NCBI GenBank assembly: GCA_963798465.1
Contig: CAWCTC010000001.1
Coordinates: forward strand, 68,315 to 132,314
From: an uncultured bacterium
GTDB lineage: Bacteria; Patescibacteriota; Minisyncoccia; Phycocordibacterales; GWA1-40-21
Direction of reading: 5' to 3'
DNA: 64,000 nt
Shown here: piece after piece, positions 1 to 64,000 of the stretch
Position numbering within the stretch: the stretch's first letter is position 1
How the letters are laid out: the number at the start of each line of letters is the position of its first letter
The notes under the pieces: model-generated
Seen by the model: only the letters and a program-made list of their open reading frames with translations
Told to the model about the DNA's origin: nothing
Databases searched by the model: none
Position numbers and translations under genes: made by a program

Positions 1-358
1 TTACTTCTTTGATTCCATTTTGGATTATTGTTTTTGCGCATTCATTGCAAGGAAATAAAGTGCAATATATTTTTCCGCCCTTTGTACTATTGTTTGAATT
101 GTAAACTGCATTTTCTTCAGCGTGACAGACATATGCATATTTTGTATCTTCAAGAGAACCTTCCCTGTCCCAAGGCAAATCATTGCTTTCAATTCCTCTT
201 GGCCAGCCATTGTAACCCATTCCAACGACTACATTTTCCGGATTCACAATCACGGCGCCTGCCTGAGTTGAAGGATCTTTTGATCTTTCTGCAATAGTAA
301 AAGAAATTCTCATAAAGCATTCATCCCACGATATATGATTTTCTCTTGGTCCTAACAT
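1..358 (-). CDS. dCMP (deoxycytidylate) deaminase, CMP/dCMP deaminase family; 3' end cut by window edge
   Basis: Own translation from ATG at 358: MLGPRENHISWDECFMRISFTIAERSKDPSTQAGAVIV...VCHAEENA...LFPCNECAKTIIQNGIKEV. It has the HAE and PCxxC zinc motifs and is open to position 1, so it is absent from the ORF track. Confidence 0.85.
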   Translation of the reverse strand, partial: MLGPRENHISWDECFMRISFTIAERSKDPSTQAGAVIVNPENVVVGMGYNGWPRGIESNDLPWDREGSLEDTKYAYVCHAEENAVYNSNNSTKGGKIYCTLFPCNECAKTIIQNGIKEV

Positions 359-399
359 AGTTATTATTTTAATCCTTTTAAAAAATAAAACAAACAAAT

Positions 400-429
400 A
401 AAGGGCGGCCGCTTTCGCGGCCGCCCTTT
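400..429 (-). terminator. Rho-independent terminator downstream of rplK
   Basis: Perfect GC stem AAAGGGCGGCCGC-TTTC-GCGGCCGCCCTTT, followed on the minus strand by a T-rich run. Confidence 0.7.
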
Positions 430-449
430 ATTTGTTTTATTTTGATTTT

Positions 450-872
450 TTATTTTACATCAACACCCATTGATCTTGCCGCACCTTCTACCATTTTTAT
501 GGCCGCATTTATGTCATTTGCGTTCATATCTACCATTTTCTTTTCGGCAATTTCTCTAATCTGAGCTTTCGTGATTACTCCGACTTTTTCGGTATTTGGC
601 TTTCCAGAACCTTTTTCCTTTCCTATCGCCTTCAAAATCATGCCGGCTGTCGGAGGAGTTTTTAGTATAAAATCATAAGATCTGTCTTCATAAACTGTAA
701 TAACTACAGGAAGAGTGTCTCCAATCTGACTCTTAGTCGCAGTATTGAATTTATTTACGAAATCACCAATGTTTATTCCCGCTTGTCCAAGAGCTGGACC
801 GATAGGAGGAGCTGGTGTAGCTTTTCCCGCTGGAATTTGAAGTTTTAATTTTTTTAATATTTTTTTGGCCAT
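450..872 (-). CDS. rplK: 50S ribosomal protein L11
   Basis: 140 aa: [35 protein letters not shown]... is a canonical L11 N-terminus. It sits in the secE-nusG-rplK context. Confidence 0.97.
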
Positions 873-1126
873 TTTTTTTATTTATTTAGTTAATCAGAGG
901 CTAAGAGCTTATTCAATATCTAAACACAATGTAGAGGCATTGCACTTGTTTACTTGCTTAAACCCCCAAATTTCCGCTGCAAATTATTCATCTTTCGGCG
1001 GTATATCTCGATATGCCTTATCAAGCTTCATAATTTTCGCTGGAAATTTGACGGTTTAATCTAAGTATTAGATATTTCACAAGCTCTATTAAATTATCAA
1101 ATATAAGTTTAAAAGTAAAGCTGAAG

Positions 1127-1672
1127 CTATGACTTTCTTATTTGCAATAAATCAAGCTCAACAGATGTTTCCCTTCCAAACATCAACACCATGACTCTAG
1201 CCTTTCCTTTTTCTCCGTCTATCTCGCTTATTTTTCCTTCAAGATCTTTGAACGGCCCGTCGACTATCTTCACGGTATCTCCGATTCCGAAATCCACCGC
1301 ATGAGAAACTTTATTGACATCCATGTTTCCAAGGAAGAAATCAACTTCTTTTTGAGAAAGTGGAACCGGGTGAACTCCTGTTCCGACAAAACCAGTAACG
1401 CGAGGAGTATTTCTGACGACATACCAAGATTCATCGGTAACTGTCATATCCACCAAAATATAACCGGGATATATCTTTTCATCTTCCTCAACCCTTTTGT
1501 TTCCTTTTATTTTTATTTTTTTCTCGACAGGAACGACAACACTGAAAATCTTGTCATTCATATTCAAAGAATCGATTCTCTGTTTGAGATTTCTTGCAAC
1601 CGCATTTTCATAACCCGCATAAGTATGTATAGCATACCAATGTCTGCCTTCTTCAATAGTTTGTTTTGCCAT
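1127..1672 (-). CDS. nusG: transcription termination/antitermination factor NusG
   Basis: 181 aa with NGN-type start (HWYAIHTYAGYEN) and KOW segment (GDTVKIVDGPFKDLEGKI). It lies between secE and rplK. Confidence 0.95.
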   Translation of the reverse strand: MAKQTIEEGRHWYAIHTYAGYENAVARNLKQRIDSLNMNDKIFSVVVPVEKKIKIKGNKRVEEDEKIYPGYILVDMTVTDESWYVVRNTPRVTGFVGTGVHPVPLSQKEVDFFLGNMDVNKVSHAVDFGIGDTVKIVDGPFKDLEGKISEIDGEKGKARVMVLMFGRETSVELDLLQIRKS

Positions 1673-1678
1673 ATTGTT

Positions 1679-1858
1679 TTAAATTAAATTCTTAAGTCCT
1701 AGAGAGAATAAATAATCAAATAATCCAAGATAGGCCGCCACTGCTATTGAAATAACAATGACAAGAACAGAAAAAATAATTGTCTGATTTCTTGTCGGCC
1801 AGCTCATGTGTTTCATTTCTTCTCTTGTCTCTGAAATATAATTTGATAGTTTAGACAT
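1679..1858 (-). CDS. secE: preprotein translocase subunit SecE
   Basis: 59-aa ORF below the track cutoff, own translation: MSKLSNYISETREEMKHMSWPTRNQTIIFSVLVIVISIAVAAYLGLFDYLFSLGLKNLI. It has a single TM helix and ends 6 nt before nusG. Confidence 0.8.
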   Translation of the reverse strand: MSKLSNYISETREEMKHMSWPTRNQTIIFSVLVIVISIAVAAYLGLFDYLFSLGLKNLI

Positions 1859-1893
1859 CCCAATTGTAAATTAAATTTTTATAATCTTATTTC

Positions 1894-1967
1894 GACTTAT
1901 CCGTCTTGTAAATAATATATACCTTTATATTTATATATCCGCGCTGAATTTACAACGGGACAAGTAT
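1894..1967 (-). repeat. conserved intergenic motif, copy 1 (upstream of secE)
   Basis: Minus-strand reading ATACTTGTCCCGTTGTAAATTCAG...CGGATAAGTC matches 51937-51994. The ends can pair as ACUUGUCC/GGAUAAGU. Confidence 0.5.
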
Positions 1968-2046
1968 GTTTTTTATTAATTTGTATTTAAAAACCCCCGA
2001 GGGGGCTACCGCGATATAGTAACACAAAATATACTTAAAATGCAAT

Positions 2047-2071
2047 AGGCGGGGCGCTTCGCGCCCCGCCT
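2047..2071. terminator. GC-rich hairpin terminator after the SIMPL-domain gene
   Basis: AGGCGGGGCGC-TTC-GCGCCCCGCCT perfect stem with A/T runs on both sides. Confidence 0.6.
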
Positions 2072-2101
2072 ATTATTTTTTAAGCCTATTTCAAAGGCTT
2101 A

Positions 2102-2908
2102 TTATTGTATTTCGTAAGTAATGCTTACGCTAGAAGTAATTGTATTCTCTCCCGTTGGCAACACAGCTGCAGTTGGAGCCTTAGCTACAGATCCGACGGC
2201 CATCATTTCGTTATAGATAGGCGTAGGATTATTTCCTTCAGAATATCCAACAATCTTTACAAGTTTCACTCCCAAAGATTTTGCAAGTTTTGATGCCTGA
2301 GCTCTTGCATCAACAACCGCTGCATCTCTTGCTTGCAAAACTAAATCATCGTACTTGTCTTCAGTAAAATTGAGCCCGCTCATATTTGTCACATTCAATG
2401 TTCCGAGATCAGTGACAACCTTGCTAGCTTTTGTAAGATCTCTTATTTTTACTTCAATGCTTTGTGTCACATCATAACCGGCGAGAACCTGTGTTCCACC
2501 TCCATATGGATATATCGCTGTCGCATTGTTCACATAATTATACTGTGGACTTATTTCATAATCCGTAGTTTTTATATCAGCTTCAGCAACACCATCCGCT
2601 TTTAAAGCAGCGACTATATTACCTATTTGTGTATTTACAGCATCAGAAGCTTTTGAAACATCCATGTTTTCCTGCATAACTGAAAAATCAACAGTTGCAA
2701 TATCCGGTTTTACAGTCAGCTTGCCTGTTCCGCTGACAACTATAGTGTCCTGCTGATTATTATTTTGATTATTGATATCTCCAATTTTTACAGCAAGGAA
2801 AATTATCACTGCTATAAAAAGCAACCCGAATACAATTTTATATATTTTGTGATATTTCATCATTGCCATCATTTTTTCTCCTCCAAAATCTTTTTTCATT
2901 TCTTCCAT
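2102..2908 (-). CDS. SIMPL/DUF541-family exported protein
   Basis: 268 aa with an N-terminal TM or signal segment. The body resembles the SIMPL (26 kDa periplasmic immunogenic protein) family, e.g. VSGTGKLTVKPDIATVDFSV...ARDAAVVDARAQASKLAKSLGVKL. The start codon is uncertain. Confidence 0.7.
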   Translation of the reverse strand: MEEMKKDFGGEKMMAMMKYHKIYKIVFGLLFIAVIIFLAVKIGDINNQNNNQQDTIVVSGTGKLTVKPDIATVDFSVMQENMDVSKASDAVNTQIGNIVAALKADGVAEADIKTTDYEISPQYNYVNNATAIYPYGGGTQVLAGYDVTQSIEVKIRDLTKASKVVTDLGTLNVTNMSGLNFTEDKYDDLVLQARDAAVVDARAQASKLAKSLGVKLVKIVGYSEGNNPTPIYNEMMAVGSVAKAPTAAVLPTGENTITSSVSITYEIQ

Positions 2909-2965
2909 ATTTTTTTAAAATAGAAAATATTTTTTCTCTCTATTTAAAATTAATTAATAACTCCA

Positions 2966-3823
2966 TTATTTTACCATATTTTTCCTTTGTCTGCCGTATG
3001 CAATGAGAAGATTTTCAAAAAGTGAAACTACTGTCATCGGACCCACACCCCCCGGAACTGGTGTAATAGCGCGAACAATTTTAGACACAGACTTAAAATC
3101 CACATCACCTAAAAGGTCATTCCCTACTTTTGTTATTCCAACGTCTATAATAACCTGACCTTTCTTAACATAACTTTTATTTATAAATTTTGGTTTTCCA
3201 ATAGCTACAACAACGATATCAGCTTTTTTTATTTCATCTTTCAAATTTTTTGTTTTGCTATGGCAAACAGTTACCGTCGCATTTCTATTCAAAAAAGCAA
3301 AAGTCGTCGGCCTTCCGACAAGAAGAGACCTCCCGACCATTGCAACCTTTTTGCCTTCTATCGGAATTTTATAAAAATCCAAAAGAGAAAATATTCCTTT
3401 CGTCGTCGCAGGAACAAACCCATTATTTTTATCGGTCAGGCCTTCAATAAGAAATCTCAAATTTTTTGAATTTAAACCGTCGACATCTTTTTCTGGACTT
3501 ATTGCATCTACAATTTTCAGAGTATCGATATTTTTCGGCAAAGGCAATTGAACAATGATTCCGTTCGTGGTTTTATCAGAATTTAAAAATTCAATTTTTG
3601 AAATAAGCTCTCCTTCCGATATTTTTTTATCAAACAAAATATGCTCGACAAGAAACCCGAGCTTTTCTCCAAAATTCTTTTTCTGCTTTACATAGACAGA
3701 CGCGCGTTCATCATCTCCGACCTGAATAATAATCAGTTTCGGTTTTTCACCGAGTTTTTTCAATTTCAATTTTATTTTCTCCGCTATAAAATCGCGAACC
3801 TTTTTTCCATCTAAAATTTTCAT
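2966..3823 (-). CDS. folD: bifunctional methylenetetrahydrofolate dehydrogenase/cyclohydrolase FolD
   Basis: MKILDGKKVRDFIAEKIKLK...VGRSLLVGRPT...PVPGGVGPMTV. I chose the internal Met at 3823; the longer track ORF to 3925 overlaps the upstream gene and adds a non-homologous extension. Confidence 0.9.
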   Translation of the reverse strand: MKILDGKKVRDFIAEKIKLKLKKLGEKPKLIIIQVGDDERASVYVKQKKNFGEKLGFLVEHILFDKKISEGELISKIEFLNSDKTTNGIIVQLPLPKNIDTLKIVDAISPEKDVDGLNSKNLRFLIEGLTDKNNGFVPATTKGIFSLLDFYKIPIEGKKVAMVGRSLLVGRPTTFAFLNRNATVTVCHSKTKNLKDEIKKADIVVVAIGKPKFINKSYVKKGQVIIDVGITKVGNDLLGDVDFKSVSKIVRAITPVPGGVGPMTVVSLFENLLIAYGRQRKNMVK

Positions 3824-3884
3824 TTTGATTATAAATTCTATCATAACCGTAAATAAAAAGCCTACCAATACACACATTGTGTAA

Positions 3885-4274
3885 TTAGCAGGCTTTACTT
3901 TCAACAAAATCGTATCTTTTTTCAAACAAATCTTTTAATGAAGAAATAATTACTTTTTCTCCGTAGAAAAATGAGCAGTGAATGCAATAATTGTCTGGAA
4001 GAATAATCGCCACGTGTGTCCACTCCCGATTACGAGAATCATTTCTATCCTTCAAAAATATAAGATGTCCAACTGGTGGCTTGGCTAAATCTTCCCTTGT
4101 AATATTAAACTCTTTAGGCGGACTACTTGATAGAAGTCTAGGTATAACTACACCTATTTCTTTATACACTTTCCTAACAAAATCAACACATTTAAATGTT
4201 TGACTACGATGTGTACCCAAATATGACAATGCAATCTTAACGACACGACGACTTTCAAAATCACTAAGATTCAT
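3885..4274 (-). CDS. NlpC/P60-family cysteine hydrolase-like protein (no signal peptide)
   Basis: 129 aa. FKCVDFVRKVYKEIGVVIPR is a Cys motif resembling DCSGFV..vY...G..lPR; GHLIFL and THVAII..IHC are His motifs. A GGGGG Shine-Dalgarno sequence lies upstream. Confidence 0.65.
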   Translation of the reverse strand: MNLSDFESRRVVKIALSYLGTHRSQTFKCVDFVRKVYKEIGVVIPRLLSSSPPKEFNITREDLAKPPVGHLIFLKDRNDSRNREWTHVAIILPDNYCIHCSFFYGEKVIISSLKDLFEKRYDFVESKAC

Positions 4275-4352
4275 GGTGTCCCCCTTATATTTTTATATAT
4301 TAAAGCTAGTCTAATACTAGACTAATCAAATAATAAAGATTTGTCAAAATAA

Positions 4353-5235
4353 TTATTTATACCAACGAGCAAAAATACCGCAAGGTAAAAGTCTTCCGCC
4401 TTTTGATTCGAGTATCGTAAGCTCGCCCATTTCAAACTCTCCTCCATATTTTTCAACGATGGGTTTTAACGCATTATAATATGCAGTTGAAGAATAGCCT
4501 GAAGCATAGCCGTTTATTATAAAAAATAAAGGATTGTCAGAAATGATTTTCTGGCATTCATCCAAAAGTTTTATAAAATCAGTTTCAATTTTCCAAATTT
4601 CACCCTTTCCTCCTCTTCCAAAAGATGGCGGATCCATCACGATACCGTCATATTTTCCACCGCGTTTTATTTCTCTCATCACAAATTTTCTTGCATCATC
4701 AATAATCCATCTGACTGGTTTATTTATCGAGTCCGGAAAGTTCCGCATTTTCTTTTGCCCAAGTGATTGCAGATTTTGAACCATCAACATGCGTGACTTC
4801 CGCTCCGGAAGAAAGCGCGGCAAGCGTCGCACCACCGGTGTAACCGAAAAGATTCAAAACTTTTATCGGTTCTGTATTACCTTTAGACTTTCGACTTTGG
4901 ACTTTCTCCTTAATGAATTGCCAGTTTGATTCTTGTTCTGGAAAAACTCCCGTATGCTTGAAAGCTGTCGGCTTGATATTAAATTTCAAATCGCCAAAAG
5001 AAATCTGCCATTCATTTTGCATGCTTTCGTTTTTCTTTTTCCAAGTTTTTCTGTCCGCGAGAAATATGGCATCCGCATTTTTCCATTCGGTTTCTAGCTG
5101 AGACTTTTTCCACAAAGCTTGCGGATCCGGTCTTCTCAAAATATATTTTCCATAACGTTCAAGCTTCTCTTCATTTCCACTGTCTATGAGCTCGTAGTCC
5201 GCGCTTGGTTTAGTTGTTAGAATTTCCGGTTCCAT
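4353..5235 (-). pseudogene. class I SAM-dependent (rRNA-type, RlmI/RlmK-like) methyltransferase, reading frame split once
   Basis: ORFs 4720-5235 and 4353-4835 join as ...ENAELSGLDK/PVRWIIDDARKF. Motifs are LNLFGYTGGATLAAL and MDPPSFGRG. One apparent extra A in GATAAATAAACC near 4740-4750 breaks the frame. Confidence 0.8.
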
Positions 5236-5322
5236 ATTTGTAAAATACTATAACAGTAAAATACAAAAATAAAAAGCATGAATTCACCGCATTGGTGCAT
5301 CTTCATGCTTTTATTTTATTTC

Positions 5323-5451
5323 CTATTTCTTTGGAGATTTTGCTTTTGTCTTCTTATTTTGATTTTTCTTTTTTACATGGCTGGAATGATAATCTTTAAA
5401 CGACTTCACTAAATTTCCAGCCTCTGTCAAAGCCTCCATCATTTTTGCCAT
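5323..5451 (-). CDS. small basic hypothetical protein (42 aa)
   Basis: MAKMMEALTEAGNLVKSFKDYHSSHVKKKNQNKKTKAKSPKK, preceded by GGAGG 4 nt upstream and followed by hairpin 5272-5312. Below the track cutoff. Confidence 0.45.
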   Translation of the reverse strand: MAKMMEALTEAGNLVKSFKDYHSSHVKKKNQNKKTKAKSPKK

Positions 5452-5529
5452 AAAACCTCCTTCTTATTTGTAATGTTCTAGTCCGACATATTTATAGCGC
5501 TTAGCAAACAAAATATCAAGCTTAAAAAA

Positions 5530-6378
5530 TCAGATACCAAAAAAATCTTTTGAATTCTTTAATAGTTGTTTGCAAACCATTTCAAAATCTTCTCCGCGGA
5601 TTTCAGCGATTTTTTTCACAACTTCAATGACATAAATCGGCTCATTTCTCTTTCCGCGATAAGGAATCGGCGCAACAAAAGGCGAATCAGTCTCCGCATG
5701 CATCTTTTCGAGCGGAATATTTTTTATTATTTCATCATATTGTCTGGCAAAAGTAATTACACCCGTAAAAGAAATTGTAAAACCAAGCTCAATAAACTTT
5801 TTTGCAAAGTCTAAACTGCCGGCATAAAAATGTATATTCCCTCTTGCCTTTCCTTAATATTTTTTTAGAATTTTATAAGCATCTTCGTAGGCTTCGCGAA
5901 TATGAAGCATAAGTGGCTTATCATATTTAATTGCAAATTCTATTTGTTTCTTGAATTCAAACTTTTGTCTTTCCTTTTCTTCTTCAGAAATTACTTTTAA
6001 CTTTTCACTTTCAACTTTTGACTTTGGATTTACGTAGTAATCCAAACCGCACTCGCCTATCGCAACGACTTTTGGATTTTTCACCAACTCTTCAAAATCT
6101 TTTTCATTAAATACAAAATCTCTTTTGCTTGCCACGAGGTCAGCAGACTTTTCGTGGTCAGCTGGATGTGCACCGATGCATGCCCAGATATTTTCATTTT
6201 CGTTTGCGATTTTTATTGCTTCTTTTGAACTTTCCAAATCCGTTCCGACAGTAATTGTCGCAACACCATTTTCTTCCATTCTTTTGATTACTTCTTTCAA
6301 ATCTTGACCATAATCGCCAAAATCTAAATGAGAATGAATATCTATAAACTTAATTTCCATTTTATTCTTTTCTAACAA
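5530..6378 (-). pseudogene. tatD: TatD-family metal-dependent hydrolase interrupted by an in-frame TAA
   Basis: N-half is ORF 5854-6378 (IDIHSHLDF, GECGLDYY, MLHIREA). The same frame continues after TAA at 5854-5856 with GKARGNIHFYAGSLDFAKKF...HAETDSPFVAPIPYRGKRNEP...FFGI, stopping at TGA 5530-5532. Total length is a multiple of 3. Confidence 0.8.
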
Positions 6379-7909
6379 ACAAAGGAGTTTCTGGTTTTTT
6401 ATTTTCTTTTACAAGATTTTTAATTTTTTCTGAAGTGTCTGGAAGAACAGCTTCAAGATGAACTGCGATTTCATAAACTCCTTGCACTAATTCTTTTATT
6501 ATTTCAATTGCTTTTTCTTTATCTGTTTTTACAAGTTTAAATGGTTCTGATGTTTGAATTCTTAAATCCAATTCACCTATTTTTTTCCAAATAATATTTG
6601 TAGCTTCTTGGAGATTATATTTTTCTACCGCTTCTATGAAATTTATGGCCAGTACAACTTCCCTGGTTTGCTTCGCTTCGCTCGCAATGACGTTATTTTG
6701 TGCCATTGTCATCACCCTACTTACAAGATTTCCCAAACCATTCGCCAAATTTGCATTATAAGCATCTTTGAACATTTCTTTTGTGAAAGGCGTATCTTCA
6801 AATGGAGAAATTTCTCGCGCAACATAATATCTCAAGGCATCAGTGCCATATTCAGCAACAATTTCATTTGGGTCAATTGTATTTCCAAGACTCTTGCTCA
6901 TTTTTATTCCGCCAGCACCAGTAACGAAGCCATCAATAATAATATTTTTTGAAGCTGGTAAATCCGCAGCCATAAGCATTGCTTGCCACATCGCAGACTG
7001 CTGGCGAAGATTATCTTTCCCGCAATATTGAACCATTCCACCAGTTTCAACCTGCCATTTATTAAATTTTTCCATGTCATCCGGCCAGCCGATTGCAGAA
7101 ATATAATTTACTAAAGCATCAAACCAAACATACATAACTTGCGTTTCATCTCCAGGAACTTCAATTCCCCACGGCATTTTTTCTTTCAATCTTGAAATGC
7201 TGAAATCCTGCAAACCTCGATCAACAAAAGCTTTTATTTCGTTTAGTCTGTGATTTGGAATTACAAATTCAGGATTATTTTTGTAAAGTTCAGAAAGTTT
7301 GAATTGAAATTCTGAAAACTTGAAAAAATAGTTTTCTTCGTTAATATGTTCAATTTCTAGATTTGGATGAAGCGGACAGCAACCATCTACAAGTTCTGAA
7401 TTTGCTTTTTCAAGCTCGCAACCAACACAATAATTTATTGTATAATTTTTCTTGTATATAAAACCATTCTTATCGCAAAGTTTCCAAAATTCTTGAGCTG
7501 ATTTTATATGATGTTCATCGGTGGTTCTTGTAAAAACAACATCTTCTGAAATTCCCAAAAGTGGAATCAATGCTTTAAATTTTTCTGCATATTCATCTAC
7601 ATATTTTTGCGGGCTGATTTTTCTAATCTTCGGCATTTCTGAAAATTTTCGATCCATGTTCATCCGTTCCGGTATTGAAAAAAACATCAAAACCTTGGAG
7701 TTTTTTGTAGCTAGCAATCATGTCCGCTCGAATAATTTCCATCGCAAAACCGATATGAGGATCAGAATTCACATACGGCAATGTCGTCGTTATATAAAAG
7801 CAGCTTGCGCTCTTATTTCGCTCTCCTCGGCTCGAAAAAGAATCCGTAGGATACGGATTCTTTTGCTCGCACTACGTCGGCGATAGAAATTTTTCGTTGA
7901 ATCAGACAT
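6362..7909 (-). pseudogene. metG: methionine--tRNA ligase, interrupted by an 89-nt insertion near codon 9 and one further frameshift
   Basis: MSDSTKNFY[89 nt]ITTTLPYVNSDPHIGFAMEII...FNTGTDEHGSKI, then a shift near 7640-7650 into ORF 6362-7717, which carries the KMSKS motif (GGIKMSKSLGN). Confidence 0.85.
7794..7882 (-). mobile_element. 89-nt hairpin-containing insertion inside metG, flanked by TTCTAT/TTTTAT direct repeats
   Basis: Removing 7794-7882 restores AAT TTC TAT ATA ACG ACG = NFYITTT. It contains a perfect 13-bp stem AAAAGAATCCGTA-GGA-TACGGATTCTTTT at 7836-7864. Confidence 0.55.
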
Positions 7910-7932
7910 TCCAATTTAAATTTTAAAATAAA

Positions 7933-9102
7933 TTATGCTTTGCTTTTTTCTTCCACTTTCTGCCACTGCATCACTTTCCGTTTACCGACATCGTCAAAAA
8001 ATTCCATGAGAGCGGCAACAGCCGGAGCTGACAATACGATTCCCAAAAATCCGGCAAGCTTTGCACCTATGATAAGAGCTAGAATGACTAATATCGGAGA
8101 AACTCCAACAACTTTTTTTACAACCAAAGGATAAATAAGATGGCTTTCAAATTGCTGAACGATTAAATAAAGACCGAGAACTAGAATCGCTGCTGTAAAT
8201 CCTCCGCCGACAAAAGCAATTATTATCGCAGGAACTGCAGAGATTATCGGACCAAATACCGGAATAATTTCCAACAAGCCTGCAAGCACGGCCAAAAGCA
8301 AAGCGTCTTTTACGCCAAGTATCATAAGTCCCAAATACAAAAGAACTGCAATAATGATTCCAAGTAAAAATTGCCCTTGCATCCATTGGCCGATTTTTCT
8401 CTGAGATCTTTTCCATAAATCGACGACATATTTTTCATTTCTAAGCGGAGTAATCAATTTCAAAAAGTCGGCAACACCATCTTCCTGAACGAGAAAATAA
8501 AAAGACAAAACCAAAATCAAAATAAATGAAAGCAGACCTCCGAAAATCGCGCTGATTATTTTTATGAAATTTGTAGAGAAGTTTGAAGTAATGCTTTGGA
8601 TGCCTTTGATGAGATCTTCCAGTCCAAAAGTTCCCGCTGGAGCTGCCACACTTGTTTGGCCTTGTGTAACAGTCTTCACTAATTGGCCGGTGCCATTTAT
8701 TCCTGCAGACAAAGTATTTACAACTTGTTGAGAAGTTGAAACACTTTCAGTGCTGACATTCAAAGGATTCCAAAGAGATGTCGTTTCCAAATATTGCGGC
8801 AAATCATTCAAAAAAGATGATGCTTCATCGAGTACTGGCGGCACGAAGAAAAATATCAACGCGATAAAGATACTGAATATTCCAACGTATGAAATAATCG
8901 AAGCTGGAAGTCTGCTAACTTTATATTTTTTGAACCATGTAATAAGAGGTTCCATTCCAGATGCAATTACAACTGAAACTAAAACAACAAGAACGACATC
9001 CTTTATATAATAAAGAAACCAAACCAGCAAAACTAATCCTATACCCTTAAATATGGAGCTTGGAGTAATATTTATATTTATTGGCTTGTTTTCGATTTCC
9101 AT
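7933..9102 (-). CDS. AI-2E family transporter (PerM/UPF0118-type permease)
   Basis: 389 aa polytopic membrane protein with family-typical LLAVLAGLLEIIPVFGPIISAVPAIIIAF. Confidence 0.8.
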   Translation of the reverse strand: MEIENKPININITPSSIFKGIGLVLLVWFLYYIKDVVLVVLVSVVIASGMEPLITWFKKYKVSRLPASIISYVGIFSIFIALIFFFVPPVLDEASSFLNDLPQYLETTSLWNPLNVSTESVSTSQQVVNTLSAGINGTGQLVKTVTQGQTSVAAPAGTFGLEDLIKGIQSITSNFSTNFIKIISAIFGGLLSFILILVLSFYFLVQEDGVADFLKLITPLRNEKYVVDLWKRSQRKIGQWMQGQFLLGIIIAVLLYLGLMILGVKDALLLAVLAGLLEIIPVFGPIISAVPAIIIAFVGGGFTAAILVLGLYLIVQQFESHLIYPLVVKKVVGVSPILVILALIIGAKLAGFLGIVLSAPAVAALMEFFDDVGKRKVMQWQKVEEKSKA

Positions 9103-9109
9103 AAAATAA

Positions 9110-9118
9110 ATAATAGCA
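9110..9118 (-). promoter_or_regulatory. extended -10 box (TGcTATTAT) 7 nt upstream of the permease ATG
   Basis: Minus strand reads AGTGCTATTATTTATTTTATG, with no SD. Same geometry as at ponA and the pilB-like gene. Confidence 0.4.
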
Positions 9119-9260
9119 CTTAATATCGTTTTTTAAAAGCAAACTGAAAAAATATTTTTATGCAAGCTTCCACATTTTTCCATCTATAGAAGTATGAAAC
9201 TAAACATGATAAAATCTATGCTGTAAGCCCATGCAGTATGGAAACTCGGTAAGAAAAAGC

Positions 9261-11063
9261 ATGATTAAAAATAAAAAAAATAACCGCGGATTTTCACTTG
9301 TTGAAAACTTGATTGCTCTTGGAATTTTTGCGGTGCTGGCGGTTGCAATATATCAGACTTCCACCCTGCTCGTTAAAACTGTCAGCGCATATCGCCAAAA
9401 TGTCAGCATCTCCAGCCTCGCCGATGAATATATGGAAATAGTCCACAACTTGCCATATTCGAGCGTTGGAACTTTAAGCGGAAATCCGCATGGAAATCTT
9501 CCAGACTTGCCGAATGCGTATAATGTAAATGTAGACAGCATAAAATACCAAATTTACTATGTGGTCAATTATATTGATGATCCGGCAGACGGAACTGCTT
9601 TGGCCGGAACAGATTTTGCTCCAGATGATTATAAGCAAGTCAAACTTTATATAAAAAATTCAAGTTCAGGACAAATATACAATTTTGTCACGAACATTGT
9701 GCCAAAGGGACTGGAAGGTTTAGAAAACGGCGGAGCACTCTCAATCGAGGTTTTTAATGCCGTCGGACAGCCTGTGCCGAATGCCACAATAAATATTACA
9801 AACACAAGCATAACGCCGAATATAAATCTTACCAGAACAACAGACGCAAATGGAAATTGGATTGAGGTCGGATTGCCTGACAGCGTAAGCAGCTATCATA
9901 TTACAGCGACAAAAGCCGGATACTCAAGCGACCAGACTTATCCAAGCACGCAAAGCAATCCCGATCCAGTAAAATCCGATGCAACTATCGCAAACGGACA
10001 AGTCACGCAGATCAGCTTTTCAATTGATAAATTAAGTTCGCTTTCTTTCACTACACTGGATCAAAATTGCCAGATTCTTTCCAGTATTGGAATGAATGTT
10101 AAAGGTGCAAAACTTATCGGCAGTCCCAATGTGCTAAAATTTAACAATAATTATTCCTCTGATGCCTCTGGTGCGATTTCACTTGGAACAATTGAATGGG
10201 ACAATTACACTCCAACTCTGACCGGGGCAAATTATATGATTTACGGTTCATCGCCGATACAGCAAGTCAGCATTCTACCGAATACAAACCAAAACTTTAC
10301 TTTACTTCTCGGACCAAAAACTACAAACAGCTTGCTCGTCATAGTCAAAGATGCGACAAGTTTGAATCCGATTGAAAATGCCAACGTTGAATTGCAAAAT
10401 ACTTTCTTGGACACGGATGAAAGCGAAATTACCGGAGGCAGCGTCTGGAGTTCTTCCGATTGGACCGGCGGAGGAGGCCAGATGGATTGGACGGATGAAA
10501 CAAAATATTCCGACAGTTCGGATTTGAGCGCGGATGTTTTGCCGACAGCTTTGCGTTTGCTGAGCTACGACGGCGGAATCACGTACGCCATGAGCGGAAA
10601 TCTGACTTCTTCGACTTTTGATACTGGAACAGCTTCGACAACTTGGACGACATTGAATTGGCAGCCGACTTCAAATGATCCTGCGACGCTAATCGAGTTT
10701 CAAATCGCTGTGAGCGATACGGATGACGCAAGCACGACTTGGAATTTTACCGGACCGGATGGAACAAGCGGAAGTTTTTATACGACTTCCGGAACGACAA
10801 TAAATGCGCCGGGCGCAAGATATGTCCGCTACAAAGTTTTTTTGAGCACGAATGACAGTTCAAAAACTCCCGTGCTGACAAGCGTAAATGTAAATTATGT
10901 TTCCGGATGCTATACGCCAGGACAGGTTTTCTTTCCAAGTCTGTCATCATCAAGCAACACTCCATATCAGATAACAGCAAGTGCATCAGGCTACACTACT
11001 CAAACAATCAGTCCGCTGGTTATCGACGGATATCAAACTTTGGAAATTCTAATGAGCCAATAA
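9261..11063 (+). CDS. large prepilin-type (type IV pilin-like) protein with carboxypeptidase-regulatory-like beta domains
   Basis: MIKNKKNNRG/FSLVENLIALGIFAVLAVAIY is a class III signal with G-1 and E+5. A ~590 aa Ser/Thr/Asn-rich body follows. I preferred Met at 9261 over the track start 9231. Confidence 0.8.
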   Translation: MIKNKKNNRGFSLVENLIALGIFAVLAVAIYQTSTLLVKTVSAYRQNVSISSLADEYMEIVHNLPYSSVGTLSGNPHGNLPDLPNAYNVNVDSIKYQIYYVVNYIDDPADGTALAGTDFAPDDYKQVKLYIKNSSSGQIYNFVTNIVPKGLEGLENGGALSIEVFNAVGQPVPNATINITNTSITPNINLTRTTDANGNWIEVGLPDSVSSYHITATKAGYSSDQTYPSTQSNPDPVKSDATIANGQVTQISFSIDKLSSLSFTTLDQNCQILSSIGMNVKGAKLIGSPNVLKFNNNYSSDASGAISLGTIEWDNYTPTLTGANYMIYGSSPIQQVSILPNTNQNFTLLLGPKTTNSLLVIVKDATSLNPIENANVELQNTFLDTDESEITGGSVWSSSDWTGGGGQMDWTDETKYSDSSDLSADVLPTALRLLSYDGGITYAMSGNLTSSTFDTGTASTTWTTLNWQPTSNDPATLIEFQIAVSDTDDASTTWNFTGPDGTSGSFYTTSGTTINAPGARYVRYKVFLSTNDSSKTPVLTSVNVNYVSGCYTPGQVFFPSLSSSSNTPYQITASASGYTTQTISPLVIDGYQTLEILMSQ

Positions 11064-11071
11064 AAAATAAA

Positions 11072-11695
11072 ATGATTAAAAAAAATAAAAAAGAATCAGG
11101 ATTCACTTTGATAGAAACTATGGTAGCCATATTAATTTTTACCATTTTGGCACTCGGCGTAAGCACTTTATTCACAAATATATTTATAAATTCAAAAGGG
11201 CGATTTGCAGCAATCAGCGATATAGATCAGGCTCAGATGGTGGCAACGAATTTTACAAATGAAATTCGAATCGCATCAACCGGAAATACCGGCGACTATC
11301 CGATCAACCAAGCCAGCGACACGCAAATAATTTTTTACTCAAACTACAAGCAAAGTCCGGGAATCGTGGCGCGCATACGATATTATTTGTCAGGAAAAAC
11401 ATTATACAAAGGAATTGTGATTCCTTCAGGAAGTCCGCTGTCTTACAATTTATCGCAAGAAAAAATCCAGGATGTTCAAAATGATGTTTCAAATAACGGC
11501 AAACCTATATTTTATTATTATGATGGCAACTATAACGGCAGTTCGACTCCCCTTGTCCAGCCGATCAATGTCAACCAGGTAAAATATGTAATAATGAATA
11601 TGAATATTTTGAAACAGCCGAACACATCCACGACGACATTCAATATTTCCGCCGGAGCTTCGATAAGAAATCTAAAAACCAATCTGGGAAATTAA
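11072..11695 (+). CDS. prepilin-type N-terminal cleavage/methylation domain protein (minor pilin/pseudopilin)
   Basis: MIKKNKKESG/FTLIETMVAILIFTILALG. The track ORF start at 10907 overlaps the preceding gene and was rejected. Confidence 0.8.
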   Translation: MIKKNKKESGFTLIETMVAILIFTILALGVSTLFTNIFINSKGRFAAISDIDQAQMVATNFTNEIRIASTGNTGDYPINQASDTQIIFYSNYKQSPGIVARIRYYLSGKTLYKGIVIPSGSPLSYNLSQEKIQDVQNDVSNNGKPIFYYYDGNYNGSSTPLVQPINVNQVKYVIMNMNILKQPNTSTTTFNISAGASIRNLKTNLGN

Positions 11696-11699
11696 ATTT

Positions 11700-13100
11700 A
11701 TGGAAAAAAAAATCAATCAAAAAAAAGGTTATGCACTGGTATATCTGCTCATCATTATTTTTATTTTTTCCACAATGCTCATGCCTCTCATAAATTTGGT
11801 AGTAACAGAAATGAAAGTGGCAAATTCTACGATTGACAATGAAGAGGCTCTGCAGATTGCCGATGCTGGAGCAAATTATTATCAGTGGCACCTGGCGCAT
11901 TTTCCATCCGATTACAAAGACGGAGCAAGCACTACCGGACCCTATGTGCACAATTATGTAGATTTCGATACGCAAAAAACTATCGGGCAATTCAGCCTGG
12001 TAATCACTGCGCCGACGACCGGCTCGACAATCGTCACGATAAAATCGACCGGCTCGACAATTGATAATCCGAAGATAAAAAGAACCGTCACGGTAAAATA
12101 TGGAATCCCTTCTTTGGCCCAATATGCGATATTGAACAACGGTCCTGTCTGGATTTATTATTCTCCATCGATTTTCAGCGGACAAGTCCAGTCGAATAAT
12201 GGAATACGCTTTGACGTGCAAGGCAATGCGCCGATTTCTTCCTCAAAAGCAACTTACACTTGCCCGTCTTGGCAAGACTGTCCGCAAGGAACAATGCCCG
12301 GAGTCTGGGGTTCCGGGAATTCATCCTTTTGGCAATATCCCGTGCCGGCAATTGATTTTTCTGCCTTCACTTCAAATCTAGCGAGCATAAAAAGTTTGGC
12401 GCAAAGCGGAGGAATTTATCTGCCTCCGTCAAACGCAAAAGGATATTCTTTAGTTTTCAACGGCGACGGAACCGTAAGCGTCTACAAAGTTACAAGTTTA
12501 AAATCAAATCCTTCCGGCAACACCTGGGATGTAAATATGACTTGGATAACTGAAGACGAATATACGGATTATAATAACAGGACTCTGCAATATAAAGTTT
12601 CCATACCTTCAAATGGAATTATTTATGTCGAAGACAATGTCTGGGTTGAAGGAACAGTGAACGGAAGAGTCACTGTGGCCGCTGCGACGCTTCCATATAA
12701 TTCTTTATCTGCTCCTACGATTTTTATTCCAAACAATATAGTTTACAAGGCAAAAGACGGTTCGGATGTATTGGGACTCATCGGGCAGAAAGATATTATT
12801 CCGACATATCATGCGCCGAATAATTTGGAAATCGATGCAGCAATCATTTCACAAAACAGCAGCGTGCAATTTTTCGATTATAATGGAGACATAAAAAACA
12901 ATCTCACAATCTACGGCGCAATCATAGAAGCTGGCTGGTGGTTCGACAACTTCGTGTGGACAAATGACATCGGCACAGATGTCGTATCCGGTTATCCCAA
13001 TAATTATTACAACTATGACAGCAATCTTCTCTACGGTCCTCCGCCGAGTTTCCCTTTTTCAGCTTCGGGTTATCAGCAGATAAATTGGACCAGCAATTAA
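11700..13100 (+). CDS. pilus-associated protein with N-terminal hydrophobic anchor (PilX-N-like)
   Basis: 466 aa, MEKKINQKKGYALVYLLIIIFIFSTMLMPL.., no E+5. It is located within the pseudopilin gene run. Confidence 0.5.
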   Translation: MEKKINQKKGYALVYLLIIIFIFSTMLMPLINLVVTEMKVANSTIDNEEALQIADAGANYYQWHLAHFPSDYKDGASTTGPYVHNYVDFDTQKTIGQFSLVITAPTTGSTIVTIKSTGSTIDNPKIKRTVTVKYGIPSLAQYAILNNGPVWIYYSPSIFSGQVQSNNGIRFDVQGNAPISSSKATYTCPSWQDCPQGTMPGVWGSGNSSFWQYPVPAIDFSAFTSNLASIKSLAQSGGIYLPPSNAKGYSLVFNGDGTVSVYKVTSLKSNPSGNTWDVNMTWITEDEYTDYNNRTLQYKVSIPSNGIIYVEDNVWVEGTVNGRVTVAAATLPYNSLSAPTIFIPNNIVYKAKDGSDVLGLIGQKDIIPTYHAPNNLEIDAAIISQNSSVQFFDYNGDIKNNLTIYGAIIEAGWWFDNFVWTNDIGTDVVSGYPNNYYNYDSNLLYGPPPSFPFSASGYQQINWTSN

Positions 13101-13105
13101 AAATC

Positions 13106-13483
13106 ATGGCTAAAAAATTAATAACATTATTTATAATATTTTTAATCGGTTTTTCATTCACAGCCGATTGTTCGGCAGTAATACTGGAAAATCTTCCGAC
13201 GACAGACAATTCTCCCCGGCCGATTCCAGCAGAAATAATATCCAATATGTCCACGAACAACTTTGATATCAATGTTTATAAAGCGAACCGTTATGCTTCA
13301 AGTTCAAACAACACCGTTTCGGCAAATGAAACTTCAGTTTCCAATCCAAACGGAAGCGCCGTCCAGAATAATCCTGGTGCAAAAACAACAGCCAATAATA
13401 ATTTCTGGTACTGGCTTGCTATTTACGCGCTTATAATAATTTTTGTATTATCTCTATTTTTTAAAAGAAAAAAATCTGAGTAA
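13106..13483 (+). CDS. small exported protein with C-terminal membrane anchor
   Basis: MAKKLITLFIIFLIGFSFTADCSAV signal, low-complexity middle, C-terminal WYWLAIYALIIIFVLSLFFKRKKSE. Confidence 0.5.
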   Translation: MAKKLITLFIIFLIGFSFTADCSAVILENLPTTDNSPRPIPAEIISNMSTNNFDINVYKANRYASSSNNTVSANETSVSNPNGSAVQNNPGAKTTANNNFWYWLAIYALIIIFVLSLFFKRKKSE

Positions 13484-13499
13484 AACTCTTCATCAAATT

Positions 13500-14708
13500 T
13501 TAGCTTATCGAACTCGTCAAAGAATAAATAGGTTTTATTACGGCTAACGCAAAAAATCCTACGGCAGTTCCTATGACTACCATAAGCACGGGCTCGATTA
13601 TATCCGACATGTTTTTTGTTTTTTGATCCACGGAATCTTCATAAAATGTCGCCACTTCCAAAAGCATGGCTGGAAGTCTTCCTGTTTCTTCTCCGACGAC
13701 CATCATTTCTCCGACAAATGGAGGGCATAATTTTGTGTTTTCTAAAAATACGCTTGAAATCGTTCCACCTTTTTCAACTTTGCTTTTTGCCGTAGCTAAA
13801 ATAGCCTTAAAATAATCATTTTGTATGACATCTCTTGTTATGGAAATCGATTCTTCATAAGCGACTCCAGAAGACAAAAGCGACGCTATCGTTCTCGTAA
13901 TTCTCGCGGAATTCGTTTCTTTTATCAGTTCGCCGACTACGGGAATCTTCAAAACTATGAAATCAAAAACATGCTTTCCTAGCTTTGAACGAAGAGTAAA
14001 ATATACGCCCAAATAAATAAGCAAGGCTCCGAGCAAAGTCAGCGGAATATTATTTTTCAAAAAGTCGCTCGTGCCGATCAGAACTTTGGTCATAAAGGGA
14101 AGCGGAACGTTCAGATTTGCAAGAGTGGAAGTGATTTGCGGAACGACAAATATCATCATGAGCACGCCGATAACTAGCATCACGGATAATATTACTCCAG
14201 GATATATCATTGCTCCTTTGACCTTTTCTTTTATCTTGTAGCTTCCTTCCATCTGGTTTGCGATAATTTTCAAAGATTCGGATAATTTTCCGGACTCTTC
14301 TCCTGCTTTTACCATCGAAACGAATAATTTTTCAAAAACATCCGGATATTCGGCGCAAGCTTCGCTGAGCGGCTTGCCTTTTCTTATTTCCAAACCCAAA
14401 TCTCCGATGATTCCTCTGAGTTTTTTATTCGTCACTTGATTTTCAAGAATATTCAAACCTTTGGCGAGAGGAAGCCCCGCGTTTATCATTCCGCCCAAAT
14501 TTCTAGCAAAAATTATTTTCTGCAGTTCGGGAACAGAATTAAAAAAAGGAAGGTCTATATCCCATTTTGATTTTATATTTTCAGATGCAGATATCAGAGT
14601 GTCGCCCTGTTCTTTCAACTCTTCATACAAAGCAAATTTATCGGTAGATTCTTTTATACCTTCATACTTTGTGCCATCTTTTTTAATAACCTTAATTTTA
14701 AATTTCAT
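13500..14708 (-). CDS. pilC: type IV pilus assembly platform protein PilC (GspF/T2SS-F family)
   Basis: 402 aa with duplicated T2SSF-type architecture, three TM regions and typical LPLAKGLNILENQ / TGRLPAMLLEVATFYE segments. Confidence 0.9.
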   Translation of the reverse strand: MKFKIKVIKKDGTKYEGIKESTDKFALYEELKEQGDTLISASENIKSKWDIDLPFFNSVPELQKIIFARNLGGMINAGLPLAKGLNILENQVTNKKLRGIIGDLGLEIRKGKPLSEACAEYPDVFEKLFVSMVKAGEESGKLSESLKIIANQMEGSYKIKEKVKGAMIYPGVILSVMLVIGVLMMIFVVPQITSTLANLNVPLPFMTKVLIGTSDFLKNNIPLTLLGALLIYLGVYFTLRSKLGKHVFDFIVLKIPVVGELIKETNSARITRTIASLLSSGVAYEESISITRDVIQNDYFKAILATAKSKVEKGGTISSVFLENTKLCPPFVGEMMVVGEETGRLPAMLLEVATFYEDSVDQKTKNMSDIIEPVLMVVIGTAVGFFALAVIKPIYSLTSSIS

Positions 14709-14978
14709 TTACCCGAGAAAATTTTTGCTAATGAAAAAGTTGTTTAGGACCTTTTTTATGTAATTTCTACCGTATTGTGTTTTCATATATTTTTCTCTAT
14801 TATACGCGTCTTTTGCTATTAATGTAAGCTTCATAATATATAAGTGCAAATGGGACTCTTTTCTTTGTTGAAGCAACTTTTTTGGCATTATGCAATATCA
14901 ATCTAGCTTTAATATCTTTTGTACAACCAGTATACAATTCTCCATTTTTTTACTTTGTATAATATATACATATTGCAT
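14709..14978 (-). pseudogene. GIY-YIG nuclease family gene, degraded paralogue of 16777-17046
   Basis: DNA is near-identical to 16777-17046 but has A7 instead of AAGAAAAA near 14944-14951 (-1) and AGCAAAAGAC instead of AGCAAAGAC (+1). This gives an early TGA after MQYVYIIQSKKMENCILVVQKILKLD. Confidence 0.75.
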
Positions 14979-15003
14979 AATGCATTAGCAAAAACTTTAA
15001 CGG
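14713..15003 (-). mobile_element. ~291-bp inverted-repeat-bounded GIY-YIG cassette, copy 1 (between pilB stop and pilC start)
   Basis: Ends are CCGAGAAAATTTTTGCTAAT (14713-14732) and ATTAGCAAAAACTTTAACGG (14984-15003), 16 of 19 positions complementary. It fills the whole pilB-pilC intergenic space. Confidence 0.55.
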
Positions 15004-15008
15004 GTGAA

Positions 15009-16776
15009 TTATTCCGTCACAACTCTCAAAACTTCCTCGATCGTCGTCATACCTGTAACACATTTGAATATCCCATCTTCAAGCATAGTGAGCATTCCTT
15101 CTTTTTTTGCTTGAACTTCTATTTCCTGCGAAGTCGAACCTTTCATGACGAGATCTCTTATCGCCGGAGTCATTTTTAATGTTTCATGAATTCCGATTCT
15201 TCCGGCATATCCGTCTGGCGCATCAATAGATGCTTTGGCTTTATAAAAATAAATATTTTCCCAATCGTCAGTTTTTGAAATCAGATTTTCATTCCTCAAC
15301 GTTTCCAAAACCCTATTCAAATCGACAATTTTTGCAAGAGAAGCCAATTCCGCTTTGGTCAAAAGATATTTTTCTTTTTCTTTGGTCAATTGTCTGATAA
15401 GCCTCTGAGCCAAAACGATATTTATCGTTGATACGAGAAGAAACGGCTCGATTTTCATATCCATAAGTCTTGGAATCGCTCCGGCGGCGGAATTTGTGTG
15501 CAAAGTCGAGAGCACCATGTGTCCGGTCAAAGCTGCATTCACGGCAAGAGAAGCGGTTTCATCATCTCTGATTTCTCCGACCATGATGATGTCAGGATCC
15601 TGCCTGACAAGCGAACGAAGTCCGTTTGCAAAACTGAATCCTATTTCCGGTTTTACCTGAGTCTGATTTATTCTTGCGACTTGATATTCAATCGGGTCTT
15701 CAATCGTTGCAATATTTACATCGGGAGTATTCAATACTTCCAAAATGGTATAAAGAGTGGTCGTCTTTCCGCTTCCGGTAGGTCCGGTTGTCAGAATCAT
15801 TCCATTCGCTTCTTTCATTGCATCGTGGATTCTTTCCAAATTTATTCCATGAAAACCCATGGATTCCAAAGTGTAAGCTCCGACATTTTCTCTCAGAAGA
15901 CGCATGACAGTTTTTTCTCCGAAATATGTCGGAATGATTGAAACTCTGAAAGAAACTTTTTCTCCATTGATGTCGATTTTGAATCTTCCGTCCTGAGGCA
16001 ATCTTTTTTCATCAAGCTTTAGGTTTGAAAGAACTTTTATCCTGGCAGTTATACTTTCTCCGGCATTTTTTGGAAGAATCATTGCATCATGCAAAAGCCC
16101 GTCGATTCTGTATCTGACAAGAATATCATTTTCCAGACACTCAATATGTATGTCCGAAGCATTCTGCAAAGCTGCGTGTTTCAAAAGAGTTTCTACGATG
16201 CGGATGACCGGAAGATCCTCCGCCATATTTTTCAAAGTTTCTTCGAGAGGTTCGCCTTTATTTCCAATTTCAAGATTTCCCGAGTCTTTCAGAGCTTGAA
16301 CATCTTTCTGTATCAATTCCCCGAACTCAGCTTTCAAACTTTTTTGATATTGGAGAAGCGCGCTTTTTATCGAAGCTGTGTCCGTCAGTCTTGGCAAGAA
16401 TTTTCAATCCGACTTTCTTTTTTATAAATTCTATTTCCGGCAAATCATTTATGTCAAGCATCGCGACTTCCAGAGAATCCGGATTTTTCTTGAAAGCTAC
16501 TATATTATTTTTTCTGGCAAGTGGTTCGGGAATTATCGAAAGCACGGGAAAATCGATTTTTTGATTTTTCAAATCGACAAAAGGAATTCCGGATACATAA
16601 GCCTGCGCTTTACGAAGATCATCGTCGGAAATTTTTCCCTGACTGACTAAAACTTTCTCGGGAGTATCTTTAAGCTTCCCATTTTTTATAAGACTTTCAA
16701 TATCATCATACTCAGTCTTCGTGACAAGACCTGTATCTATTAAAAAATCTTTAAGTTGTTTACTTTCTAGTGCCAT
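15009..16776 (-). pseudogene. pilB: type IV pilus assembly ATPase PilB (GspE family), one frameshift after the N-terminal domain
   Basis: ORF 16327-16776 (T2SSE N-domain) and ORF 15009-16397 (Walker A GPTGSGKTTT, IMVGEIRDDETA, TGHMVLSTLHTN) join as ...KKVGLKIL/PRLTDTASIK. One extra base near 16393-16400 breaks the frame. Confidence 0.9.
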
Positions 16777-17046
16777 TTATCCGAGAAAATTTTTGCTAAT
16801 AAAAAAGTTACTTAGGACCTTTTTGATATAATTTCTACCATATTGTGTTTTCATATATTTTTCTCTATTATACGCGTCTTTGCTATTTATGTAAGCTTCA
16901 TAGTATATAAGTGCAAATGGCGCGCTTTTTTTCGTCGATGTAACTTTTTTGGCATTATGCAATATTAATCTATTTTTTATATCCTTGGTACAACCTGTAT
17001 ATAATTCGCCATTTTTCTTACTTTGTAATACATATAGATATTGCAT
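16777..17046 (-). CDS. GIY-YIG nuclease family protein (UPF0213-like), 89 aa
   Basis: MQYLYVLQSKKNGELYTGCTKDIKNRLILHNAKK...YYEAY...NREKYMK. The stop TAA is immediately followed by the pilB ATG (TAAATG). Confidence 0.8.
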   Translation of the reverse strand: MQYLYVLQSKKNGELYTGCTKDIKNRLILHNAKKVTSTKKSAPFALIYYEAYINSKDAYNREKYMKTQYGRNYIKKVLSNFFISKNFLG

Positions 17047-17071
17047 AATGCGTTAGCAAAAACTTTAACGG
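16781..17071 (-). mobile_element. ~291-bp inverted-repeat-bounded GIY-YIG cassette, copy 2 (directly upstream of pilB)
   Basis: Same terminal inverted repeats as copy 1 (16781-16800 and 17052-17071). DNA-level repeat of 14713-15003. Confidence 0.55.
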
Positions 17072-17178
17072 ATTAATTTTCCTTATTCCTGATAATTATA
17101 TCAGAAAATAATTAAGTTCAACAGCAATTAACAGTTCACGAATTCAGAAGATATTCGGCAATGTAATTTGGCGAATTC

Positions 17179-17211
17179 AAAAGGCGGGTTTGCTTCGCAA
17201 ACCCGCCTTTT
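17179..17211 (-). terminator. terminator after the 905-aa surface protein gene
   Basis: AAAAGGCGGGTTTGC-TTC-GCAAACCCGCCTTTT. Confidence 0.7.
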
Positions 17212-17221
17212 GAATTTTCTT

Positions 17222-19939
17222 TTAGAATTCCGAGCTCGTTGAAGTTCCAATTTTTACAGTAGTTGTGCCTGTGCAAAATATCGAGCTTCCCACTACTTGG
17301 CCGGTAATAGTTTTTGTGCCTATCGTTGTATAAATTTTACTTACTGGATTGCCAGTTAAACCCGAAACATTCGTGCCACTCCATGTAATTGTTGACGTTC
17401 CGGCACTATATGGCATTGTCCAAGTCATCGCTTTATTTACATATATATTATTACTGCCGGATTGAAGAGGGATGCAAATTAATCCCGACTGCGGAATATT
17501 CACGGACGTTTGTGATAATTGGCCAGAATTATCGGAACATGGAATCACATATGTTGTGCTTTCAGACAAAGCACCAGTCGTAGTCAAAATTCCATCATTG
17601 ATTTCAGATGCAATCTGATCTCCGGATGATTGATCAACCACTTTGCAAGAATAGCTTGGATCAGTTGATGAAGACACCGGCTGGCAAGTGATGGATTGAG
17701 AAGTTGCGGAGCAAGTCGGACTTGAAAAATGACTTTGAGTGGTAGAAACTTTAACAGTTGTTGATGTTGAAACTGAATTGCCGGAATTTGAGCATGTAAG
17801 ATTGAAGGTTGTGTCGGAAGTTAACGGACCTGAAGAAATAGAATCTGATGTATAGGGTTGTTTTGGAACATTTGCTTCCGGCACGGAACAGTAATATGTA
17901 CAACTCAACGAATTTCCTCCTACACATGTAGCATTTACTGTACCACCAAGATTCGTGCAATCACTACTAGACAATGCAAGAAGAGCTGTTGATGCTAAGT
18001 ACATAAATTCGTTACACATATTTGTATTCGCATCCCAAGTCCCATTGGCAGCGACACAATCAGAAGCCGGGGTAGAACCAACAAATAAAACTCCATTTTT
18101 GGTTAATGTACATGAATCAGCTCCGGATGAATTCCAAGAAACAGTTGAACTGGCACCGGTCAAAACTGAAGTTGGGTTTGCACTTAAACTTAAATTAATT
18201 ACAGGCGATGAAACATTGAAAGGTATTGGACTTCCACTATTATCAATGGGCTGCTGCACGGTTACAGCGCATCCGTTTCCGCAAGATCCCGCGGCTGGAG
18301 ACTTTACATATAAATTGTGACTACCTGTATTGCTAGGTGCAATAAGATATGAAGGTGAAGTCGAAGTACTTATATAATTAGCGTTATCAATTCCAAGGGA
18401 AAGTTCTGTCACGCCTGAAACATTGCCTTGGGAAGCAACACACGATACATTTCCCGTACAAGAAAAAGATTCTGTTCCTGTAAAAGATGTATTGGCTTGA
18501 ATTTGATCTCCTGGATTATACGTAATTTTATCCAGATTTACACTGACATTTAAATTGTATGCGTATATGAAAAACGCGCCGACGCCATGCGCAACGAATA
18601 CTTTGTACTGATAATTATAAGTATCTGCTTTTACGCTTCCTGAAAAACCAAATATTGAGATTCCTAAAATAATAAATATTATGACGTTTATAACCGAATG
18701 ATTCTTTTTATAAATTAAAGCAAAAAGAATAATCAATATGATGAGTGCAACAATTATTATTGCGATTGTTTTTATATTGAATTGACCTGAAGAAAAAATG
18801 GAAAGAATTGATGACGAAGCTAAAACATTTTCCGGAGTAGTAATTTGATAATTTCTTGCATCAAGAACGACGCCGTTTGCGGAAAGAGTTACATTTGCTT
18901 TTGGATTGATGCAATCTTTTGCAATTGGAACTTGAATTGTTGTAAAAGAATTTGATAAAACACTTACTTGATTGCTGCATGATTCATTCTTGCTATCTAA
19001 AACAGAAATAGCGACAGTGGTTGAAGAAACATTTGCAAAAGTAAGAACTTGAATATTCGCCGTATCTCCGGCTTTGTAAAAAGTCTTGTCAAAAACAACA
19101 TTGTTGATTATTCCATACGGACCTGAAGAGGAAGTATTATAATTTAAACCGACTGTATTTGAAACGATTGAATTGTCTGCTGACGCAAGAGAAAAAGCCA
19201 CGTAATAATTTTGCGGAATTGAAGCTTTTGGAAGTTCCGCGGATATAGAGTTCGCACCCGGCTTTATTTCAATGCTTTCAGATGAACCGCCGGCCGTGCT
19301 GGCAATATTTCCAAACGATGTGTTTGCTCTGGTGACAAAATTCGGAACCAAATCTACACTGCCGGTATAGCTGCTATTTACCGTACAATTTGCAGTAATA
19401 GTTGATGTAGAATCGACAACTGAGGACGATGCCAATAATTCTGAATTCGCATAAAGCTCGCAAGAATTCGGAACTATTTCAACCGAACTTGCGGAACTTT
19501 TTGCAATATTAACTTTTCCCAAAGAACTTTGAGCGAGTATCAAACCGCTTTCATTCTCGCTTAAAATATATAAATTGTATGATCCAGCCGGTATTGAAGA
19601 AGGAACCGTATAATTTATTGTTTTATTTAACGTGGTGTTTTCTCCCAGCGAGAGAACCTCATCGTAAACTTTTTCATCGACGAGTTGATTTGATGAAACG
19701 TCCAGCAATTCAGCTGCATATTTTATCTGCGGTTGAGCTCCGATCCTGTTTGAGATGTCAAAAGATATTGAAAAATCTCTGTCATTTTGAGAAATGATTT
19801 TTGCATTATAAATATTTACTGTCGCGACAAGCACTCCTCCCGAAACAGGAGCACCGGCACTCGTTTGCGCACTGGCAATTCCGCAAAAGGCGGCTCCGAG
19901 CGCAAATACTGAAAGGAGAGATATAAATATTTTTTTCAT
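17222..19939 (-). CDS. large surface protein (905 aa): signal peptide, central double TM segment, Ser/Thr/Asn-rich beta domains, conserved C-terminal module
   Basis: MKKIFISLLSVFALGAAFCGIASAQ signal; TM pair IAIIIVALIILIILFALIY / VIIFIILGISIFGF. The last ~85 aa are homologous to the C-terminus of the neighbouring 909-aa protein. Confidence 0.7.
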   Translation of the reverse strand: MKKIFISLLSVFALGAAFCGIASAQTSAGAPVSGGVLVATVNIYNAKIISQNDRDFSISFDISNRIGAQPQIKYAAELLDVSSNQLVDEKVYDEVLSLGENTTLNKTINYTVPSSIPAGSYNLYILSENESGLILAQSSLGKVNIAKSSASSVEIVPNSCELYANSELLASSSVVDSTSTITANCTVNSSYTGSVDLVPNFVTRANTSFGNIASTAGGSSESIEIKPGANSISAELPKASIPQNYYVAFSLASADNSIVSNTVGLNYNTSSSGPYGIINNVVFDKTFYKAGDTANIQVLTFANVSSTTVAISVLDSKNESCSNQVSVLSNSFTTIQVPIAKDCINPKANVTLSANGVVLDARNYQITTPENVLASSSILSIFSSGQFNIKTIAIIIVALIILIILFALIYKKNHSVINVIIFIILGISIFGFSGSVKADTYNYQYKVFVAHGVGAFFIYAYNLNVSVNLDKITYNPGDQIQANTSFTGTESFSCTGNVSCVASQGNVSGVTELSLGIDNANYISTSTSPSYLIAPSNTGSHNLYVKSPAAGSCGNGCAVTVQQPIDNSGSPIPFNVSSPVINLSLSANPTSVLTGASSTVSWNSSGADSCTLTKNGVLFVGSTPASDCVAANGTWDANTNMCNEFMYLASTALLALSSSDCTNLGGTVNATCVGGNSLSCTYYCSVPEANVPKQPYTSDSISSGPLTSDTTFNLTCSNSGNSVSTSTTVKVSTTQSHFSSPTCSATSQSITCQPVSSSTDPSYSCKVVDQSSGDQIASEINDGILTTTGALSESTTYVIPCSDNSGQLSQTSVNIPQSGLICIPLQSGSNNIYVNKAMTWTMPYSAGTSTITWSGTNVSGLTGNPVSKIYTTIGTKTITGQVVGSSIFCTGTTTVKIGTSTSSEF

Positions 19940-20049
19940 TTTTTTATTAAATAATAAAATTATTAAATAACCGCAAAACGCTTTGACATATTATAGCAAA
20001 TAAATAAGAAAATGTAATAAATGTCAAAAACAAAAAAATACGAAATTTT

Positions 20050-20080
20050 AAAAGGGCGGCCGCGAAGCGGCCGCCCTTTT
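20050..20080 (-). terminator. terminator after the 909-aa surface protein gene
   Basis: AAAAGGGCGGCCGC-GAA-GCGGCCGCCCTTTT, the same NotI-containing stem as at 400, 24564 and 52701. Confidence 0.7.
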
Positions 20081-20090
20081 AAAATTTTTC

Positions 20091-22820
20091 TTATATTTCC
20101 GAACTCGTCGAAACTCCGAGCTTTACAGTAGTCATACATTGTGTCGAAGCTGACTGGTTGCCCACTATTGCCGAGACAGGGAAAGATTTTTGGCCTATGG
20201 TTGTATAAATTGTATTGTATGAATTTGATACGAAAGGAAATGAAGCACCACTTACCGGACTTTTTTTATCCGTAGCCGACAAACTCCATGTCATTTGTTT
20301 ATTTACATATATATTAGTGTCAGTAGCCGCATTGCCGGATTGTGATGGAGTACATCTCAATCCTGGATAAAGATTCAGTGTTGCACTGGTAGAGTTTCCA
20401 TCATATAAACATGTGAGAACATAGTTAACGCCGTTATCAAGATCATCTTGAGTTGGAGTTACAGTTCCCTGCAATCCTGATATTGGTGGTATTGCTGCGG
20501 CACCATTTTTTTCTAAAGAACATGAACCAGCAGTTGCACTCCAATTCACGAGTGTTTGTCCTGTTGAAGTGCTGAGTAAAAGAGAAATTCCGCCAGTGTT
20601 AGACGGCGAACAAGTCAAAGTTGAATTCCAAACTTTATTATTCAAAGCGTTTGAAGTTCCTGAATAATCCACGCTTTCGACAGTAGCAGTAATCGGATGC
20701 GATTTCCCGTCTTCGAAAACAGAGCCCGAAGGAATATTAAATACATAACTATGATTTGGAAAACCTCCACAGGAAACATCCGTAGACCAATCAGATTGAT
20801 TCGCTGTTATTGTGCCGAGTGTTGTTCCTCCCGAACTTATTACAACAGGAAGCTGAGCAGAATAATCGTCGGGATCGCAAACCCATCCTTCAACTCGACA
20901 GCTTGTCGATACTGGAGCGGAAACTAAAGCCGGTGTAACTGATTGAGTTGTTTGGGTTGGATTGTTTACTGGAATTGCTACAAAAGTCGCTGATATAGTG
21001 TGATTCGCGGTTACATTTGAAAATGTATATGTTGAAATTATTCCCTTGTCACTGCCATCAACTAATACATCCGAAATATTATATCCAGATAATGGATTTA
21101 TCGAATAAGTTTTAGAAGAACCTGAGGACACAGATGCTGTAGTTGCAGGACTTATTGTTCCTCCCGCTCCGGCAGATGCTGTAATTGTGTAAGTTGTTGG
21201 TGCAACTACTATAGGTGCAAAAGCTACAGATATTGTGTGACTGGCACTAATATTTGAGAATGTGTAAGATGAGTTTACTGCTACGGATTTGCCGTCTACC
21301 AAAATTGAAGATATGTTATAACCAGAATTTGGAGTTATTACATATGTAAAATTACTTCCTAAGGGTACGGTTTCTGGTGTGACAGCTGGTTTTATTGTTC
21401 CGCCTGTTCCCACAGATGACGTGAGAGTATAATAAGTACCAGGATTAGTAGGAGCAGGAGTTGGCTGACTCGCTGGAACTAAAGTAAAGGTGGCATTTAT
21501 TGTGTGAGATGTATTTACATTAGTAAAATTATAACTTGTTATTTTTCCTACCGAATTCCCATCAACTGTAACATCTGAAATAATATAATTTGGCGAAGTC
21601 GTAGAAATTATATATAACTGTGAACTATTATTTGATACTACTGTAGTACCCAAAGGGTTTATTGTTCCGCCTGTTCCGGCAGTTGATGTTATAACATTTC
21701 CAACTGGAATAAAAGTAACCGACACCTTAATATCAGAATATACACTTGCAAATTCATATTGTTCTGGCTTCCCTACGGTATACGTCTGATAATTTGTAGG
21801 TGTCTGACTGACTGGTGAAATCTCTGTCCAAGTACCAACCTTATAATTTGTATCTGGGGTTGCAGTAAATATAATATCAGCGCCCTGGCAAATACCAGAA
21901 GATTGATTTACAGAAATTGTACCTCCACCGCCGTTAACTATTCCAGTTGCCGTATAATTATTTGAGGTAATAGCTGTAGGTGCACAATAAACACCAGATA
22001 ATGAGGTGCCAGCATATGCTATATTGTATGTCTTGCTATATATCGTCGTTGCAACCGAACTTATTTTGTCAAATACATTTTTAAAAAAACCTAAAAAATT
22101 AGAAGTTTTGCTGTTCGCCATCTGAGTGGTAATTTGATTCAAAGACACTGAACCACTGATAGGATTAAATTCTCCGACAGGGGGCTGATCGGCGGTTGAA
22201 TTTTTTGGAACAACAACAACTGTAGCGTTGCAAATACCATCAGAAAGTCTTAATGCTATAAGATTTGAAGCATTAATAGTCATAGAATATGTGCCTGGAG
22301 TATTATAGGTGTAAGAATATTTTATTTCTCCATTATTATTCTGTGTTGCGGCACTATAAGTGATAACTTTAGAACCATCAGAACCAATGAAAGAAAACAT
22401 CTCGCCCGCGGCTTCCCCTTCGCCATACCAAGTGGCTGGACTGCCGAGAGTAACAGGTGATGATTCAACACCACAACTCACTGGATGAGAACCGGAAATA
22501 TCACCAACGCCGGTAACAGCATTCGTAAGCCTATTTTCTCCGTCCTGAATCATAGATCCACCTACCTGTCCTAAACTGTTGTTAATACCAACTGCATTAC
22601 CCACGGCACCAGCAGCTGTTGTAACAACACCGCCTACCGCTTCAACAACACCTACAACTGCATTAATTACAGGATTAACAACTACTGTTACAACAGTATG
22701 AACTGCACCTCCTAGGTGGCAAAAGATATTGCAATCAGCCTTCGCAATTACCGGAGTGATTGATGAAAGGATAAAAACAAAAGCAATGACAAATACTGAT
22801 AAAATTTTTGAGTGTTTCAT
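20091..22820 (-). CDS. large secreted surface protein (909 aa) with tandem InlB-B-repeat-like domains and conserved C-terminal module
   Basis: Signal MKHSKILSVFVIAFVFILSSITPVIAKA, a Gly/Val-rich stretch, then repeats such as LTSSVGTGGTIKPAV...GYNISSILVDGKSVAVNSSYTFSNISASHTISVAF. Confidence 0.7.
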   Translation of the reverse strand: MKHSKILSVFVIAFVFILSSITPVIAKADCNIFCHLGGAVHTVVTVVVNPVINAVVGVVEAVGGVVTTAAGAVGNAVGINNSLGQVGGSMIQDGENRLTNAVTGVGDISGSHPVSCGVESSPVTLGSPATWYGEGEAAGEMFSFIGSDGSKVITYSAATQNNNGEIKYSYTYNTPGTYSMTINASNLIALRLSDGICNATVVVVPKNSTADQPPVGEFNPISGSVSLNQITTQMANSKTSNFLGFFKNVFDKISSVATTIYSKTYNIAYAGTSLSGVYCAPTAITSNNYTATGIVNGGGGTISVNQSSGICQGADIIFTATPDTNYKVGTWTEISPVSQTPTNYQTYTVGKPEQYEFASVYSDIKVSVTFIPVGNVITSTAGTGGTINPLGTTVVSNNSSQLYIISTTSPNYIISDVTVDGNSVGKITSYNFTNVNTSHTINATFTLVPASQPTPAPTNPGTYYTLTSSVGTGGTIKPAVTPETVPLGSNFTYVITPNSGYNISSILVDGKSVAVNSSYTFSNISASHTISVAFAPIVVAPTTYTITASAGAGGTISPATTASVSSGSSKTYSINPLSGYNISDVLVDGSDKGIISTYTFSNVTANHTISATFVAIPVNNPTQTTQSVTPALVSAPVSTSCRVEGWVCDPDDYSAQLPVVISSGGTTLGTITANQSDWSTDVSCGGFPNHSYVFNIPSGSVFEDGKSHPITATVESVDYSGTSNALNNKVWNSTLTCSPSNTGGISLLLSTSTGQTLVNWSATAGSCSLEKNGAAAIPPISGLQGTVTPTQDDLDNGVNYVLTCLYDGNSTSATLNLYPGLRCTPSQSGNAATDTNIYVNKQMTWSLSATDKKSPVSGASFPFVSNSYNTIYTTIGQKSFPVSAIVGNQSASTQCMTTVKLGVSTSSEI
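20976..21959 (-). repeat. four tandem ~85-90-codon coding repeats (InlB-B/Flg_new-like) within the 909-aa gene
   Basis: Protein-level repeats x(A/V)G(T/A)GGTIxP...GYxISxxxVDG...YTFSNxxxxHTIxAxF. Coordinates are approximate. Confidence 0.6.
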
Positions 22821-22895
22821 ATTATTTAGTAATTTTTTGTTAAATCAAACTGAATACAATTATAACACAAGATTTTATAAAAATATTCACAACAG

Positions 22896-22926
22896 TTGAC
22901 AAAAAAACATATACTGATAATATACT
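22896..22926 (+). promoter_or_regulatory. sigma70-like promoter upstream of nusA
   Basis: TTGACA (22896-22901), a 16-nt spacer, then TAATAT (22918-22923), overlapping TATACT. Confidence 0.5.
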
Positions 22927-22939
22927 TGTATTGAAGTTC

Positions 22940-22964
22940 GCCCGAAAGGCGGGCTCATTTTTTT
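22940..22964 (+). terminator. leader hairpin plus T7 run between the promoter and nusA (candidate attenuator)
   Basis: GCCCG-AAAGG-CGGGC followed by TCATTTTTTT. It lies ~15 nt after the -10 box and ~105 nt before the nusA ATG. Confidence 0.45.
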
Positions 22965-23068
22965 AAAAAAATAAGGAATGAAGTGACTATATTTTCTTTA
23001 TCCTTTAGGATTAAAAAATTATAAAGACAACGCATCAATATTTTATTAACAAATAACCAAATAAAACA

Positions 23069-24262
23069 ATGATAGACCTAAAAGTAATAAATTCAGTAAT
23101 TGAACAGATGGAGCAAGAGAGAGGCGTGCCAAAAGCTAAAATGCTTGAAGCTATTGAAATGGCTCTTGCCACTGCATACAAAAAAGAATATGGAAAAAGA
23201 GGACAAATAATTAAGGCTAAGATTGACCTCTCGAGCGGAAAAATGGAATTCGTCCAAATAAAAACTGTCGTTGATAAAAACGATGTTGTCATCCGTGAAG
23301 AAAAAGATGATGCCGAAGCTGAAGAAAGATTCAAAAGATCAAAAAGAATTGAAGAAGAAAAAGAAGAATTGAATGAAAAAGGAGAAAAAATAGTTTATTA
23401 CAATCCCGAACATCATATTTTTCTCGAGGATGCAAAAAGAATAAAAAAAGATGCAAAAGTCGGAGACGAGCTTGTCTTCCCTCTTGAAGAAAAATCAGAC
23501 TATGGAAGAATTGCCGCGCAAACCGCAAAGCAAGTCATCGTCCAAAAAATAAGAGAAGCTGAAAAAGTTTCCGTCTTCAACGAATATGGAGAAAAAGAAG
23601 GAACGATCGTCACAGGAACAGTTCAAAGACTTGAAAGAGGAAATCTTTTCGTGGATATGGGAAGAGCGACAGCTATACTTCCATTTGAAGAACAAATTCC
23701 TGGAGAAAAATATAAACCTGGAGAAAGAATCCGAGGCTATCTTTATAAAGTGGAAGAAACTCCGAAAGGAATATTCTTGAGACTGTCTCGCTCACATCCA
23801 AAATTCTTGGAAGAATTGTTCAGAAGCGAATCTCCAGAACTTGGAACTGGAATCGTTGAAATAAAATCAATCGCAAGAGAAGCCGGCTCAAGATCAAAAA
23901 TCGCCGTCGCTTCAAAAGATGAGCATATAGATCCAGTCGGCTCGCTTGTCGGACAAAGAGGTGTCAGGGTTTCAACTGTGATGTCAGAACTCGGCGGAGA
24001 AAAAATTGATATCATCGAATGGTCCGCAGATCCAAAGAAATTTATCGAAGAAGCACTTTCTCCGGCAAGAATTCTTTCAGTCACACTGAATGAAGCTGAG
24101 AAAAAAGCTGAGGTGGAAGTCGCAGCGGATCAGCAATCGCTCGCCATCGGAAAAGGCGGACAGAATGTCAGGCTTGCCGCAAAACTTACCGGATGGAAAA
24201 TAGATATAATTTCAGTCGAAGGAGAATACGTGGAAGCTGAAGACGGGGAGGAAACAAAATAA
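23069..24262 (+). CDS. nusA: transcription termination/antitermination factor NusA
   Basis: 397 aa with N-domain, S1 region (GTIVTGTVQRLERGNLFVDMG) and two KH motifs (GQRGVRV, GKGGQNVRLA). Confidence 0.95.
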   Translation: MIDLKVINSVIEQMEQERGVPKAKMLEAIEMALATAYKKEYGKRGQIIKAKIDLSSGKMEFVQIKTVVDKNDVVIREEKDDAEAEERFKRSKRIEEEKEELNEKGEKIVYYNPEHHIFLEDAKRIKKDAKVGDELVFPLEEKSDYGRIAAQTAKQVIVQKIREAEKVSVFNEYGEKEGTIVTGTVQRLERGNLFVDMGRATAILPFEEQIPGEKYKPGERIRGYLYKVEETPKGIFLRLSRSHPKFLEELFRSESPELGTGIVEIKSIAREAGSRSKIAVASKDEHIDPVGSLVGQRGVRVSTVMSELGGEKIDIIEWSADPKKFIEEALSPARILSVTLNEAEKKAEVEVAADQQSLAIGKGGQNVRLAAKLTGWKIDIISVEGEYVEAEDGEETK

Positions 24263-24270
24263 ATAAAAGT

Positions 24271-24299
24271 AGGGCGGCGCCAATGGTGCCGCCCTTTTT
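24271..24299 (+). terminator. terminator after nusA
   Basis: AGGGCGGCGCC-AATG-GTGCCGCCCT followed by TTTT. Confidence 0.65.
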
Positions 24300-24368
24300 G
24301 TTTGCAAATAAAACGATAAACTATATAATAAGCGTGAATAAGAGTTCAAACAATAAATTATTTTCAAT

Positions 24369-24557
24369 ATGGAAGAAAATAAACAACAAAAAGATGATTT
24401 TGGAGCGATGGCCGGCATAATAATTGTTGTCATATTATTGCTTGTCGGAGCTTTATATTTCGGCAAACAGAGAATAGAACAACGCAAACAATTTAAATCA
24501 ACTTTGCAGGAGGCAACTTCAACAATTTCGACTTCAACGATAAATATTTCAAAATAA
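24369..24557 (+). CDS. small single-pass membrane protein (62 aa)
   Basis: MEENKQQKDDFGAMAGIIIVVILLLVGALYFGKQR... It has its own terminator downstream. Confidence 0.45.
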   Translation: MEENKQQKDDFGAMAGIIIVVILLLVGALYFGKQRIEQRKQFKSTLQEATSTISTSTINISK

Positions 24558-24563
24558 AAAAAT

Positions 24564-24597
24564 AAAAGGGGCGGCCGCTTTCGCGGCCGCCCCTTTT
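24564..24597 (+). terminator. terminator (NotI-stem family)
   Basis: AAAAGGGGCGGCCGC-TTTC-GCGGCCGCCCCTTTT. Confidence 0.7.
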
Positions 24598-24631
24598 GCA
24601 TTTTTCCAACTTTTAATATAAACTGTTTTTT

Positions 24632-25693
24632 ATGGAAAATACAAAAATATACAAAATAAAAGATACGAAAAAACTTCCCGAAAGCGAGGTTGAAATAACA
24701 GCAGAAATTACTTTAGAAGCATTGGAAAATTATAAGACAAAAGCTTTCAAAAAAATAAAAGAAGTCGCAGAACTTCCCGGTTTCAGGAAAGGCCATGTTC
24801 CAGATGCAAAATTGAAAGAAAAATTCGGAGAAATGGGCGTGCTTGAAGATGCGGGCGAAATGGCAATCAACGATTGTGCCGCAGAAATCCTACTAGAAGC
24901 AAAAGTTAATTTTCTCGGCAGACCAAATATTGCAATCAGCAAGATAGCAATCGGCTCTCCTATTGAATTCAAAATTAAAGTCACGATAATGCCGGATATA
25001 AAACTCCCCGACTACAAAAAAATTGCCAAAAAAGAAAATTCTGTTGAAGAAAAAGTTGAAGAAGTCACCGAAAAACAAGTTGAAGAAACAATCGGAGAAA
25101 TAAGGAAAATGTATGCACAACAAAACCATACACACGCCGAAGGTGAAGTTCATAAAGAAGGCGAGGAACTCCCTCTTCCGGAAATAAACGATGAGTTTGT
25201 AAAAAAACTCGGCGACTTCAAAGATGTCGAGGATTTCAAATCAAAATTAAAAATAAATATTGCAAAGGAAAAAGAAGTCCATGCTGAAAATAAAAAGAGA
25301 ACGAGACTCATGGAAAAACTCGTCAGCGAAACAAAATTCGAATTACCAAAAGTTATAATTGAAAGCGAACTCGACAAGATGGAAGCTCAGTTCAAAGGCG
25401 ACATCGCGCAAATGGGACTTCAGCCGGAAGAATATTTGAAGCATATCAAAAAAACTTGGGAAGATTTGAGAAAAGAATGGATGCCTGATGCAGAAAAAAG
25501 AGCAAAGACCCAGATGATTCTGCAAAAGATTTCTTTGGAAGAAAAAATCGAACCGAGCAAAGAACAAGTTGAAAAGGAAGTTAAAAATCTCATGGATCAA
25601 TACAAAACCGCCGATCCTGAAAGAGTTACCGCTTATGTAGAAATGGTTTTGGTGAATGATGCAGTGATTAAATTCTTGGAAAGCCAGAAATAA
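24632..25693 (+). CDS. tig: trigger factor, short form apparently lacking the FKBP/PPIase domain
   Basis: 353 aa. The ribosome-binding signature is ELPGFRKGHVP and the C-terminal arm domain is present. Only a short linker (MYAQQNHTHAEGEVHKEGEELPLPE) sits where the PPIase domain normally lies. Confidence 0.85.
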   Translation: MENTKIYKIKDTKKLPESEVEITAEITLEALENYKTKAFKKIKEVAELPGFRKGHVPDAKLKEKFGEMGVLEDAGEMAINDCAAEILLEAKVNFLGRPNIAISKIAIGSPIEFKIKVTIMPDIKLPDYKKIAKKENSVEEKVEEVTEKQVEETIGEIRKMYAQQNHTHAEGEVHKEGEELPLPEINDEFVKKLGDFKDVEDFKSKLKINIAKEKEVHAENKKRTRLMEKLVSETKFELPKVIIESELDKMEAQFKGDIAQMGLQPEEYLKHIKKTWEDLRKEWMPDAEKRAKTQMILQKISLEEKIEPSKEQVEKEVKNLMDQYKTADPERVTAYVEMVLVNDAVIKFLESQK

Positions 25694-25955
25694 ACTACTA
25701 CCGGCTAAAAGCCGGTAGTTTTGGATAAGACTAAAGTCCGATATTAAATACAAATGCAGACCCATACTCGTGTGTCATTCCCGCGAAGGCGGGAATCCAG
25801 AATTAATAGTGTCGCAGTTATAGGACGGTTGTGCGAGTGACTTCGCTAAGTCAAACCTAGATTCCCGTATTCACGGGAATGACAAATGTCATCCAAAACT
25901 AATCTTAAAAGGACTGCCTGAAGGCGGGAGTTTTGCTACCAAAGGTGGATAATAA
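25694..25955 (+). repeat. ~250-260-bp composite repeat, copy A (immediately after tig stop)
   Basis: Near-identical to 46413-46672. It contains hairpin CTACCGG..CCGGTAG, a 110-bp unit bounded by GTCATTCCCGCGAAGGCGGGAATC and GATTCCCGTATTCACGGGAATGAC (25774-25883), and the 50-nt motif (25809-25856). Confidence 0.9.
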
Positions 25956-25968
25956 AAACCGGGGAAAT

Positions 25969-26208
25969 TCAATCCCCGGTTTTCTTTTTTCTAATTGCCT
26001 TGTTGTTTTTGATCTCGAAGTTTTCCTCGATTATTGCCCTGTCTTTTTCGTTACGCCGCTCGAGTGCTGTTGAAACAGACATGGGATCTATCGGTGTAGA
26101 TCTGAGAGTAGTTAGATATAAAGATAAACTCCCATTTATATCTCTTTCAAATTTTTCGATAACACCCGCCTCATAAAGCTTATCAAAAAAGCTTTATTTC
26201 TTGGACAT
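25969..26208 (-). pseudogene. small hypothetical ORF (79 codons) with in-frame TAA at codon 5
   Basis: GGGAGG-N5-ATG at 26208; MSKK*SFFDKLYEAGVIEKFERDINGSLSLYLTTLRSTPIDPMSVSTALERRNEKDRAIIEENFEIKNNKAIRKKKTGD. Terminator hairpin at 25958-25985. Confidence 0.3.
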
Positions 26209-26279
26209 GATGACCTCCCTGGAAAATTAAATAACTCCTGCATGAGATGTTAGCAAAATATGACATTCTGTCAATTTTA

Positions 26280-35541: not shown

Positions 35542-36072
35542 ATGAGTGGACATAATAAATTTTCAAAAATAAAAAGATTAAAAGCAAAGACTGATGCACA
35601 AAAAAGCTCGGTTTTTACTAAGTTTGCAAAAATGCTTCAAATGGAAGCAAAAAAAGTTAACGGCAATATTAGTTCTCCAAGTTTAAAAGCTGTTATAGAT
35701 AGAGCAAAAGCTGCAGACATGCCAAATGATTCTATTGATAGAGCAATAAAGAAAGCTATGGGAGCAAATGAAGCTGATATGGAAACAATTACTTATGAAG
35801 CTTATGGACCTGCCGGAGTCGCTATCATGATAGAAGCTTTGACTTCAAACAGAAATAAAGCAGCAGCAGAAGTAAAACATATTCTTTCACAAAACAATAC
35901 TTCCCTTGCAAGTTCTGGTAGTGCATCTTGGGCATTTGAAAAAACTGCGGAAGGTTGGATGCCAAAAACAATGGTTGTTGTCCCTGAAGAAGATGTTTCA
36001 AAATTGGAAAAATTGATTGATGATCTCGAGAACAATGATGAGGTGCAAGAGATCTATACGAATGCTGAATAA
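35542..36072 (+). CDS. YebC/PmpR-family protein, shortened (176 aa)
   Basis: MSGHNKFSKIKRLKAKTDAQKS..., DMPNDSIDRAIKKA, YEAYGPAGVAIMIEALTSNRNKAAAEV, DDLENNDEVQEIYTN. It appears ~60 aa shorter than typical family members. Confidence 0.8.
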   Translation: MSGHNKFSKIKRLKAKTDAQKSSVFTKFAKMLQMEAKKVNGNISSPSLKAVIDRAKAADMPNDSIDRAIKKAMGANEADMETITYEAYGPAGVAIMIEALTSNRNKAAAEVKHILSQNNTSLASSGSASWAFEKTAEGWMPKTMVVVPEEDVSKLEKLIDDLENNDEVQEIYTNAE

Positions 36073-36081
36073 AATTTATTA

Positions 36082-36127
36082 CGTCGCACTTAAATGACGA
36101 TTGAGCGACGTGATTCCACAAAATCAA
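36082..36127 (+). repeat. 50-nt hairpin motif family, copy B (after yebC)
   Basis: CGTCGCACTTAAATGACGATTGAGCGACGTGATTCCACAAAATCA. Confidence 0.65.
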
Positions 36128-36172
36128 AAAAACCGAGAGATTTTCTCAACATGGAAATTCTTCGGTTTTTTA
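36126..36172 (+). terminator. terminator after yebC
   Basis: A7-CCGAGAGATTTTC...GAAATTCTTCGG-T6 imperfect long hairpin. Confidence 0.55.
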
Positions 36173-36295
36173 ATTGTATTTACGATAAAAAAATTGTAGA
36201 ATTAATCAAAGGATACTAAAAATTAGTCTTTAATCAAAGTCCAATTAGAGGCTTGTTAGATTTATAAAACTAATTATCTCGGTTAAATAAAAAAC

Positions 36296-39200
36296 ATGGA
36301 AAATAAAACACCTCAAACAAAAATAAAACTTCCATATTTTATAATCTCCTGTTTCTTGATGATAATTCTCGCATCCGCGCTCATTTTTATTCCAAAACAG
36401 AATTGGAAGAAAATTTTCAGCTTTAATTTTTTAAATTTTGCCGCAGTTTTTACATCAGCAAGCGGAGGAAATTGGGACAATCCAGCCGTGTGGGGCAATG
36501 CGTATGTCGCTCCAACTCCGTATGACTTGGCCATATCCCCAACAACTGGCGAAATCTATGTCGCTGATAATGGACGAATATTCGTATTGAATCCTGACGG
36601 AACCGCTTCGACGACATATTCGCTAAAATATAATGGAAATGTCGTGGCTACATCAGGCATAGTTTTAAATCAGAACAAGATTTATGTTTCAACAAATCTA
36701 GGAGTAATCTTAGTTCTGAATTCTGATGGCTCAACTTATGCCGCATATGATGGAGGATCATACTCGCCGATAAATCCAAACTCGATTTTTATTTCTAACT
36801 CGGGATATATTTACGCTGCTGATCAAAGTAATAATCGAATAGTTGTGTTGAATCCTGATGGAACCGCCTCAACAACATATCCACTTTCTTTCAGCCCATT
36901 TGCTGTTGCTATTTCAAGTTCAGGCAATATTTATGCATCTGACTTTGCCGGAAAAAAAATTGCTTTGCTGAATCCGAACGGGACTGCTTCAACTACGTAT
37001 GATGGAGGAACTTTTGCTCCGATGTATCCTCAAAATATAACAATATCCAATTCCGGCTATATTTATGTCAGCGATGAAACAAATAACAGAATCGTAGTAT
37101 TGAATCCAGATGGAACTGCTTCAACAACATATGATGGAGGAACTTTTGCTCCAATTAATCCAGAGGGAATAAAAATATCCGCAAATGGAAATATTTATGT
37201 GGCTGACAACACTCATTCAAGAATTGTCGTGTTGAACTCAGATGGAACCGCTTCAACGACATATGAAATAACCCCTACGATAGTAGCCGGCGTAGATTAT
37301 CCGGGAGTAAATGACACTGCAAATATAAGCAATGATATAAAACTTGTTAGCGACGAAAATGTTCGAGACCTAGTGATAGATTCCGGAGGAACTTTGGATT
37401 TAAATGGATATACATTAAATGTTTTCGGCACAATTGATAATCTCGGAACTCTGATTACAAACGGCGGTTCGATTTATCAGATAACATACAGTGATATGAC
37501 CGTTGATTATCCTCTAACTCTCAGCGAGGATACATATGTGAATAATCTTACTCTAGCTTCAGGAGGAACTTTGGATTTGAACGGCTATACAATTTATGTA
37601 AACGGAAACTGGAATAATACTGGAGGCGAGCTTATAAACAACGGCGGAACAGTCGACATGGTTGGAACATCGACACAAAGCATTTTGGGAGGAGAAACTT
37701 TTGAAAATCTTGAAAAAATATCAAATGTTCCATCATCTTTGCTTTTTGATTCTTCAACAACAACGACGATTACAGGAAAATTGACTCTTCAGGGCAATCT
37801 TGATCAGGGTTCGGCAAATCTCCTAACGATTGGCCCGACAGGAGCTCCATATAAATACACAAGTGAAATAGGCGGTTCGGCTCCGGGTCTGGGACAATTC
37901 ATAGTCGCATCATCGGGAGAAATTTATATTTTGGACTCCGACACAAATGGCAATACAAAAATTGATATTTTAAATTCAGACGGAACAGCTTCGACAACAA
38001 TTTCAATACCGGATCTTTCAGGACCGATAGCACTTTCTCAAACCGGAGAAATTTATTATGCAAAAACAAATGACAACAATCATATATATGTCGCCGAACC
38101 TGACGGAAGCGCTTCAACGACAAGCTATACTTTTACTGGAAGCAATGTATATATAAATGGTTTGGCAGTTTCTCCTTCCGGAGAAGTATACGTCGGAGAT
38201 GGAGGAAATAATAAACTTATCATATTAAACCCGGATGGAACGACCGCAACGACAACAAGAATAAATATGAGCGGTGTCAATTCCATAGCACTTTCTCAAA
38301 CTGGAGAAATATATGTTTATACAGGTTCAGATAATATTACAGTTTTAAATTCTGACGGAACTGCAAACACTACATATCATTTCAGCCTGCCGGACTCCAG
38401 CCAAATAGGATATTCCCAAAGAATGATAATTTCACCATCAAATAATATTTACATTGGCGATAGCAGTGGCGACAGGATAGTAACTTTAAATTCTGACGGA
38501 TCATTTGAATCTTCAATTCCATCTTTGGACGGAGTTATTGATATCGGATTGAGTTCATCATCAAAAATCTATGCGAATTCCGGAGGCTATCTGTTCTTAT
38601 TCAATCAAGACGGCTCGCTCGCTTCAAGCTTGCCGACCAGTCTCGAAGGAAATTTCGCAAGGCCGGCAGGAATAGTTCGCGACTCCGCTGGAAATATTTA
38701 TGTGTCGGACTCAAAATTCGAAACTATACAAAAATTCGATCCAAACGGAAACTTCATCAAATTTTTCGATACTTCTGGTCCCGGTGCTCTATCACTGAAA
38801 TTCGGTTATTATTCAGGACAGCTTGCTGTAGATTCTTCGGATGATATTTATGTTACAAGTTCTGATAATAATAAAGTTATAGAATTCAATTCCGATGGCG
38901 AATATTTAGATTCCATATCCATAAATACTCCTCAGGGTGTTGCAGTCGATAGTAGTGGAAATATTTTTGTCTCATCTCAAAGCAGTTCCAATGAAAGCGA
39001 TAATATATTGGTTAAGTTTAATCCAGATTTTTCAATCGCAGCTTCTACAAAGGGACCGTTCGGATTGGCTTCGAATTTCAATCCAACTGGATTAGTCATA
39101 GATCCAACAGGTAAATATATTTATGCCATGGATACCAGCAATGCTCAGATAGTCAAATTAAATCTGTCAGATTTGTCATTTGTATCTGCATCGGACGGAC

Positions 39201-41449
39201 CAGTAGCAAGTCCTTTCGTTTTTCCAATAAGTATGACTTTTGATTCCGCAGGAAATTCATATGTGTCACACCAGACAGGATCGGGTGGATATGTAACAAA
39301 ATTAGATCCAGGTTTCAACTTCGTCGCAGATTTCGGAAAAGTGATATTCGGAGATGGCAGATATGGAGAACTCACTGCTCCAGAACAAATAATGGCTGAC
39401 CCGGAAAATAATATATTCGTCGCGGATGAAGGCGGTATTGTCCAAAAATTTTCACCATCAGCATTTTCTCCTTTCAAAATTTTAAGCACAAATTCAACAA
39501 CAAATACAAACTTCGCTTACTTGTCGGTATCCGGCTCGGATAACATAAGTTCCTTCCCATTTGTTTGTAATGGAATGTGTACAAATGGAGGATACAATTC
39601 GAATTGGACATTCAACAGCAATCAGAATTTGGGAAGAAAATTTAGCAACGGATCTTCTGTCATCACATACACGACAGCAACATCAACCGGTTCCACGACG
39701 ACGCCCATTCTTTCTTCGATAGCTATCGCACCTTTGAATCTTTCTCTGCCGGTAAATTCGACGACAACTTTCGTTTCAACTTTATTGGATCAAAACGGAA
39801 GTCTATTTTCGACCACAACAAACTGGACAACTGCAAGCACTTCAATAGCCACGATAAATGCAAGCGGAACACTTGAGGCGATTTATCCCGGCACCACCAC
39901 AGTTACAGCTTCCGCAGGAACATTGTCGACTTCAACATTAGTCACGGTCACTTATATTCCAGTTTTGACTTCGATAAATATTTCACCACTGAATCCAAAC
40001 GCGATATATGAATCAACAATACAATTTATTTCAAATACACTCGACCAATATGGCAAACCATTTGCCACAACGACAACTTGGACAAGTTCAAGAACTATTG
40101 TTGGAACAATAAATAAAAAAGGATTATTTACTGCGAAGAATAAAAAAGGAACAACTGTAGTCACAGTAACGGCCGGTAAAATATCAACATCAACAACAGT
40201 CAATGTAGCAAAAAAATTCACTGATGAAGGCGTAGCCATAGAAGATGTATCCGTGTCAGCTCCCATGACAACACCTACATCTGCACCAGCAGGAGTTTCA
40301 ACTGGAATAATTCCTTCACAACCAAGTACAACGACCGCATCGACCACTGCAGTTACGGCAACTGAAACAACAACAGCCAGCACGACAAATAATCTCGTTG
40401 AAAGCATAAGAGACAGCATAGTTCAGGGATTGAAAAATTCAATAATTACTCCAGCTGATATACAGACGGTTAAAGAAGTTGTCACAAGTCCTGCAGGAGG
40501 GGTTGTCACAAAAACAGTTACAGCAGCGGGAATTGTCGCAGGTGCCGGCGTTTCAGTATCAGCAGTAGCATTTGCAAATCCAATAACATTTTCAGAACTT
40601 TGGTTGCTTCCTGCAAAATTGTTCGGACTATTGTTAGGAGCTTTGGGTATTCGCAGAAAGCAAAGACCCTGGGGCACCGTTTACGATTCAATCACTAAGC
40701 GTCCTCTTGATCCTGTCTACGTCTCTCTCATAAATGTCGAGACGAACAAAGAAGTGGCAGGAGCAATTACAGATATCGATGGAAGATATGGCTTTCTAGT
40801 TTTGCCGGGCAAATACAGAATTGAAGCCAAGAAAACAAACTACATCGAACCTTCAGTCAAAATGAAAGGAAAATCATTCGATGAAGTCTATAGCGATCTT
40901 TATTTCGGTGAAGATATAAACGTCACTGAAGAAGGCCAAATTATTTCAAAGAATATTCCTATGGATTCTCTTTCATTCGATTGGAATGAATTTGCCAAAA
41001 CTAAGATGAATGTGAATAAGTTTATAAGAGAAAGAGATCTCACATGGGCAAAAATATCTAAAATCGTATTCTTCATCGGTGCCGTAGTTTCATTTATCGC
41101 GGTAATCTTTGCACCAGCTCCTTATAATCTTGCAATAGCAATATTCTATGTATTAGCTTACATACTCAACTACATAGTTTTCAAAAACAAAAAATCTGGA
41201 ACTCTCACGGAAAAATCAACCGGTGCTCCTCTTTCTTTCGCTATCGTAAAGATATTCAGAGAAGGTGAAGATATTCCTCTTACGAAAAAGATTGCTGATA
41301 AGTTTGGAGCTTACTATGCGCTTGTGCCAAAAGGTAAATATTATATCGAAATAGACAAAAAAGAAGGCGATGAAAAATATGATAAAGTATTTAAAACAGA
41401 AGTAATTGATGCAAACAACGGACTTATAAATATGGATTTCATTATATAA
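36296..41449 (+). CDS. giant surface protein (1717 aa): NHL/beta-propeller repeats, Big_2-like Ig domains, Thr-rich linker, C-terminal TM segments with a carboxypeptidase-regulatory-like domain
   Basis: N-terminal TM, then many IYV(A/S)DxxNNRIVVLNPDGTASTTY units. Big_2-like segments include VTASAGTLSTSTLVTV and VTVTAGKISTSTTVNV. The tail has GTVYDSITKRPLDPVYVSLINVETNKEVAGAITDIDGRYGFLVLPGKYRIEA plus TM helices. Confidence 0.75.
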   Translation: MENKTPQTKIKLPYFIISCFLMIILASALIFIPKQNWKKIFSFNFLNFAAVFTSASGGNWDNPAVWGNAYVAPTPYDLAISPTTGEIYVADNGRIFVLNPDGTASTTYSLKYNGNVVATSGIVLNQNKIYVSTNLGVILVLNSDGSTYAAYDGGSYSPINPNSIFISNSGYIYAADQSNNRIVVLNPDGTASTTYPLSFSPFAVAISSSGNIYASDFAGKKIALLNPNGTASTTYDGGTFAPMYPQNITISNSGYIYVSDETNNRIVVLNPDGTASTTYDGGTFAPINPEGIKISANGNIYVADNTHSRIVVLNSDGTASTTYEITPTIVAGVDYPGVNDTANISNDIKLVSDENVRDLVIDSGGTLDLNGYTLNVFGTIDNLGTLITNGGSIYQITYSDMTVDYPLTLSEDTYVNNLTLASGGTLDLNGYTIYVNGNWNNTGGELINNGGTVDMVGTSTQSILGGETFENLEKISNVPSSLLFDSSTTTTITGKLTLQGNLDQGSANLLTIGPTGAPYKYTSEIGGSAPGLGQFIVASSGEIYILDSDTNGNTKIDILNSDGTASTTISIPDLSGPIALSQTGEIYYAKTNDNNHIYVAEPDGSASTTSYTFTGSNVYINGLAVSPSGEVYVGDGGNNKLIILNPDGTTATTTRINMSGVNSIALSQTGEIYVYTGSDNITVLNSDGTANTTYHFSLPDSSQIGYSQRMIISPSNNIYIGDSSGDRIVTLNSDGSFESSIPSLDGVIDIGLSSSSKIYANSGGYLFLFNQDGSLASSLPTSLEGNFARPAGIVRDSAGNIYVSDSKFETIQKFDPNGNFIKFFDTSGPGALSLKFGYYSGQLAVDSSDDIYVTSSDNNKVIEFNSDGEYLDSISINTPQGVAVDSSGNIFVSSQSSSNESDNILVKFNPDFSIAASTKGPFGLASNFNPTGLVIDPTGKYIYAMDTSNAQIVKLNLSDLSFVSASDGPVASPFVFPISMTFDSAGNSYVSHQTGSGGYVTKLDPGFNFVADFGKVIFGDGRYGELTAPEQIMADPENNIFVADEGGIVQKFSPSAFSPFKILSTNSTTNTNFAYLSVSGSDNISSFPFVCNGMCTNGGYNSNWTFNSNQNLGRKFSNGSSVITYTTATSTGSTTTPILSSIAIAPLNLSLPVNSTTTFVSTLLDQNGSLFSTTTNWTTASTSIATINASGTLEAIYPGTTTVTASAGTLSTSTLVTVTYIPVLTSINISPLNPNAIYESTIQFISNTLDQYGKPFATTTTWTSSRTIVGTINKKGLFTAKNKKGTTVVTVTAGKISTSTTVNVAKKFTDEGVAIEDVSVSAPMTTPTSAPAGVSTGIIPSQPSTTTASTTAVTATETTTASTTNNLVESIRDSIVQGLKNSIITPADIQTVKEVVTSPAGGVVTKTVTAAGIVAGAGVSVSAVAFANPITFSELWLLPAKLFGLLLGALGIRRKQRPWGTVYDSITKRPLDPVYVSLINVETNKEVAGAITDIDGRYGFLVLPGKYRIEAKKTNYIEPSVKMKGKSFDEVYSDLYFGEDINVTEEGQIISKNIPMDSLSFDWNEFAKTKMNVNKFIRERDLTWAKISKIVFFIGAVVSFIAVIFAPAPYNLAIAIFYVLAYILNYIVFKNKKSGTLTEKSTGAPLSFAIVKIFREGEDIPLTKKIADKFGAYYALVPKGKYYIEIDKKEGDEKYDKVFKTEVIDANNGLINMDFII

Positions 41450-41463
41450 GTACGCATATAATT

Positions 41464-41506
41464 AAAACAAAAACCGTTTTTCTTTAAGAAAAACGGCTTT
41501 TGTTTT
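41464..41506 (+). terminator. terminator after the giant protein gene
   Basis: AAAACAAAAACCGTTTTTC-TTTAA-GAAAAACGGCTTTTGTTTT. Confidence 0.7.
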
Positions 41507-41621
41507 ATATCTTGAGTTATCAACAGTTTGAGGTATTTGCTTTTTTTAAAAAATTTTGGAGAATGTATCTACTAGCCCATTCGGGCAAAATTATTTAGCA
41601 AAATAAGATAATAAAATTAAG

Positions 41622-41894
41622 ATGGGCAAAAATAAGAAAATTAAAAAAACAAAAAAAATCGCCGAACCTGAAAATAAAAATTCTAAAAAAGAGATTGGAA
41701 AGGAAAAAGTCGACATAGACGAAGAAGAGAAAGAAAAGGAAGGCGGCGCACTATCAGATGGAGTTTTGGATGCATTTGAAGAAGTCGCTCCAGTCGATCC
41801 CCTGCTTGAGATTGAAGAAGAAGATACTTTGGCCGAAGAAGATGACGATGACGAATTTGATTCAGGCGATTACAAGCCTTCGGATGAGTGGTAA
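41622..41894 (+). CDS. small Lys-rich/acidic hypothetical protein (90 aa)
   Basis: MGKNKKIKKTKKIAEPENKNSKKE...EEDDDDEFDSGDYKPSDEW, low complexity, with a terminator downstream. Confidence 0.4.
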   Translation: MGKNKKIKKTKKIAEPENKNSKKEIGKEKVDIDEEEKEKEGGALSDGVLDAFEEVAPVDPLLEIEEEDTLAEEDDDDEFDSGDYKPSDEW

Positions 41895-41926
41895 ATTTTA
41901 TAACTTAGAAGATATAAATAAATATA

Positions 41927-41955
41927 AAAGGCGGGCCGTAAACGGCCCGCCTTTT
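41927..41955. terminator. bidirectional terminator between 41622 gene and ruvC
   Basis: AAAAGGCGGGCCG-TAAA-CGGCCCGCCTTTT. Confidence 0.7.
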
Positions 41956-41956
41956 A

Positions 41957-42433
41957 TTAATAATTTCTTACACTGGCAAAATATGTCAGCCCCGCAGCTA
42001 TTGCATCATATTCATCGTCATATTTTATTTCTTTTTTTATCTCAATAAGTTTCTTCACCATTTCTGTAACCTGACTTTTTTCACTTTTACCATATCCTGT
42101 CACAGCAATTTTTATTTCCATCGGGGAAAATTCTTTTACAGAAAGTCCTGCGACCGCTGCAACATAAAGCATTACTCCCCTCGCCTCCGAAACATGCATC
42201 GCAGTCTTCTGATTATTCTGAAAAAATAAAGTTTCAATCGCCATCGCTTCCGGCTTGTATTTTTTTATCAACATTTCAATTTCCTGTCCGATTAATTTTA
42301 ATCTTTCACCGTGTGGAATTTTTGCAGAAGTTTTAAAACATTCAGAAAAAACCAAAATTTCTTTTCCGGAAACTTTTTCTATTATCGCCACACCCATTCT
42401 TTCATAACCTGGGTCGATTGCTATGACTTTCAT
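41957..42433 (-). CDS. ruvC: crossover junction endodeoxyribonuclease RuvC
   Basis: MKVIAIDPGYERMGVAIIEK... I chose the start at 42433; the six extra codons MKFHYR of the track ORF come from the palindromic element. Confidence 0.85.
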   Translation of the reverse strand: MKVIAIDPGYERMGVAIIEKVSGKEILVFSECFKTSAKIPHGERLKLIGQEIEMLIKKYKPEAMAIETLFFQNNQKTAMHVSEARGVMLYVAAVAGLSVKEFSPMEIKIAVTGYGKSEKSQVTEMVKKLIEIKKEIKYDDEYDAIAAGLTYFASVRNY

Positions 42434-42578
42434 CCTGTAGTGAAATTTCAAATTGTTTTTATATTGCTATATACACAATTTAAAACTTAAGTTTTATTTA
42501 CTAATAATATCTCGACATAAACCAACCCCGCATAAAAACAAAGCAATGATTTGAAATTCTACTACGGGATTCATATAG
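42432..42578 (-). repeat. ~145-bp palindromic element, copy 2, filling the tyrS-ruvC intergenic space
   Basis: Arms at 42432-42467 and 42543-42570. The shared right flank TCATATA includes the tyrS stop codon. The left arm ends in the ruvC ATG. Confidence 0.8.
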
Positions 42579-43765
42579 TAATTTTAACAAACCTCTTCTT
42601 ACCTATTTTAAGAGTAATTCCACTATGTATTTTGAAATTCACATCTGTAATTTTTTCTCCAGAAACCGCATTACTTATCGCATTTTCTGTCACAAGTCTT
42701 CTAAAATCAGTTTTTGAAGAAACAATTTTATTTTCTACTAATAAATCAATCAAAGATTTACCATTCTCAACTTTTATTTCCTCCATATTTTCAGGTAATC
42801 CACCTTTTTGAAAAGTATTAATAAAGTCATTTTCTGCTTTTTTCGCTTCTTTTTCGGAATGATAAAATTTAACAAGCTCATAAGCCAGTTTCATTTTTAT
42901 GTCTTTTGGATTAGTGCCAGATTCTAAATCTTTTTTATATTGTTCAATAATATTTGTATCAACTCTTGTAGTAAAAATAAAATACTTAATAATATAATCA
43001 TCTCTTAATGACAATATTTTTCCATACATATCACTTGGAGAATCAAAAAGATTTACAGTATTTCCCCAACTTGAACTCATTTTTCTACCATCCAAACCTT
43101 CAATAATAGGATTAGTAATAATATTTTGTGGTTCTTGTTTATAATGTCTTTGTAATTCTCTTCCTGCTAATATATTAAATTTTTGATCGCTTCCCCCAAT
43201 TTCAACGTCCGCTTTAATAGCAACGGAATCATATCCTTGCATAAGTGGATACAATAATTCTCGGAGTGATACTCTTTTCCCTGCATCAAGTCTTTTTTTA
43301 ATATTTTCTCTTGAAATAAAGTTACTCAATGAAAAGACATTCGCTTGTTCACAAATTTCATTATATCCAAGTTTTCCAAGCCATTTACTATTGTAGTGAA
43401 TTTCACATTTTTTTATATCGATAATTTTACTAGCTTGAGCTATATAACTTTTCATATTATTTTTTACCTGATCTTTTGAAAGCATTGGCCTTTCACTTTC
43501 TTTATCAGAAGTATCACCAATCACAGCTGTAAAATCACCGATAATCCAAACTATTTTATGTCCTAATTCTTGAAATTGACGTAATTTTAATAAGGGTATA
43601 GACCTGCCTAAATGTATATTTGGACTTGTTGGATCAATCCCTAGTTTTATGCGTAATTGTTTACCACTTTTAAGTTGTTGCTTCTAAATTATCTTTTTCA
43701 ATAATTTCTTCAACTCCACGAGTTAGAATTTCTTGAATTTTCTTTGGATCAGTATCAATTTTCAT
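42571..43765 (-). pseudogene. tyrS: tyrosine--tRNA ligase, one frameshift near codon 30
   Basis: MKIDTDPKKIQEILTRGVEEIIEKDNLEA/QQLKSGKQLRIKLGIDPTSPNIHLGRSIPLLKL... continues into ORF 42571-43524, which has KMSSSWGN (KMSKS-like) and a C-terminal S4-like region. The shift is near 43675. Confidence 0.85.
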
Positions 43766-43810
43766 ATATCAAATCTATCATAAAAATTAGTTTTTTTCTA
43801 TCGGCTAAAA

Positions 43811-43819
43811 TGTTATAAT
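43811..43819 (+). promoter_or_regulatory. extended -10 box (TGtTATAAT) 7 nt upstream of the PBP1A ATG
   Basis: AAAATGTTATAATttgtttcATG; no SD. Confidence 0.5.
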
Positions 43820-43826
43820 TTGTTTC

Positions 43827-46412
43827 ATGTTAAAAGATAAATTCGTGAAAACCGGCCAGCATCTGAAGCAACAAATCAAACCGACAGCGAAAAAAACCTT
43901 GAAATTCGTAAAAAATAATCCCAAAAAAGTCATTTTGATATTATTGGCTTTATTTTTTGTTTGTCTCGGCGCCGTAGCGCTTTGGATTTCCACTTTTCAA
44001 TTGCCGGATTTAAGCTCTTTTGACACTATACAAACCACACAATCGACAAAAATATATGACAGAACTGGAACGATACTTCTCTATGATATTCATCAAGATC
44101 AAAAAAGAACAGTCGTGCCTTTTGATAATATTTCGCAAAATATAAAAAATGCGACTATCGCCATAGAAGATCCTAATTTTTACACACATGGCGGAATAGA
44201 AATAACATCAATCCTGCGCTCAATCTTGGTGGATATTTCTACTCTCAGTTTTAGCCAGGGAGGATCGACAATCACACAGCAGGTTATAAAAAATTCTTTG
44301 CTTACCAGCGAAAAAAGCATTTCAAGAAAGCTCAAAGAATGGGTTTTGTCCGTTGAACTTGAAAAAGTGATGACAAAAGATCAGATACTCGGCATTTATC
44401 TTAATGGAGTTTCATACGGCGGAAATACTTCCGGTGTTGAAGAAGCATGCCAGATGTTCTTTGCCACAAGTTCGGCAAATGTCGATGTGGCACAAGCCGC
44501 CTACATTGCTGCAATAGCAAATGCGCCGACATATTATTCTCCATATGGACAAAATAAAAGCGCCCTTGATGCCAGAAAAAATATTGTTCTCCAAAAAATG
44601 CTTTCAAATAATTTTATCACGCAAGCTCAATATGACGCCGCTATAAAAGAGCAAGTCCAATTTCAAACACCAGCACCAACAGGTATTTTGGCTCCGCACT
44701 TTGTGGAATTCATAAAAGAATATTTGGTAAATAAATATGGCGAGGACGCAGTAAATCAGAACGGATACAAAGTCATCACAACTCTGGATTACAATTTGCA
44801 ATCTCAAATGGAAACGCTTGTAAAAAATTATGCAGTGCAAAATGAAATAAATTTTGACGCTTCAAATGAAGCTGCCGTAGCAATCGATCCGAGAACCGGA
44901 CAAATTCTTGCAATGATCGGTTCAAGAGATTATTTTGCAACGACAACCGACGGACAATTCAACGTTGCTCTTGCAACTCGCCAGCCAGGATCGACCTTTA
45001 AACCTTTTGTTTATGCAACAGCTTTCGAAAAAGGTTATACGCCAGACACAGTCTTGTTTGATGTGCCGACTGAATTCCAGACAACCTGCACTCCAGAAGG
45101 ACAACAGATCGACCCAAATGCAATAGTTTCTTCATCATCAGCTTGCTACATGCCAGCAGATTTCGACGGATTGTATCGCGGTCCAGTTTCACTTCGAAGC
45201 GCACTGGCATTATCTTTGAATATTCCTTCAATTAAACTTTTATATCTTGCCGGAGAAAAAGATTCTCTTGATACTGCAAAATCAATGGGTATCACAACTC
45301 TTTCGGACGATCCGAATCAATACGGACTGACTCTGGTTCTCGGTGGAGGAGAAGTTTCCCTTCTTGATTTGACGAGTGCATATGGAGTTTTCGCAGATGA
45401 CGGCGTAAGAAATCCTTATACGGGAATTCTCTCAATCCAAGATGCAAATGGAAATATGCTTGAGCAGTTTGCAACAAGTAGCCAGCAAGTTTTACAGCCG
45501 AATATCGCTGAGTTGATTTCAAATGTTCTTTCAGACAATGTTGCAAAAGCTCCTGAATATGGAACAACCGGTTCAGTTTTTGAATTTCCAAATAATAGAG
45601 AAGTGGCGGCAAAAACTGGCACCACGAATGATTCAAGAGATGCTTGGACTGTTGGCTATACTCCAGATATTGTCATTGGAACCTGGGCAGGAAACAACGA
45701 TAATACTCCCATGGTAAAAAATATTGCTGGATTGATTGTCGCGCCTCTTTGGAGAAAATTGATGGATATAGCACTTGGAACTACTACACCAGATAATTTT
45801 GTACAGCCTCAACCAACCGATCCTACAATAAAACCGGCCTTGCGTGGATTCTGGGAAGGAAATGAAACATATTTCATAGACAAAATTTCCGGAAAGCTGG
45901 CAACAAATTTAACTCCTCCAGAAACAAAAGAAGAAGTTTCCATTCCGGATGTCCATTCAATCCTTTATTGGGTAGACAAAAGCAATCCTCTCGGACCAGT
46001 TCCGACTGAAGCAAGCTCAGATCCACAATTCAATTCTTGGGAATATGGAGTGCAAAATTGGATGACAGCACATCCAATAGCTTCAACAACCCCTCCAACA
46101 ACTTTTGATGACATCCATACTCTTGCAAATCAACCGCAAGTGACAGTCACTTTTCCTTTGCTGAATTCAACATACAACAAGGATTATAGGATGAATATAA
46201 TGTTCTCGTCACAAGAAAATTATCCTGTAATGAAAGCTGACTTCTACTTGAATAATGAACTGATAGGAACATCGAGCAGTACGCCATTCGCTTTTAATTT
46301 TATACCTTCATCTGAAAATTCCTTCGCTTCGGGAAATAATGAAATAAAAGTTGTAATTACAGACAGTGTTTATAATAAAGGCGAAGCGACGACTTCCATA
46401 TTAATTCAGTAA
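43827..46412 (+). CDS. penicillin-binding protein 1A family (bifunctional transglycosylase/transpeptidase)
   Basis: 861 aa. GT51 motifs EDPNFYTHGG and GGSTITQQ; transpeptidase motifs STFKP, SLN, KTGTT; N-terminal TM anchor. Confidence 0.92.
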   Translation: MLKDKFVKTGQHLKQQIKPTAKKTLKFVKNNPKKVILILLALFFVCLGAVALWISTFQLPDLSSFDTIQTTQSTKIYDRTGTILLYDIHQDQKRTVVPFDNISQNIKNATIAIEDPNFYTHGGIEITSILRSILVDISTLSFSQGGSTITQQVIKNSLLTSEKSISRKLKEWVLSVELEKVMTKDQILGIYLNGVSYGGNTSGVEEACQMFFATSSANVDVAQAAYIAAIANAPTYYSPYGQNKSALDARKNIVLQKMLSNNFITQAQYDAAIKEQVQFQTPAPTGILAPHFVEFIKEYLVNKYGEDAVNQNGYKVITTLDYNLQSQMETLVKNYAVQNEINFDASNEAAVAIDPRTGQILAMIGSRDYFATTTDGQFNVALATRQPGSTFKPFVYATAFEKGYTPDTVLFDVPTEFQTTCTPEGQQIDPNAIVSSSSACYMPADFDGLYRGPVSLRSALALSLNIPSIKLLYLAGEKDSLDTAKSMGITTLSDDPNQYGLTLVLGGGEVSLLDLTSAYGVFADDGVRNPYTGILSIQDANGNMLEQFATSSQQVLQPNIAELISNVLSDNVAKAPEYGTTGSVFEFPNNREVAAKTGTTNDSRDAWTVGYTPDIVIGTWAGNNDNTPMVKNIAGLIVAPLWRKLMDIALGTTTPDNFVQPQPTDPTIKPALRGFWEGNETYFIDKISGKLATNLTPPETKEEVSIPDVHSILYWVDKSNPLGPVPTEASSDPQFNSWEYGVQNWMTAHPIASTTPPTTFDDIHTLANQPQVTVTFPLLNSTYNKDYRMNIMFSSQENYPVMKADFYLNNELIGTSSSTPFAFNFIPSSENSFASGNNEIKVVITDSVYNKGEATTSILIQ

Positions 46413-46672
46413 TAAAAATAAACTACTACCGGTAGTTTTGGATAAGACTAAAGTCCGATATTAAATACAAATGCAGACCCATACTCGTGTGTCATTCCCG
46501 CGAAGGCGGGAATCCAGAATTAATAGTGTCGCACTTATATAGGACGATTGTGCGAGTGACTTCGCTAAGTCAAACCTAGATTCCCGTATTCACGGGAATG
46601 ACAAATGTCATCCAAAACTAATCTTAAAAGGACTGCCTGAAGGCGGGAGTTTTGCTCCCAAAGATAGATAAT
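46413..46672 (+). repeat. ~250-260-bp composite repeat, copy B (immediately after PBP1A stop)
   Basis: Near-identical to 25694-25955. Differences I see are an 8-nt loop deletion in the first hairpin, a 2-nt insertion plus 2 substitutions in the central motif, and divergence in the last ~25 nt. Confidence 0.9.
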
Positions 46673-46680
46673 TAAAAAAA

Positions 46681-46800
46681 AAGAATTGGCCGCGCCTTAC
46701 AGGCGCAGTACACCTTTCACATTTTGATTACAAAACGTTCAAGGTCTTACGGAAGCAAAGACTTTTGTTTCCTCACCCTTCGGGCGCTGCCAATTCTTTT
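46681..46800. ncRNA. candidate structured RNA or elaborate bidirectional terminator
   Basis: A 10-bp closing stem AAGAATTGGC/GCCAATTCTT encloses hairpins GCGCC-TTACA-GGCGC, GTCTT-ACGGAAGCA-AAGAC (inside ACAAAA/TTTTGT) and CCC-TTCG-GGG. An A-run lies before it and a T-run after it. Confidence 0.25.
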
Positions 46801-47054
46801 TACAATATTTCTTTTATTTTTCCATCAGTTTTTTTATCCAAAATTTCCAAAATTTTCGCTTTCTTTAAAAAAATTGCTGTTTTAACTATTGGTTTTTCGC
46901 TGATTCTGGCAATATAATTTTTTATCTCAATTTTTGCCGGATCAATTTCAATATTACAAACTTCTTTTATTGCTTCCGCTACGGAATCTCTCAAAAAATT
47001 CCTCGAGGTGGACATGACTCTGAATTTTTCAAGATATTTTGCTATATCAAACAT
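46800..47054 (-). CDS. small protein downstream of dnaN, possibly DUF721/DciA-like
   Basis: 84 aa, MFDIAKYLEKFRVMSTSRNFLRDSVAEAIKEV...KILEILDKKTDGKIKEIL. The call rests on position after dnaN and a weak resemblance only. Confidence 0.35.
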   Translation of the reverse strand: MFDIAKYLEKFRVMSTSRNFLRDSVAEAIKEVCNIEIDPAKIEIKNYIARISEKPIVKTAIFLKKAKILEILDKKTDGKIKEIL

Positions 47055-47068
47055 AATTTATTAGAAAA

Positions 47069-48173
47069 TTATCTGTTCATCGGCATCACAAGATATGTGA
47101 ATGTCTTATCAGAGATTCCTTTTATGATAAGCGGTTTATTTATGCCGTTAAAAATCAAAGAAACGCTGTCAGAAGCGATGGAAGTGAAGACAATCGATGA
47201 TATATCTGTAATTAAAATTAACTTCTATATCCTCGCCTTCTATATTTGCATCGATCTTATTTATATTTTCTCCAATATTATTATTTTTTGTCTTTATTTT
47301 TATGGCTTTCTCTCCATTTTTTACGCTTATATTCATCTGATTGAAACTGTCGGAAAAAATATTTGAAATTTTCAATGAATTGATGAGATCCTGCTTCAAT
47401 AAAACAACTTTTGTTTTTTCTTCTTTTGGTAAAATCTGCTTATAATCAGGAAAAACTCCATCGATAACTCTTGAAACAAGATATGTTCCGTCAAAAACGA
47501 AAGAAATTTGATTTTTTGTCGCATTTATTTCTATTTCAGAATCAATATTATCAATAATTTTAAGAATATCCGATGCATTTTTGAAAGGAATTAATATATT
47601 ATTCAAATCCATATTTTTTCTTTGTTTTTATAGTTTTTTCGGCCAGTCTGAATGAATCTGTCGCTACAAATATTAAATTATCTTCATTTGAATATATATA
47701 AACACTCGCAAGCTCGGGTTTTACACTTGATAATGACGAACTATATATTACAGATTTTATTCCATTTACAAGATCTTTTGAATTTATTTTATATGTTTTT
47801 TCATTATCAATCATAGGAACAGTTGGAAAATCTTCCGAAGATAAGTGTTTTTATACTGGCTTCGCTGTTTTGTGTATGATATTTTTAAAGTATTTTCTAC
47901 TGTTTCTAAGATAATATTTTTATCATCACTTAGATTATTCAAAAAACTACTTATTATATTAGCTGGAACGGCAACTTTTCCATTTTCTTCAACTTTTACA
48001 GGAATTGATATTTCCAAACCCAAATCAAGATTTGTTGATCTTATAATTAAATTATTTCCTTTTGTTTCAAATAATAAACAAGACAAAACTGGAAGATTAA
48101 TATTTTTACCAACAATTTTTTCAGCTTTTGATACAGCGAGATGAAGTTTTTCTTTTACACATTCAATTTTCAT
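47069..48173 (-). pseudogene. dnaN: DNA polymerase III beta sliding clamp, three frameshifts
   Basis: ORFs 47811-48173, 47599-47814 and 47169-47612 plus tail ...SIASDSVSLIFNGINKPLIIKGISDKTFTYLVMPMNR ending at TAA 47069-47071. Junctions fall at A5/A6 runs (~47845, ~47610) and a TT run (~47172). SSEDFPTVP is restored after the first shift. Confidence 0.9.
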
Positions 48174-48395
48174 TTTTTTTTTAAATTTATCTATTAATTA
48201 TTATTACAGACCTTTATTTGTTTATAATTATTTTAACTTTATTTTATAGCCTTATTTTAATTTTATTTTTTTAAATAATGTTATTTGTATTGTGTTTAAT
48301 TATTTTATATTATTTTTTATCCCAAACTTATAAACATTTACTCAAACCTATTATACATAAACTTATCAATAACTTATCCACAACTATTTCAACAT
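48174..48395. other. candidate oriC segment (AT-rich unwinding region plus DnaA box) between dnaA and dnaN
   Basis: 48174-48327 is almost pure A/T. A perfect TTATCCACA lies at 48378-48386, beside the degenerate CTTATCAATAAC. AAGTGGATAAAG is also present upstream of dnaA near 49787-49798. Confidence 0.5.
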
Positions 48396-49719
48396 CGAAC
48401 GTATCTGACCTAATTTCTTGAACCAACTCAGGATCGGTTTTTAAATCATTTTTTACCTTTTCATATGAGTGAATTACTGTTGAATGGTCTCTATTTCCAA
48501 CTTTATCTCCAATAGATGGAAATGAAATATCAAAATCTTCTCTCAAAAGATACATAATCACCTGTCTTGGCTTAATTACTTCTTTTTTTCTACCTTTTTC
48601 AAAAATAGTATTCTCTTCTATGCCGTAAAATTCAGAAACAACACGAATAACATCTTTTACTGAAACATTTTTCTTTGGTTTAGAAGTGTTTTTAATCAAT
48701 TCTTTAATTTCATTTATATTGAGTTCTTTATTTTTAAGCTCTGTTTGGCATAAAATAAGGTTTAAAATACCTTCTAATTCTCTAATATTGCCTTCACAGC
48801 ACCGGCAAGGAATTCCACAATATCATTTGAAATATTTAGGTTCATCAGAGAAGCTTTTTTCCTAAAAATCTGAATTCGCGATTCAAAGTCAGGCTTTTGA
48901 ATTTCAACAATCATACCGGCATTAAATCGTGATTTGATGCGTTCTTCTATATCAGGAATGAAATTTGGATGTTTATCTGAAGAAAAAATGAGTTGTTTGC
49001 CGGTGTCGTGAAAACTGTTGAATAAGCTGAAAAATTCTTCTTGCGTTTTTGTTTTTGATGAAAAAAATTGAATATCATCAATAATCAACAAATCATATTT
49101 TTTATATTTATCTTTGAAAGTATTTATATTTCCACTATTCAGCGAATTTATATAATCATTTGCGAATTTTTCCGATGTCAGATAAAAAATTTTTTTATTC
49201 GGATCTGTTGCTTTGAAATAATTCCCCACAGCTTGTATCAGGTGAGTTTTTCCATGCCCTGTGCTTCCAAAAATAAATAAAGGATTATATATCGCGGTTC
49301 TTTTTAAGTATTGCCTGCGATGCAGCATGTGCGAGCTCATTGAAAGGTCCAATAACAAAAGTTTCAAAAGTATATTTAGGATTCAAATTGTCTTCTTTGT
49401 TTATATAAAAATTATTCAATGGAAGCTCGTTTGAATGGATTGTTGTTTCTTTCGCATTAGTTTTTATTTTCATCCTTTGAAACGACATACTCTACATTTC
49501 TTATATGTTCTCCGAAACTTCTTAAATTTTTCAATATATCCTTGTGATATTTATTCATCAGCCAATCTTTTACAAAAACATTCGGCACTCCCAAATAACA
49601 GTGCCGTCTTCTTGTTTGATAATAAAAGTATCTTTAAACCACATGCTGAAGTTGGCCTTTGAGATTCCCAGCTCTATTTGAGCCAGAACATTATTCCATA
49701 GAGTTTTGTTTTCGTTCAT
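48328..49719 (-). pseudogene. dnaA: chromosomal replication initiator DnaA, at least 4 frameshifts
   Basis: MNENKTLWNNVLAQIELGISKANFSMWFKDT.../LGVPNVFVKDWL.../[27 protein letters not shown].../[26 protein letters not shown].../GNIRELEGIL.../..PRQVIMYLLRE..GNRDHSTVIH. The true stop may be TAG near 48393 if a further shift exists. Confidence 0.9.
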
Positions 49720-49886
49720 TGAGATCAATTATAAGTCTCTGCAGTTATTAATAGAAATTATTTTTTGTTTACAAGTTGTGTATAAAAAGTGGATAAAGAA
49801 AAATCAAAAGAATTTTTTTGAAACAACAAATGATATTTTAAATCCGCAGGAAGCAGGCGTTAAGGAAAAAATTTGTATTTAAGCAC

Positions 49887-49915
49887 TTTACATTTTATGT
49901 TTTTTGATTTATACT
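49887..49915 (+). promoter_or_regulatory. sigma70-like promoter of rpmH (TTTACA-17-TATACT), ATG 7 nt after the -10 box
   Basis: TTTACA at 49887-49892, a 17-nt spacer, TATACT at 49910-49915, then ccccttcATG. No SD. Confidence 0.55.
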
Positions 49916-49922
49916 CCCCTTC

Positions 49923-50060
49923 ATGTCAGTCACATATCAACCAAAAAAGAAAAAAAGAGCAAAGACTCACGGTTTTCTTGCAAGAAACAAGAGAAAGTTC
50001 GGAAAAAGAGTGCTTAAAAGAAGAAGACAGCACGGAAGAAAGAAATTAACAACCGTCTAA
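49923..50060 (+). CDS. rpmH: 50S ribosomal protein L34
   Basis: 45 aa, own translation: [45 protein letters not shown]. Below the track cutoff. Confidence 0.95.
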
Positions 50061-50064
50061 AGTA

Positions 50065-50109
50065 CGTCGCACTTATAGGACAGTTGCACGACGTGATTTC
50101 GCAAAATCA
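50065..50109 (+). repeat. 50-nt hairpin motif family, copy C (after rpmH)
   Basis: CGTCGCACTTATAGGACAGTTGCACGACGTGATTTCGCAAAATCA; palindrome TGATTT-CGCA-AAATCA at 50094-50109. Confidence 0.65.
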
Positions 50110-50136
50110 AAAAAAAGGGCTACAAGCCCTTTTTTG
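50109..50136 (+). terminator. hairpin after rpmH (A8-GGGC-TACAA-GCCC-T6)
   Basis: A short GC stem extended by A/T-tract pairing, so probably only a partial terminator before rnpA. Confidence 0.45.
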
Positions 50137-50184
50137 ATTGTTTCAACTTTTGATAATGAATGTATTAAAGTATATAATCAACTG

Positions 50185-50529
50185 ATGCTGAGCCGCAAAT
50201 ATAGAGCAAATAGGCTGGATATAGGAGAGACCATGAAAACCGGAGTATCTATTTTTGGCAGTATTTTATATGCCAAAATCTCTAGGAAAGAAGCCGTAAA
50301 AGCCGGTTTTGCCATTGTAATTTCAAAAAAGAATGAAAAAACTTCAGTTGGCAGACATTTGATTAAAAGAAAAATCAGCAGTTTTATAGAGGAAAATTTG
50401 CCAAAAATGAACAAAAATTTCAAAAAAACGATTGTTTTTTTCCTTAAAAAAACAAATGAAGCGATTAAATATGATGAAGCCAAAAAAGATGTAAAATTTG
50501 TGCTAGAAAAAGCCGGTTTTTACAAATAA
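50185..50529 (+). CDS. rnpA: ribonuclease P protein component
   Basis: MLSRKYRANRLDIGETMKTG...GFAIVISKKNEKTSVGRHLIKRKISSFIEE, following rpmH. TATAAT at 50173-50178 lies 6 nt before the ATG. The track start at 50134 was rejected. Confidence 0.8.
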   Translation: MLSRKYRANRLDIGETMKTGVSIFGSILYAKISRKEAVKAGFAIVISKKNEKTSVGRHLIKRKISSFIEENLPKMNKNFKKTIVFFLKKTNEAIKYDEAKKDVKFVLEKAGFYK

Positions 50530-50596
50530 TTTCTGGACAAAAAAATATACAGGTATAAAATTACAGTAGATGATCTTAAAAACTTAGGAGGTGTTT

Positions 50597-51073
50597 ATGG
50601 GTACAGTTGCTACTGACGTGAAAAAAGAAGAAAGCACGGCCAATCTTTTATCATCAGAAACAAAACCTGTTTTTCAAAAGGTAGACGAAGAAAAATGGGA
50701 AGCAAAAAGGATTGGATTAGCATATTTCGAGAAAGTAGCTTGGTTTTCTAAAGCAGATCTGGATTTGCCGGAAGAAGCCACTTATGATGAGATCTATAAA
50801 ATTGCTCAGAAAAAAGTTGGCTGTACTCCGCTCAATACAGAAAAAGATCTTGAAAGTTTTAAGCTTGTAGGAAGTCAGATAAAAAAAATTACTGAAGGGA
50901 TCTATGTGATCTTTTTTGGTGAGGAAGAGGTGCAAGCGGATGATGGTAAAAAGGAGAAGAAGAGGTATGTGATAGAGGCGGCTGTGTGTTATTGTGGTAA
51001 AATTTACTACACAAAGAGATTGATTTCAGCAAAGATTTGCACGAGATTTTTGAGGATAGGTTTTTTCGGGTAA
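50597..51073 (+). CDS. hypothetical protein inserted between rnpA and yidC
   Basis: AGGAGG-N5-ATG; MGTVATDVKKEESTANLL...CYCGKIYYTKRL. It has its own terminator and does not resemble YidD. Confidence 0.5.
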   Translation: MGTVATDVKKEESTANLLSSETKPVFQKVDEEKWEAKRIGLAYFEKVAWFSKADLDLPEEATYDEIYKIAQKKVGCTPLNTEKDLESFKLVGSQIKKITEGIYVIFFGEEEVQADDGKKEKKRYVIEAAVCYCGKIYYTKRLISAKICTRFLRIGFFG

Positions 51074-51087
51074 AAATATATGGTATT

Positions 51088-51123
51088 GGCCGGTTTGCGC
51101 AAGCGAACCGGCCTATTTTTTTT
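51088..51123 (+). terminator. terminator before yidC
   Basis: GGCCGGTTTGC-GCAA-GCGAACCGGCC followed by TATTTTTTTT. Confidence 0.65.
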
Positions 51124-51160
51124 GTTTGTATATTTGATTATTTTCGTATAGAATGGCTTC

Positions 51161-51919
51161 ATGTCTTTTTTATTCCACAATTTCTTTTATGCCCCGCTTT
51201 ATAATGGCCTGATTTGGTTTATAAACATAATTCCTTTCCATAGTGTTGGTTTAGCAGTCATTTTATTCACTTGCATCGTAAAAATAATAATTTTTCCTCT
51301 TTCTCAGCAATCCGTCAAAACTCAATTTGAGATGAAGAAAATTGAACCTGAGCTGAATGAAATAAAATTAAAATATAAAGATGACAAGCAGGTTCAGGCG
51401 GAAAAAGTCATGCAATTGTATAAAGACAAGGGAATAAATCCCTTTGCCGGAATTTTACTTATGATTATCCAGTTTCCAATACTTATCGCTTTATACTGGG
51501 TTTTTTTGAAAGGCGGTTTGCCTAAAATAGATGTTAAATCAATATATTCGTTTACAAAAATACCGAGTATCATAAATATGGATTTGTTTGGAATAAGCGT
51601 CGCAAGCAAAAACATAGTCTTTGCAGTTTTTGTGGCTCTGGCACAGTTTCTGCAAATGCAGATTACTCTTCCAAAGCCTAAGAAAGTTGATTCAAAAGAT
51701 GGAAAAGACCCGGGTTTTGGCGATGAATTGGCCAAAAGCATGAATATGCAGATGAAATATGTCATGCCTGTAGTTATGTTTTTCATTGCTGAGAACTTTC
51801 CTGTCGTCGTTTCATTATATCTAATTACAAGCAGTCTTTTTGCAATAGGCCAGGAATATTATATGAGAAGCAGATATAAAAATAACGCTGGCACAATAGA
51901 GGTGGCAAAAAAACAATAA
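51161..51919 (+). CDS. yidC: membrane protein insertase YidC/Oxa1 family (short form)
   Basis: 252 aa, multi-TM, with typical KMKKIEPELNEIKLKYKDDKQVQAEKVMQLYKDKGINPFAG. TAGAAT lies 6 nt upstream of the ATG. Confidence 0.9.
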   Translation: MSFLFHNFFYAPLYNGLIWFINIIPFHSVGLAVILFTCIVKIIIFPLSQQSVKTQFEMKKIEPELNEIKLKYKDDKQVQAEKVMQLYKDKGINPFAGILLMIIQFPILIALYWVFLKGGLPKIDVKSIYSFTKIPSIINMDLFGISVASKNIVFAVFVALAQFLQMQITLPKPKKVDSKDGKDPGFGDELAKSMNMQMKYVMPVVMFFIAENFPVVVSLYLITSSLFAIGQEYYMRSRYKNNAGTIEVAKKQ

Positions 51920-51936
51920 ATTTGCTATAACAAAAT

Positions 51937-51994
51937 ATACTTGTCCCGTTGAAAATTCAGATTATCAATAAGTTCAGATATCAGCGGATAAGTC
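51937..51994 (+). repeat. conserved intergenic motif, copy 2 (upstream of jag)
   Basis: ATACTTGTCCCGTTGAAAATTCAG...CGGATAAGTC, in the same orientation relative to the downstream gene as copy 1 at secE. Confidence 0.5.
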
Positions 51995-52044
51995 ATAAAA
52001 ACAAATGAAGTCGAAATTATCAGTAAATTAATATTTTATCTGGG

Positions 52045-52509
52045 ATGAACAAGGAAAAAGACAACAAAAAAATAATTGAAGACCTTCTCACCACTCTTGG
52101 TGTGAAATATGATTCCGTGGAAGAAACGGAAGATCCGATTACTCAGAAAAAATTATTTATTATAAAAACTCCTGAATCCGGACTTCTTATAGGAGATCGC
52201 GGAGACACTTTTCAGGCGCTTTCTCATTTGATAAGAAGAATTGCCAGCAAAGGAATGGAGGAAATGGCGGATTTTGCAATCGATGTGAATGATTACAGAT
52301 CATCGATGGTTGAAAATTTAAAATTAAAAGCAAATATGCTTGCAAACAGAGCAAGAGACATGAAAGCAAATGTGGAGATGGAGCCGATGACATCTTACGA
52401 AAGACTTATCATTCACGGAGTGCTTTCCGGACAGCCGAATATAAAAACAGAATCCACGGGAGAAGGAAAAGACAGACGGCTGGTTATAAAATATATTGAG
52501 GAGAAATAA
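52045..52509 (+). CDS. jag: Jag/KhpB-type RNA-binding protein (KH-like plus R3H domains)
   Basis: 154 aa; GDRGDTFQALSHLIRRI and an R3H-like YERLIIHGVLS. Conserved position after yidC. Confidence 0.8.
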   Translation: MNKEKDNKKIIEDLLTTLGVKYDSVEETEDPITQKKLFIIKTPESGLLIGDRGDTFQALSHLIRRIASKGMEEMADFAIDVNDYRSSMVENLKLKANMLANRARDMKANVEMEPMTSYERLIIHGVLSGQPNIKTESTGEGKDRRLVIKYIEEK

Positions 52510-52571
52510 GAATGTTGGTTTTAAATTTTAGCTATTCCCCCGATGCTCTGTATCGGACCATATCCTGTATT

Positions 52572-52648
52572 GTCTTTGCGAACGAAGTGAAGCAATCCAG
52601 AATTACATACAATACAAACCTGGATTGCCACGCTACGCTCGCAAAGAC
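52572..52648. repeat. hairpin repeat of the GTC(T/A)TTGCGA(A/G)CGAAG(T/C)GAAGCAA family
   Basis: GTCTTTGCGAACGAAGTGAAGCAATCCAG - 19 nt - CTGGATTGCCACGCTACGCTCGCAAAGAC. The related half-site GTCATTGCGAGCGAAGCGAAGCAA sits inside metG (6677-6700, minus strand). Confidence 0.75.
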
Positions 52649-52700
52649 ATATGAAATAACAAATACCTCGTGTGCTCTGCACCGAGGTAGTTTATTAATA

Positions 52701-52731
52701 AAAATGGCGGCCGCTTCGCGGCCGCCATTTT
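52701..52731. terminator. bidirectional terminator (NotI-stem family) between jag and the T4SS-like cluster
   Basis: AAAATGGCGGCCGC-TTC-GCGGCCGCCATTTT. Confidence 0.7.
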
Positions 52732-52735
52732 TATT

Positions 52736-53971
52736 TTATTGATTAATCTTCAGCAACCATAAACTTAGATCATTTTTATTCATAAAAGAAATATATTGAT
52801 CGTCGGGACTTATCATCGGATTAATGACATCTATCTGCGCGTTTTCATTTATTCCAACTTGGTATAGTAATTTTGTTTCACCTGTATTTGTATTTATTGA
52901 CCAGATATTGTCGCTGAATGAAACAAGACCTTGATACCAAGCGTCAGGATAATTACTTGCAGTAATTACATTTGGAATCGCGCAATAAAGCATTGTGTTG
53001 TCCTCTATTCCCCAAACACATTTGTCAGCCAGGGTATTTGCCTGTATGTTTTTATTTGTTTCATTTTTTACATCGTAAACATTGAATGAAAAAGAATTTC
53101 CATTACTTGTGGAATAAGCAACCAGGCTTGCATCGCTGTTTGTGATTGTAGACAAACCAAGCATACCTCCTATTATTCTGCTCATTGAGCCTGTTTGAGG
53201 ACTGAAGAAGAATAGATAACCTTTGTATTTATATGACGGTTTTGTTGTCATTGTTATAACGCTTTCCTTCGGCCATGAAATATTCCAATCGAGAACTGAA
53301 GAATTGAAAATTTGTTTTTCTGAAGAGCCTGTTGAAGACAAACTTACGCCGTATGTTTCGTTGTTATTAATCATTAATCCAAAAAGACTGTTTCCTGCAG
53401 GATCTGCAACTAGCTGATTCAAATTTGGAGTTATGAAAGATCCGGTTATGCTGCCCAAAACTCCGCTTGCAGTGCTTGTGCCAACAGTTATTTTGGCTAA
53501 ATAACTGTCTATAACATTTGTGCCAGTATCAAGATATCTAAAAGCTAAATTATTTCCACCATTCAGCCAGACTGCTTCCTGAACTTTCGGTATGGTTTCA
53601 TTCGTCAGTCTTGTCGGCGCGCCGGTTTGCGTGGACGGAATATATTCATAAACATTTCCATTTGATCTGTCGACAAATCTGATTACATCTTGATTGCTTT
53701 TATTTAAAAATAAATTTGAGCCGGATGTTGGATTTTTATATAATTCTATCAGCTGTGCCGTGGTTTTTATATTTTGCGTAATATTCTGGCCAGTTCCGCT
53801 TGTTGTCGATGCTGAATTTTGAGTCGCTGAAGGGGTTCCAAATGGATTTTGATTTGTCGGACCGGCCGAGGATTTTTTTGATTGATTTGTATAAAAATAA
53901 AAGAAAATCAAACCACCCGCAATAAGCAGGACAATTAAGGATATTATTATGATTGAATTTCTTTTGGACAT
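52736..53971 (-). CDS. membrane-anchored exported protein of unknown function (last gene of T4SS-like cluster)
   Basis: 411 aa with N-terminal TM (IIIISLIVLLIAGGLIFFYF), a low-complexity linker and a beta-rich body, possibly propeller-like. Confidence 0.5.
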   Translation of the reverse strand: MSKRNSIIIISLIVLLIAGGLIFFYFYTNQSKKSSAGPTNQNPFGTPSATQNSASTTSGTGQNITQNIKTTAQLIELYKNPTSGSNLFLNKSNQDVIRFVDRSNGNVYEYIPSTQTGAPTRLTNETIPKVQEAVWLNGGNNLAFRYLDTGTNVIDSYLAKITVGTSTASGVLGSITGSFITPNLNQLVADPAGNSLFGLMINNNETYGVSLSSTGSSEKQIFNSSVLDWNISWPKESVITMTTKPSYKYKGYLFFFSPQTGSMSRIIGGMLGLSTITNSDASLVAYSTSNGNSFSFNVYDVKNETNKNIQANTLADKCVWGIEDNTMLYCAIPNVITASNYPDAWYQGLVSFSDNIWSINTNTGETKLLYQVGINENAQIDVINPMISPDDQYISFMNKNDLSLWLLKINQ

Positions 53972-53980
53972 GTTAATAAT

Positions 53981-54670
53981 TTATATACATTTGGTCCCAG
54001 TTACGTCTGGCAACGCGGGTGGAGTACATGTAAGAGTTGGGTTTGGATTAACTGGTGCAGCATTTTTTACAGCATTTGCGCCAGCTCCCGCGGTCCCAGG
54101 TGTAAGAGTAGTTGTACCATTATACAAATCAGAAAATGAATAGTTGGGAACGTCTGATGATGTTGAATTATTTGAGGAAAGAAAAGTATTCGCGGTATTG
54201 CACCCCACACCTTTTCCAAGTCCTGCAAAATCTACGAGGCATGGATTTATTGTCCAAAGAATCGTGTATGAAACCAAAGCTAAACCTAATCCCCAAAGTG
54301 CATCCCCGATTCTTTTTTTGCCATTGTCCTTGCCTTCCCATGAATCGGTTGTCATATATTCTATTCCTCCCCAAACCATCATTATAAAAGCCAGAGTTAC
54401 AGCTATTGCTATTCCGAAATTAAAAACTTGCGTCAAAAAGTCGCTTAAGCTGGTAATTGAATTTGTAACTCCTACGCCAATGAAAGCAGCTGGTTCAAGC
54501 GGAACATATACTGAACATTTAGTACTGGAATCTGAGCCACTATTTCCATTATTAAAATACAATCCACTTGTTGAGTCGCAGGTTCCAAGTGCAAAAGTTG
54601 CCACCGGTGCAAAAGATGCGACTGTGATTATTGCCATTATTAATATGTATATTTTTAATAAATTTTTCAT
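53981..54670 (-). CDS. T4SS pilin-like protein (VirB2/TrbC-like topology)
   Basis: Signal peptide, then two hydrophobic helices around a charged loop: FNFGIAIAVTLAFIMMVWGGIEYMTTDSWEGKDNGKKRIGDALWGLGLALVSYTILWTI. A Cys-containing C-terminal extension follows. Confidence 0.55.
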   Translation of the reverse strand: MKNLLKIYILIMAIITVASFAPVATFALGTCDSTSGLYFNNGNSGSDSSTKCSVYVPLEPAAFIGVGVTNSITSLSDFLTQVFNFGIAIAVTLAFIMMVWGGIEYMTTDSWEGKDNGKKRIGDALWGLGLALVSYTILWTINPCLVDFAGLGKGVGCNTANTFLSSNNSTSSDVPNYSFSDLYNGTTTLTPGTAGAGANAVKNAAPVNPNPTLTCTPPALPDVTGTKCI

Positions 54671-54675
54671 GGTAT

Positions 54676-55740
54676 TTATTGTCCAAAATTTATATTGAAG
54701 CCGGCGGTGGCATATTGGAATATTCTGGAAATATTATTGACGGTCAGTGAAACCGATGCGCTTCCGACGAGATTTGTCTGAGTTTGCTTCATTAACAATT
54801 CATTCGGCTTGTCGCCGCTGCTTACGGCACTGCCGTTTACTGTCCACTGATATGACGAGTCGCTTCCGGAATCGCTGAGAAGATTGAAAAAGAACGGTTC
54901 TGCTATTATATTCACTTCTTCTTTTGTTCCTAAATAATAATTATTTGTTATTGCTTCATTATATAATATTCCGTAAATCGGGCTATCTTCATAAAAAAGT
55001 ATTGTGGGATCGGATGCTGTCACTACGGTTGAATTTGTGGCAAGTGTGTTTCCAGATGAATCCAATACTTCCACATCTACATCTATGTCTCTTATTGGCA
55101 CACTGCCGTTTACCGTGATTGAATCTTTGCCCATTCCGGAATCATCCGACATATATGTATCATTTACACTCCATCTGAAAATAAGATTTTTTGAACTGGC
55201 TTTGCTGCCGTTTATTAATACATCAGGAATTGCAATTATTTTTGCCGTTCCTTGGCTGGCGAAAATAGCGTTGCCTTTATAAAAAGGAGGAACATAAGAT
55301 GTCGGCTCTATTACTAAATCCACATCCGATGCTCTGACTTCCGTTGAAGATTGAAAAGTCGTGCCGTCTGATGTTTCAACAACAACTTTTATTTCAGTGG
55401 CTTGGTCGCCATTTTTGGCTTGCACGACTAAACTGTTTGCTCCGATGTCATTTTCTTTTATGGTTCCGTCAACATACCATGTTATTTTTGCCGAATCCAA
55501 ATCTACAGAGTAACTCGATACTGTTAAAGTCACATTATCTCCTTCCTGCGGATTTGGCGTGGATGCGTTTATTGTTATAGCACTAGTTTGAGCTGATTGT
55601 GCTGAAACTTTATTGCAGATTATAGTTTGAGCGCAGAAAAATATTATGACAAGTAAAGATGCTCCAACCAATCGTTTTGTGTTGAGAGATGAAAAAAAAA
55701 TATGCGCTGAGCTTATTATTTTTTTAAAAATACTTGGCAT
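54676..55740 (-). CDS. secreted beta-rich protein of unknown function (T4SS-like cluster)
   Basis: 354 aa with a signal/TM and a Ser/Thr/Asn-rich, Ig-like-looking body. Confidence 0.45.
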   Translation of the reverse strand: MPSIFKKIISSAHIFFSSLNTKRLVGASLLVIIFFCAQTIICNKVSAQSAQTSAITINASTPNPQEGDNVTLTVSSYSVDLDSAKITWYVDGTIKENDIGANSLVVQAKNGDQATEIKVVVETSDGTTFQSSTEVRASDVDLVIEPTSYVPPFYKGNAIFASQGTAKIIAIPDVLINGSKASSKNLIFRWSVNDTYMSDDSGMGKDSITVNGSVPIRDIDVDVEVLDSSGNTLATNSTVVTASDPTILFYEDSPIYGILYNEAITNNYYLGTKEEVNIIAEPFFFNLLSDSGSDSSYQWTVNGSAVSSGDKPNELLMKQTQTNLVGSASVSLTVNNISRIFQYATAGFNINFGQ

Positions 55741-55778
55741 TTCAACTAAAATTATAACACATATTTGTTAAATATATA

Positions 55779-57596
55779 CTATATTCCTTGGGCTATTTTG
55801 AGTTCCTCCTTTGCTCTTTTGATATTCAGAAGCTGTGATGGATCTGAAGTGATAATTTGGTCCTCGGTATATGAAGCGATTATTTTAATGGCAACATGTT
55901 TCAAACCTACGAAGAACATTCCTTCCCCGACGTTTGATTCGAGCAGAAGATATTTTTCTTCATCTGTCAGATTGAAAACTTTTTGTAAGTTGTCCACGAC
56001 TGTCGGCGATTGCTTCAAAAGAATTAAGATTGAGGAGTTTGTGACAATCGGCAAACCATAAGGGGATTTCAAAAAGTCTTCGACATCCTGGGTAATCGTG
56101 GCAAGTCCAAGGAAATATTTTCTTCCTCTTTTTGCCATTCCAAAAAGGAAAGAAGCCGCATCGTCTGATTTCATCATGACCCAAGCTTCATCTACGACAA
56201 GCAATCTTTTCTTTTTGTTTCTTCTGACTGCGTTCCAGATATAATGAGTGATGATATACATTGCGACAGTTTTTAATTCATCTTCCATGTCTCTGATCGA
56301 GAAAACCACGAATTTGTAATTTATATTCAAGTTTGTCGGCTTATTCAAAAAGCCAGACCAAGTTCCTCGGGTGTATTTTGAAAGTCTTTGAACAATTGAC
56401 TCGGCACCTTTCATTCCTGAAAGAACGAGTTCAAAATCTGAAAGAAGCGGAGGCTCAACATTTGAAAAGTCTGAGTCGGGTGTGATGTCTTTTAATGCGT
56501 ATGTTTCGGCGATTGCTCTGTCGACTATTGCGTCTTCTTCTGGAGTCAATCCTCCGAGCATTATTCTAAAAAGTCCAACAAGATTTATAATGTTGCTTCT
56601 TAGTACATCGGCAGGAGCTTCATCTTCGGCAGGCATTGGCAGATCAAAAGGATTTATATGACTTGTTGAGTTCAGTGAAATATTAAATGATTTTCCTCCT
56701 GTGGCTTCCGCAAGAGCCTCATATTCTTTTTCAGGATCAATGACAATAACATCAACATCAAACATAAGGCTTCTCAAAATTTCGAGCTTTGTGCAATATG
56801 ATTTTCCGGAACCTGATTTTGCAAAAGTCACAGAGCTGTAGTTTTCAAGAGAAAATCTGTCAAAAATTACCAAGCTTGCATTGTGTCTGTTTATTCCGTA
56901 AAGGATTCCTTTATCTGATGTAAGATCGAAGGAAACAAATGGAAAAATACTTGAGAGCGGAGAAGAATTTAATTTTGAATGGATATCAAGCAAGTCTGTA
57001 GCTATTGGCAATATGCTCTTGAAGCCTTGTTCTTGCTGGAATAGAGCTGGCTTTACATAAATCAGCTTTGATTCAAGTATAGATTTTATTTCAGCTTCAA
57101 CTTTATCCAATTCCTCATCGGAATCGCCATATATCGTGATATAAAGTCCTACATCAAAAAGTTTTTCCTGAGCCTGCTGAAGATTGTCTCTCAAAGATTC
57201 CAAATCTTGATATGCGGTATCGAGCACAGGATCTCTGACAAGTCCTTTTTTTTCTCTGGCATTTATCTGACTCTGCACTTCGGCCACTTTTTTCTGGAAT
57301 TGTCTCAAAACTTTTGCCGTATCTATAGGCTGGATGAATATTGAAATATTGAAAATTTTATCAAGGTTTATCATCGGCGAAAACCAGCTTTCCGACAGAA
57401 AACGAGGATATGAAATGACATAAAAAGTTCTGACGATTTTTTCTCCGAGATTAAGTTCCTTCGGTGAGATTTTTAAAGCTGAAGGTGCGATGATATCTTG
57501 CAATTCCAAAACACCCGCTTCGTATATTTCCTGTGGTAGGAATGAAGTCAGTTGTTCGTCTTTCTTTTTTGGTTTTAAAAAATCAAGTGGTCCCAT
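55779..57596 (-). CDS. VirB4/TrbE-family type IV secretion ATPase
   Basis: 605 aa. Walker A is FAKSGSGKSY and Walker B is KKRLLVVDEAWVMM. The N-terminal region is typical of Gram-positive-type VirB4 (RTFYVISYPRFL). Confidence 0.85.
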   Translation of the reverse strand: MGPLDFLKPKKKDEQLTSFLPQEIYEAGVLELQDIIAPSALKISPKELNLGEKIVRTFYVISYPRFLSESWFSPMINLDKIFNISIFIQPIDTAKVLRQFQKKVAEVQSQINAREKKGLVRDPVLDTAYQDLESLRDNLQQAQEKLFDVGLYITIYGDSDEELDKVEAEIKSILESKLIYVKPALFQQEQGFKSILPIATDLLDIHSKLNSSPLSSIFPFVSFDLTSDKGILYGINRHNASLVIFDRFSLENYSSVTFAKSGSGKSYCTKLEILRSLMFDVDVIVIDPEKEYEALAEATGGKSFNISLNSTSHINPFDLPMPAEDEAPADVLRSNIINLVGLFRIMLGGLTPEEDAIVDRAIAETYALKDITPDSDFSNVEPPLLSDFELVLSGMKGAESIVQRLSKYTRGTWSGFLNKPTNLNINYKFVVFSIRDMEDELKTVAMYIITHYIWNAVRRNKKKRLLVVDEAWVMMKSDDAASFLFGMAKRGRKYFLGLATITQDVEDFLKSPYGLPIVTNSSILILLKQSPTVVDNLQKVFNLTDEEKYLLLESNVGEGMFFVGLKHVAIKIIASYTEDQIITSDPSQLLNIKRAKEELKIAQGI

Positions 57597-57603
57597 ATAT
57601 TTT

Positions 57604-58260
57604 TTATTTATTTGGCATTATCGGCTTTTCCAGATCTCCAGGATTGAATATTTTGTAGAATAATTCGACAATTTCTTCCGTTCCAAGCTGGATCGTTCTG
57701 ATTCCGCATCTGGATAATCCTTGAGAAACTGTTCCTATTCTTTCTTCAAGCTGTGTTCTGTATTCTTCAAAATGATCATTTTTTGTTTCAGAGGATTTTG
57801 TTTGCGGTTTGCCCATTATCTGATTAAATGGATTAGATGATGAACTTATTGTCGCGGGAGAATAAGGAATTACTACGAAAAATGATTTTGTCATTATACT
57901 TGTCTGATCCACAAAATTTTTTATGAATGCAATATATTCCCTTATCTGTATTTTCATAAGATCTCCCAATTCATTTTTATATCTTTCTTCGAGCGTCGCT
58001 ATATATGGCCTAATGTCCAACTGTCTGGACTGTATTGAAATTTGGATGGAAAAATCCAATCCATTCAAGAAAGTTTGAAATTGCAATATTACAGCTTGTT
58101 GTTCGTCTGCAGATTTTAAAGCGAAGTTTATGGATGAAGCCAAGACGACAGCTCTCATGGAGCCATCTTTCAACATCACGATACCGTCGCGAATTTCTTT
58201 TATTGGAACAAAATCTTGTGTTGCTTTTGAAACTGCCATTTGTATTTGCTTATTATACAC
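57604..58260 (-). CDS. cluster protein resembling the VirB4 N-terminal region (no ATPase motifs)
   Basis: 218 aa; QDFVPIKEIRDGIVMLKDGSMRAVVLASSINFALKSADEQ.. parallels the N-terminus of the adjacent ATPase. Confidence 0.4.
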   Translation of the reverse strand: MYNKQIQMAVSKATQDFVPIKEIRDGIVMLKDGSMRAVVLASSINFALKSADEQQAVILQFQTFLNGLDFSIQISIQSRQLDIRPYIATLEERYKNELGDLMKIQIREYIAFIKNFVDQTSIMTKSFFVVIPYSPATISSSSNPFNQIMGKPQTKSSETKNDHFEEYRTQLEERIGTVSQGLSRCGIRTIQLGTEEIVELFYKIFNPGDLEKPIMPNK

Positions 58261-58300
58261 AAAAAACCGGAAACATTATATGGATATTGTTTTTTGCGCC

Positions 58301-58741
58301 TCATTGTCCGTCATTTTCTTCTCTCGTGACCGGATTTAAACTTTCTTTTACATCCAAGCTCCAAGTCAAATCTTTGAGTTTACTTTCAGACATTTTTGGA
58401 ACTGAGATTAGTGATTTTGCCTGTTCTACCTGGTCAGAAAATTGCGAAATCGGTTTTTTTTCTTCTTTTCTCCATAAATAAAGTTTGTCTCCCAAAAAAT
58501 AATAAAAAGCCGATTGGACCATATCGATAAAAGGCTTGTTATTTACTTTATAAAAAGCTAAAGCCAGAGTAAAACCGGCGATGGGAATTATCATGATTAC
58601 TGACAGTATTTTATACGGTATATATATAAACAACGCCACGCAAGCTCCTGTACCTCCAGCCAAATATAAAAACTGTTTCAAGGTCAGTGGACCAAAGATT
58701 TTATCTTCTATTTCTATGAATTGTGGAACTTGAAACTGCAT
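58301..58741 (-). CDS. PrgI/VirB3-like small membrane protein
   Basis: 146 aa; MQFQVPQFIEIEDKIFGPLTLKQFLYLAGG followed by two TM helices. Confidence 0.6.
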   Translation of the reverse strand: MQFQVPQFIEIEDKIFGPLTLKQFLYLAGGTGACVALFIYIPYKILSVIMIIPIAGFTLALAFYKVNNKPFIDMVQSAFYYFLGDKLYLWRKEEKKPISQFSDQVEQAKSLISVPKMSESKLKDLTWSLDVKESLNPVTREENDGQ

Positions 58742-58765
58742 AAAATTTTCTTTTTGAAATTAAAA

Positions 58766-59452
58766 TTACATGAATGTTTCTCTGTAAGGATCGCTTGAAG
58801 AAGCTGGCTTTTCAGGTAGTTTTGTTTTTTCCTCGGAAATTACTGTTTCTTTCGGTATTGCGACAGGTTCTGTCATTTTTGTTTCTACAATATTTTGAAT
58901 CGGCGGAATATTTTGATGCAGAGGTTCCGTTTTTTGTGCGGATATAAAACTTGTCGGAAACGATGCTACTGGAGCGACTTCCGGAAGATTATTCGTTTGT
59001 ATCTCTATTCCCTCTTTTGCCATATCGGCATGGATTTCCTGAGTCGGAATATTTAATTTTATCGGAGTAGCAAGAGGTTCATTTTCTTTATTTTCATCAG
59101 TGATTTTTTCAGAAGCTTCTGCCTCGGCTGTCTCGCTATTTATCTGTTTCAAAAAATCTCTGACACTTTTAAAAATCGTTTCATTGACATCATGTGAGAC
59201 GACGGAAGCTTGGATGCTGGATAGGCCGACATTCTTCATAAGACTCTGCGTATAATTTTCCAGAGGTTCAAGACCGAAAAGAACCAGCATCGTTGCAGTT
59301 TCTAATCCTGCAGCTTGATCAATCAATAATTTATTATTTTTTACAATCTCCTGAAGTTTTGCAGACAAATCAGCATCAGTAATAGCTCTTTGAACTTCCG
59401 GAGGAAGCGCGCTGAACTGTTTTTGCAAATCTTGTGTTGTTGTGTCGTCCAT
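58766..59452 (-). CDS. hypothetical protein (T4SS-like cluster)
   Basis: 228 aa, no TM. I recognise no family. Confidence 0.4.
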   Translation of the reverse strand: MDDTTTQDLQKQFSALPPEVQRAITDADLSAKLQEIVKNNKLLIDQAAGLETATMLVLFGLEPLENYTQSLMKNVGLSSIQASVVSHDVNETIFKSVRDFLKQINSETAEAEASEKITDENKENEPLATPIKLNIPTQEIHADMAKEGIEIQTNNLPEVAPVASFPTSFISAQKTEPLHQNIPPIQNIVETKMTEPVAIPKETVISEEKTKLPEKPASSSDPYRETFM

Positions 59453-59471
59453 ATTTTTATTTTTTTTAAAT

Positions 59472-61556
59472 TTATATTATTGGCTTATCATTTGGATTTT
59501 GTTTATCCGTAGCTTTTGGCCCACCTGCATCAGGTTTTTCATTTTCGGTCTTTTCTTCGCTACTAATATTATAACCGCCTTCTTTCATTTGTTTTTGCAA
59601 AGCTAAGAAAGCCTTTGAAATATCCTGACGGTTTCCTGCCCATAATTCATTAGTAAGTTTTTGTTTACGTTTGCCAAATAATGTGATGCTCGGGGTTTTT
59701 TCCAAATTGCTTATGTATTTATTTCTGGCTTCACTCGATTTAATTATTTTTTCATCCAATTCTTCATTTTCTTTATTAAACACATCAAAACTCTTTCCCG
59801 ATCTTTCGGCAATTCTTTTGGCTTCGTCTTCAATGAAGACTTTAAATTTCTTATCTGCAACATCAAAATCAGCCTTTGCTTTGTCCAACATTCCTTTTAT
59901 TTGTGGATCATTGGGACTTTTTGCCGATTCTTCTTTTAGTTTGTTAAATTTTTCTTCAGAATTGTCTCGTACCTTTTTCTCGTCTGATGAACCTACTTCT
60001 TTAGATTTTATAGCTTGACTTCTAAAAGAATCTTTTGTTGCTTCTATTTCCTTTTGTCTGTCTTGATATTTTTTAGGACCTATGGCTTCCGCTGCTTTCC
60101 TTATTTTATCTTCATTTTCTTTCTGATTTTTTTCATTGTTTTTCAACAATTTATCTATATCTACGAATCCGCCAGTTGCACCTTTAACTCCCCCATAAAG
60201 ATTACTTTTTACAACATTTGAGGCCATTCCAGCTACGCCAGTATGTTCGCCGGTAAATACCTTTGTAACATTTTTTCCAAAACTTGTAGGAAAATTCTTA
60301 AGCGCATTATTTCCGCGAGCAAGGAGTTGTCCAACTTTTCCTTTTCCGGCTGTTTTTGCTGCTAATTCTGCCTCTGCTGCGTCAGCTCCCAAAAGCCCTT
60401 CTGCCCCAGCAGCCAGTCCGCCCGTTGCTAACATCGCACCTGCAACTGCAACTGTTTTTCCAACATTCACTGCAATTTCTCCGACTTTTCCGCTTAATTT
60501 TTGAGTCAATTTCATTCCTTGCAGTAGCAATACTATTACTAATATGTAAAAGAAATATGATCCCATATTCGCAGCTACTGGTGAAGCATCGCTTTGAGTA
60601 ATATTTGATGTGAGATTGGCTAAAGTATTATTTTGCAGCAATTTTACGACCACTAGCAGAAAAAATAGGAATACCGGGGCCACAAGTATTTGATTCGTAA
60701 GCGCTTTCCACCAATCTTTGGAATGCTGGCTTATCCATGGTATGGAGCCGAAAACAAAACCTATAGGAGAAGCTATCGCCAAGAACATCAGCATCACAGT
60801 TCTTCCTATGAAGAGCCAACATCCATAAAAAAATACCCACATAAGTAAGATAATCACCACGCATTGCAATACCATTGCTGTGATTTGAGCTTGCTGCGAC
60901 GCCAGCGAAACAGTTAAAAGCATATTAGTAAAACTATGTATGTTTAATGAGGTGCTCAGTATATTCGATATATTGCCATTGCTTATAATTTGTATTTGAC
61001 TGTAAAGTGCAGCTGCAACAAAATTGCCGGCATCTATAAGAATTTTTGTAAAAAACATACTGAAGTTTATCATTATCACGTCTATTATCACGTTTGTAAG
61101 AGTTGTTGCTGACTTAACTCCCCAGCTTCCGATTATTTTTGTTATGGCGATGTAAAGAAGGATAAAAATAAAGACAATATTTATTGTATCTCTGAGTGTT
61201 TGCCAGAGTATATTTATACTACCCGCACTATCAAACAAAAGTTTAATGTTGAAGATTGAAAAATTGATTGCCATATCAAATAAAGATCCGAAAAAAGAAA
61301 GAAACCAGCCTAGAACTGCCACTATCATTCTAAGAATGATACCAGTTTGTACAAAATTATCTTGGTTCGCAACTCCTCCTGCCACGTCCCATACACCACT
61401 AAGTGTATAGTTTGGTCCGCTGTTAGTAGTAGCTGTTGTTGCAGTTGTGGCTCCCGTGCTAGCAGCGGCGTGAACATTATGAAAAACAAAAAAGCCACCC
61501 AACACTAAGAAGAGTAAAATTAATGCAACAGATTTTTTTGTAAAAAACCTTTTCAT
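59472..61556 (-). CDS. VirB6/TrbL-like polytopic membrane protein with long charged C-terminal tail
   Basis: 694 aa: signal peptide, at least 6 TM helices over ~350 aa, a Gly/Ala-rich segment, then a Lys/Glu-rich ~250 aa tail. Confidence 0.6.
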   Translation of the reverse strand: MKRFFTKKSVALILLFLVLGGFFVFHNVHAAASTGATTATTATTNSGPNYTLSGVWDVAGGVANQDNFVQTGIILRMIVAVLGWFLSFFGSLFDMAINFSIFNIKLLFDSAGSINILWQTLRDTINIVFIFILLYIAITKIIGSWGVKSATTLTNVIIDVIMINFSMFFTKILIDAGNFVAAALYSQIQIISNGNISNILSTSLNIHSFTNMLLTVSLASQQAQITAMVLQCVVIILLMWVFFYGCWLFIGRTVMLMFLAIASPIGFVFGSIPWISQHSKDWWKALTNQILVAPVFLFFLLVVVKLLQNNTLANLTSNITQSDASPVAANMGSYFFYILVIVLLLQGMKLTQKLSGKVGEIAVNVGKTVAVAGAMLATGGLAAGAEGLLGADAAEAELAAKTAGKGKVGQLLARGNNALKNFPTSFGKNVTKVFTGEHTGVAGMASNVVKSNLYGGVKGATGGFVDIDKLLKNNEKNQKENEDKIRKAAEAIGPKKYQDRQKEIEATKDSFRSQAIKSKEVGSSDEKKVRDNSEEKFNKLKEESAKSPNDPQIKGMLDKAKADFDVADKKFKVFIEDEAKRIAERSGKSFDVFNKENEELDEKIIKSSEARNKYISNLEKTPSITLFGKRKQKLTNELWAGNRQDISKAFLALQKQMKEGGYNISSEEKTENEKPDAGGPKATDKQNPNDKPII

Positions 61557-61631
61557 CTATATATGACAGAATTATAACACTCTGTTCAAAAAAACACCAA
61601 ATATATTTCTGATAAAAATACCAAATCTTTT

Positions 61632-63485
61632 TTATTGCGAAGAAGTAACGGTCACTGTTGTTCCGCTTGATAGAGATGATGTTGAAATATTTAGTGCAGG
61701 ATCAATATTTATCAAGCATGGCGCGATGGAATAATTATTTTTGACGAGCATAAGCCATTGTTTGACATATGCTACGGATGTTGTGGCGGGAGAATCGAAA
61801 TTTCCCGACGCCGAATTTATCGGAGTCATTGCGTCGGCTATTTGACCGACGTTTGTTGCCGATTCGAGTGCGCTTTCCGCAGTGTTTATAAGGTCCAGGT
61901 TTTTATTTGATGCATCTATCAAAGTTTGTATTTTATATAAATTCCATTGTATCGGTGCATTTCCTGAGTAGCCTATTCCGTCTATATTTGTTATGACATT
62001 TGATTGTATTTGATTTGCTCGGAGGAATGTTGTTGAACTGCTGTAGCCAGTGTTGCAAGTTCTTGCTGTAACGAATTCGGCTCTGCCTGTCGTCAATACA
62101 TTTTGTGCAATGCCTAAATCATTTTGGTATTCGGTTTCAGAATCTATCAAATTATTTAATCTGACAGCACTGTTGTATTTTTCTGTGTATAGAGGATCAC
62201 TGGTATCAATACCGGGCACAACTGAAATAGATGTAGATGTTGTTGCTTGTTGCGATTCAAAGCCAGGACCGAGTAGAGAACCGAGGTCTACATTTCCGGT
62301 GTTAGCTTGATTTGATTGATTGGCATATTGTTCCTCTGCTAGCTTTTCTGCGTTGGCTAATGTAGAAGCATAATTTTGATCAGCTTGTGAATTGTTATTA
62401 TTTAGTATACCGCCTGTAATTGCGCTTTCAGCATCATTAACAAGAGCACTGAGCAATGACCCGAGAATAGTATCTACACCATTTCCCAAAGCTCCTTGTA
62501 GTTCAGCAATATTTCCAGCTGAATTTGCTTGGAAGCCAAGCATATTTGTAATGATTGCTCCTGGTGTTGCTACTGAACAATGTTGCACTGTTCTGACACC
62601 TCCGATATCTGTTGGGGTAGCGGGTGGTTGAGTGCCTTTTATATATGTGGGTGATTGAGTACCAACAGTAGCTCCAGACATATCTTGATATGTGTCATAA
62701 CAATTACTGAAAGTCAAAGCTCCTTGCCCCCAATTCAATTCTTGTGTTTTTGCATTTTGGTCGCTGGTAACTTGCGCGTCAATGCTTGCCTTGGCTATCA
62801 AATAAGATCCAATAGGATCATCCTGCGGATTTTGAGTTGTTTGAAGCCAGTTGGTCCATACATTTTGAGTATTGACACTGACATTAACGCTGGCGGAATT
62901 TACTGCATTATTTACATTATTCAATATTCCTGGAAGTGTGCATGTTATCTGCTGAGCGAATGTCGGATAGCTTAGGCCCAAAGCGATTTTTACTTGAGCC
63001 TGAAATGGCGCGCAGAGAAAATTCAAATCTGGATTATTTAAAATCATATTTCCTATAGTTTGATTTGCCGTGTCGGAAAGTAATTTTGCAGGATCTGCTA
63101 TGAACATCGGTTGTCCCTGAAACCCCCCATTTATCCAACTTACTGTGGCTTGCGTAAGATTCTGAACAAGAGTTAGTGCCAACTTATTTGCCAGTAATGA
63201 AGCAGCGTCCCCAAGACTAAAATTTTTAAATATGTCCCACGTCGAATTTAAATGTGCTGTCGCTGGATTTACAAATCCTGCAATGGAAGTAAGGCTGGCC
63301 GCTTGAGCGGGGACGGTTGTTGTCTGATTAAGAACCCACTGTTTTCCACCAAGCGTCCAAAAAGCATCTACAACTGGATCAGTCTGTGCGTTTACTTTAC
63401 TTGGAATAATTACATAAGATATATTTATGAATATAACAAATATTATTAGGAATAAAAATATTTTTTTGTATTTTTTTAGATTCAT
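61632..63485 (-). CDS. large secreted protein of unknown function (T4SS-like cluster)
   Basis: I chose Met at 63485 (MNLKKYKKIFLFLIIFVIFINISYVIIPSKVNAQ signal). The track start at 63572 would overlap the upstream gene. Confidence 0.5.
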   Translation of the reverse strand: MNLKKYKKIFLFLIIFVIFINISYVIIPSKVNAQTDPVVDAFWTLGGKQWVLNQTTTVPAQAASLTSIAGFVNPATAHLNSTWDIFKNFSLGDAASLLANKLALTLVQNLTQATVSWINGGFQGQPMFIADPAKLLSDTANQTIGNMILNNPDLNFLCAPFQAQVKIALGLSYPTFAQQITCTLPGILNNVNNAVNSASVNVSVNTQNVWTNWLQTTQNPQDDPIGSYLIAKASIDAQVTSDQNAKTQELNWGQGALTFSNCYDTYQDMSGATVGTQSPTYIKGTQPPATPTDIGGVRTVQHCSVATPGAIITNMLGFQANSAGNIAELQGALGNGVDTILGSLLSALVNDAESAITGGILNNNNSQADQNYASTLANAEKLAEEQYANQSNQANTGNVDLGSLLGPGFESQQATTSTSISVVPGIDTSDPLYTEKYNSAVRLNNLIDSETEYQNDLGIAQNVLTTGRAEFVTARTCNTGYSSSTTFLRANQIQSNVITNIDGIGYSGNAPIQWNLYKIQTLIDASNKNLDLINTAESALESATNVGQIADAMTPINSASGNFDSPATTSVAYVKQWLMLVKNNYSIAPCLINIDPALNISTSSLSSGTTVTVTSSQ

Positions 63486-63534
63486 TTTTCTATTTTTATT
63501 TACTAAATGCTTTTCTATAAAAGTTTTTTGAAAA

Positions 63535-64000
63535 TTATCTCTTAATTTTAAGAACAGTATCAAGTGTGTCAAGCACCATCACAAGTTCACTTATTGTGGA
63601 ATTATACACTGATAAATCTGAAAATACACTAGCGGTATCTGTGCCGTATGAATTTACCATATCGTTATCTATTTGTATTAATTTTTCTAAATCATTTATC
63701 AAAGCCAAATGGAACATGACTCCAGCTGAATCTGTCGCGGCCGGAATGGGAACTTTTATTAAATTATTTATTATAGCCTGATAATCGGATGTAATTGTTG
63801 ACATTTCCTTTTTAGCTTCAGAAATACTTATGCCATTACCAGTTGAACTTGAGATATTTTCGATTATTTTTAAATCCTGTCCCATTATTCCCGCAAATTT
63901 TTCTGTTTCATTGTAATAATCTGTTCTGTATGAAGCCAGTTCGCTGGCAAGAGTACTGGTACTAACATCGATTGATATTATATTTAAGTCGGATTCTTGT
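63535..64000 (-). CDS. hypothetical protein, 5' end beyond window
   Basis: The frame of ORF 63535-63885 stays open to position 64000 in my own translation (...QESDLNIISIDVSTSTLASELASYRTDYYNETEKFAGIMGQDLK...). Confidence 0.45.
   Translation of the reverse strand, partial: QESDLNIISIDVSTSTLASELASYRTDYYNETEKFAGIMGQDLKIIENISSSTGNGISISEAKKEMSTITSDYQAIINNLIKVPIPAATDSAGVMFHLALINDLEKLIQIDNDMVNSYGTDTASVFSDLSVYNSTISELVMVLDTLDTVLKIKR

Follow-up and report, generated by a model that had tools for sequence, protein, structure and literature searches.

A small hairpin-rich repeat of Patescibacteria inserted in frame near the start of metG

The 89-nt segment that interrupts metG, the gene for MetRS, after its ninth codon is a short-form copy of a small, non-coding, hairpin-rich element of many Patescibacteria (CPR) genomes that had not been catalogued before. 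Very probably it is a copy tolerated in frame by its host gene, with the frame broken in the assembly of the window alone (the window being the whole 64-kb stretch of DNA analysed here). Most close orthologues of metG have an empty site, relatives carry the element there as open reading frame, and other copies are scattered over many metagenome contigs, mostly between genes. To our knowledge the reduced genomes of CPR/Patescibacteria are not usually seen as hosts of small repeat elements.

RESULTS

The metG locus

The gene is encoded on the minus strand and starts with an ATG at 7909 (Table 1). As the original prediction had it, the codons MSDSTKNFY are followed by an insert of 89 nt (7882..7794) and then by ATA ACG ACG ACA TTG CCG (ITTTLPYVN...), in a frame different from that of MSDSTKNFY; the TTCTAT and TTTTAT flanks and the perfect hairpin of 13 bp with a 3-nt loop at 7836-7864 were likewise found, and the upstream frame is open through the whole insert, up to a TAA at 7792..7790. 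The insert is richer in G+C (49%) than the window (36%). Its T-run is part of a stem, not separate as in an intrinsic terminator, and a consensus scan of 7500-8100 found neither intrinsic terminator nor promoter in it.

Table 1. Features of the metG locus in the window
Feature	Coordinates	Strand	Basis or remark
metG start and first nine codons (MSDSTKNFY)	7883..7909	-	frame reading, orthologue N-termini
Left flanking direct repeat TTCTAT	7888..7883	-	last 6 nt of the MSDSTKNFY segment
89-nt insert, short-form copy of the repeat element	7794..7882	-	covariance model, allele comparison
Conserved 5′ block CGCCGACGTAGTGCGAGC	7865..7882	-	the family's conserved G is absent directly after 7865
Hairpin 1, perfect 13-bp stem and 3-nt loop	7836..7864	-	arms 7836-7848 and 7852-7864
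Conserved 3′ block CGAGCCGAGGAGAGC	7820..7834	-	partial direct repeat of the 5′ block
Tail hairpin (AUAAGAGCG/UGCUUUUAU)	7794..7818	-	ends in TTTTAT
Right flanking repeat TTTTAT	7799..7794	-	encodes the second Phe-Tyr
metG segment ITTTLPYVNSDPHIGF...FRNAE with the HIGH-type motif	7626..7793	-	frame set by the lost G
Second metG lesion, extra A at 7627 (GAAG[A]TTAG)	7623..7628	-	gives premature TAG at 7625..7623
Rest of metG, start-codon frame regained	6362..7622	-	source of the truncated 433-aa product P0002

Removal of the 89 nt had been expected to restore a textbook N-terminus. It does not restore the gene, as a second frameshift, overlooked at the time, lies 238 nt downstream of the insert, where the A at 7627 is surplus relative to five homologues. 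The remainder of the gene, in the frame of the start codon, is contained in a 451-aa ORF (6362..7717), and an in-frame TAG follows ...FRNAED. Exact look-ups of the truncated product and of a 354-aa ORF at 30509-31573 returned no record.

Empty and filled sites in orthologues

A protein search affiliates metG with Paceibacteria/Patescibacteria. Most of the close orthologues (P0001 and P0003-P0008; 484-486 aa, 80-86% identical) have no insert (...KKFYITTT, SKKFYITTTLPYVN), and their empty-site DNA reads AAAAAATTYTAT followed directly by ATAAC; in two contigs the junctions are AAAAAATTCTAT with ATAACG (L107) and AAAAAATTTTAT with ATAACA (L108). The metG segment is therefore an insertion. Three protein clusters have it at the identical site and in frame: P0068/P0246 (519 aa; KNFY-RRRSASEKNPYPTDSFSSRGERNKSASC-FYITTT), P0241 (516 aa, with the same insert as P0068/P0246) and P0026 (513 aa; KNFY-RRRRASEKNLSGEDSFSSRGERKKRNR-FYITTT).

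The DNA of the insert was read in 12 assemblies from ENA, Logan, JGI and GenBank. Its length is 90 nt in eight of them and 87 nt in three, the window being the only one with 89 nt; in all 11 others it is open and in frame. In the window a G has dropped out between 7865 and 7864, at the 5′ foot of the hairpin (GAGC-AAAAG against GAGCGAAAAG), as shown by the eight 90-nt copies and by the covariance model of the family described below; at the downstream lesion it reads GAAGATTAG.

The alignment of MetRS from relatives proposed with the original prediction thus separates a majority of orthologues without the insert from 11 other assemblies that have it. The predicted 1-nt shortfall is present in the sequence, although it had been placed beside the T4 run at 7797-7800 and the base lost is this G. 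The same correction applies to the suggestion of an in-frame insertion like a Rickettsia palindromic element (RPE) with one assembly error in a homopolymer: the 90- and 87-nt copies of the 11 assemblies bear out the in-frame insertion, and the T-run is not the place of the lost base. The other suggestion, a mobile palindromic element that kills the frame, was right as to kind, in that the family is multi-copy and two genes have both filled and empty sites, but the frame is killed only in the window assembly.

Comparison of alleles points to recombination between strains at this locus. Between window positions 6365-7780 and the co-occurring contig L003 (10140-11560) the body of metG is a mosaic, with 54-96% identity per 100 nt, and its flanks are 96-100% identical. 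The body of the neighbouring tatD is also mosaic relative to L003 (78% amino acid identity plus indels, with flanks 96-99% identical). Together the two genes make up a mosaic stretch between strains whose identity is otherwise 95-98%, and metG alleles are exchanged between otherwise near-identical strains. In two diverged metG copies long identical stretches flank the hairpin, and the top of the hairpin differs. Two very different metG alleles, of HIGF and HMGH type, have the 5′ end and the insert in common. Because identical inserts precede metG bodies that are 70% diverged, the insert appears to spread between alleles by homologous recombination.

Distribution of the repeat element

A scan of one genome per species with a 19-mer taken from the 3′ block gave three real matches: the metG copy of an organism of the L003 type (L010) and two intergenic copies upstream of rpsA (L007 and L009). 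For metagenome contigs we used a two-block pattern, GCCGACGTAG N25-55 GAGCCGAGGAGAG, which yielded 95 stretches representing 81 distinct copies of 82-184 nt, up to two per contig. Other copies, which the original prediction had proposed to look for, thus occur in metagenome contigs; neither blastn-short nor an unfiltered covariance-model search found any further copy in the window.

The covariance model was built on 70 copies. It places the window copy at 7813-7887 (73.8 bits, E 5e-22), with a gap aligned at the conserved G. Applied to 661 kb of loci it found only one copy beyond the pattern matches, and extra copies in flanking DNA amount to about one per 200 kb, which indicates a low copy number per genome.

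Most copies are intergenic, with about two of the 81 distinct copies inside genes, and all four orientations relative to neighbouring genes are represented. A terminator-like hairpin and T-run immediately precede about 20 of them. In several lineages the element is found just upstream of rpsA (ribosomal protein S1), again after a terminator-like hairpin (L007 348-420, L009 797-870, L031, L049 and L106); these copies could mean that the site is conserved or that the element functions in the S1 leader. A third coding insertion was considered in L087 and dropped, as the spanning ORF looks spurious.

Rfam gave no match in the window at the gathering score, and none on ten element-bearing loci at E up to 1 or 0.1. 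The tRNA and tmRNA scans found nothing, viral contigs held no copy of the element, and no transposase or other mobilising partner was found. Near copies that lack a close right end, and near orphan right ends, no element-borne ORF was evident. The searchable literature held nothing specific on a CPR repeat family matching the element. A perfect GC-rich palindrome at 41927-41954 of the window, AAAGGCGGGCCGTAAACGGCCCGCCTTT, adjoins ruvC and looks like an ordinary bidirectional terminator.

Anatomy and fold

The element runs GCCGACGTAG-AGCGAG, variable hairpin, CGAGCCGAGGAGAGC, and a tail hairpin clamped by A/T. Its left part is a conserved block, GCCGACGTAGAGCGAG, from which a 12-bp hairpin of variable sequence leads to CGAGCCGAGGAGAGC; the second hairpin is clamped by an A-run and a T-run and closes the element with ...CCTTTTAT. 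There are two size classes, a short form of 82-89 nt, to which the metG insert belongs, and a long form of 157-171 nt, which is the majority and in which the loop of the second hairpin is enlarged by three more hairpins. In the alignment of L012-L097 (A3) these extra hairpins are nested between two copies of GGTTTAATACC in the loop of the tail hairpin, and at least the first of them (CCGCGGC...GCCGCGG) covaries.

The stems change freely in sequence, with compensation, and hairpin 1 bears no relation to hairpin 2. In hairpin 1, 96% of the alignment cells are paired and all 12 pairs show changes on both sides; the observed covariation was reached by none of 500 shuffles and by no slid register. 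There are 25 G.T wobbles against 13 A.C or C.A mismatches, an excess that speaks weakly for the strand shown as the one that folds, whether as RNA or as single-stranded DNA.

Between them the two conserved blocks can form an imperfect rod that holds two tandem G.A mismatches and in which one base pair varies from C-G to U-G; the bases that precede GCCGACG and follow GAGAGC combine as C/G in 24, T/A in 21 and T/T in 25 cases. The invariance of the two blocks is partly a product of the exact-match search pattern.

The left end (YGCCGACGTAG...) and the right end (...GGTTTAATACCTTTTAT) show no complementarity, and terminal inverted repeats are missing from the element. In front of almost all copies stands (T)TTAT plus T or C, the immediate left flank being (T)TAT or TTAY in nearly all. 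At both coding sites TTYTAY is repeated on the two sides. In intergenic copies only TAT or TTAT is common to the left flank and the constant right end, with two TAC...TAC cases and one exception. The flanking TTAT or TTTTAT could be a target duplication of 3-6 bp, or an element end that mimics the target.

A second host gene and the host proteins

The element also occurs in frame at codon 11 of a gene for a DUF2914 membrane protein (L026, 814-908), where MPIIKHIRDFY-RRRRARVMEKVNFFHYRAEESGKRLKI-FYARFERP has 27 aa inserted after RDFY. A 75% identical protein, P0124, carries the element too, with a compensated hairpin (ITDKVNFVRY), and the orthologues P0122-P0131 (362 aa) read RDFYARFERP and have none. 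The element has thus entered two unrelated genes, each time after Phe-Tyr (TTY-TAY) near the N-terminus. For each host gene the open, in-frame state is kept in two lineages.

With its TTTTAT end the element encodes Phe-Tyr a second time, and so FYITTT is restored behind the insert in MetRS. An AlphaFold model of P0068 (40-sequence alignment, mean pLDDT 86) has pLDDT below 50 for residues 1-35 and its first strand at residues 38-43. The old N-terminus together with the insert is thus predicted to form a disordered tail before an intact Rossmann fold. Judging solely from the conservation of the frame and the lack of stop codons, the insert is presumably translated.

Frameshifts in the window

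The contig most informative about the broken frame is L109 (Logan run ERR11594402), which matches window 12909..6128 at 99.79% and encodes an intact MetRS of 516 aa. All nine substitutions and all three indels that separate it from the window fall inside metG, and the 5.2 kb of flanks are 100% identical. Of the three indels, one is a 3-nt deletion at 7897 and the other two are the lost G and the surplus A at 7627. Because L109 has the same flanks and yet an intact metG, the frameshift is specific to the window assembly. A second contig of the same run, L111, is 100% identical to window 20901..25717 (4.8 kb).

Other genes of the window are broken as well. The polA gene (26280-28732) is spread over four ORFs through three frame changes, near 28163-28173, 27805-27823 and 26624-26756, and in the relative L110 it is intact (822 aa). 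In tyrS (43670-43770) there is one frame change near 43672-43686, which puts the N-terminus MKIDTDPKKIQEILTRGVEEIIEKDNLE and the following ...KSGKQLRIKLGIDPTSPNIHLG in different frames. Relative to L003, pilB (a T2SSE ATPase, 588 aa) is split by an extra C at 16398 and a gene for a SAM-dependent methyltransferase (293 aa) by an extra C at 4731, neither of them within a homopolymer, and tatD has a nonsense change from GAA to TAA at 5854-5856.

These lesions are probably local consensus errors at places where co-occurring strains differ; real lesions in the window strain are a good deal less probable. For the metG frameshift itself, consensus error is more likely than a real lesion. Under either account the length of 89 nt is no trait of the element itself. 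Without a check of the reads, no biological reading should be attached to the broken metG, polA, tyrS and other genes of the window assembly.

DISCUSSION

Proposed course of events

The element would have entered metG directly after the Phe-Tyr codons TTY-TAT (codons 8-9), at a T-rich site of the TTAT type that nearly all copies of the family abut. Its ...TTTTAT end would then have supplied a second Phe-Tyr, so that the first β-strand of the Rossmann fold (FYITTT) was rebuilt behind it. Being 90 nt long, or 87 nt in a second lineage, and free of stop codons, the insert would add about 30 residues as a disordered, Arg/Ser-rich N-terminal tail, and the enzyme apparently tolerates this translated tail. 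The copy may have spread, or persisted, at a locus with heavy recombination between strains. In the window one conserved G would then have been lost from it and one A gained by metG 238 nt further on. Both lesions are peculiar to this assembly and would most likely be local consensus errors in a strain-heterogeneous region, with real inactivating mutations a less likely source. The choice between error and mutation is inferred, and so is the conclusion that the element is, or was, mobile.

Alternative explanations

The break in the frame might be real, a base having been lost from a decaying metG pseudogene in a cell that draws its MetRS activity from a copy or allele elsewhere in the genome. 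We consider this unlikely, but it takes some strength from the comparison with L109: all 12 differences fall within metG, a gene that holds only some 23% of the aligned bases, and uniform sequencing noise would not cluster in this way. One of the window-specific changes, R68S, hits a residue that does not vary among 40 MetRS sequences, and the exchange of metG alleles between near-identical strains counts in its favour as well. Yet four of the nine window-specific bases match the other co-occurring allele, L003, which is what a mixed-strain consensus would give, and there is no second metG within the 64-kb window. Other genes are broken in the same 64 kb as well (polA by three shifts, tyrS, pilB, the methyltransferase gene and, by nonsense, tatD), which is implausible for a living 0.7-Mb genome.

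The segment might never have been mobile at all, being instead an ancient N-terminal extension that MetRS has in certain lineages, or a vertically inherited cis-acting RNA module such as a leader or terminator. Low copy number per genome, the retention of a copy upstream of rpsA in several lineages, and a core with covarying hairpins and possible tandem G.A pairs, like that of a functional RNA, all fit this view. The idea is nevertheless improbable, given that the same core is met at dozens of unrelated sites and in all four orientations to neighbouring genes, that it lies inside two unrelated genes whose closer orthologues are without it, and that about 20 copies come directly after a terminator-like hairpin and T-run.

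The original prediction had also raised translational bypassing, with the ribosome leaving at TAT (7885..7883), skipping 89 nt and landing at TAT (7796..7794). In known cases (T4 gene 60 and the mitochondrial 'byps' of Magnusiomyces) a GC-richer hairpin lies between matching codons in an AT-rich gene, and the metG insert shares both the GC-richer, stable hairpin and the matching TAT codons; three CGN arginine codons after the take-off codon could be added in its favour. We regard the reading as very improbable all the same. The take-off codon is followed by CGC, not by a stop codon; the gap is 87 or 90 nt of open, in-frame sequence in the 11 other assemblies; and the same element is in frame in DUF2914 and mostly intergenic elsewhere. 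A ribosome that hopped would in any case meet the second frameshift and its TAG (7627-7623), leaving the ORF incomplete. Both bypassing and programmed -1/+1 frameshifting were rejected since the lesions are absent from L109, with its identical flanks, and from all other alleles, and the lesion sites in the window are not slippery. For an intron or intein the segment is too small, and in relatives it is in frame and presumably translated.

That the 89 nt are foreign to metG and were joined to it by an assembly chimera, a possibility to which the poor local quality of the assembly lends some colour and which had been named as a potential refutation, has a negligible chance of being right, as the identical site and insert recur in 11 independent assemblies from ENA, Logan, JGI and GenBank.

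Returning to the in-frame-tolerated repeat, we tentatively suggest, as a further and rather doubtful step, that the family represents a novel type of structured mobile element confined to Patescibacteria, moving or acting in a single-stranded DNA or RNA form and recognised by a putative protein. The features behind this suggestion are the lack of inverted repeats, the fixed TTAT-type site (often the T-run of a terminator), the near-invariant purine-rich rod with its kink-turn-like tandem G.A mismatches, and the covariation of hairpins on one strand. Such an element would be able to add peptide tails to essential genes.

Comparison with known systems

With IS200/IS605-derived elements (PATEs) and REP/RAYT systems the element shares asymmetric ends without inverted repeats and hairpins near the ends. 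Its left end may, as in PATEs, abut a fixed T-rich tetranucleotide (TTAT), and like REPs it has a conserved GTAG 5′ of a palindrome. Its hairpin stems covary, however, and are not conserved in sequence as are the subterminal hairpins recognised by TnpA; the two TAC...TAC cases hint at a true target duplication; and no Y1 transposase was found alongside it.

MITE-like repeats (Correia, BOX, RUP, SPRITE, ERIC/RU) are occasionally intragenic with open frames (PMC10969869; PMC2759123). The element resembles them in being short, non-coding, multi-copy, mostly intergenic and strongly folded; its modular long and short forms recall BOX, and its A/T-clamped, terminator-like hairpins recall SPRITE. It differs in its unrelated ends, its lack of terminal inverted repeats and its low copy number, and no related insertion sequence was found. 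As for a classical MITE, the 81 copies are dispersed, small and non-coding, but terminal inverted repeats are missing. In architecture, then, the element is unlike classical MITEs and resembles IS200/IS605-derived elements or REPs only loosely.

RPEs are small hairpin-forming repeats that lie in frame in unrelated genes, where they add peptide segments compatible with the fold of the protein (reviewed in PMC10969869). The element is likewise palindromic and hairpin-forming (13-bp stem; covariation reached by 0 of 500 shuffles), and its metG and DUF2914 copies are stop-free and a multiple of three in length, the window copy failing by 1 nt. The hosts here belong to a different phylum, the Patescibacteria, so that homology with the RPE sequence families of Rickettsia is not expected; the likeness is one of behaviour. 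About two of 81 distinct copies are intragenic, against nearly half in some RPE families, and both coding insertions are at the extreme N-terminus, after Phe-Tyr.

In behaviour the element comes closest to RPEs and to the intragenic small repeats of enterobacteria (PMC10969869; PMC2759123). It offers a handle for finding a mobilising enzyme and a marker of recombination at metG, and it gives the Patescibacteria a conserved family of structured repeats able to sit, presumably translated, in essential genes as RPEs do in Rickettsia.

Follow-up and report, generated by a model that had tools for sequence, protein, structure and literature searches.

The two blocks that precede pilB and pilC in a 64,000-nucleotide stretch of DNA from an uncultured patescibacterium (the window) probably belong to a family of tiny selfish mobile elements found in Patescibacteria, whose movement would depend on a nuclease acting on a stem in single-stranded DNA. 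The features of the element suggest a type of transposon that as yet lacks a formal description. Its autonomous form would be about 293 bp long, and internal deletion of this form would have given rise to abundant gene-less miniatures.

A preliminary description of this DNA had proposed two inverted-repeat-bounded GIY-YIG cassettes before pilB and pilC, and our analysis confirmed both, at about 300 bp each (Table 1). All genes in this region lie on the minus strand. The blocks had been called near-identical in DNA. BLASTN of copy B against the window gave only 88.9% identity to copy A over 296 nt, so that the two are better termed similar, and the same search detected no third copy in the window. 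As described earlier, the ORF on the pilB side is intact, whereas alignment of the two copies showed that copy A has lost 1 nt near 14950 and gained 1 nt near 14812, its frame ending after 26 codons. Both arms of copy A are still intact. The right end of both copies reads ...CTCGG[A/G]TAAATG, in which ATG is the start codon of pilB (16776) or pilC (14708). The pilB reading frame is itself split by one extra base near 16393-16404. When the exact window PilC was looked up, the sole match was a contig that breaks off inside copy A.

Table 1. Coordinates of the two elements, their parts and their host genes in the window
Feature	Position	Strand	Remarks
Copy B, intact full-length element (about 293-302 bp)	16777-17078	-	Between pilB promoter/leader and pilB ATG
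Copy A, decayed full-length element	14709-15010	-	Occupies entire pilB-pilC spacer
pilB, T2SSE ATPase	15009-16776	-	Pfam T2SSE/MshEN; host gene directly downstream of copy B
pilC	13500-14708	-	Pfam T2SSF; host gene directly downstream of copy A
89-codon single-domain GIY-YIG nuclease ORF	16777-17046	-	Last 11 codons and stop encoded by 3' arm
5' arm CCGTTAAAGTTTTTGCTAA	17053-17071 (B), 14985-15003 (A)	-	In B the conserved terminus reaches about 17078 (AATTAAT)
3' arm TTAGCAAAAATTTTCTCGG	16781-16799 (B), 14713-14731 (A)	-	In B followed by ATAAATG: TAA, GIY-YIG stop; ATG, pilB start
Internal stem, 5' half GCATTATGCAAT	17040-17051	-	Contains GIY-YIG start codon; pairs with 16952-16963
Internal stem, 3' half ATTGCATAATGC	16952-16963	-	Codons about 28-32; pairs with 17040-17051
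-10 box of host pilB promoter GATATAAT	17095-17102	-	Kept in element-free relatives; copy B lies downstream of it
Putative outward promoter-like site in ORF, CTTACA-17-TATAAT	16867-16895	-	Consensus scan only; function inferred
Putative equivalent site in copy A	14799-14828	-	Consensus scan only

The protein of copy B matched Pfam PF01541 over residues 2-71 (53.1 bits, cut-off 22.6; E=4e-14). Its catalytic residues Y5, Y16, R26, H30 and E62 were invariant or nearly so among 42 relatives. Most relatives are 84-130 aa long; the window protein, at 89 aa, carries no extra domain. About 2,600 protein clusters matched at E<=1e-10, a count based on the protein alone, and the cassette architecture recurs across Patescibacteria. 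Among 17 intact copies the median dN/dS of the ORF was about 0.10 at a dS of about 1, and the arms were nearly invariant. By this measure the ORF is under purifying selection. The ORF was the only cargo of every full-length copy, and DDE, HUH, serine and tyrosine transposases were absent, the sole ORF being the GIY-YIG nuclease. The earlier view that such a nuclease is the single gene of an inverted-repeat-bounded mobile unit was supported.

The arms had been described as imperfect inverted repeats complementary at 16 of 19 positions, and this was borne out as 16/19 Watson-Crick pairs plus one G:T. With up to three mismatches allowed, each arm 19-mer occurred only at these four places in the window (0.04-0.13 expected by chance), and no solo arms resembling scattered REP-like repeats were found there. 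The autonomous form consists of a left terminus, ATT[C/A]ACCCG, with the 5' arm, 6 nt, the 89-codon ORF and an end reading ...CGGRTAAAT. Because AAA followed GGRT in 84-88 of the 88 independent copies, the TAA is part of the element rather than host flank. Thus, the claim that the ORF runs into a TAA fused to the host ATG held, but the assignment of that TAA to flanking host sequence did not: the stop codon TAA and the A of the host ATG, usually also its T, lie within the terminal repeat of the element. The terminal inverted repeats were conserved among copies, as in transposable elements; the conservation of the 3' arm in the metagenome set described below is partly ascertainment, since that set was gathered by an exact 22-nt 3'-arm pattern.

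Conservation of the repeats among relatives, on which the preliminary description had staked its reading, was accompanied by covariation. Across subfamilies the arms changed together, as in the case of CCCTCCTAACTTTTTGGAT with ATCCAAAAAGTTAGGAGGG. In 52 miniatures, double changes at 7 arm pairs filled 31 cells, compared with 5.3±2.1 in shuffles, and none of 500 shuffles reached the observed count. On this comparative evidence, the two arms pair with each other to form a stem that closes the whole element, beyond any role as two ends for protein binding, a feature missed in the preliminary description. Folding placed the arms in the same closing stem, with a z-score of -5.0 when the full-length element was folded as DNA and of -6.5 when a miniature was folded as RNA. 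Nearly every relative with >=56% identity kept all 12 bp (12/12) of the internal stem, with compensatory changes, and this stem was also found in the minimum-free-energy fold. At two loci (L013 and L014) the positions of the arms were swapped relative to the ORF. G:T mismatches outnumbered A:C mismatches in the arms of the miniatures (20 vs 8, p=0.036), in addition to one fixed G:T, whereas the same strand test on a broad set gave 32 vs 22, which was not significant. The G:T excess hints that the stem may matter as RNA, instead of or besides DNA.

Copies elsewhere revealed how the element is distributed. Copy B was 99.67% identical over 303 nt to a copy at L001 (5591-5893), which lies before a pilin gene; the PilB of that genome shares only about 54% identity. 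The L001 organism and L083 occur together in one source metagenome (JGI 3300041809). Since copy B is 99.7% identical to this copy from another species while copies A and B differ by 11%, the two window copies are independent arrivals and not products of a local duplication. In L083, a relative with about 94% identity to the window, no element is present at pilB and the pilC site holds a 136-bp gene-less miniature; a miniature is present at L083 3373-3522. A 136-bp miniature occupies the pilB-pilC site in L116 and L160 as well, and in L088 this site is empty, with a 14-nt spacer; L089 provided a further example of an empty site. A metagenome scan yielded 88 non-redundant insertion sites, comprising 21 full-length elements, 52 miniatures and 15 intermediates. 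Both further copies, at 88 distinct sites, and empty sites, such as the pilB site of L083, were thus found, as the preliminary description had anticipated for a mobile unit. The miniatures, about 134 bp long, make up most of the family, which the preliminary description had not noted; they retain about 40 nt of each end, and miniatures sharing 92-94% identity occur at different genes. Broken ORFs were present in 4/21 full-length copies, and in L012 five elements were stacked head to tail. Stacked copies join as CGGGTGA/ACCCG, where the slash marks the joint. These comparisons demonstrate that the element is horizontally mobile. No target-site duplication could be defined when AT, AAT and TNA models were compared with the 88 junctions, the stacked arrays and a single good pair of empty and filled sites; a duplication of at most AT is indistinguishable from the terminal repeat, because the sequence is identical whether AT was duplicated or the terminus itself ends in AT. 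The arm pattern had no match in viral contigs that would indicate carriage by phage.

The elements sit in a single orientation at gene junctions. An ATG began 2 nt past GGRT (...CGGRTAAATG), opening a genuine gene, at 64 of the 88 sites, and within 10 nt at 79. A long ORF, with a median of 308 codons, followed the element at 73 sites, and Pfam domains in the downstream proteins start at residues 1-6. On the other side, the stop codon of the upstream gene, or a -10 box, lies against the left terminus or overlaps it, and at 31/49 operon sites this stop codon was 0-5 nt from the left arm; a left terminus reading TAA, TAG or TGA doubles as the stop codon of the upstream gene. Because the right terminus supplies the A or AT of the ATG and the left terminus meets the upstream stop or -10 box, the spacer is replaced and neither gene is destroyed. 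The downstream gene could then be read through stop-start coupling or from promoter-like boxes within the element. Insertion before the starts of pilB and pilC was described correctly, but the pilus context proved not to be specific. The downstream genes are diverse housekeeping genes, among them those for PheS, MurG, Rpe, SecA, ribosomal proteins, ABC transporters and tRNA synthetases, and this diversity led us to reject a specific tie to type IV pilus genes as a rule, although pilB and pilC are recurrent hosts.

The nearest characterized enzymes are the Ssn single-strand-specific GIY-YIG nucleases. These enzymes cut only single-stranded DNA, adjoining a hairpin, and cleavage persists when the hairpin is built from two separate strands (Chenal et al. 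2025; PMC11893778). Ssn genes are flanked by their own cognate hairpin repeats, a repeat-gene-repeat layout that has already been called IS-like (PMC11893778). The statement that the unit could not be assigned to a described element class needs qualification in that a nearest described relative exists. The family described here falls outside the BLAST and motif criteria of Ssn. Inclusion in that family requires a BLASTP match to Neisseria SsnA with E<1e-10 and >=75% query coverage (PMC11893778); the comparison with gonococcal SsnA (L192, 401-682) gave 31% identity over 64/94 aa and 38.9 bits, with E=8e-10 even as a single comparison. In size, the 89-aa protein agrees with the Ssn family (about 90-100 aa, no extra domain). 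Our family profile scored 40-41 bits on gonococcal SsnA and on an S. meliloti Ssn (57% identity with SsnA), compared with 32 and 23 bits on two UPF0213 structures. The higher scores on Ssn, used as a proxy for the CDD assignment, are no more than suggestive of cd10448 (Ssn) over cd10456 (UPF0213).

The likeness extends to both protein and DNA. Each protein is a single GIY-YIG domain of about 90 aa with matching catalytic spacing, Y5/Y16/E62 here corresponding to Y6/Y17/E64 in SsnA, and in both systems the gene is enclosed by inverted-repeat DNA of its own that co-evolves with the protein. At the element termini, the sequence ATTC(A)CCC...GGG(T)GAAT is similar to the dRS3 core, ATTCCC...GGGAAT. 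In contrast to the self-contained hairpins of Ssn, the flanks here are the halves of one long-range stem with the gene in its loop. Mobility, miniatures and start-codon-precise placement are unreported for Ssn, and the hosts here are Patescibacteria. The published SRM/NTS motif was found within 500 bp of the gene at 0/82 loci. The SRM pattern gave 5 matches around gonococcal ssnA and 5 elsewhere in the window; a sixth NTS-like hairpin in the window (28789-28812) came from a looser search only.

Could the unit instead be a module useful to its host? The arm stem would then act in mRNA, as an RNase III site or as a start-proximal structure combined with promoters, the nuclease would be an Ssn-like restrictor of incoming single-stranded DNA, and transformation or recombination would account for the spread. 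Promoter-like boxes lie inside miniatures (TGTGATATAAT) as well as in the ORF, and at 25/88 sites a -10-like hexamer keeps a fixed phase with respect to the left end of the element. Shine-Dalgarno sites are almost absent in the genome of the window (2/28) and leaders are very short. The bias of G:T over A:C with the fixed G:T pair on the sense strand, the strong purifying selection on the ORF and the canonical NTS hairpins within the same window also fit such a module. A precedent is provided by the Correia elements (CREE/nemis) of Neisseria, which are gene-less, bounded by inverted repeats, 100-155 bp long and found beside genes; they create promoters, their RNA stems are bound or cut by RNase III, and they have no known transposase (PMC2649163). 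Correia elements differ in having a TA duplication, either orientation and no known autonomous partner, whereas for the elements described here a coding partner exists, the orientation is fixed and the junction with the ATG is exact. We consider it unlikely that a host module is the whole explanation, given the patchy presence between 94%-identical genomes, the near-identical DNA in distantly related genomes, the decayed or broken copies, the stacked arrays and downstream housekeeping genes that are unrelated and share no regulation. Such a function is compatible with a mobile element as a second layer at the RNA level, but alone it leaves movement to new sites unexplained. No known RNA family was found in the window at Rfam gathering thresholds. 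A role of the 3' arm as a Shine-Dalgarno site was rejected for this subfamily, in which the arm reads CTCGGRT and the genome has the 2/28 noted above. In other subfamilies the 3' arm reads AGGAGG(N4-8)ATG, and a Shine-Dalgarno role is plausible there.

GIY-YIG is a classical fold of homing endonucleases, and a free-standing homing gene of the T4 seg/mob type would spread through a double-strand break in the empty allele and copying of the gene by flank-homology repair. T4 seg genes and I-TevI relatives are likewise GIY-YIG genes found between conserved genes and spread horizontally, and our protein weakly matches the profile TIGR01453, for group I intron endonucleases. The site upstream of pilC, occupied by a full-length element in the window and by a miniature in L083, would fit conversion between occupied alleles via the conserved arms. 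However, homing of this type seems quite unlikely. The TIGR01453 score of 21.2 bits did not reach the cut-off of 56, and the protein stops at residue 89, leaving no DNA-binding domain of the kind that accompanies the I-TevI-type nuclease. Such homing enzymes serve one cognate site and depend on flank homology, whereas the elements here occupy 88 unrelated sites whose flanks have no common homology beyond an A/T-rich ...AATG. Homing neither requires nor produces the inverted-repeat termini, miniatures and head-to-tail stacks seen here.

It is very unlikely that the arms serve as ends for an unlinked conventional transposase encoded elsewhere, with the GIY-YIG gene as a passenger or addiction gene. 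Such an enzyme would supply the strand joining that GIY-YIG chemistry alone does not explain, and miniatures outnumber gene-carrying copies, as in MITEs mobilized in trans. On the other hand, the arm sequences shift with the protein subfamily across relatives of 46-100% protein identity, the ORF is the sole selected cargo of all full-length copies, and no transposase was seen in the neighborhoods having Pfam-annotated gene calls. Compensatory arm changes would also be unexpected for two independent protein-binding ends. Elements of the IS200/IS605 and REP/RAYT type offer another comparison, being small and handled as single-stranded DNA through hairpins, with oriented insertion by a short motif without target duplication and plentiful gene-less derivatives that cluster and stack. 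They differ in using an HUH (Y1) transposase, covalent intermediates and a subterminal hairpin at each end; here an HUH gene is absent, the GIY-YIG nuclease is the only enzyme, and the ends pair mutually rather than forming local hairpins. Finally, an ordinary vertically inherited UPF0213-type gene duplicated locally, as might be suspected from two copies 2 kb apart in one operon and from distant similarity to the UPF0213 structures 1ZG2 and 1YWL, can be dismissed with near certainty, because copy B is closer to the L001 copy than to copy A, B is missing from the closest relative, which carries a miniature at the A site, and 88 unrelated sites are occupied elsewhere.

We return to the mobile element as the preferred reading. 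The comparisons above established how the element is built, that it moves and has miniatures, how precisely and in which orientation it lies at junctions, that its arms pair and that its protein is under selection. We infer that the nuclease is the mobilizing enzyme and that its substrate is single-stranded, and the way in which strands would be rejoined is likewise inferred. Like the Ssn enzymes, the nuclease would recognize the arm stem in single-stranded DNA, at replication forks or in incoming transforming DNA, and would nick at the stem base. Host repair or replication would then complete copying into A/T-rich ...AAT/G junctions. To our knowledge, GIY-YIG nucleases form no covalent intermediates and do not join strands, and the model therefore lacks an integration chemistry. 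An empty junction of the proposed target type reads ...AAAAAAATGGCAC, and the circle or hairpin junction expected under the model would read ...GGRTAAAT/ATTNACCCG....

It is also possible, and we put this forward tentatively, that the elements form a new class of prokaryotic transposable elements, in which a GIY-YIG nuclease of about 90 aa would be the only enzyme, in place of a DDE, HUH, serine or tyrosine enzyme, and would act on the stem of the element's own ends in single-stranded DNA, with insertion exactly at stop/start junctions in one orientation, a stop codon being contributed on one side and the AT of the ATG on the other, and with large families of miniatures throughout Patescibacteria, and of which the Ssn/NTS systems would be domesticated or collapsed descendants. 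If a GIY-YIG nuclease of about 90 residues does mobilize DNA, this enzyme class would be added to the short list of those that drive prokaryotic transposition, and the recently discovered Ssn nucleases would gain an evolutionary origin and a natural function. Co-varying sets of nuclease and arms could supply programmable cutters of single-stranded DNA. The elements are an unusually clean case of a parasite that avoids harm, filling the space from stop to ATG and rebuilding the ATG. They are common in the tiny, dense genomes of Patescibacteria, where they probably change the promoters, leaders and operon organization of housekeeping genes and cause breaks in metagenome assemblies.

All relevant genes of the locus lie on the minus strand of the window, with one GIY-YIG cassette before pilC (copy A) and one before pilB (copy B). 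The preliminary description, which placed an inverted-repeat-bounded cassette immediately before the pilB and pilC ATG codons, was correct, as the arms, ORFs and ATG junctions were found as it described them. The 89-codon ORF of copy B is intact, and its product matches Pfam GIY-YIG (E=4e-14). Copy A shares 88.9% identity with copy B over 296 nt, but its ORF has lost one base, gained another and stops early. Each copy is flanked by CCGTTAAAGTTTTTGCTAA and TTAGCAAAAATTTTCTCGG, which are complementary at 16 of 19 positions with one further G:T pair, and no arm 19-mer was found elsewhere in the 64 kb (chance expectation 0.04-0.13). Both copies end in CTCGG[A/G]TAAATG, in which ATG is the host start codon. 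The window pilB is split into two ORFs (16327-16776 and 15009-16397) by one base (16393-16404, AAAATT[C]TTGCC) that is absent from contig L083, where pilB is intact with 588 aa; either the window gene is a pseudogene or the assembly is wrong here.

Features of the window, with the pil locus in gene order
Feature	Position	Strand	Remark
905-aa surface protein gene	17222-19939	-	first in gene order
Strong bidirectional terminator	17174-17216		
pilB promoter -10 box	17095-17102	-	GATATAAT
Copy B	16777-17078	-	
12-bp internal stem, copy B	17040-17051 with 16952-16963		
pilB	15009-16776	-	
Copy A	14709-15010	-	
12-bp internal stem, second copy	14972-14983 with 14885-14896		
pilC	13500-14708	-	
NTS/SRM hairpin pair	25773-25884		
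NTS/SRM hairpin pair	28740-28812		
NTS/SRM hairpin pair	46490-46603		

The identical 89-aa protein is encoded on two JGI contigs, L001 and L002, directly upstream of a pilin gene, where the cassette DNA and copy B share 99.67% identity over 303 nt. The L001 organism has a PilB only ~54% identical in protein to that of the window, and the remaining locus does not align. L083, from the sample that also yielded L001, matches the window at 94.1-94.6% identity across pilB, pilC and 6 kb further, and the cassette is absent upstream of its pilB. In this close empty/filled comparison, which is one pair only, the empty site reads ...TATCAGGAATCGTAAAAAAATGGCACTAG and the window site ...TATCAGGAATAAGGAAAAT[TAATCCG...CTCGGATAA]ATGGCACTAG, with the insert in brackets. 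The pilB-pilC spacer of L083 holds a 136-bp element with both arms and without the ORF, that of L088 (PilC 79% identical) is a plain 14 nt, and that of L089 (PilC 75% identical) carries a 116-nt element whose arms have diverged yet are still complementary. Judged from these sequences, copy B is a recent arrival and copy A is older and independent of it, and the pilC site has undergone either repeated occupation or turnover.

Metagenome contigs were searched with the exact 3′-arm pattern of the window subfamily (ATTRGYAAAAATTTTCTCGGRT), which yielded 99 stretches; locating the 5′ arm in these left 88 insertions without redundancy. Full-length copies of 291-293 bp accounted for 21 insertions, gene-less miniatures of 126-145 bp (mostly 133-136) for 52, and intermediates of 156-229 bp, some retaining ORF remnants, for 15. 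The miniatures have ~40 conserved bases per end and a variable centre that often holds TGTGATATAAT. Orientation was essentially fixed, with the 3′ arm facing the ATG. To the right of GGRT the bases were A (84/88), A (86/88), A (88/88), T (77/88) and G (64/88); the ATG began 2 nt past GGRT at 64 of the 88 sites and within 10 nt at 79, and it opened a long ORF at 73 (median 308 codons). Since the Pfam domains of the downstream proteins, products of diverse housekeeping genes, start at residues 1-6, the element-adjacent ATGs are true starts. At the left terminus TT[C/A]AC is conserved before CCG. The stop codon of the upstream gene ended 1-5 nt ahead of CCG at 31 of 49 operon sites, and this stop was often made by the left terminus itself (TAAC, TAGC or TGAAC). 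No target-site duplication is definable from the junctions, as an AT duplication and an AT-ending terminus predict identical sequence. Stacked elements join as CGGGTGA/ACCCG.

At 25 of 88 sites a -10-like hexamer, matching TATAAT in at least 5/6 positions and perfectly in 13 cases, ended exactly 4 nt ahead of the 5′-arm CCG, with at most 6 at any other offset; it may reflect target choice, a sequence belonging to the element or a native leader that has been lost. Locus L012 (3588-4545) has five elements head to tail ahead of one gene. Two of them are miniatures, two are decayed and one has an intact nuclease gene, and the junctions read CGGGTGA/ACCCG and GGGTAA/ACCC.

The arm stem of 24 pairs, consisting of 19 terminal pairs and a 5-pair extension across a bulge, was 97% paired in the 52 miniatures, and pairing dropped to 30-57% in slid registers. 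Double changes at 7 arm pairs occupied 31 cells, compared with 5.3±2.1 in shuffles; 0 of 500 shuffles reached 31, and the counts are uncorrected for relatedness. If the ends served only to bind one protein, conservation would be expected and not compensation, so that this sequence pattern indicates either that the arms pair within one molecule or that one arm was copied from its partner. The arms were the closing stem in folds of a full-length copy as DNA (z=-5.0) and of a miniature as RNA (z=-6.5). Mismatches in the arms of the miniatures, counted without relatedness correction, were 20 G:T versus 8 A:C, plus one fixed G:T pair, an excess that mildly favours the sense strand. However, the bias was not significant on the broad locus set, and two loci, L013 and L014, have the arms exchanged relative to the ORF (5′ CCCGAGAAAATTTTT, 3′ AAAAACTTTAACGGG) despite the usual orientation of ORF and ATG junction. 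A second conserved stem pairs the nuclease start codon region with codons 28-32. Its compensatory changes tie the untranslated leader to a coding change from Asn-Ala to Asn-Ser, and the 12-bp stem is retained in relatives to ~56% identity; it probably limits nuclease translation.

A scan of one genome per species identified at least 553 relatives of the nuclease. The best 80 of these were nearly all from Patescibacteria MAGs (Paceibacterota, Taylorbacteria and others, labels as deposited), some with two loci. A common plan was present in 54 of these 80 loci over a protein identity span of 46-100%: the left arm ends ~6 nt before the ORF ATG, and the complementary right arm overlaps the ORF end, with the ATG of the next gene within a few bases. 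Arm sequences vary among subfamilies, the two arms changing together (CCCTCCTAACTTTTTGGAT with ATCCAAAAAGTTAGGAGGG and ACCCGCCAAAATTTT with AAAATTTAGGCGGGT, for example). Run against 1.84 billion representative proteins, a profile search returned 2,617 clusters with E<=1e-10, and almost all of these were 85-130 aa long.

Miniatures of 70-110 bp from other arm subfamilies were seen in L029, L045, L050, L053, L061 and L068. A separate inverted-repeat family of 100-124 bp (ATCCCGTTAGAGGT...ACCTCTAACGGGAT), with ends resembling the CCCGTTAAAG arm, occurs in the same genomes as nuclease elements (L004, L014, L031, L044 and L052). Distant relatives (~50-55% identity) had tRNA contexts. In a first group (L051, L054, L057, L064 and L077) the nuclease ORF ends within the 5′ end of a tRNA gene, positions 8-10 of the tRNA (TAG) serving as its stop. 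In a second group (L072, L075, L076 and L080) the cassette lies immediately after the tRNA 3′ end, and the 5′ arm of L075 and L076 overlaps this acceptor end. The 3′ arm of L081 is GGCGGGTG, with a tRNA ~70 nt further downstream by aragorn.

The ORF was intact in 17 of 21 distinct full-length copies, and arm conservation was far above that of silent sites. Median dN/dS was 0.10 at dS ~1, and the nuclease is therefore functional. By sequence, the window protein appears intermediate between the Ssn nucleases and UPF0213, both of them known groups of small proteins with the GIY-YIG domain. Gonococcal SsnA (94 aa, with five published SRM motifs around it) and an S. meliloti homologue 57% identical to it were recovered; they are 31% and 40% identical to the window protein and score 40 and 41 bits with the family profile, respectively. 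The corresponding values for UPF0213 structures were 32% and 32 bits (1ZG2) and 31% and 23 bits (1YWL). The window protein falls outside the BLAST rule of the Ssn paper, and an SRM motif was near the nuclease gene in 0 of 82 loci. The window does contain six canonical Neisseria-type NTS/SRM hairpins (TGTCATTCCCGYG...CGGGAATC) as three inverted pairs. No GIY-YIG gene lies beside them, and a cognate Ssn, if any, is therefore elsewhere in the genome. Repeats of ~250 bp with 96-99% identity span 25712-25958 and 46429-46677, and tandem 42-nt units, the central copies ~97% identical, lie within a coding region at 31170-31493.

The DNA cleaved by Ssn proteins is always single-stranded, and the cut falls a few bases to the 5′ side of a cognate hairpin that may be built from two strands; ssn genes are usually hairpin-flanked in an insertion-sequence-like layout, the mobility of which was not shown (Chenal et al., PMC11893778). 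In both systems the gene of a small nuclease is surrounded by an inverted repeat that co-evolves with the protein. In contrast to Ssn, the window family forms a single long-range stem whose loop contains the gene, and it has clear evidence of movement, miniature derivatives and oriented, junction-precise insertion. Full-text literature searches found no account of such elements in Patescibacteria and none of GIY-YIG-only transposons in bacteria. GIY-YIG genes occur within non-intron insertions of CPR rRNA genes (PMC11270868), which may be related to the window family.

We conclude that these cassettes very probably constitute a family of mobile inverted-repeat-bounded elements with miniatures. 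A Shine-Dalgarno-like motif precedes only 2 of the 28 long ORFs of the window. The sequence ahead of the genes is A-rich, often with a TATAAT box 8-14 nt from the ATG, which suggests that leaders are very short or absent in this organism. With almost no Shine-Dalgarno sites and such leaders in the genome, ...AAT/G junctions are commonplace, and we lean towards placement by a preference for these A/T-rich junctions together with selection removing insertions that harm genes. More tentatively, the Ssn analogy and the co-variation of arms and protein raise the possibility that movement starts with recognition of the arm stem by the nuclease in single-stranded DNA. Our data are also compatible with a role of the stem in RNA, for example RNase III processing as at Correia elements (PMC2649163), which would restore a short leader to the downstream gene.

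Follow-up and report, generated by a model that had tools for sequence, protein, structure and literature searches.

Hairpin repeats after housekeeping genes

The window, by which we mean the whole 64-kb stretch of DNA that was analysed, contains a repeat whose copies are flanked by housekeeping genes (tig, nusA, polA, tsaE, ruvB, yebC, tyrS, PBP1A, dnaN, dnaA, rpmH, rnpA and yidC), and it also encodes type IV pilus and type IV secretion-like genes. It belongs to a genome of the Paceibacteria (CPR). Those YidC homologs that have a name come from Paceibacterota, and an identical YidC is encoded on a contig of 732,962 bp. The dnaA (-) and rpmH (+) genes diverge at ~49.7 kb, where GC content is lowest and close to the minimum of the cumulative GC skew; together with the dnaA/dnaN/rpmH layout, this places oriC inside the window, near 49.7 kb.

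The flagged copy (copy D, Table 1) starts 4 nt past the rpmH stop codon (50058-50060) and ends at the terminator between rpmH and rnpA. The repeat is 44-49 nt long and consists of two adjoining hairpins. Its 5′ half is an 8-bp GC-rich stem (stem 1, CGTCGCAC/GTGCGACG) with a loop of 11-13 nt, in which a TAnAnGAC core is kept in all three forms of the element (I, II and G). With zero spacer this is followed by a 6-bp hairpin (hairpin 2, TGATTT-CGCA-AAATCA) that has a C-R-C-W tetraloop. The element ends in TCA, the next base being A, and folding of the consensus predicts two hairpins on either strand.

The first-pass annotation had listed five copies. All are at the positions given there, on the + strand, and pattern counts were compared with chance: the 3′-hairpin pattern has 5 matches in the 64-kb window versus 0.29 expected, a number that none of 100 shuffles reached, and the 5′-half pattern has 2 matches versus 0.00 expected. 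With a covariance model built from eight copies, scores were 62-72 bits (E 1e-15 to 1e-17) for the full copies of the window, four in number, and 23 bits for the one at 29.5 kb. The hairpin variants quoted in that annotation (TGATTT/AAATCA, TGATTC/GAATCA and TGACTT/AAGTCA) are exact, as is the single mismatch in the yebC copy (copy C), where hairpin 2 reads TGATTC-CACA-AAATCA with one C.A pair and is followed by a terminator at 36127-36171. Three copies are indeed followed directly by an A-run and a GC hairpin.

The copy at 29.5 kb (copy E) had been taken for a truncated one. It is a full copy split by an insertion of ~50 nt (29446-29496) between its 5′ and 3′ parts, the 5′ part being near-identical to an intact copy at 11239-11285 of the relative L023. 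An A-run and a hairpin follow at 29526-29562, and the ortholog at 9006-9111 of the close strain L001 has U.G at one pair. We also found a decayed copy on the opposite strand (copy F), from which ~15 internal nt are deleted, so that stem 1 has no 3′ arm and hairpin 2 no 5′ arm; this copy is found 8 nt past the stop codon of the ORF at 30509-31573 (-), directly before an A-run and terminator at 30442-30470. The window thus holds 6-7 copies at unrelated intergenic sites, as compared to 0-1 per 14-20 kb in its relatives.

Table 1. Positions of the repeat copies and of associated elements in the window
Feature	Positions	Strand	Remarks
Mosaic unit of ~250 bp with copy A	25694-25955	+	After tig stop codon; 97% identical to 46429-46672
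NTS/SRM-type hairpin TGTCATTCCCGCGAAGGCGGGAATCCAG, left flank of copy A	25773-25800	+	Found with the published SRM degenerate pattern
Copy A (subfamily II, TGACTT-CGCT-AAGTCA)	25809-25856	+	64.2 bits; between two inverted NTS-like hairpins
NTS/SRM-type hairpin, right flank of copy A	25857-25884	-	Inverted
Copy E, 5′ part (CATCGCGT-CTATATGACTT-ACGCGAC)	29417-29445	+	Stem 1 of G-type subfamily; 19.6 bits, E 0.0014 (later covariance model, R2)
Copy E, 3′ part (GTGCGATA and hairpin 2, TGATTC-CGCA-GAATCA)	29497-29525	+	23-24 bits
Copy F, decayed (CGCGCTTAAATGATGGTTGCACAAAATCGA)	30471-30500	-	Partial model match, 12.6-13.5 bits; loop-pattern match here and in the L001 ortholog
Copy C	36082-36126	+	68 bits; 9 nt past yebC stop codon
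Second mosaic unit of ~250 bp, with copy B	46423-46678	+	Between PBP1A stop region (TAATAAAAATAAA) and the A-run of the native terminator
NTS/SRM-type hairpin, left flank of copy B	46490-46517	+	
Copy B, twin of copy A	46526-46575	+	62.6 bits (covariance model)
NTS/SRM-type hairpin, right flank of copy B	46576-46603	-	
Copy D (flagged copy)	50065-50109	+	72 bits, E 1e-17 (covariance model)
Copy D, stem 1	50065-50072 with 50086-50093	+	Loop 50073-50085
Copy D, hairpin 2	50094-50099 with 50104-50109	+	Loop 50100-50103
Bidirectional intrinsic terminator, rpmH/rnpA	50110-50135		A-run, GGGC...GCCC hairpin, T-run; ancestral, outside the repeat; present without the motif in L020, L022 and L023

Compensatory changes in both stems

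Form I (TGATTT-CGCA-AAATCA) stands alone, while form II (TGACTT-CGCT-AAGTCA) is always nested between inverted repeats, which are NTS-like pairs in the window and in the related loci L010 and L011, and a GC-rich pair in L012. Form G, from L023, reads CATCGCGT-CTAGACGACTT-ACGCGATG and then TGATTC-CGCA-GAATCA. Compared to form I, it has three stem-1 pairs changed on both sides and one such pair in hairpin 2, and form II has another hairpin-2 pair changed.

Across 14 copies, in an alignment that was fitted to the model structure, 93.8% of the cells are pairing and 5 of the 14 base pairs show compensatory double changes: G-C to A-U, A-U to G-C and C-G to U-A in stem 1, and U-A to C-G at two positions of hairpin 2. 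None of 500 shuffles reached this number, and slid registers gave zero double changes. When only the 13 pattern-derived copies are used the total falls from 5 to 1, since the L023 copy, which was found by the covariance model and not by pattern, is the source of the stem-1 covariation; the case for stem 1 therefore comes from one divergent subfamily and few evolutionary events. The patterns used to scan the collections fixed most of the 5′ half, so that conservation of this half is in part an ascertainment artefact; for the copies found in this way, unbiased sampling is limited to the region of the 3′ hairpin. These results, in which compensatory changes exceed the controls through few events, support selection on a base-paired structure. 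The same had been argued earlier for the 3′ hairpin, and it now extends to both stems. A covariance model, as proposed in the first-pass annotation, found the L023 copy among the relatives; the stem-1 part of the excess of covariation is owed to that one divergent copy.

Where stem cells fail to pair, the sense strand usually shows A.C (9 cells at 3 pairs), a combination that the opposite strand would read as G.U or G.T; sense-strand wobbles are limited to 2-3 cells at 2 pairs. When the variants are folded as DNA, their bottom strands are more stable by 1.4-1.9 kcal/mol. This trend towards the bottom strand, drawn from few events, runs counter to the orientation of the copies relative to genes that is described below.

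Nesting within NTS-type hairpins

As the first-pass annotation had noticed, two copies (A and B) are embedded in larger GTCATTCCCG...CGGGAATGAC units. The unit of copy A is a mosaic in which the motif lies between a forward and a reverse NTS, with a terminator-like hairpin before the former and a tail after the latter. Because copies A and B lie inside one 97%-identical repeat of ~250 bp, they represent a single sequence lineage, though two insertion events. The published SRM pattern HGTCWYN(0-2)YYVSBRHN(0-5)WNVSBRGN(0-2)RNCYNB has 5 matches in the window versus 0.1 expected; all of them are GTCATTCCCG hairpins, and no match in the window overlaps the 44-nt motif itself. Moreover, GTCATTCCCGCGAAGGCGGGAATCCAG departs only at its first base from CGTCATTCCCGCGMAVGCGGGAATCYRG, the NTS consensus of Neisseria and an extension of dRS3 (consensus and SRM pattern from PMC11893778). 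As judged by sequence, the flanking GTCATTCCCG hairpins match the known NTS/dRS3 repeat, an Ssn-related motif. The Ssn nucleases, small GIY-YIG proteins, bind and cut such repeats as single-stranded DNA (ssDNA) only, with hairpin and sequence both being needed, and Patescibacteria are not mentioned in the text of that study (PMC11893778). The composite of repeat, motif and inverted repeat (~113 bp) is 84-85% identical among the window, L010 and L011; against the Rfam family WsnRNA46 of Wolbachia it scores 31.9 versus a threshold of 65.3, through its outer NTS arms only.

The motif is confined to one lineage

Exact-pattern scans found five motif loci in a one-genome-per-species collection and seven in a metagenome collection, and at least eight other contigs, from other samples, carry the motif. 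There were zero real matches in viral contigs, zero matches in plasmid records and one chance match in phage records, and we therefore rejected a phage or plasmid origin. At the gathering threshold, Rfam 15 gave 0 matches in the window, with only chance-level sub-threshold matches near the motif, and the sequence was not found in the published literature that we searched.

The carriers are relatives of the window organism. PilC of L003 is 70% identical to that of the window, and a MAG labelled Saccharibacteria (CAZPLP01), which holds both L004 and L007, shares its gene order with the window and has a YidC that is 82% identical. The idea that the motif is conserved across CPR classes was thus rejected: all carriers tested belong to one related lineage, which makes it a lineage-specific repeat, and it is confined to related MAGs.

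Occupied and empty sites in close relatives

Copies are present and absent at corresponding sites of closely related genomes. The Patescibacteria MAG L006, 95% identical to the window, is without the copy-B unit: its PBP1A stop region runs straight into the terminator, the empty site reading TAATAAAAATAAAAAGAATTGGCCGCGCCC... The close strain L001, whose tig protein is identical, has a different sequence where the window has the copy-A unit and is also without the NTS pair at 28740-28813. Four syntenic relatives (L020, L022, L023 and L024; YidC 76-84% identical) have zero copies after yebC, PBP1A and rpmH. Conversely, jag is followed by a copy in L023; at that place the window has no copy and a palindromic element of another kind. 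Thus, position is not conserved at yebC, PBP1A and rpmH across these four genomes, which speaks against a gene-specific cis-regulatory RNA role.

The boundaries are exact at rpmH. In L020, L022 and L023 the site reads TAC|AAAAA-terminator, versus TAC|44 nt|AAAAAAA-terminator in the window, so that the inserted bases are 50066-50109. This comparison of filled and empty sites revealed no target duplication and no terminal inverted repeats; it is the one precise pair for a stand-alone copy (copy D), and the relatives compared are other species.

These comparisons also bear on the description of the motif as terminator-associated, which holds in this genome and does not generalise. The rpmH terminator is kept without the motif in three relatives, and in other MAGs no terminator follows the motif; in L004, L005, L007, L008 and L013 it ends 0-6 nt before the ATG of the next gene. 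The association with terminators is therefore incidental, reflecting where insertions land or survive in this genome. Copies inserted just after genes and sporadic among relatives indicate mobile behaviour of the REP type, not a fixed part of a terminator.

A probable non-autonomous mobile hairpin element

We consider it rather probable that the repeat is a mobile hairpin element of the REP/PATE type, non-autonomous and specific to this lineage, that is carried in 3′ UTRs. An enzyme acting in trans from a gene elsewhere in the genome, most likely a nuclease or transposase specific for single strands, would recognise the element in its single-stranded state through its folded stems and loop sequence. 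A copy would be placed precisely and without target duplication into AT-rich DNA just past a stop codon, often where a terminator has its 5′ foot or in the middle of another hairpin repeat. Copies would persist chiefly when so oriented that they become part of the upstream gene's 3′ UTR and travel with its transcript. The neighbourhood of the motif is in keeping with this reading, as the flanking hairpins fit the pattern of repeats recognised by the ssDNA-specific nuclease Ssn and small GIY-YIG genes lie in the window.

We class the motif as a new family of an already described type of element. Like REP/BIME sequences, with their RAYT (TnpA-REP) transposases, it is a short extragenic hairpin repeat found past stop codons and near terminators; like them, it is dispersed at unrelated genes, varies between strains, forms mosaics with other repeats and would be recognised via structure and sequence together. 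Unlike REP, which has one hairpin, it has two different adjacent hairpins, it carries no conserved GTAG-like 5′ tetranucleotide, and its copies are single rather than in inverted pairs and low in number. Of the two interpretations offered in the first-pass annotation, a REP-like element or a 3′-UTR stability or processing signal, the former is the better: the sporadic insertions absent at orthologous sites are as expected of it, whereas neither a RAYT gene nor another partner enzyme was found. Since this is so for the window proteins, we stop short of assigning the motif to the REP family itself.

Other systems share some of these features. NTS consensus and SRM pattern are both matched by the hairpins that flank copies A and B and by those of L010 and L011, and in its succession of repeat, central unit and inverted repeat the ~113-bp composite is built like a Neisseria intergenic mosaic element (NIME); unlike NTS/SRM sequences, however, the 44-nt motif does not match the SRM pattern and most of its copies stand alone. 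With the PATE derived from IS200/IS605 (IS608 ends) it shares hairpins, precise insertion and, at the rpmH site, the lack of terminal inverted repeats and of target duplication. The 5′ flanks vary among copies (GTA, TTA, ATA, TAT, TTG, CAG and so on) and TAC alone recurs, 5 of 12 copies following (T)TAC and all copies ending in TCAA. We take (T)TAC and TCAA to be the tetranucleotides cleaved in IS608, and treat this resemblance of the motif ends, seen in the sequence, as a lead. Unlike PATE, the motif is far too small; its hairpins reach right to its ends, whereas those of PATE are subterminal and come with guide sequences, and its two hairpins are dissimilar; its orientation is independent of replication and no TnpA gene was seen in the window. 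A classical MITE differs in its terminal inverted repeats and target duplication, for the motif begins with CGTCGCAC..., ends with ...AAAATCA and has neither. Intrinsic terminators resemble it in position, as it lies directly 5′ of terminators (A-run, hairpin, T-run) in this genome, but the motif has no U-run, and either one is found without the other in related genomes.

Orientation and a possible RNA function

Among the 14 loci with a determinable neighbour, 12 are co-oriented with the upstream gene, the exceptions being copy E and L011. Relative to oriC, copy D is on the right-hand side. The others are on the left, with A, B, C and E sharing the strand of copy D and copy F occupying the other one. 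As the copies show no single orientation with respect to replication while 12 of 14 follow the upstream gene, orientation tracks transcription and not replication. Under the favoured mobile-element reading this bias would result from selection among inserted copies.

The orientation rule, which copy F obeys on its opposite strand, makes an RNA function a serious rival. The motif could be a cis-acting RNA module of 3′ UTRs and intercistronic regions, spread by mobility and kept by selection, whose stacked stem-loops block 3′ exonucleases, mark processing sites or modulate the terminator. The copies begin 4-10 nt past stop codons and lie directly before terminators in the window or close to the next ATG in the five loci named above, and the covariation in both stems is likewise as expected of an RNA. 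In copy D, furthermore, the 3′ arm and A-run are complementary to GATT after the T-run of the terminator, which would allow an alternative extended stem. The empty orthologous sites in close relatives, with the same genes and the same terminator, and the mismatch pattern (nine A.C cells at three pairs on the sense strand versus two U.G) weaken this proposal. The genes next to the copies are unrelated in function, the primary sequence is conserved, even in the loops, to a far greater degree than a barrier against nucleases would need, and copy E and L011 are antisense to their neighbours. We judge the RNA module to be less probable than the mobile element.

Search for a partner enzyme

Pfam scans of ~40 window proteins revealed no transposase, HUH protein, relaxase or RAYT. 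An ORF of 89 aa at 16777-17046 encodes a GIY-YIG protein (Pfam 4e-14), a candidate for the Ssn family (cd10448), of which the window also has a decayed duplicate. The best solved relatives of this protein are UPF0213 proteins, with weak E-values, and 89-aa GIY-YIG genes are widespread in related genomes; one homolog that appears in 50 contigs is a single locus seen in many samples. Position gives no link between the motif and these genes: those of the window are flanked by neither the motif nor NTS hairpins.

A more specific proposal, which we think unlikely, is that the motif is the minimal substrate of a new ssDNA mobilisation system of CPR bacteria. Stem 1 would be the nick hairpin, with TAnAnGAC in its loop, and hairpin 2 a stacked specificity hairpin, with insertion coupled to transcription and directed into the exposed non-template strand at the 5′ feet of terminators and the centres of hairpin repeats. 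Stem 1 presumably resembles the nick-site hairpins of HUH rolling-circle systems (CRESS nonanucleotide loops, origins of RCR plasmids) in being GC-rich, ~8 bp long and closed by an 11-13-nt loop with a TA...AC core. Unlike such origins, the motif is dispersed in the chromosome and has a second hairpin attached, and no Rep gene was found in the window. As a variant of this proposal, the motif could create a processing site and thereby leaderless mRNAs where it abuts an ATG. If the proposal were true, it would add a new class of mini-transposon in genomes thought to be nearly free of mobile DNA.

Quite unlikely, in our judgement, is that the motif is used by the host as an ssDNA recognition site by analogy with NTS, with a site-specific ssDNA nuclease cutting single strands, incoming or exposed, at or near it and so tuning recombination after DNA uptake. 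The nesting of the motif with SRM-pattern hairpins in the window, L010 and L011 would fit such a role, as would the ssDNA-only activity of Ssn nucleases and their need for hairpin and sequence (PMC11893778), the 89-aa GIY-YIG genes of the window and its relatives, and the type IV pilus genes. However, the motif does not match the SRM pattern, its CGTC start is lost in the variant subfamily, and its density is far below that of Neisseria uptake or NTS sequences; the GIY-YIG genes, moreover, are flanked by neither repeat and have the weak UPF0213 similarity described above.

Remaining alternatives and rejected identities

It is very improbable that the motif consists of one or two double-stranded operators for dimeric DNA-binding proteins, the 3′ half being a 16-bp palindrome. 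Although TGATTTCGCAAAATCA is a near-perfect palindrome and the stem-1 arms are two helical turns apart, the complementary arm changes at five pairs are predicted by base pairing and not by a fixed protein-DNA code; the copies, sporadic among relatives, lie after genes instead of in promoters, and no correctly spaced sigma-70-like hexamers were seen by eye inside the motif. That there is no family at all, only chance similarity or the fragments of one recent duplication that the first-pass annotation had named as its refuting case, can hardly be right: copies A and B are parts of one duplicated 250-bp segment, but the flanks of C, D, E and F are mutually unrelated, chance predicts 0-0.3 matches, and the unit recurs in the contigs from other samples.

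Several further identities were considered and rejected. A tRNA or tmRNA fragment left as an integration scar does not apply, as ARAGORN found no tRNA in the window and the motif has no T-arm-like features. By eye, neither strand has a sigma-70 hexamer pair with 16-18-nt spacing. The segment CGTCGCACTTATAGGAC, which to our eye resembles T7-type promoters, needs a 1-nt gap for the match, and in several copies the match breaks down; a polymerase of the phage type was not found in the window. A micro-ORF or N-terminal extension was rejected since, while a frame is open through the motif, its GTG is lost in half of the copies and copies A and B carry a frameshift. For an IHF site (WATCAANNNNTTR) the 3′ half does not fit, the R′ and R″ boxes of an integron attC are absent, and attachment-site repeats around a 1717-aa gene that is missing in relatives were rejected because there is no copy at the far end of the gene.

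Hairpin repeats and strain variation

CPR/Patescibacteria genomes (~0.7 Mb here) are considered streamlined and repeat-poor. The window contains at least two interacting families of hairpin repeats that are gained or lost between strains 95% identical to each other, and one of these families matches the Neisseria NTS/dRS3 consensus, the substrate of a newly described family of ssDNA-specific nucleases. This points to ssDNA transactions, plausibly tied to a DNA-uptake lifestyle, as a source of strain variation. Annotators should treat the motif neither as part of a terminator nor as a regulatory leader of adjacent genes. It provides a compact marker for strain typing, and the comparison nominates sequence/enzyme pairs as candidate ssDNA-specific tools.

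Inverted hairpin pairs and a small GIY-YIG gene

The hairpins that fit the consensus of the Neisseria repeat NTS/dRS3 are arranged as inverted pairs, and the sequence between the members of a pair varies. The Ssn-related motif, a published degenerate pattern for repeats of the ssDNA-specific GIY-YIG nuclease Ssn, was matched 5 times in a scan of the window, versus 0.1 matches expected. Outside the window, hairpins of this kind were found at loci of other MAGs (L010, L011 and the syntenic relative L020, 1271-1298). Since the close strains lack them at the corresponding sites, the hairpins suggest a mobile system in a CPR genome that is similar to the Neisseria intergenic mosaic elements (NIME). 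The palindromic element 3′ of jag is likewise an inverted hairpin pair, ends in TCCAG as the NTS hairpins do, and occupies the site at which the syntenic relative L023 carries a copy of the two-hairpin motif.

The 89-aa GIY-YIG gene and its decayed duplicate each lie inside one copy of a ~320-bp repeat (16760-17078 and 14692-15010, respectively), and each ends precisely where the following gene begins, at its start codon (for pilB, its N-terminal part, and for pilC). Related MAGs commonly carry homologs of the gene, with one adjoining pheS. The gene looks like a small mobile gene.

Table. Coordinates of repeats, genes and other features in the window.
Feature	Position	Strand	Remarks
NTS-like hairpin	25773-25800	+	NTS/dRS3 consensus, Ssn-related-motif pattern
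NTS-like hairpin	25857-25884	-	same
NTS-like hairpin	28740-28767	+	same
NTS-like hairpin	28787-28813	-	same
NTS-like hairpin	46490-46517	+	same
NTS-like hairpin	46576-46603	-	same
Palindromic element	52560-52655		3′ of jag; GTCTTTGCGAACGAAGTGAAGCAATCCAG ... CTGGATTGCCACGCTACGCTCGCAAAGAC
GIY-YIG nuclease gene	16777-17046	-	89 aa, single-domain
Decayed duplicate of GIY-YIG gene	14709-14937	-
~80-bp insertion	46699-46780		loop of PBP1A terminator hairpin
58-nt repeat, 95% identical	29351-29408; 42532-42589		upstream of tsaE; tyrS 3′ end, upstream of ruvC
42-bp unit (14 codons)	31170-31493		6-7 tandem copies, inside ORF 30509-31573 (-)
NHL-repeat protein gene	36296-41449		1717 aa, between yebC and ruvC
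dnaA(-)/rpmH(+) spacer	49737-49922		DnaA-box-like GTGGATAAA
polA	26280-28732		split ORFs
ruvB	34115-34701		split ORFs
dnaN	47169-48173		split ORFs
dnaA	48328-49735		split ORFs
rnpA	about 50234-50530		split ORFs

Terminators and neighbours of the motif

At the motif copy after rpmH, the 3′ arm of hairpin 2 and the A-run (AATCAAAAAAGGGC) are complementary to GCCCTTTTTTGATT beyond the rpmH terminator (50104-50139; also 940-990 in L006, a close strain), and the extended stem formed in this way is a competitor of hairpin 2. The sequence TTTTTTGAT, 3′ of the same terminator, is kept in relatives without the motif. The insertion in the PBP1A terminator is missing in L006, which is 95% identical to the window, and neither the window nor the other loci retrieved contain a second copy.

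Two motif-carrying loci of other MAGs share ATGCTTAATTTATTTAAAAARATA 3′ of the motif (L003, 3005-3024; L004, 7771-7790), at a distance of 47 nt and 0 nt, respectively; it begins otherwise unrelated ORFs and may be a further small module. The CAZPLP01 MAG, which contains L004, L007 and L020, is labelled Candidatus Saccharibacteria, probably wrongly: it shares gene order with the window organism and its YidC is 82% identical to that of the latter, the named homologs of which are Paceibacterota.

Other genes and the replication origin

The NHL-repeat gene is missing from the yebC-ruvC position in three syntenic relatives (L020, L022, L024), and no motif copies flank it in the window. The ORF with the tandem 42-bp units has no Pfam match. 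The dnaA/rpmH spacer, the GC content minimum of the window and near its cumulative GC-skew minimum, is the probable replication origin.

The split genes are each broken into 2-4 ORFs. Because these essential genes are unbroken in L020, L022, L023 and L024, and the A-runs differ in length from those of L006, the breaks suggest homopolymer assembly errors rather than pseudogenes.

Follow-up and report, generated by a model that had tools for sequence, protein, structure and literature searches.

Introduction

What is a type IV secretion system (T4SS) for when it lies beside the replication origin of an ultra-small bacterium, with neither a relaxase nor a coupling protein (T4CP) next to it? This question is raised by positions 52736-64000 of the window (the whole 64,000-nucleotide stretch of DNA analysed here), where ten ORFs run co-directionally on the minus strand. 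A first-pass annotation had described ten minus-strand genes with very short gaps; all ten ORFs are present, and the intergenic gaps measure 5-75 nt. It had also related the cluster to the T4SSs of CPR/Saccharibacteria. Two points of that link are corrected here: the lineage is Paceibacteria/Parcubacteria-like, not Saccharibacteria, and the coverage of such systems in the literature had been underestimated (PMC12102498, PMC10633639).

Chromosomal position and conservation

The cluster occupies a fixed chromosomal slot, with ksgA on one side and yidC-rnpA-rpmH-dnaA on the other. Its location beside a jag-yidC-rnpA-rpmH-dnaA region, noted in the first pass, recurs well beyond this genome, since the order uvrD-ksgA-cluster-yidC-rnpA-rpmH-dnaA is kept over ~80 species-level genomes. 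Genes 9 to 1, followed by yidC, stand in the same order in 80 species-representative loci, as far as each contig reaches; 49 loci have ksgA upstream and 34 have uvrD, and dnaA and dnaN lie no more than 10 kb from the cluster in 46. The G+C content (0.35-0.38) is the same as in the remaining window, with no compositional break. A perfect hairpin with an 18-bp stem (AATAAAAATGGCGGCCGC-ttc-GCGGCCGCCATTTTTATT, 52697..52735, no strand assigned), with A/T runs on either side, begins 1 nt past the stop codon of gene 1 and is likely a bidirectional terminator between the cluster and the convergent jag. Upstream of gene 9, within the 3' end of gene 10, a sigma-70-like promoter match (TTGACA-16-TAAAAT, 11/12; 63545..63572, minus strand) is a consensus match only, the regional total of such matches being equal to the shuffle expectation.

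Median identities in the same 46 genomes were 80% for VirB4, 59% for DnaA, 52% for DnaN and 44% for YidC, the VirB4 figure being somewhat inflated because the loci were selected by VirB4 similarity. Between species, VirB4 is 77-94% identical where DnaA is 55-91% identical. VirB4 thus evolves more slowly than DnaA, which points to strong constraint and purifying selection.

These data bear on whether the cluster belongs to an ordinary conjugative element (an ICE or an integrated plasmid) with its relaxase, coupling protein and integrase just outside the window. The VirB4, PrgI and VirB6 core has homologues in the conjugation modules of Firmicutes, and the window ends within the cluster. However, no relaxase or coupling protein was recognised among the 19 window ORFs of at least 250 aa outside the cluster, and in a 94%-identical relative the 10 kb past position 64000 carry only housekeeping genes (for a PG-binding protein, ksgA, uvrD, an M23 peptidase, and ComM-like and DksA-like proteins), with no relaxase, coupling protein or integrase. 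The first-pass annotation had reported these genes as absent and had added that finding them immediately beyond the window would make the cluster an ordinary conjugative element; because none occurs in the window or, judged by the close relative, in the 10 kb beyond, its account stands. The constant slot in 80 species-level loci, the even G+C content and the conservation of VirB4 above that of DnaA speak against such an element as well, and a relaxase lies near only 15 of ~2,470 patescibacterial virB4 genes (PMC12102498). This reading is already contradicted, and we regard it as very improbable. Other parts of the 733-kb genome could still hold a T4CP or relaxase gene; VirD4 homologues are located far from virB4 in many Patescibacteria (PMC12102498).

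The absence of the classical partners (relaxase, T4CP, VirB1 and VirB8), including any VirB1-type hydrolase in or beside the cluster, would also fit a decaying remnant that an ancient conjugative element has left behind and that no longer has a function. Against decay, all ten ORFs are intact although dnaA, dnaN and ruvB are frameshifted in the same assembly, VirB4 is conserved beyond DnaA, its Walker motifs are invariant, and homologous genes are essential in Southlakia (PMC10633639). Judged by the conservation data, a remnant is contradicted already and retains hardly any likelihood.

Core components

The four parts recognised in the first pass (VirB4, PrgI/VirB3, VirB6/TrbL and a VirB2 pilin) are each upheld by profile searches, some of them via orthologs. 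Gene 4 (55779..57596, 605 aa) is assigned by NCBIfam, Pfam and PDB searches as a VirB4 ATPase without its N-terminal domain. It carries Walker A AKSGSGKS and Walker B LLVVDEAW, which, like MQFQVPQFIEIEDKIFGPLTLKQ, were quoted in the first pass and are all found in the sequence. The protein matches NCBIfam conju_CD1110 (E 1.2e-113; 380.9 bits, cutoff 325) over profile positions 174-733 of 752, as well as Pfam P-loop_TraG, AAA_10 and DUF87; its closest solved structure is Thermoanaerobacter VirB4 (PDB 4ag5, E 8.9e-38), and there is a weak match to CedB (NCBIfam, E 1.3e-9). It aligns to residues 210-754 of a plasmid VirB4 with 34% identity over 552 residues. Over >120 protein clusters and 80 genomes, VirB4 is 77-94% identical and always ~605 aa long.

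The N-terminal domain is found detached, as the TrsD-family protein of gene 5 (57604..58260), identified by NCBIfam and by alignment with plasmid VirB4. An ATG at 58239 gives 211 aa and a GTG at 58260 gives 218 aa; relatives are called as 210-212 aa from an ATG that corresponds to the one at 58239. The first-pass annotation saw in the 218-aa protein a mimic of the VirB4 N-terminus. The resemblance is confirmed, while the protein is a detached TrsD-family domain and no mimic. Its NCBIfam matches cover N-terminal parts of VirB4 models (CD1110 2-143, Mbov_0397 100-233), it matches TrsD itself (E 3.9e-7), its residues 3-201 align to residues 19-192 of a 783-aa plasmid VirB4 (E 6e-10), and its orthologs carry PF26593 (TraC-like). 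Genes 5 and 4 together are collinear with a full-length plasmid VirB4. The split into TrsD and ATPase is conserved: a separate TraC-like/TrsD ORF lies upstream in loci L001, L003, L085 and L086, and the top 120 VirB4 protein clusters are all ~605 aa.

Gene 6 (58301..58741, 146 aa) belongs to the PrgI/VirB3 family (Pfam PrgI, E 1.2e-8; 35.8 bits, gathering score 27) and also weakly matches TcpE. Hydropathy indicates a two-helix membrane hairpin at residues 24-67, and identity is 44-79% over 76 loci. Gene 8 (59472..61556, 694 aa) encodes a polytopic membrane protein of the 'extended VirB6' kind, with about seven hydrophobic segments followed by a hydrophilic tail. The tail, put at ~250 charged residues in the first pass, is really ~340 aa long (residues ~352-694), Gly/Ala-rich first and Lys/Glu-rich after, and the charged K/E-rich part comprises ~230 aa. 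The window protein itself gave no match in Pfam; 8 of 46 syntenic orthologs match TrbL (PF04610, best E 1.9e-7), so that the VirB6/TrbL-like assignment is transitive, via orthologs. Residues W118, N164-F165-S166, D175 and R252 are invariant.

Gene 2 (53981..54670, 229 aa) is assigned as a VirB2-type T4SS pilin from PF18895 and NCBIfam. The window protein scores 1.5 bits below the PF18895 gathering score (E 1.8e-5; 25.1 against 26.6 bits) and matches the NCBIfam Mbov_0395 pilin-like model (E 2e-4); among its orthologs, 43 of 46 match PF18895 (best E 1.9e-11) and two match TrbC/VirB2. A signal peptide precedes hydrophobic helices at 78-106 and 128-146 and a C-terminal extension of ~85 aa. The length of this extension differs widely between species (ortholog lengths 106-433 aa). 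To our knowledge, no pilin for which polymerisation has been shown carries an extension like this one (85 to ~300 aa), which counts against the pilus reading.

Accessory proteins

Five lineage-specific proteins accompany the core and pilin, four of them exported or bitopic and one cytoplasmic; their roles are inferred from topology and fold only. Gene 1 (52736..53971, 411 aa) is predicted to be a membrane-anchored beta-propeller in which residues 3-29 form a TM helix, 31-70 a disordered linker and 74-408 the seven blades. The AF2 model, built with 54 sequences, has 28 strands (pLDDT 86.3, pTM 0.79), and its Foldseek matches in PDB are TolB, oligogalacturonate lyase and WD40 propellers (E ~1e-9, TM 0.4-0.5). 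The gene is found in 60 loci with 24-61% identity. Gene 3 (54676..55740, 354 aa) encodes a bitopic membrane protein (TM segment 22-47) whose extracellular part, as suggested by hydropathy and weak profile matches, has three Ig-like beta-sandwich repeats in tandem. Ig_3, PKD_3 and BiPBP_C are matched weakly by the window protein and by 5-7 of 46 orthologs each, Hoc is a weak match in PDB, and conserved Trp residues are spaced ~100 positions apart (W190 and W299 are invariant, and at least 90% of sequences have W88).

Gene 7 (58766..59452, 228 aa) encodes the cytoplasmic protein, with no TM segment by hydropathy and no match in Pfam, NCBIfam or PDB searches. A conserved helical N-terminal domain of ~105 aa is joined by a variable linker rich in Pro and Glu to an invariant DPYRE motif at the C-terminus (D221, P222, Y223 and E225 invariant in alignments A6 and A10), and the gene sits between those of VirB6 and PrgI in ~62 loci.

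Gene 9 (61632..63485) encodes an exported protein of a large unnamed family with 4273 representative clusters at E<=1e-3. The ATG at 63485 (617 aa) is the most likely start, as supported by a 100%-identical 617-aa database protein, and the TTG at 63572 is less likely. An N-terminal TM/signal segment is followed by a conserved domain (invariant W117, C158, C182 and TPG307-309) and a helical C-terminal part. The AF2 model was of too low quality to be used (pLDDT 46.5), and the fold search with it gave no match. In some orthologs a discoidin or Ig-like domain is inserted, and eight long ones have F5/8 type C domains; the protein is a candidate surface or tip adhesin. Of gene 10, only the 3' part lies in the window (63535..64000, no in-frame upstream stop). 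In relatives (337 aa in the 94%-identical one), the encoded protein is exported and bitopic; besides a TM helix at the N-terminus it has two calcium-binding TSP3 repeats and, at the C-terminus, a helical domain. The full-length ortholog L086:8939-9952 matches TSP3_bac with E 5.7e-10. The gene is co-directional upstream of gene 9 in 33 loci.

Proposed mechanism and possible substrates

The cytoplasmic-membrane core (TrsD with the 605-aa ATPase, PrgI/VirB3 and extended VirB6) descends, by its sequence relationships, from monoderm MPF-FATA conjugation machinery of the CD1110 type. As a whole, the cluster is probably best explained as a relaxase-free chromosomal T4SS core with a pilus and exported parts, forming an epibiont-host bridge and conduit. 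A VirB4/TrsD hexamer docked on PrgI and VirB6 would pull pilin from the membrane and polymerise it into a VirB2-type pilus or tube that crosses the thin monoderm wall. In place of VirB8-10, the wall-spanning and tip or adhesion parts may be supplied by the exported proteins (Ig, propeller, gene 9 and TSP3). The resulting structure would link the epibiont to the host cell and serve as a conduit for macromolecules. Type IV pili are also encoded in the window, and these would give attachment. With neither a coupling protein nor a relaxase in or next to the cluster, the system most probably does not export DNA by conjugation; it is more likely to take up host material (nucleic acid) or to deliver substrates without a T4CP. 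The function of the Paceibacteria T4SS is extrapolated here from gene content and from Saccharibacteria. A saccharibacterium needs its T4SS genes, the pilin array among them, to grow as an epibiont, and its comEC is dispensable (PMC10633639). Tubular structures, possibly T4SS pili, are reported from a parasite-host interface, as is the acquisition of host RNA by a cultivated member (bioRxiv 10.64898/2026.06.21.733656).

The last two reports, together with the essential T4SS and dispensable comEC of Southlakia, also speak for a strict import machine. Such a machine would resemble the DNA importers ComB of H. pylori and Ced of archaea, its T4SS channel taking up host or environmental DNA or RNA to feed a cell unable to make nucleotides. 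It overlaps the bridge-and-conduit explanation and differs only in fixing substrate and direction. The missing T4CP and relaxase and the weak CedB match of the ATPase are in its favour, and import has been proposed (PMC12102498). Yet Pfam and NCBIfam searches recognised no nucleic-acid-binding or nuclease component in the cluster, ComB and Ced are not known to have VirB2 pilins, and no uptake experiment is known to tie a patescibacterial T4SS to nucleic acid; strict import is possible but doubtful.

Traffic in the opposite direction would make the cluster an exporter of protein effectors or toxins that manipulate or lyse the host, T4CP-independent like Bordetella Ptl or Brucella VirB. Effector systems lacking VirD4 homologs do exist (PMC12857230), and Wang et al. 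suggest that the Southlakia T4SS 'may instead export proteins'. This is nevertheless unlikely: Ptl and Brucella substrates use Sec and a periplasm, which a monoderm does not have, and neither profile searches nor the relative's flank revealed a candidate effector gene in or beside the cluster. The combination of extreme ATPase conservation and fast-evolving surface parts is compatible with either effector export or import.

Comparison with known systems

Gene 1 shares the seven-bladed fold of TolB (4pwz, 6pnv), oligogalacturonate lyase (3pe7) and WD40 proteins at the Foldseek values given above, while sequence identity to TolB- and WD40-type propellers is ~10%. Where TolB has its N-terminal alpha/beta domain, gene 1 has a membrane anchor, and a Tol-Pal context is missing; the likeness is at the level of fold only.

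Bordetella Ptl, Brucella VirB, H. pylori ComB and Sulfolobales Ced likewise work without a relaxase, some of them without a T4CP (PMC12857230), and Ced and ComB import DNA (PMC12102498). These systems belong to diderms or archaea and have different envelope parts; none is known to be growth-essential or fixed at a replication origin, and homology is limited to the VirB4 ATPase.

Closer are the monoderm MPF-FATA modules of the CD1110 type, such as that of Clostridium perfringens plasmid pSXP-169_2 (NZ_CP143494.1), as well as pCF10 Prg/Pcf and pGO1 Trs. In the pSXP-169_2 type, PrgI also lies directly upstream of VirB4, the protein to which gene 4 was aligned above and whose N-terminal domain is homologous to gene 5; a separate TrsD protein is present in the pGO1 subclass too (PMC12102498). 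Among plasmid VirB4s, the nearest reach no more than 37% identity, and they have MobC, a relaxase, VirD4 and an SLT hydrolase as neighbours. The plasmid module, unlike the present cluster, has MobC, a relaxase, a VirD4-like T4CP, an 850-aa SLT transglycosylase, a topoisomerase and a sortase, its VirB4 is a single 783-aa protein, and the plasmid systems are not known to have a VirB2 pilin.

The closest counterpart is the T4SS of the Patescibacteria clade itself (PMC12102498; Southlakia epibionticum SEML1_0006-0019, Wang et al. 2023, PMC10633639), which is likewise chromosomal, with VirB4, TrsD, PrgI/VirB3, VirB6 and a VirB2-like pilin and no relaxase or T4CP nearby. For Paceibacteria, this set has been described as relaxase-free and dnaA-proximal (Quiñonero-Coronel et al. 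2025, PMC12102498), adjoining dnaA, dnaN, rnpA, rpmH and ksgA, as here. A chromosomal relaxase-free T4SS/pilus cluster near the replication origin of ultra-small Patescibacteria is thus already known, and the present one is real but not new, because it was published in papers of 2023-2025 (Wang 2023; Quiñonero-Coronel 2025). The Saccharibacteria locus has a six-pilin array and adjacent peptidase/lysozyme genes, whereas the present cluster encodes a single pilin, whose C-terminal extension is long and variable, and contains no hydrolase gene. What is added here, absent by name from PMC12102498 and PMC10633639, is the set of five accompanying proteins: the propeller, the triple-Ig protein, the DPYRE protein, the gene-9 family and the TSP3 protein.

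Organization of the Gene Cluster

Ten co-directional open reading frames (ORFs) occupy positions 52736–64000 on the minus strand and are separated by intergenic gaps of 5–75 nt. The first-pass annotation had described ten such genes resembling a type IV secretion system (T4SS), and all ten were found; the Walker A (AKSGSGKS), Walker B (LLVVDEAW), and PrgI N-terminal sequences that it quoted are all seen in the translations. That observation is confirmed overall, and its first interpretation is supported. The genes are numbered here from the downstream end. Gene 5 (57604–58260) encodes 218 aa from a GTG or 211 aa from an ATG at 58239, and the latter start is favored because the gene calls of relatives are 210–212 aa long. 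The ATG start of gene 9 is supported by a database protein of 617 aa that is 100% identical. Gene 10 has no in-frame upstream stop and is therefore cut by the window edge.

The G+C content of the cluster (0.35–0.38) does not differ from that of the flanks or the remainder of the window. Beyond gene 1 lie jag, yidC, rnpA, and rpmH (49925–50059), followed by the divergent dnaA and by dnaN, with rpmH and dnaA located 3–4 kb away from gene 1. Between gene 1 and the convergent jag, a perfect palindrome forming a hairpin with an 18-bp stem (52697–52735) contains two NotI sites (GCGGCCGC) and has runs of A and of T at its sides; the G+C content of the genome is 36%. It is probably a bidirectional terminator between the two genes, and about 170 nt around it are unalignable to a relative that is 94% identical. 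Promoter-like matches within the cluster correspond to the shuffle expectation, and Rfam and tRNA scans of the window gave no matches.

The cluster had also been placed beside the replication origin. The order of dnaA and rpmH agrees with this placement. DnaA-box matches across the window do not exceed chance, so the term origin is used here solely on the basis of dnaA/rpmH gene order. The dnaA–rpmH intergenic region (49730–49925) contains just two imperfect DnaA-box matches (49777–49796), and the lowest G+C content of the window, 0.28, is found at 48–50 kb.

The Secretion Core and the Split VirB4

Gene 4 (55779–57596, 605 aa) matches the NCBIfam model conju_CD1110 over profile positions 174–733 of 752 (E = 1.2e-113; 380.9 bits against a curated cutoff of 325), as well as the Pfam families P-loop_TraG, AAA_10, and DUF87, each above the gathering score. 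Its best solved relative is the ATPase domain of Thermoanaerobacter VirB4 (PDB 4ag5, E = 8.9e-38), and the GSGKS and DEAW motifs are invariant among its orthologs (alignment A1). On these sequence matches, the product is assigned as a VirB4 ATPase whose two Walker motifs are intact.

The product of gene 5 matches VirB4 models at their N-terminal parts only (conju_CD1110 positions 2–143), as well as the TrsD/TraD family, with an E-value of 3.9e-7 for TrsD, which is under the NCBIfam cutoff of 200 bits; its orthologs in loci L001, L003, L085, and L086 carry PF26593 (TraC-like). When the two products are compared with the 783-aa VirB4 of a Clostridium perfringens plasmid, residues 3–201 of gene 5 align to residues 19–192 (E = 6e-10) and residues 30–564 of gene 4 to residues 210–754 (E = 3e-90). 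Because genes 5 and 4 are collinear with a full-length VirB4, the protein previously called a 218-aa mimic of the VirB4 N-terminus is better described as the detached N-terminal domain of a split VirB4, belonging to the TrsD family; the resemblance stands, but the notion of mimicry does not. A frameshift artefact was considered, as this assembly has many, and rejected, since the same two ORFs are present in every relative examined, where a separate 210–212-aa TraC-like ORF lies upstream of VirB4. Nearly all of the best 120 VirB4 clusters are 599–617 aa long.

Two genes upstream of the ATPase, gene 6 (58301–58741, 146 aa) encodes a hairpin of two transmembrane segments that scores 35.8 bits against Pfam PrgI (gathering score 27) and is classified from this match as PrgI/VirB3. 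The product of gene 2 (53981–54670, 229 aa) has a signal peptide and two hydrophobic helices, and its C-terminus is extended. The window protein reaches 25.1 bits against T4SS_pilin (PF18895), 1.5 bits short of the gathering score of 26.6, and the family is matched by 43 of 46 orthologs (best E = 1.9e-11); a VirB2-type pilin is the predicted identity. Orthologs are 106–433 aa long, depending on the C-terminal extension, which varies from almost none to ~300 aa (alignment A9, loci L005–L084). A CHAP (peptidoglycan hydrolase) domain match was seen in one ortholog. The profile searches agree with the VirB4, PrgI, and pilin assignments of the first-pass annotation.

Gene 8 (59472–61556, 694 aa) encodes a protein with about seven hydrophobic or transmembrane segments and a hydrophilic tail of ~340 aa. 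The window protein had no match in Pfam, NCBIfam, or PDB profile searches, and TrbL/VirB6 (PF04610) is matched by 8 of its 46 syntenic orthologs (best E = 1.9e-7), which gives transitive support to a VirB6/TrbL-like identity.

Accessory Proteins

Seven of the ten proteins have a membrane or exported topology. The AF2 model of the gene 1 product (52736–53971, 411 aa), built on a 54-sequence alignment (pLDDT 86.3, pTM 0.79), comprises a transmembrane helix (residues 3–29), a disordered linker (31–70), and a 28-strand, seven-bladed beta-propeller (74–408). Foldseek matches to TolB, oligogalacturonate lyase, and WD40 propellers (E ~1e-9, TM 0.4–0.5) suggest a likeness at the fold level only. Gene 3 (54676–55740, 354 aa) encodes an N-terminal transmembrane segment followed by three repeats of ~100 aa with one conserved Trp each, of which W190 and W299 are invariant and W88 is present in at least 90% of sequences. 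Several orthologs show weak Ig_3, PKD_3, and BiPBP_C matches, and the repeats are read as three putative Ig-like domains outside the membrane. The product of gene 7 (58766–59452, 228 aa) has no transmembrane segment and consists of a conserved N-terminal domain of ~105 aa joined by a variable linker, rich in Pro and Glu, to a C-terminal DPYRE motif that is invariant; it resembles a cytoplasmic adaptor that carries a docking peptide.

Gene 9 (61632–63485, 617 aa) belongs to a very large unnamed family (4273 clusters at 50% identity with E ≤ 1e-3, of which more than 3,000 have E ≤ 1e-10), whose conserved region contains four conserved cysteines (C158, C182, C262, and C303 in alignment A7) and a TPG motif. 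In the longer orthologs, discoidin (F5/8 type C) or Ig-like domains are inserted, which fits a surface-exposed, ligand-binding protein. With nine sequences as input, AF2 yielded a model too poor for a fold assignment (pLDDT 46.5), and Foldseek returned no match to it with E < 0.28. Homology to DUF4141, the domain of a protein encoded beside traJ in Bacteroides conjugative transposons, was considered and rejected: 7 of 46 orthologs match, but the inspected matches cover only the signal-proximal stretch (residues ~19–66) and lie below the gathering score. PDB profile searches with the products of genes 1, 3, 7, 8, and 9 gave nothing significant.

Gene 10 (63535 to beyond 64000) is partial in the window; in relatives, its full-length product comprises a transmembrane helix, two calcium-binding TSP3 repeats, and a helical C-terminal domain. 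The gene upstream of it in close relatives encodes a PG_binding_1 domain and no catalytic domain. None of the ten proteins matched a VirB1-type hydrolase or VirB8 (NTF2-fold) in Pfam or NCBIfam, which bears out the earlier remark that VirB8 is lacking. Where a VirB8-like protein was sought, the bitopic proteins of the cluster have Ig-like and propeller folds.

Chromosomal Position and Absence of Mobile-Element Genes

A relative represented by loci L086 and L087 (GCA_003142075.1) has 94% DNA identity over the cluster and was therefore used to show the DNA beyond 64000. There, the rest of gene 10 is followed by the PG-binding protein, ksgA, uvrD/pcrA, a LysM-M23 peptidase, a ComM-like ATPase, and a DksA-type zinc finger. 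An ordinary conjugative element would carry a relaxase, coupling protein (T4CP), and integrase; none of these was found in the 10 kb past the window end in this relative, and no T4CP or relaxase occurs among the 19 window ORFs of at least 250 aa outside the cluster. The search for a relaxase (MOB) or oriT was likewise negative in the window ORFs and in the relative's flank, as were those for a VirD4/TcpA-type coupling protein and an integrase in the window and the same flank. A coupling protein may be encoded elsewhere in the genome, a contig of 732,962 bp. The slot between ksgA and yidC is identical in the species-level loci examined, i.e., it is not a variable insertion site; together with the uniform G+C content, this upholds the claim that no island junction is present, and the claimed absence of relaxase, VirD4, and integrase holds as well for the window and this flank.

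Conservation among Relatives

In a VirB4 similarity survey covering one genome per GTDB species, 543 genomes encode a relative. The best 80 of these are 77–93% identical, and almost all of them carry the label Patescibacteria, Paceibacterota, Parcubacteria, Taylorbacteria, or Campbellbacteria. In these best 80 loci, the order gene 9-8-7-6-5-4-3-2-1-(jag)-yidC is repeated wherever the contig extends, with ksgA upstream of the cluster in 49 loci and uvrD in 34.

Conservation was ranked in the 46 loci extending as far as dnaA and dnaN, with identities measured to locus L001. The median is 80% for VirB4, a value biased upward because the loci were picked by VirB4 similarity, although the gap to DnaA (59%) is nonetheless large. 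TrsD reaches 62%, PrgI 54%, DnaN 52%, YidC 44%, the propeller protein 32%, and the Ig protein 31%. The cytoplasmic motor is hyper-conserved, and the surface parts evolve fast; the VirB4 motor is under strong purifying selection and is here more constrained than the replication initiator DnaA.

Small extra ORFs interrupt the otherwise constant gene order in some relatives, including a 123-aa gene of the 23S_rRNA_IVP family (four-helix bundle) between prgI and trsD (L001:8809-9180) and a 78-aa ORF between trsD and virB4 (L003:9756-9992). A 9.3-kb short-read contig of the same strain (L085) is 99.8% identical to the window, and all 16 mismatches and the single 1-nt gap fall within 1.55 kb (window 56690–58241, gene 5 and the first third of gene 4), the remaining ~7.7 kb being identical. 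One mismatch turns the Walker A serine into alanine (AKSGSGKS versus AKAGSGKS). The tract could be the result of recombination or strain microdiversity.

Other Genes of the Window and Assembly Errors

Elsewhere in the window are housekeeping genes and those for a type IV pilus, the latter comprising three N-methyl/PilX-type pilins (9231–13100), PilC (13500–14708), a PilB-type ATPase (15009–16397), and a second T2SSE/PilT-like ATPase (32191–33261). The pilus is likely to work together with the T4SS when the cell attaches to its host. A protein of 1717 aa (36296–41449), in which NHL/SGL beta-propeller repeats are combined with a Big_2 domain, and two adjacent proteins of ~905 aa with almost no Pfam match, apart from one InlB B-repeat (17222–19939 and 20091–22820), are possible surface adhesins.

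Several essential genes are broken or truncated. Compared with intact orthologs, dnaA has two frame changes and dnaN three (47072–49713), caused by single-base indels, some of them outside homopolymers; ruvB (34115–34961) is in at least four pieces, and the tail of the T2SSE ATPase (33286–33580) is out of frame. Pfam-profile coverage is partial for polA (26669–27742), metG (6362–7717), and tyrS (42571–43524). The pattern looks like indel errors in the assembly, not true pseudogenes, and the 11-kb T4SS cluster is free of such frame breaks.

Possible Function and Significance

In the proposed mechanism, VirB4/TrsD, together with PrgI and VirB6, would assemble a pilus or tube from the VirB2-type pilin. 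Pilus biogenesis in Agrobacterium requires VirB4 but not VirD4. The bitopic Ig and propeller proteins, the gene 9 product, and the TSP3 protein would give the wall-spanning and tip functions provided elsewhere by VirB8–10 and VirB5, and the resulting structure would join the epibiont to its host. As neither a T4CP nor a relaxase is present nearby, conjugative DNA export is unlikely, and a contact or uptake conduit is favored, the main alternative being T4CP-independent export. Within the favored reading of a conduit, we regard as rather doubtful the more specific idea that the TSP3, gene 9, DPYRE-tailed, triple-Ig, and propeller proteins form a Paceibacteria-specific envelope, tip, and adaptor module, which would convert a monoderm conjugation core into a pilus conduit that imports host nucleic acid independently of a coupling protein. 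If this were true, these bacteria would feed chiefly through the T4SS, and the stronger conservation of its ATPase relative to DnaA would be accounted for.

Patescibacteria account for a large share of bacterial diversity, and the T4SS, which is essential in the sole genetically tractable species and has a fixed place at the replication origin, is the foremost candidate for the machine by which they draw on host cells. The cluster represents no new kind of system; it is a clean Paceibacteria-type example with defined gene boundaries and a documented VirB4 split. The first fold-level descriptions of the accessory proteins can guide multimer modelling and the interpretation of cryo-ET data. These folds, the collinearity of the split VirB4, and the conservation ranking are incremental additions, which will not surprise specialists.

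Comparison with Known Systems

The VirB4 proteins of Patescibacteria form a monophyletic clade related to MPF-FATA, and TrsD, PrgI/VirB3, VirB6, and VirB2-like pilins adjoin their genes; relaxases are nearly always missing, T4CP homologues are distant, and import of DNA or other macromolecules has been proposed (Quiñonero-Coronel et al. 2025, PMC12102498). In Southlakia epibionticum, T4SS genes are essential to epibiotic growth, and no coupling or relaxase proteins are recognisable (Wang et al. 2023, PMC10633639). According to a 2025 review summarizing that work, these T4SSs are the first whose essentiality has been demonstrated and may form pili in a monoderm; the essential pilin array belongs to the T4SS locus, and comEC deletion is harmless to viability (PMC12857230). 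A 2026 preprint reports tubular structures, maybe T4SS pili, at the parasite–host interface, as well as the acquisition of host RNA (10.64898/2026.06.21.733656).

The nearest plasmid VirB4s, from plasmids of Firmicutes and Actinobacteria, are at most 37% identical, and one plasmid module with a related VirB4 differs from the cluster in having MobC, a relaxase, VirD4, and an SLT hydrolase beside PrgI and a one-piece VirB4. The Patescibacteria-clade T4SS, in contrast, has a separate TrsD-like protein beside virB4, as gene 5 is here, and no neighboring relaxase or T4CP, and in Paceibacteria its neighbors are dnaA, dnaN, rnpA, rpmH, and ksgA (PMC12102498), all features shared by the cluster. Since it matches these published descriptions, the cluster is an instance of a published system, one that is already known.
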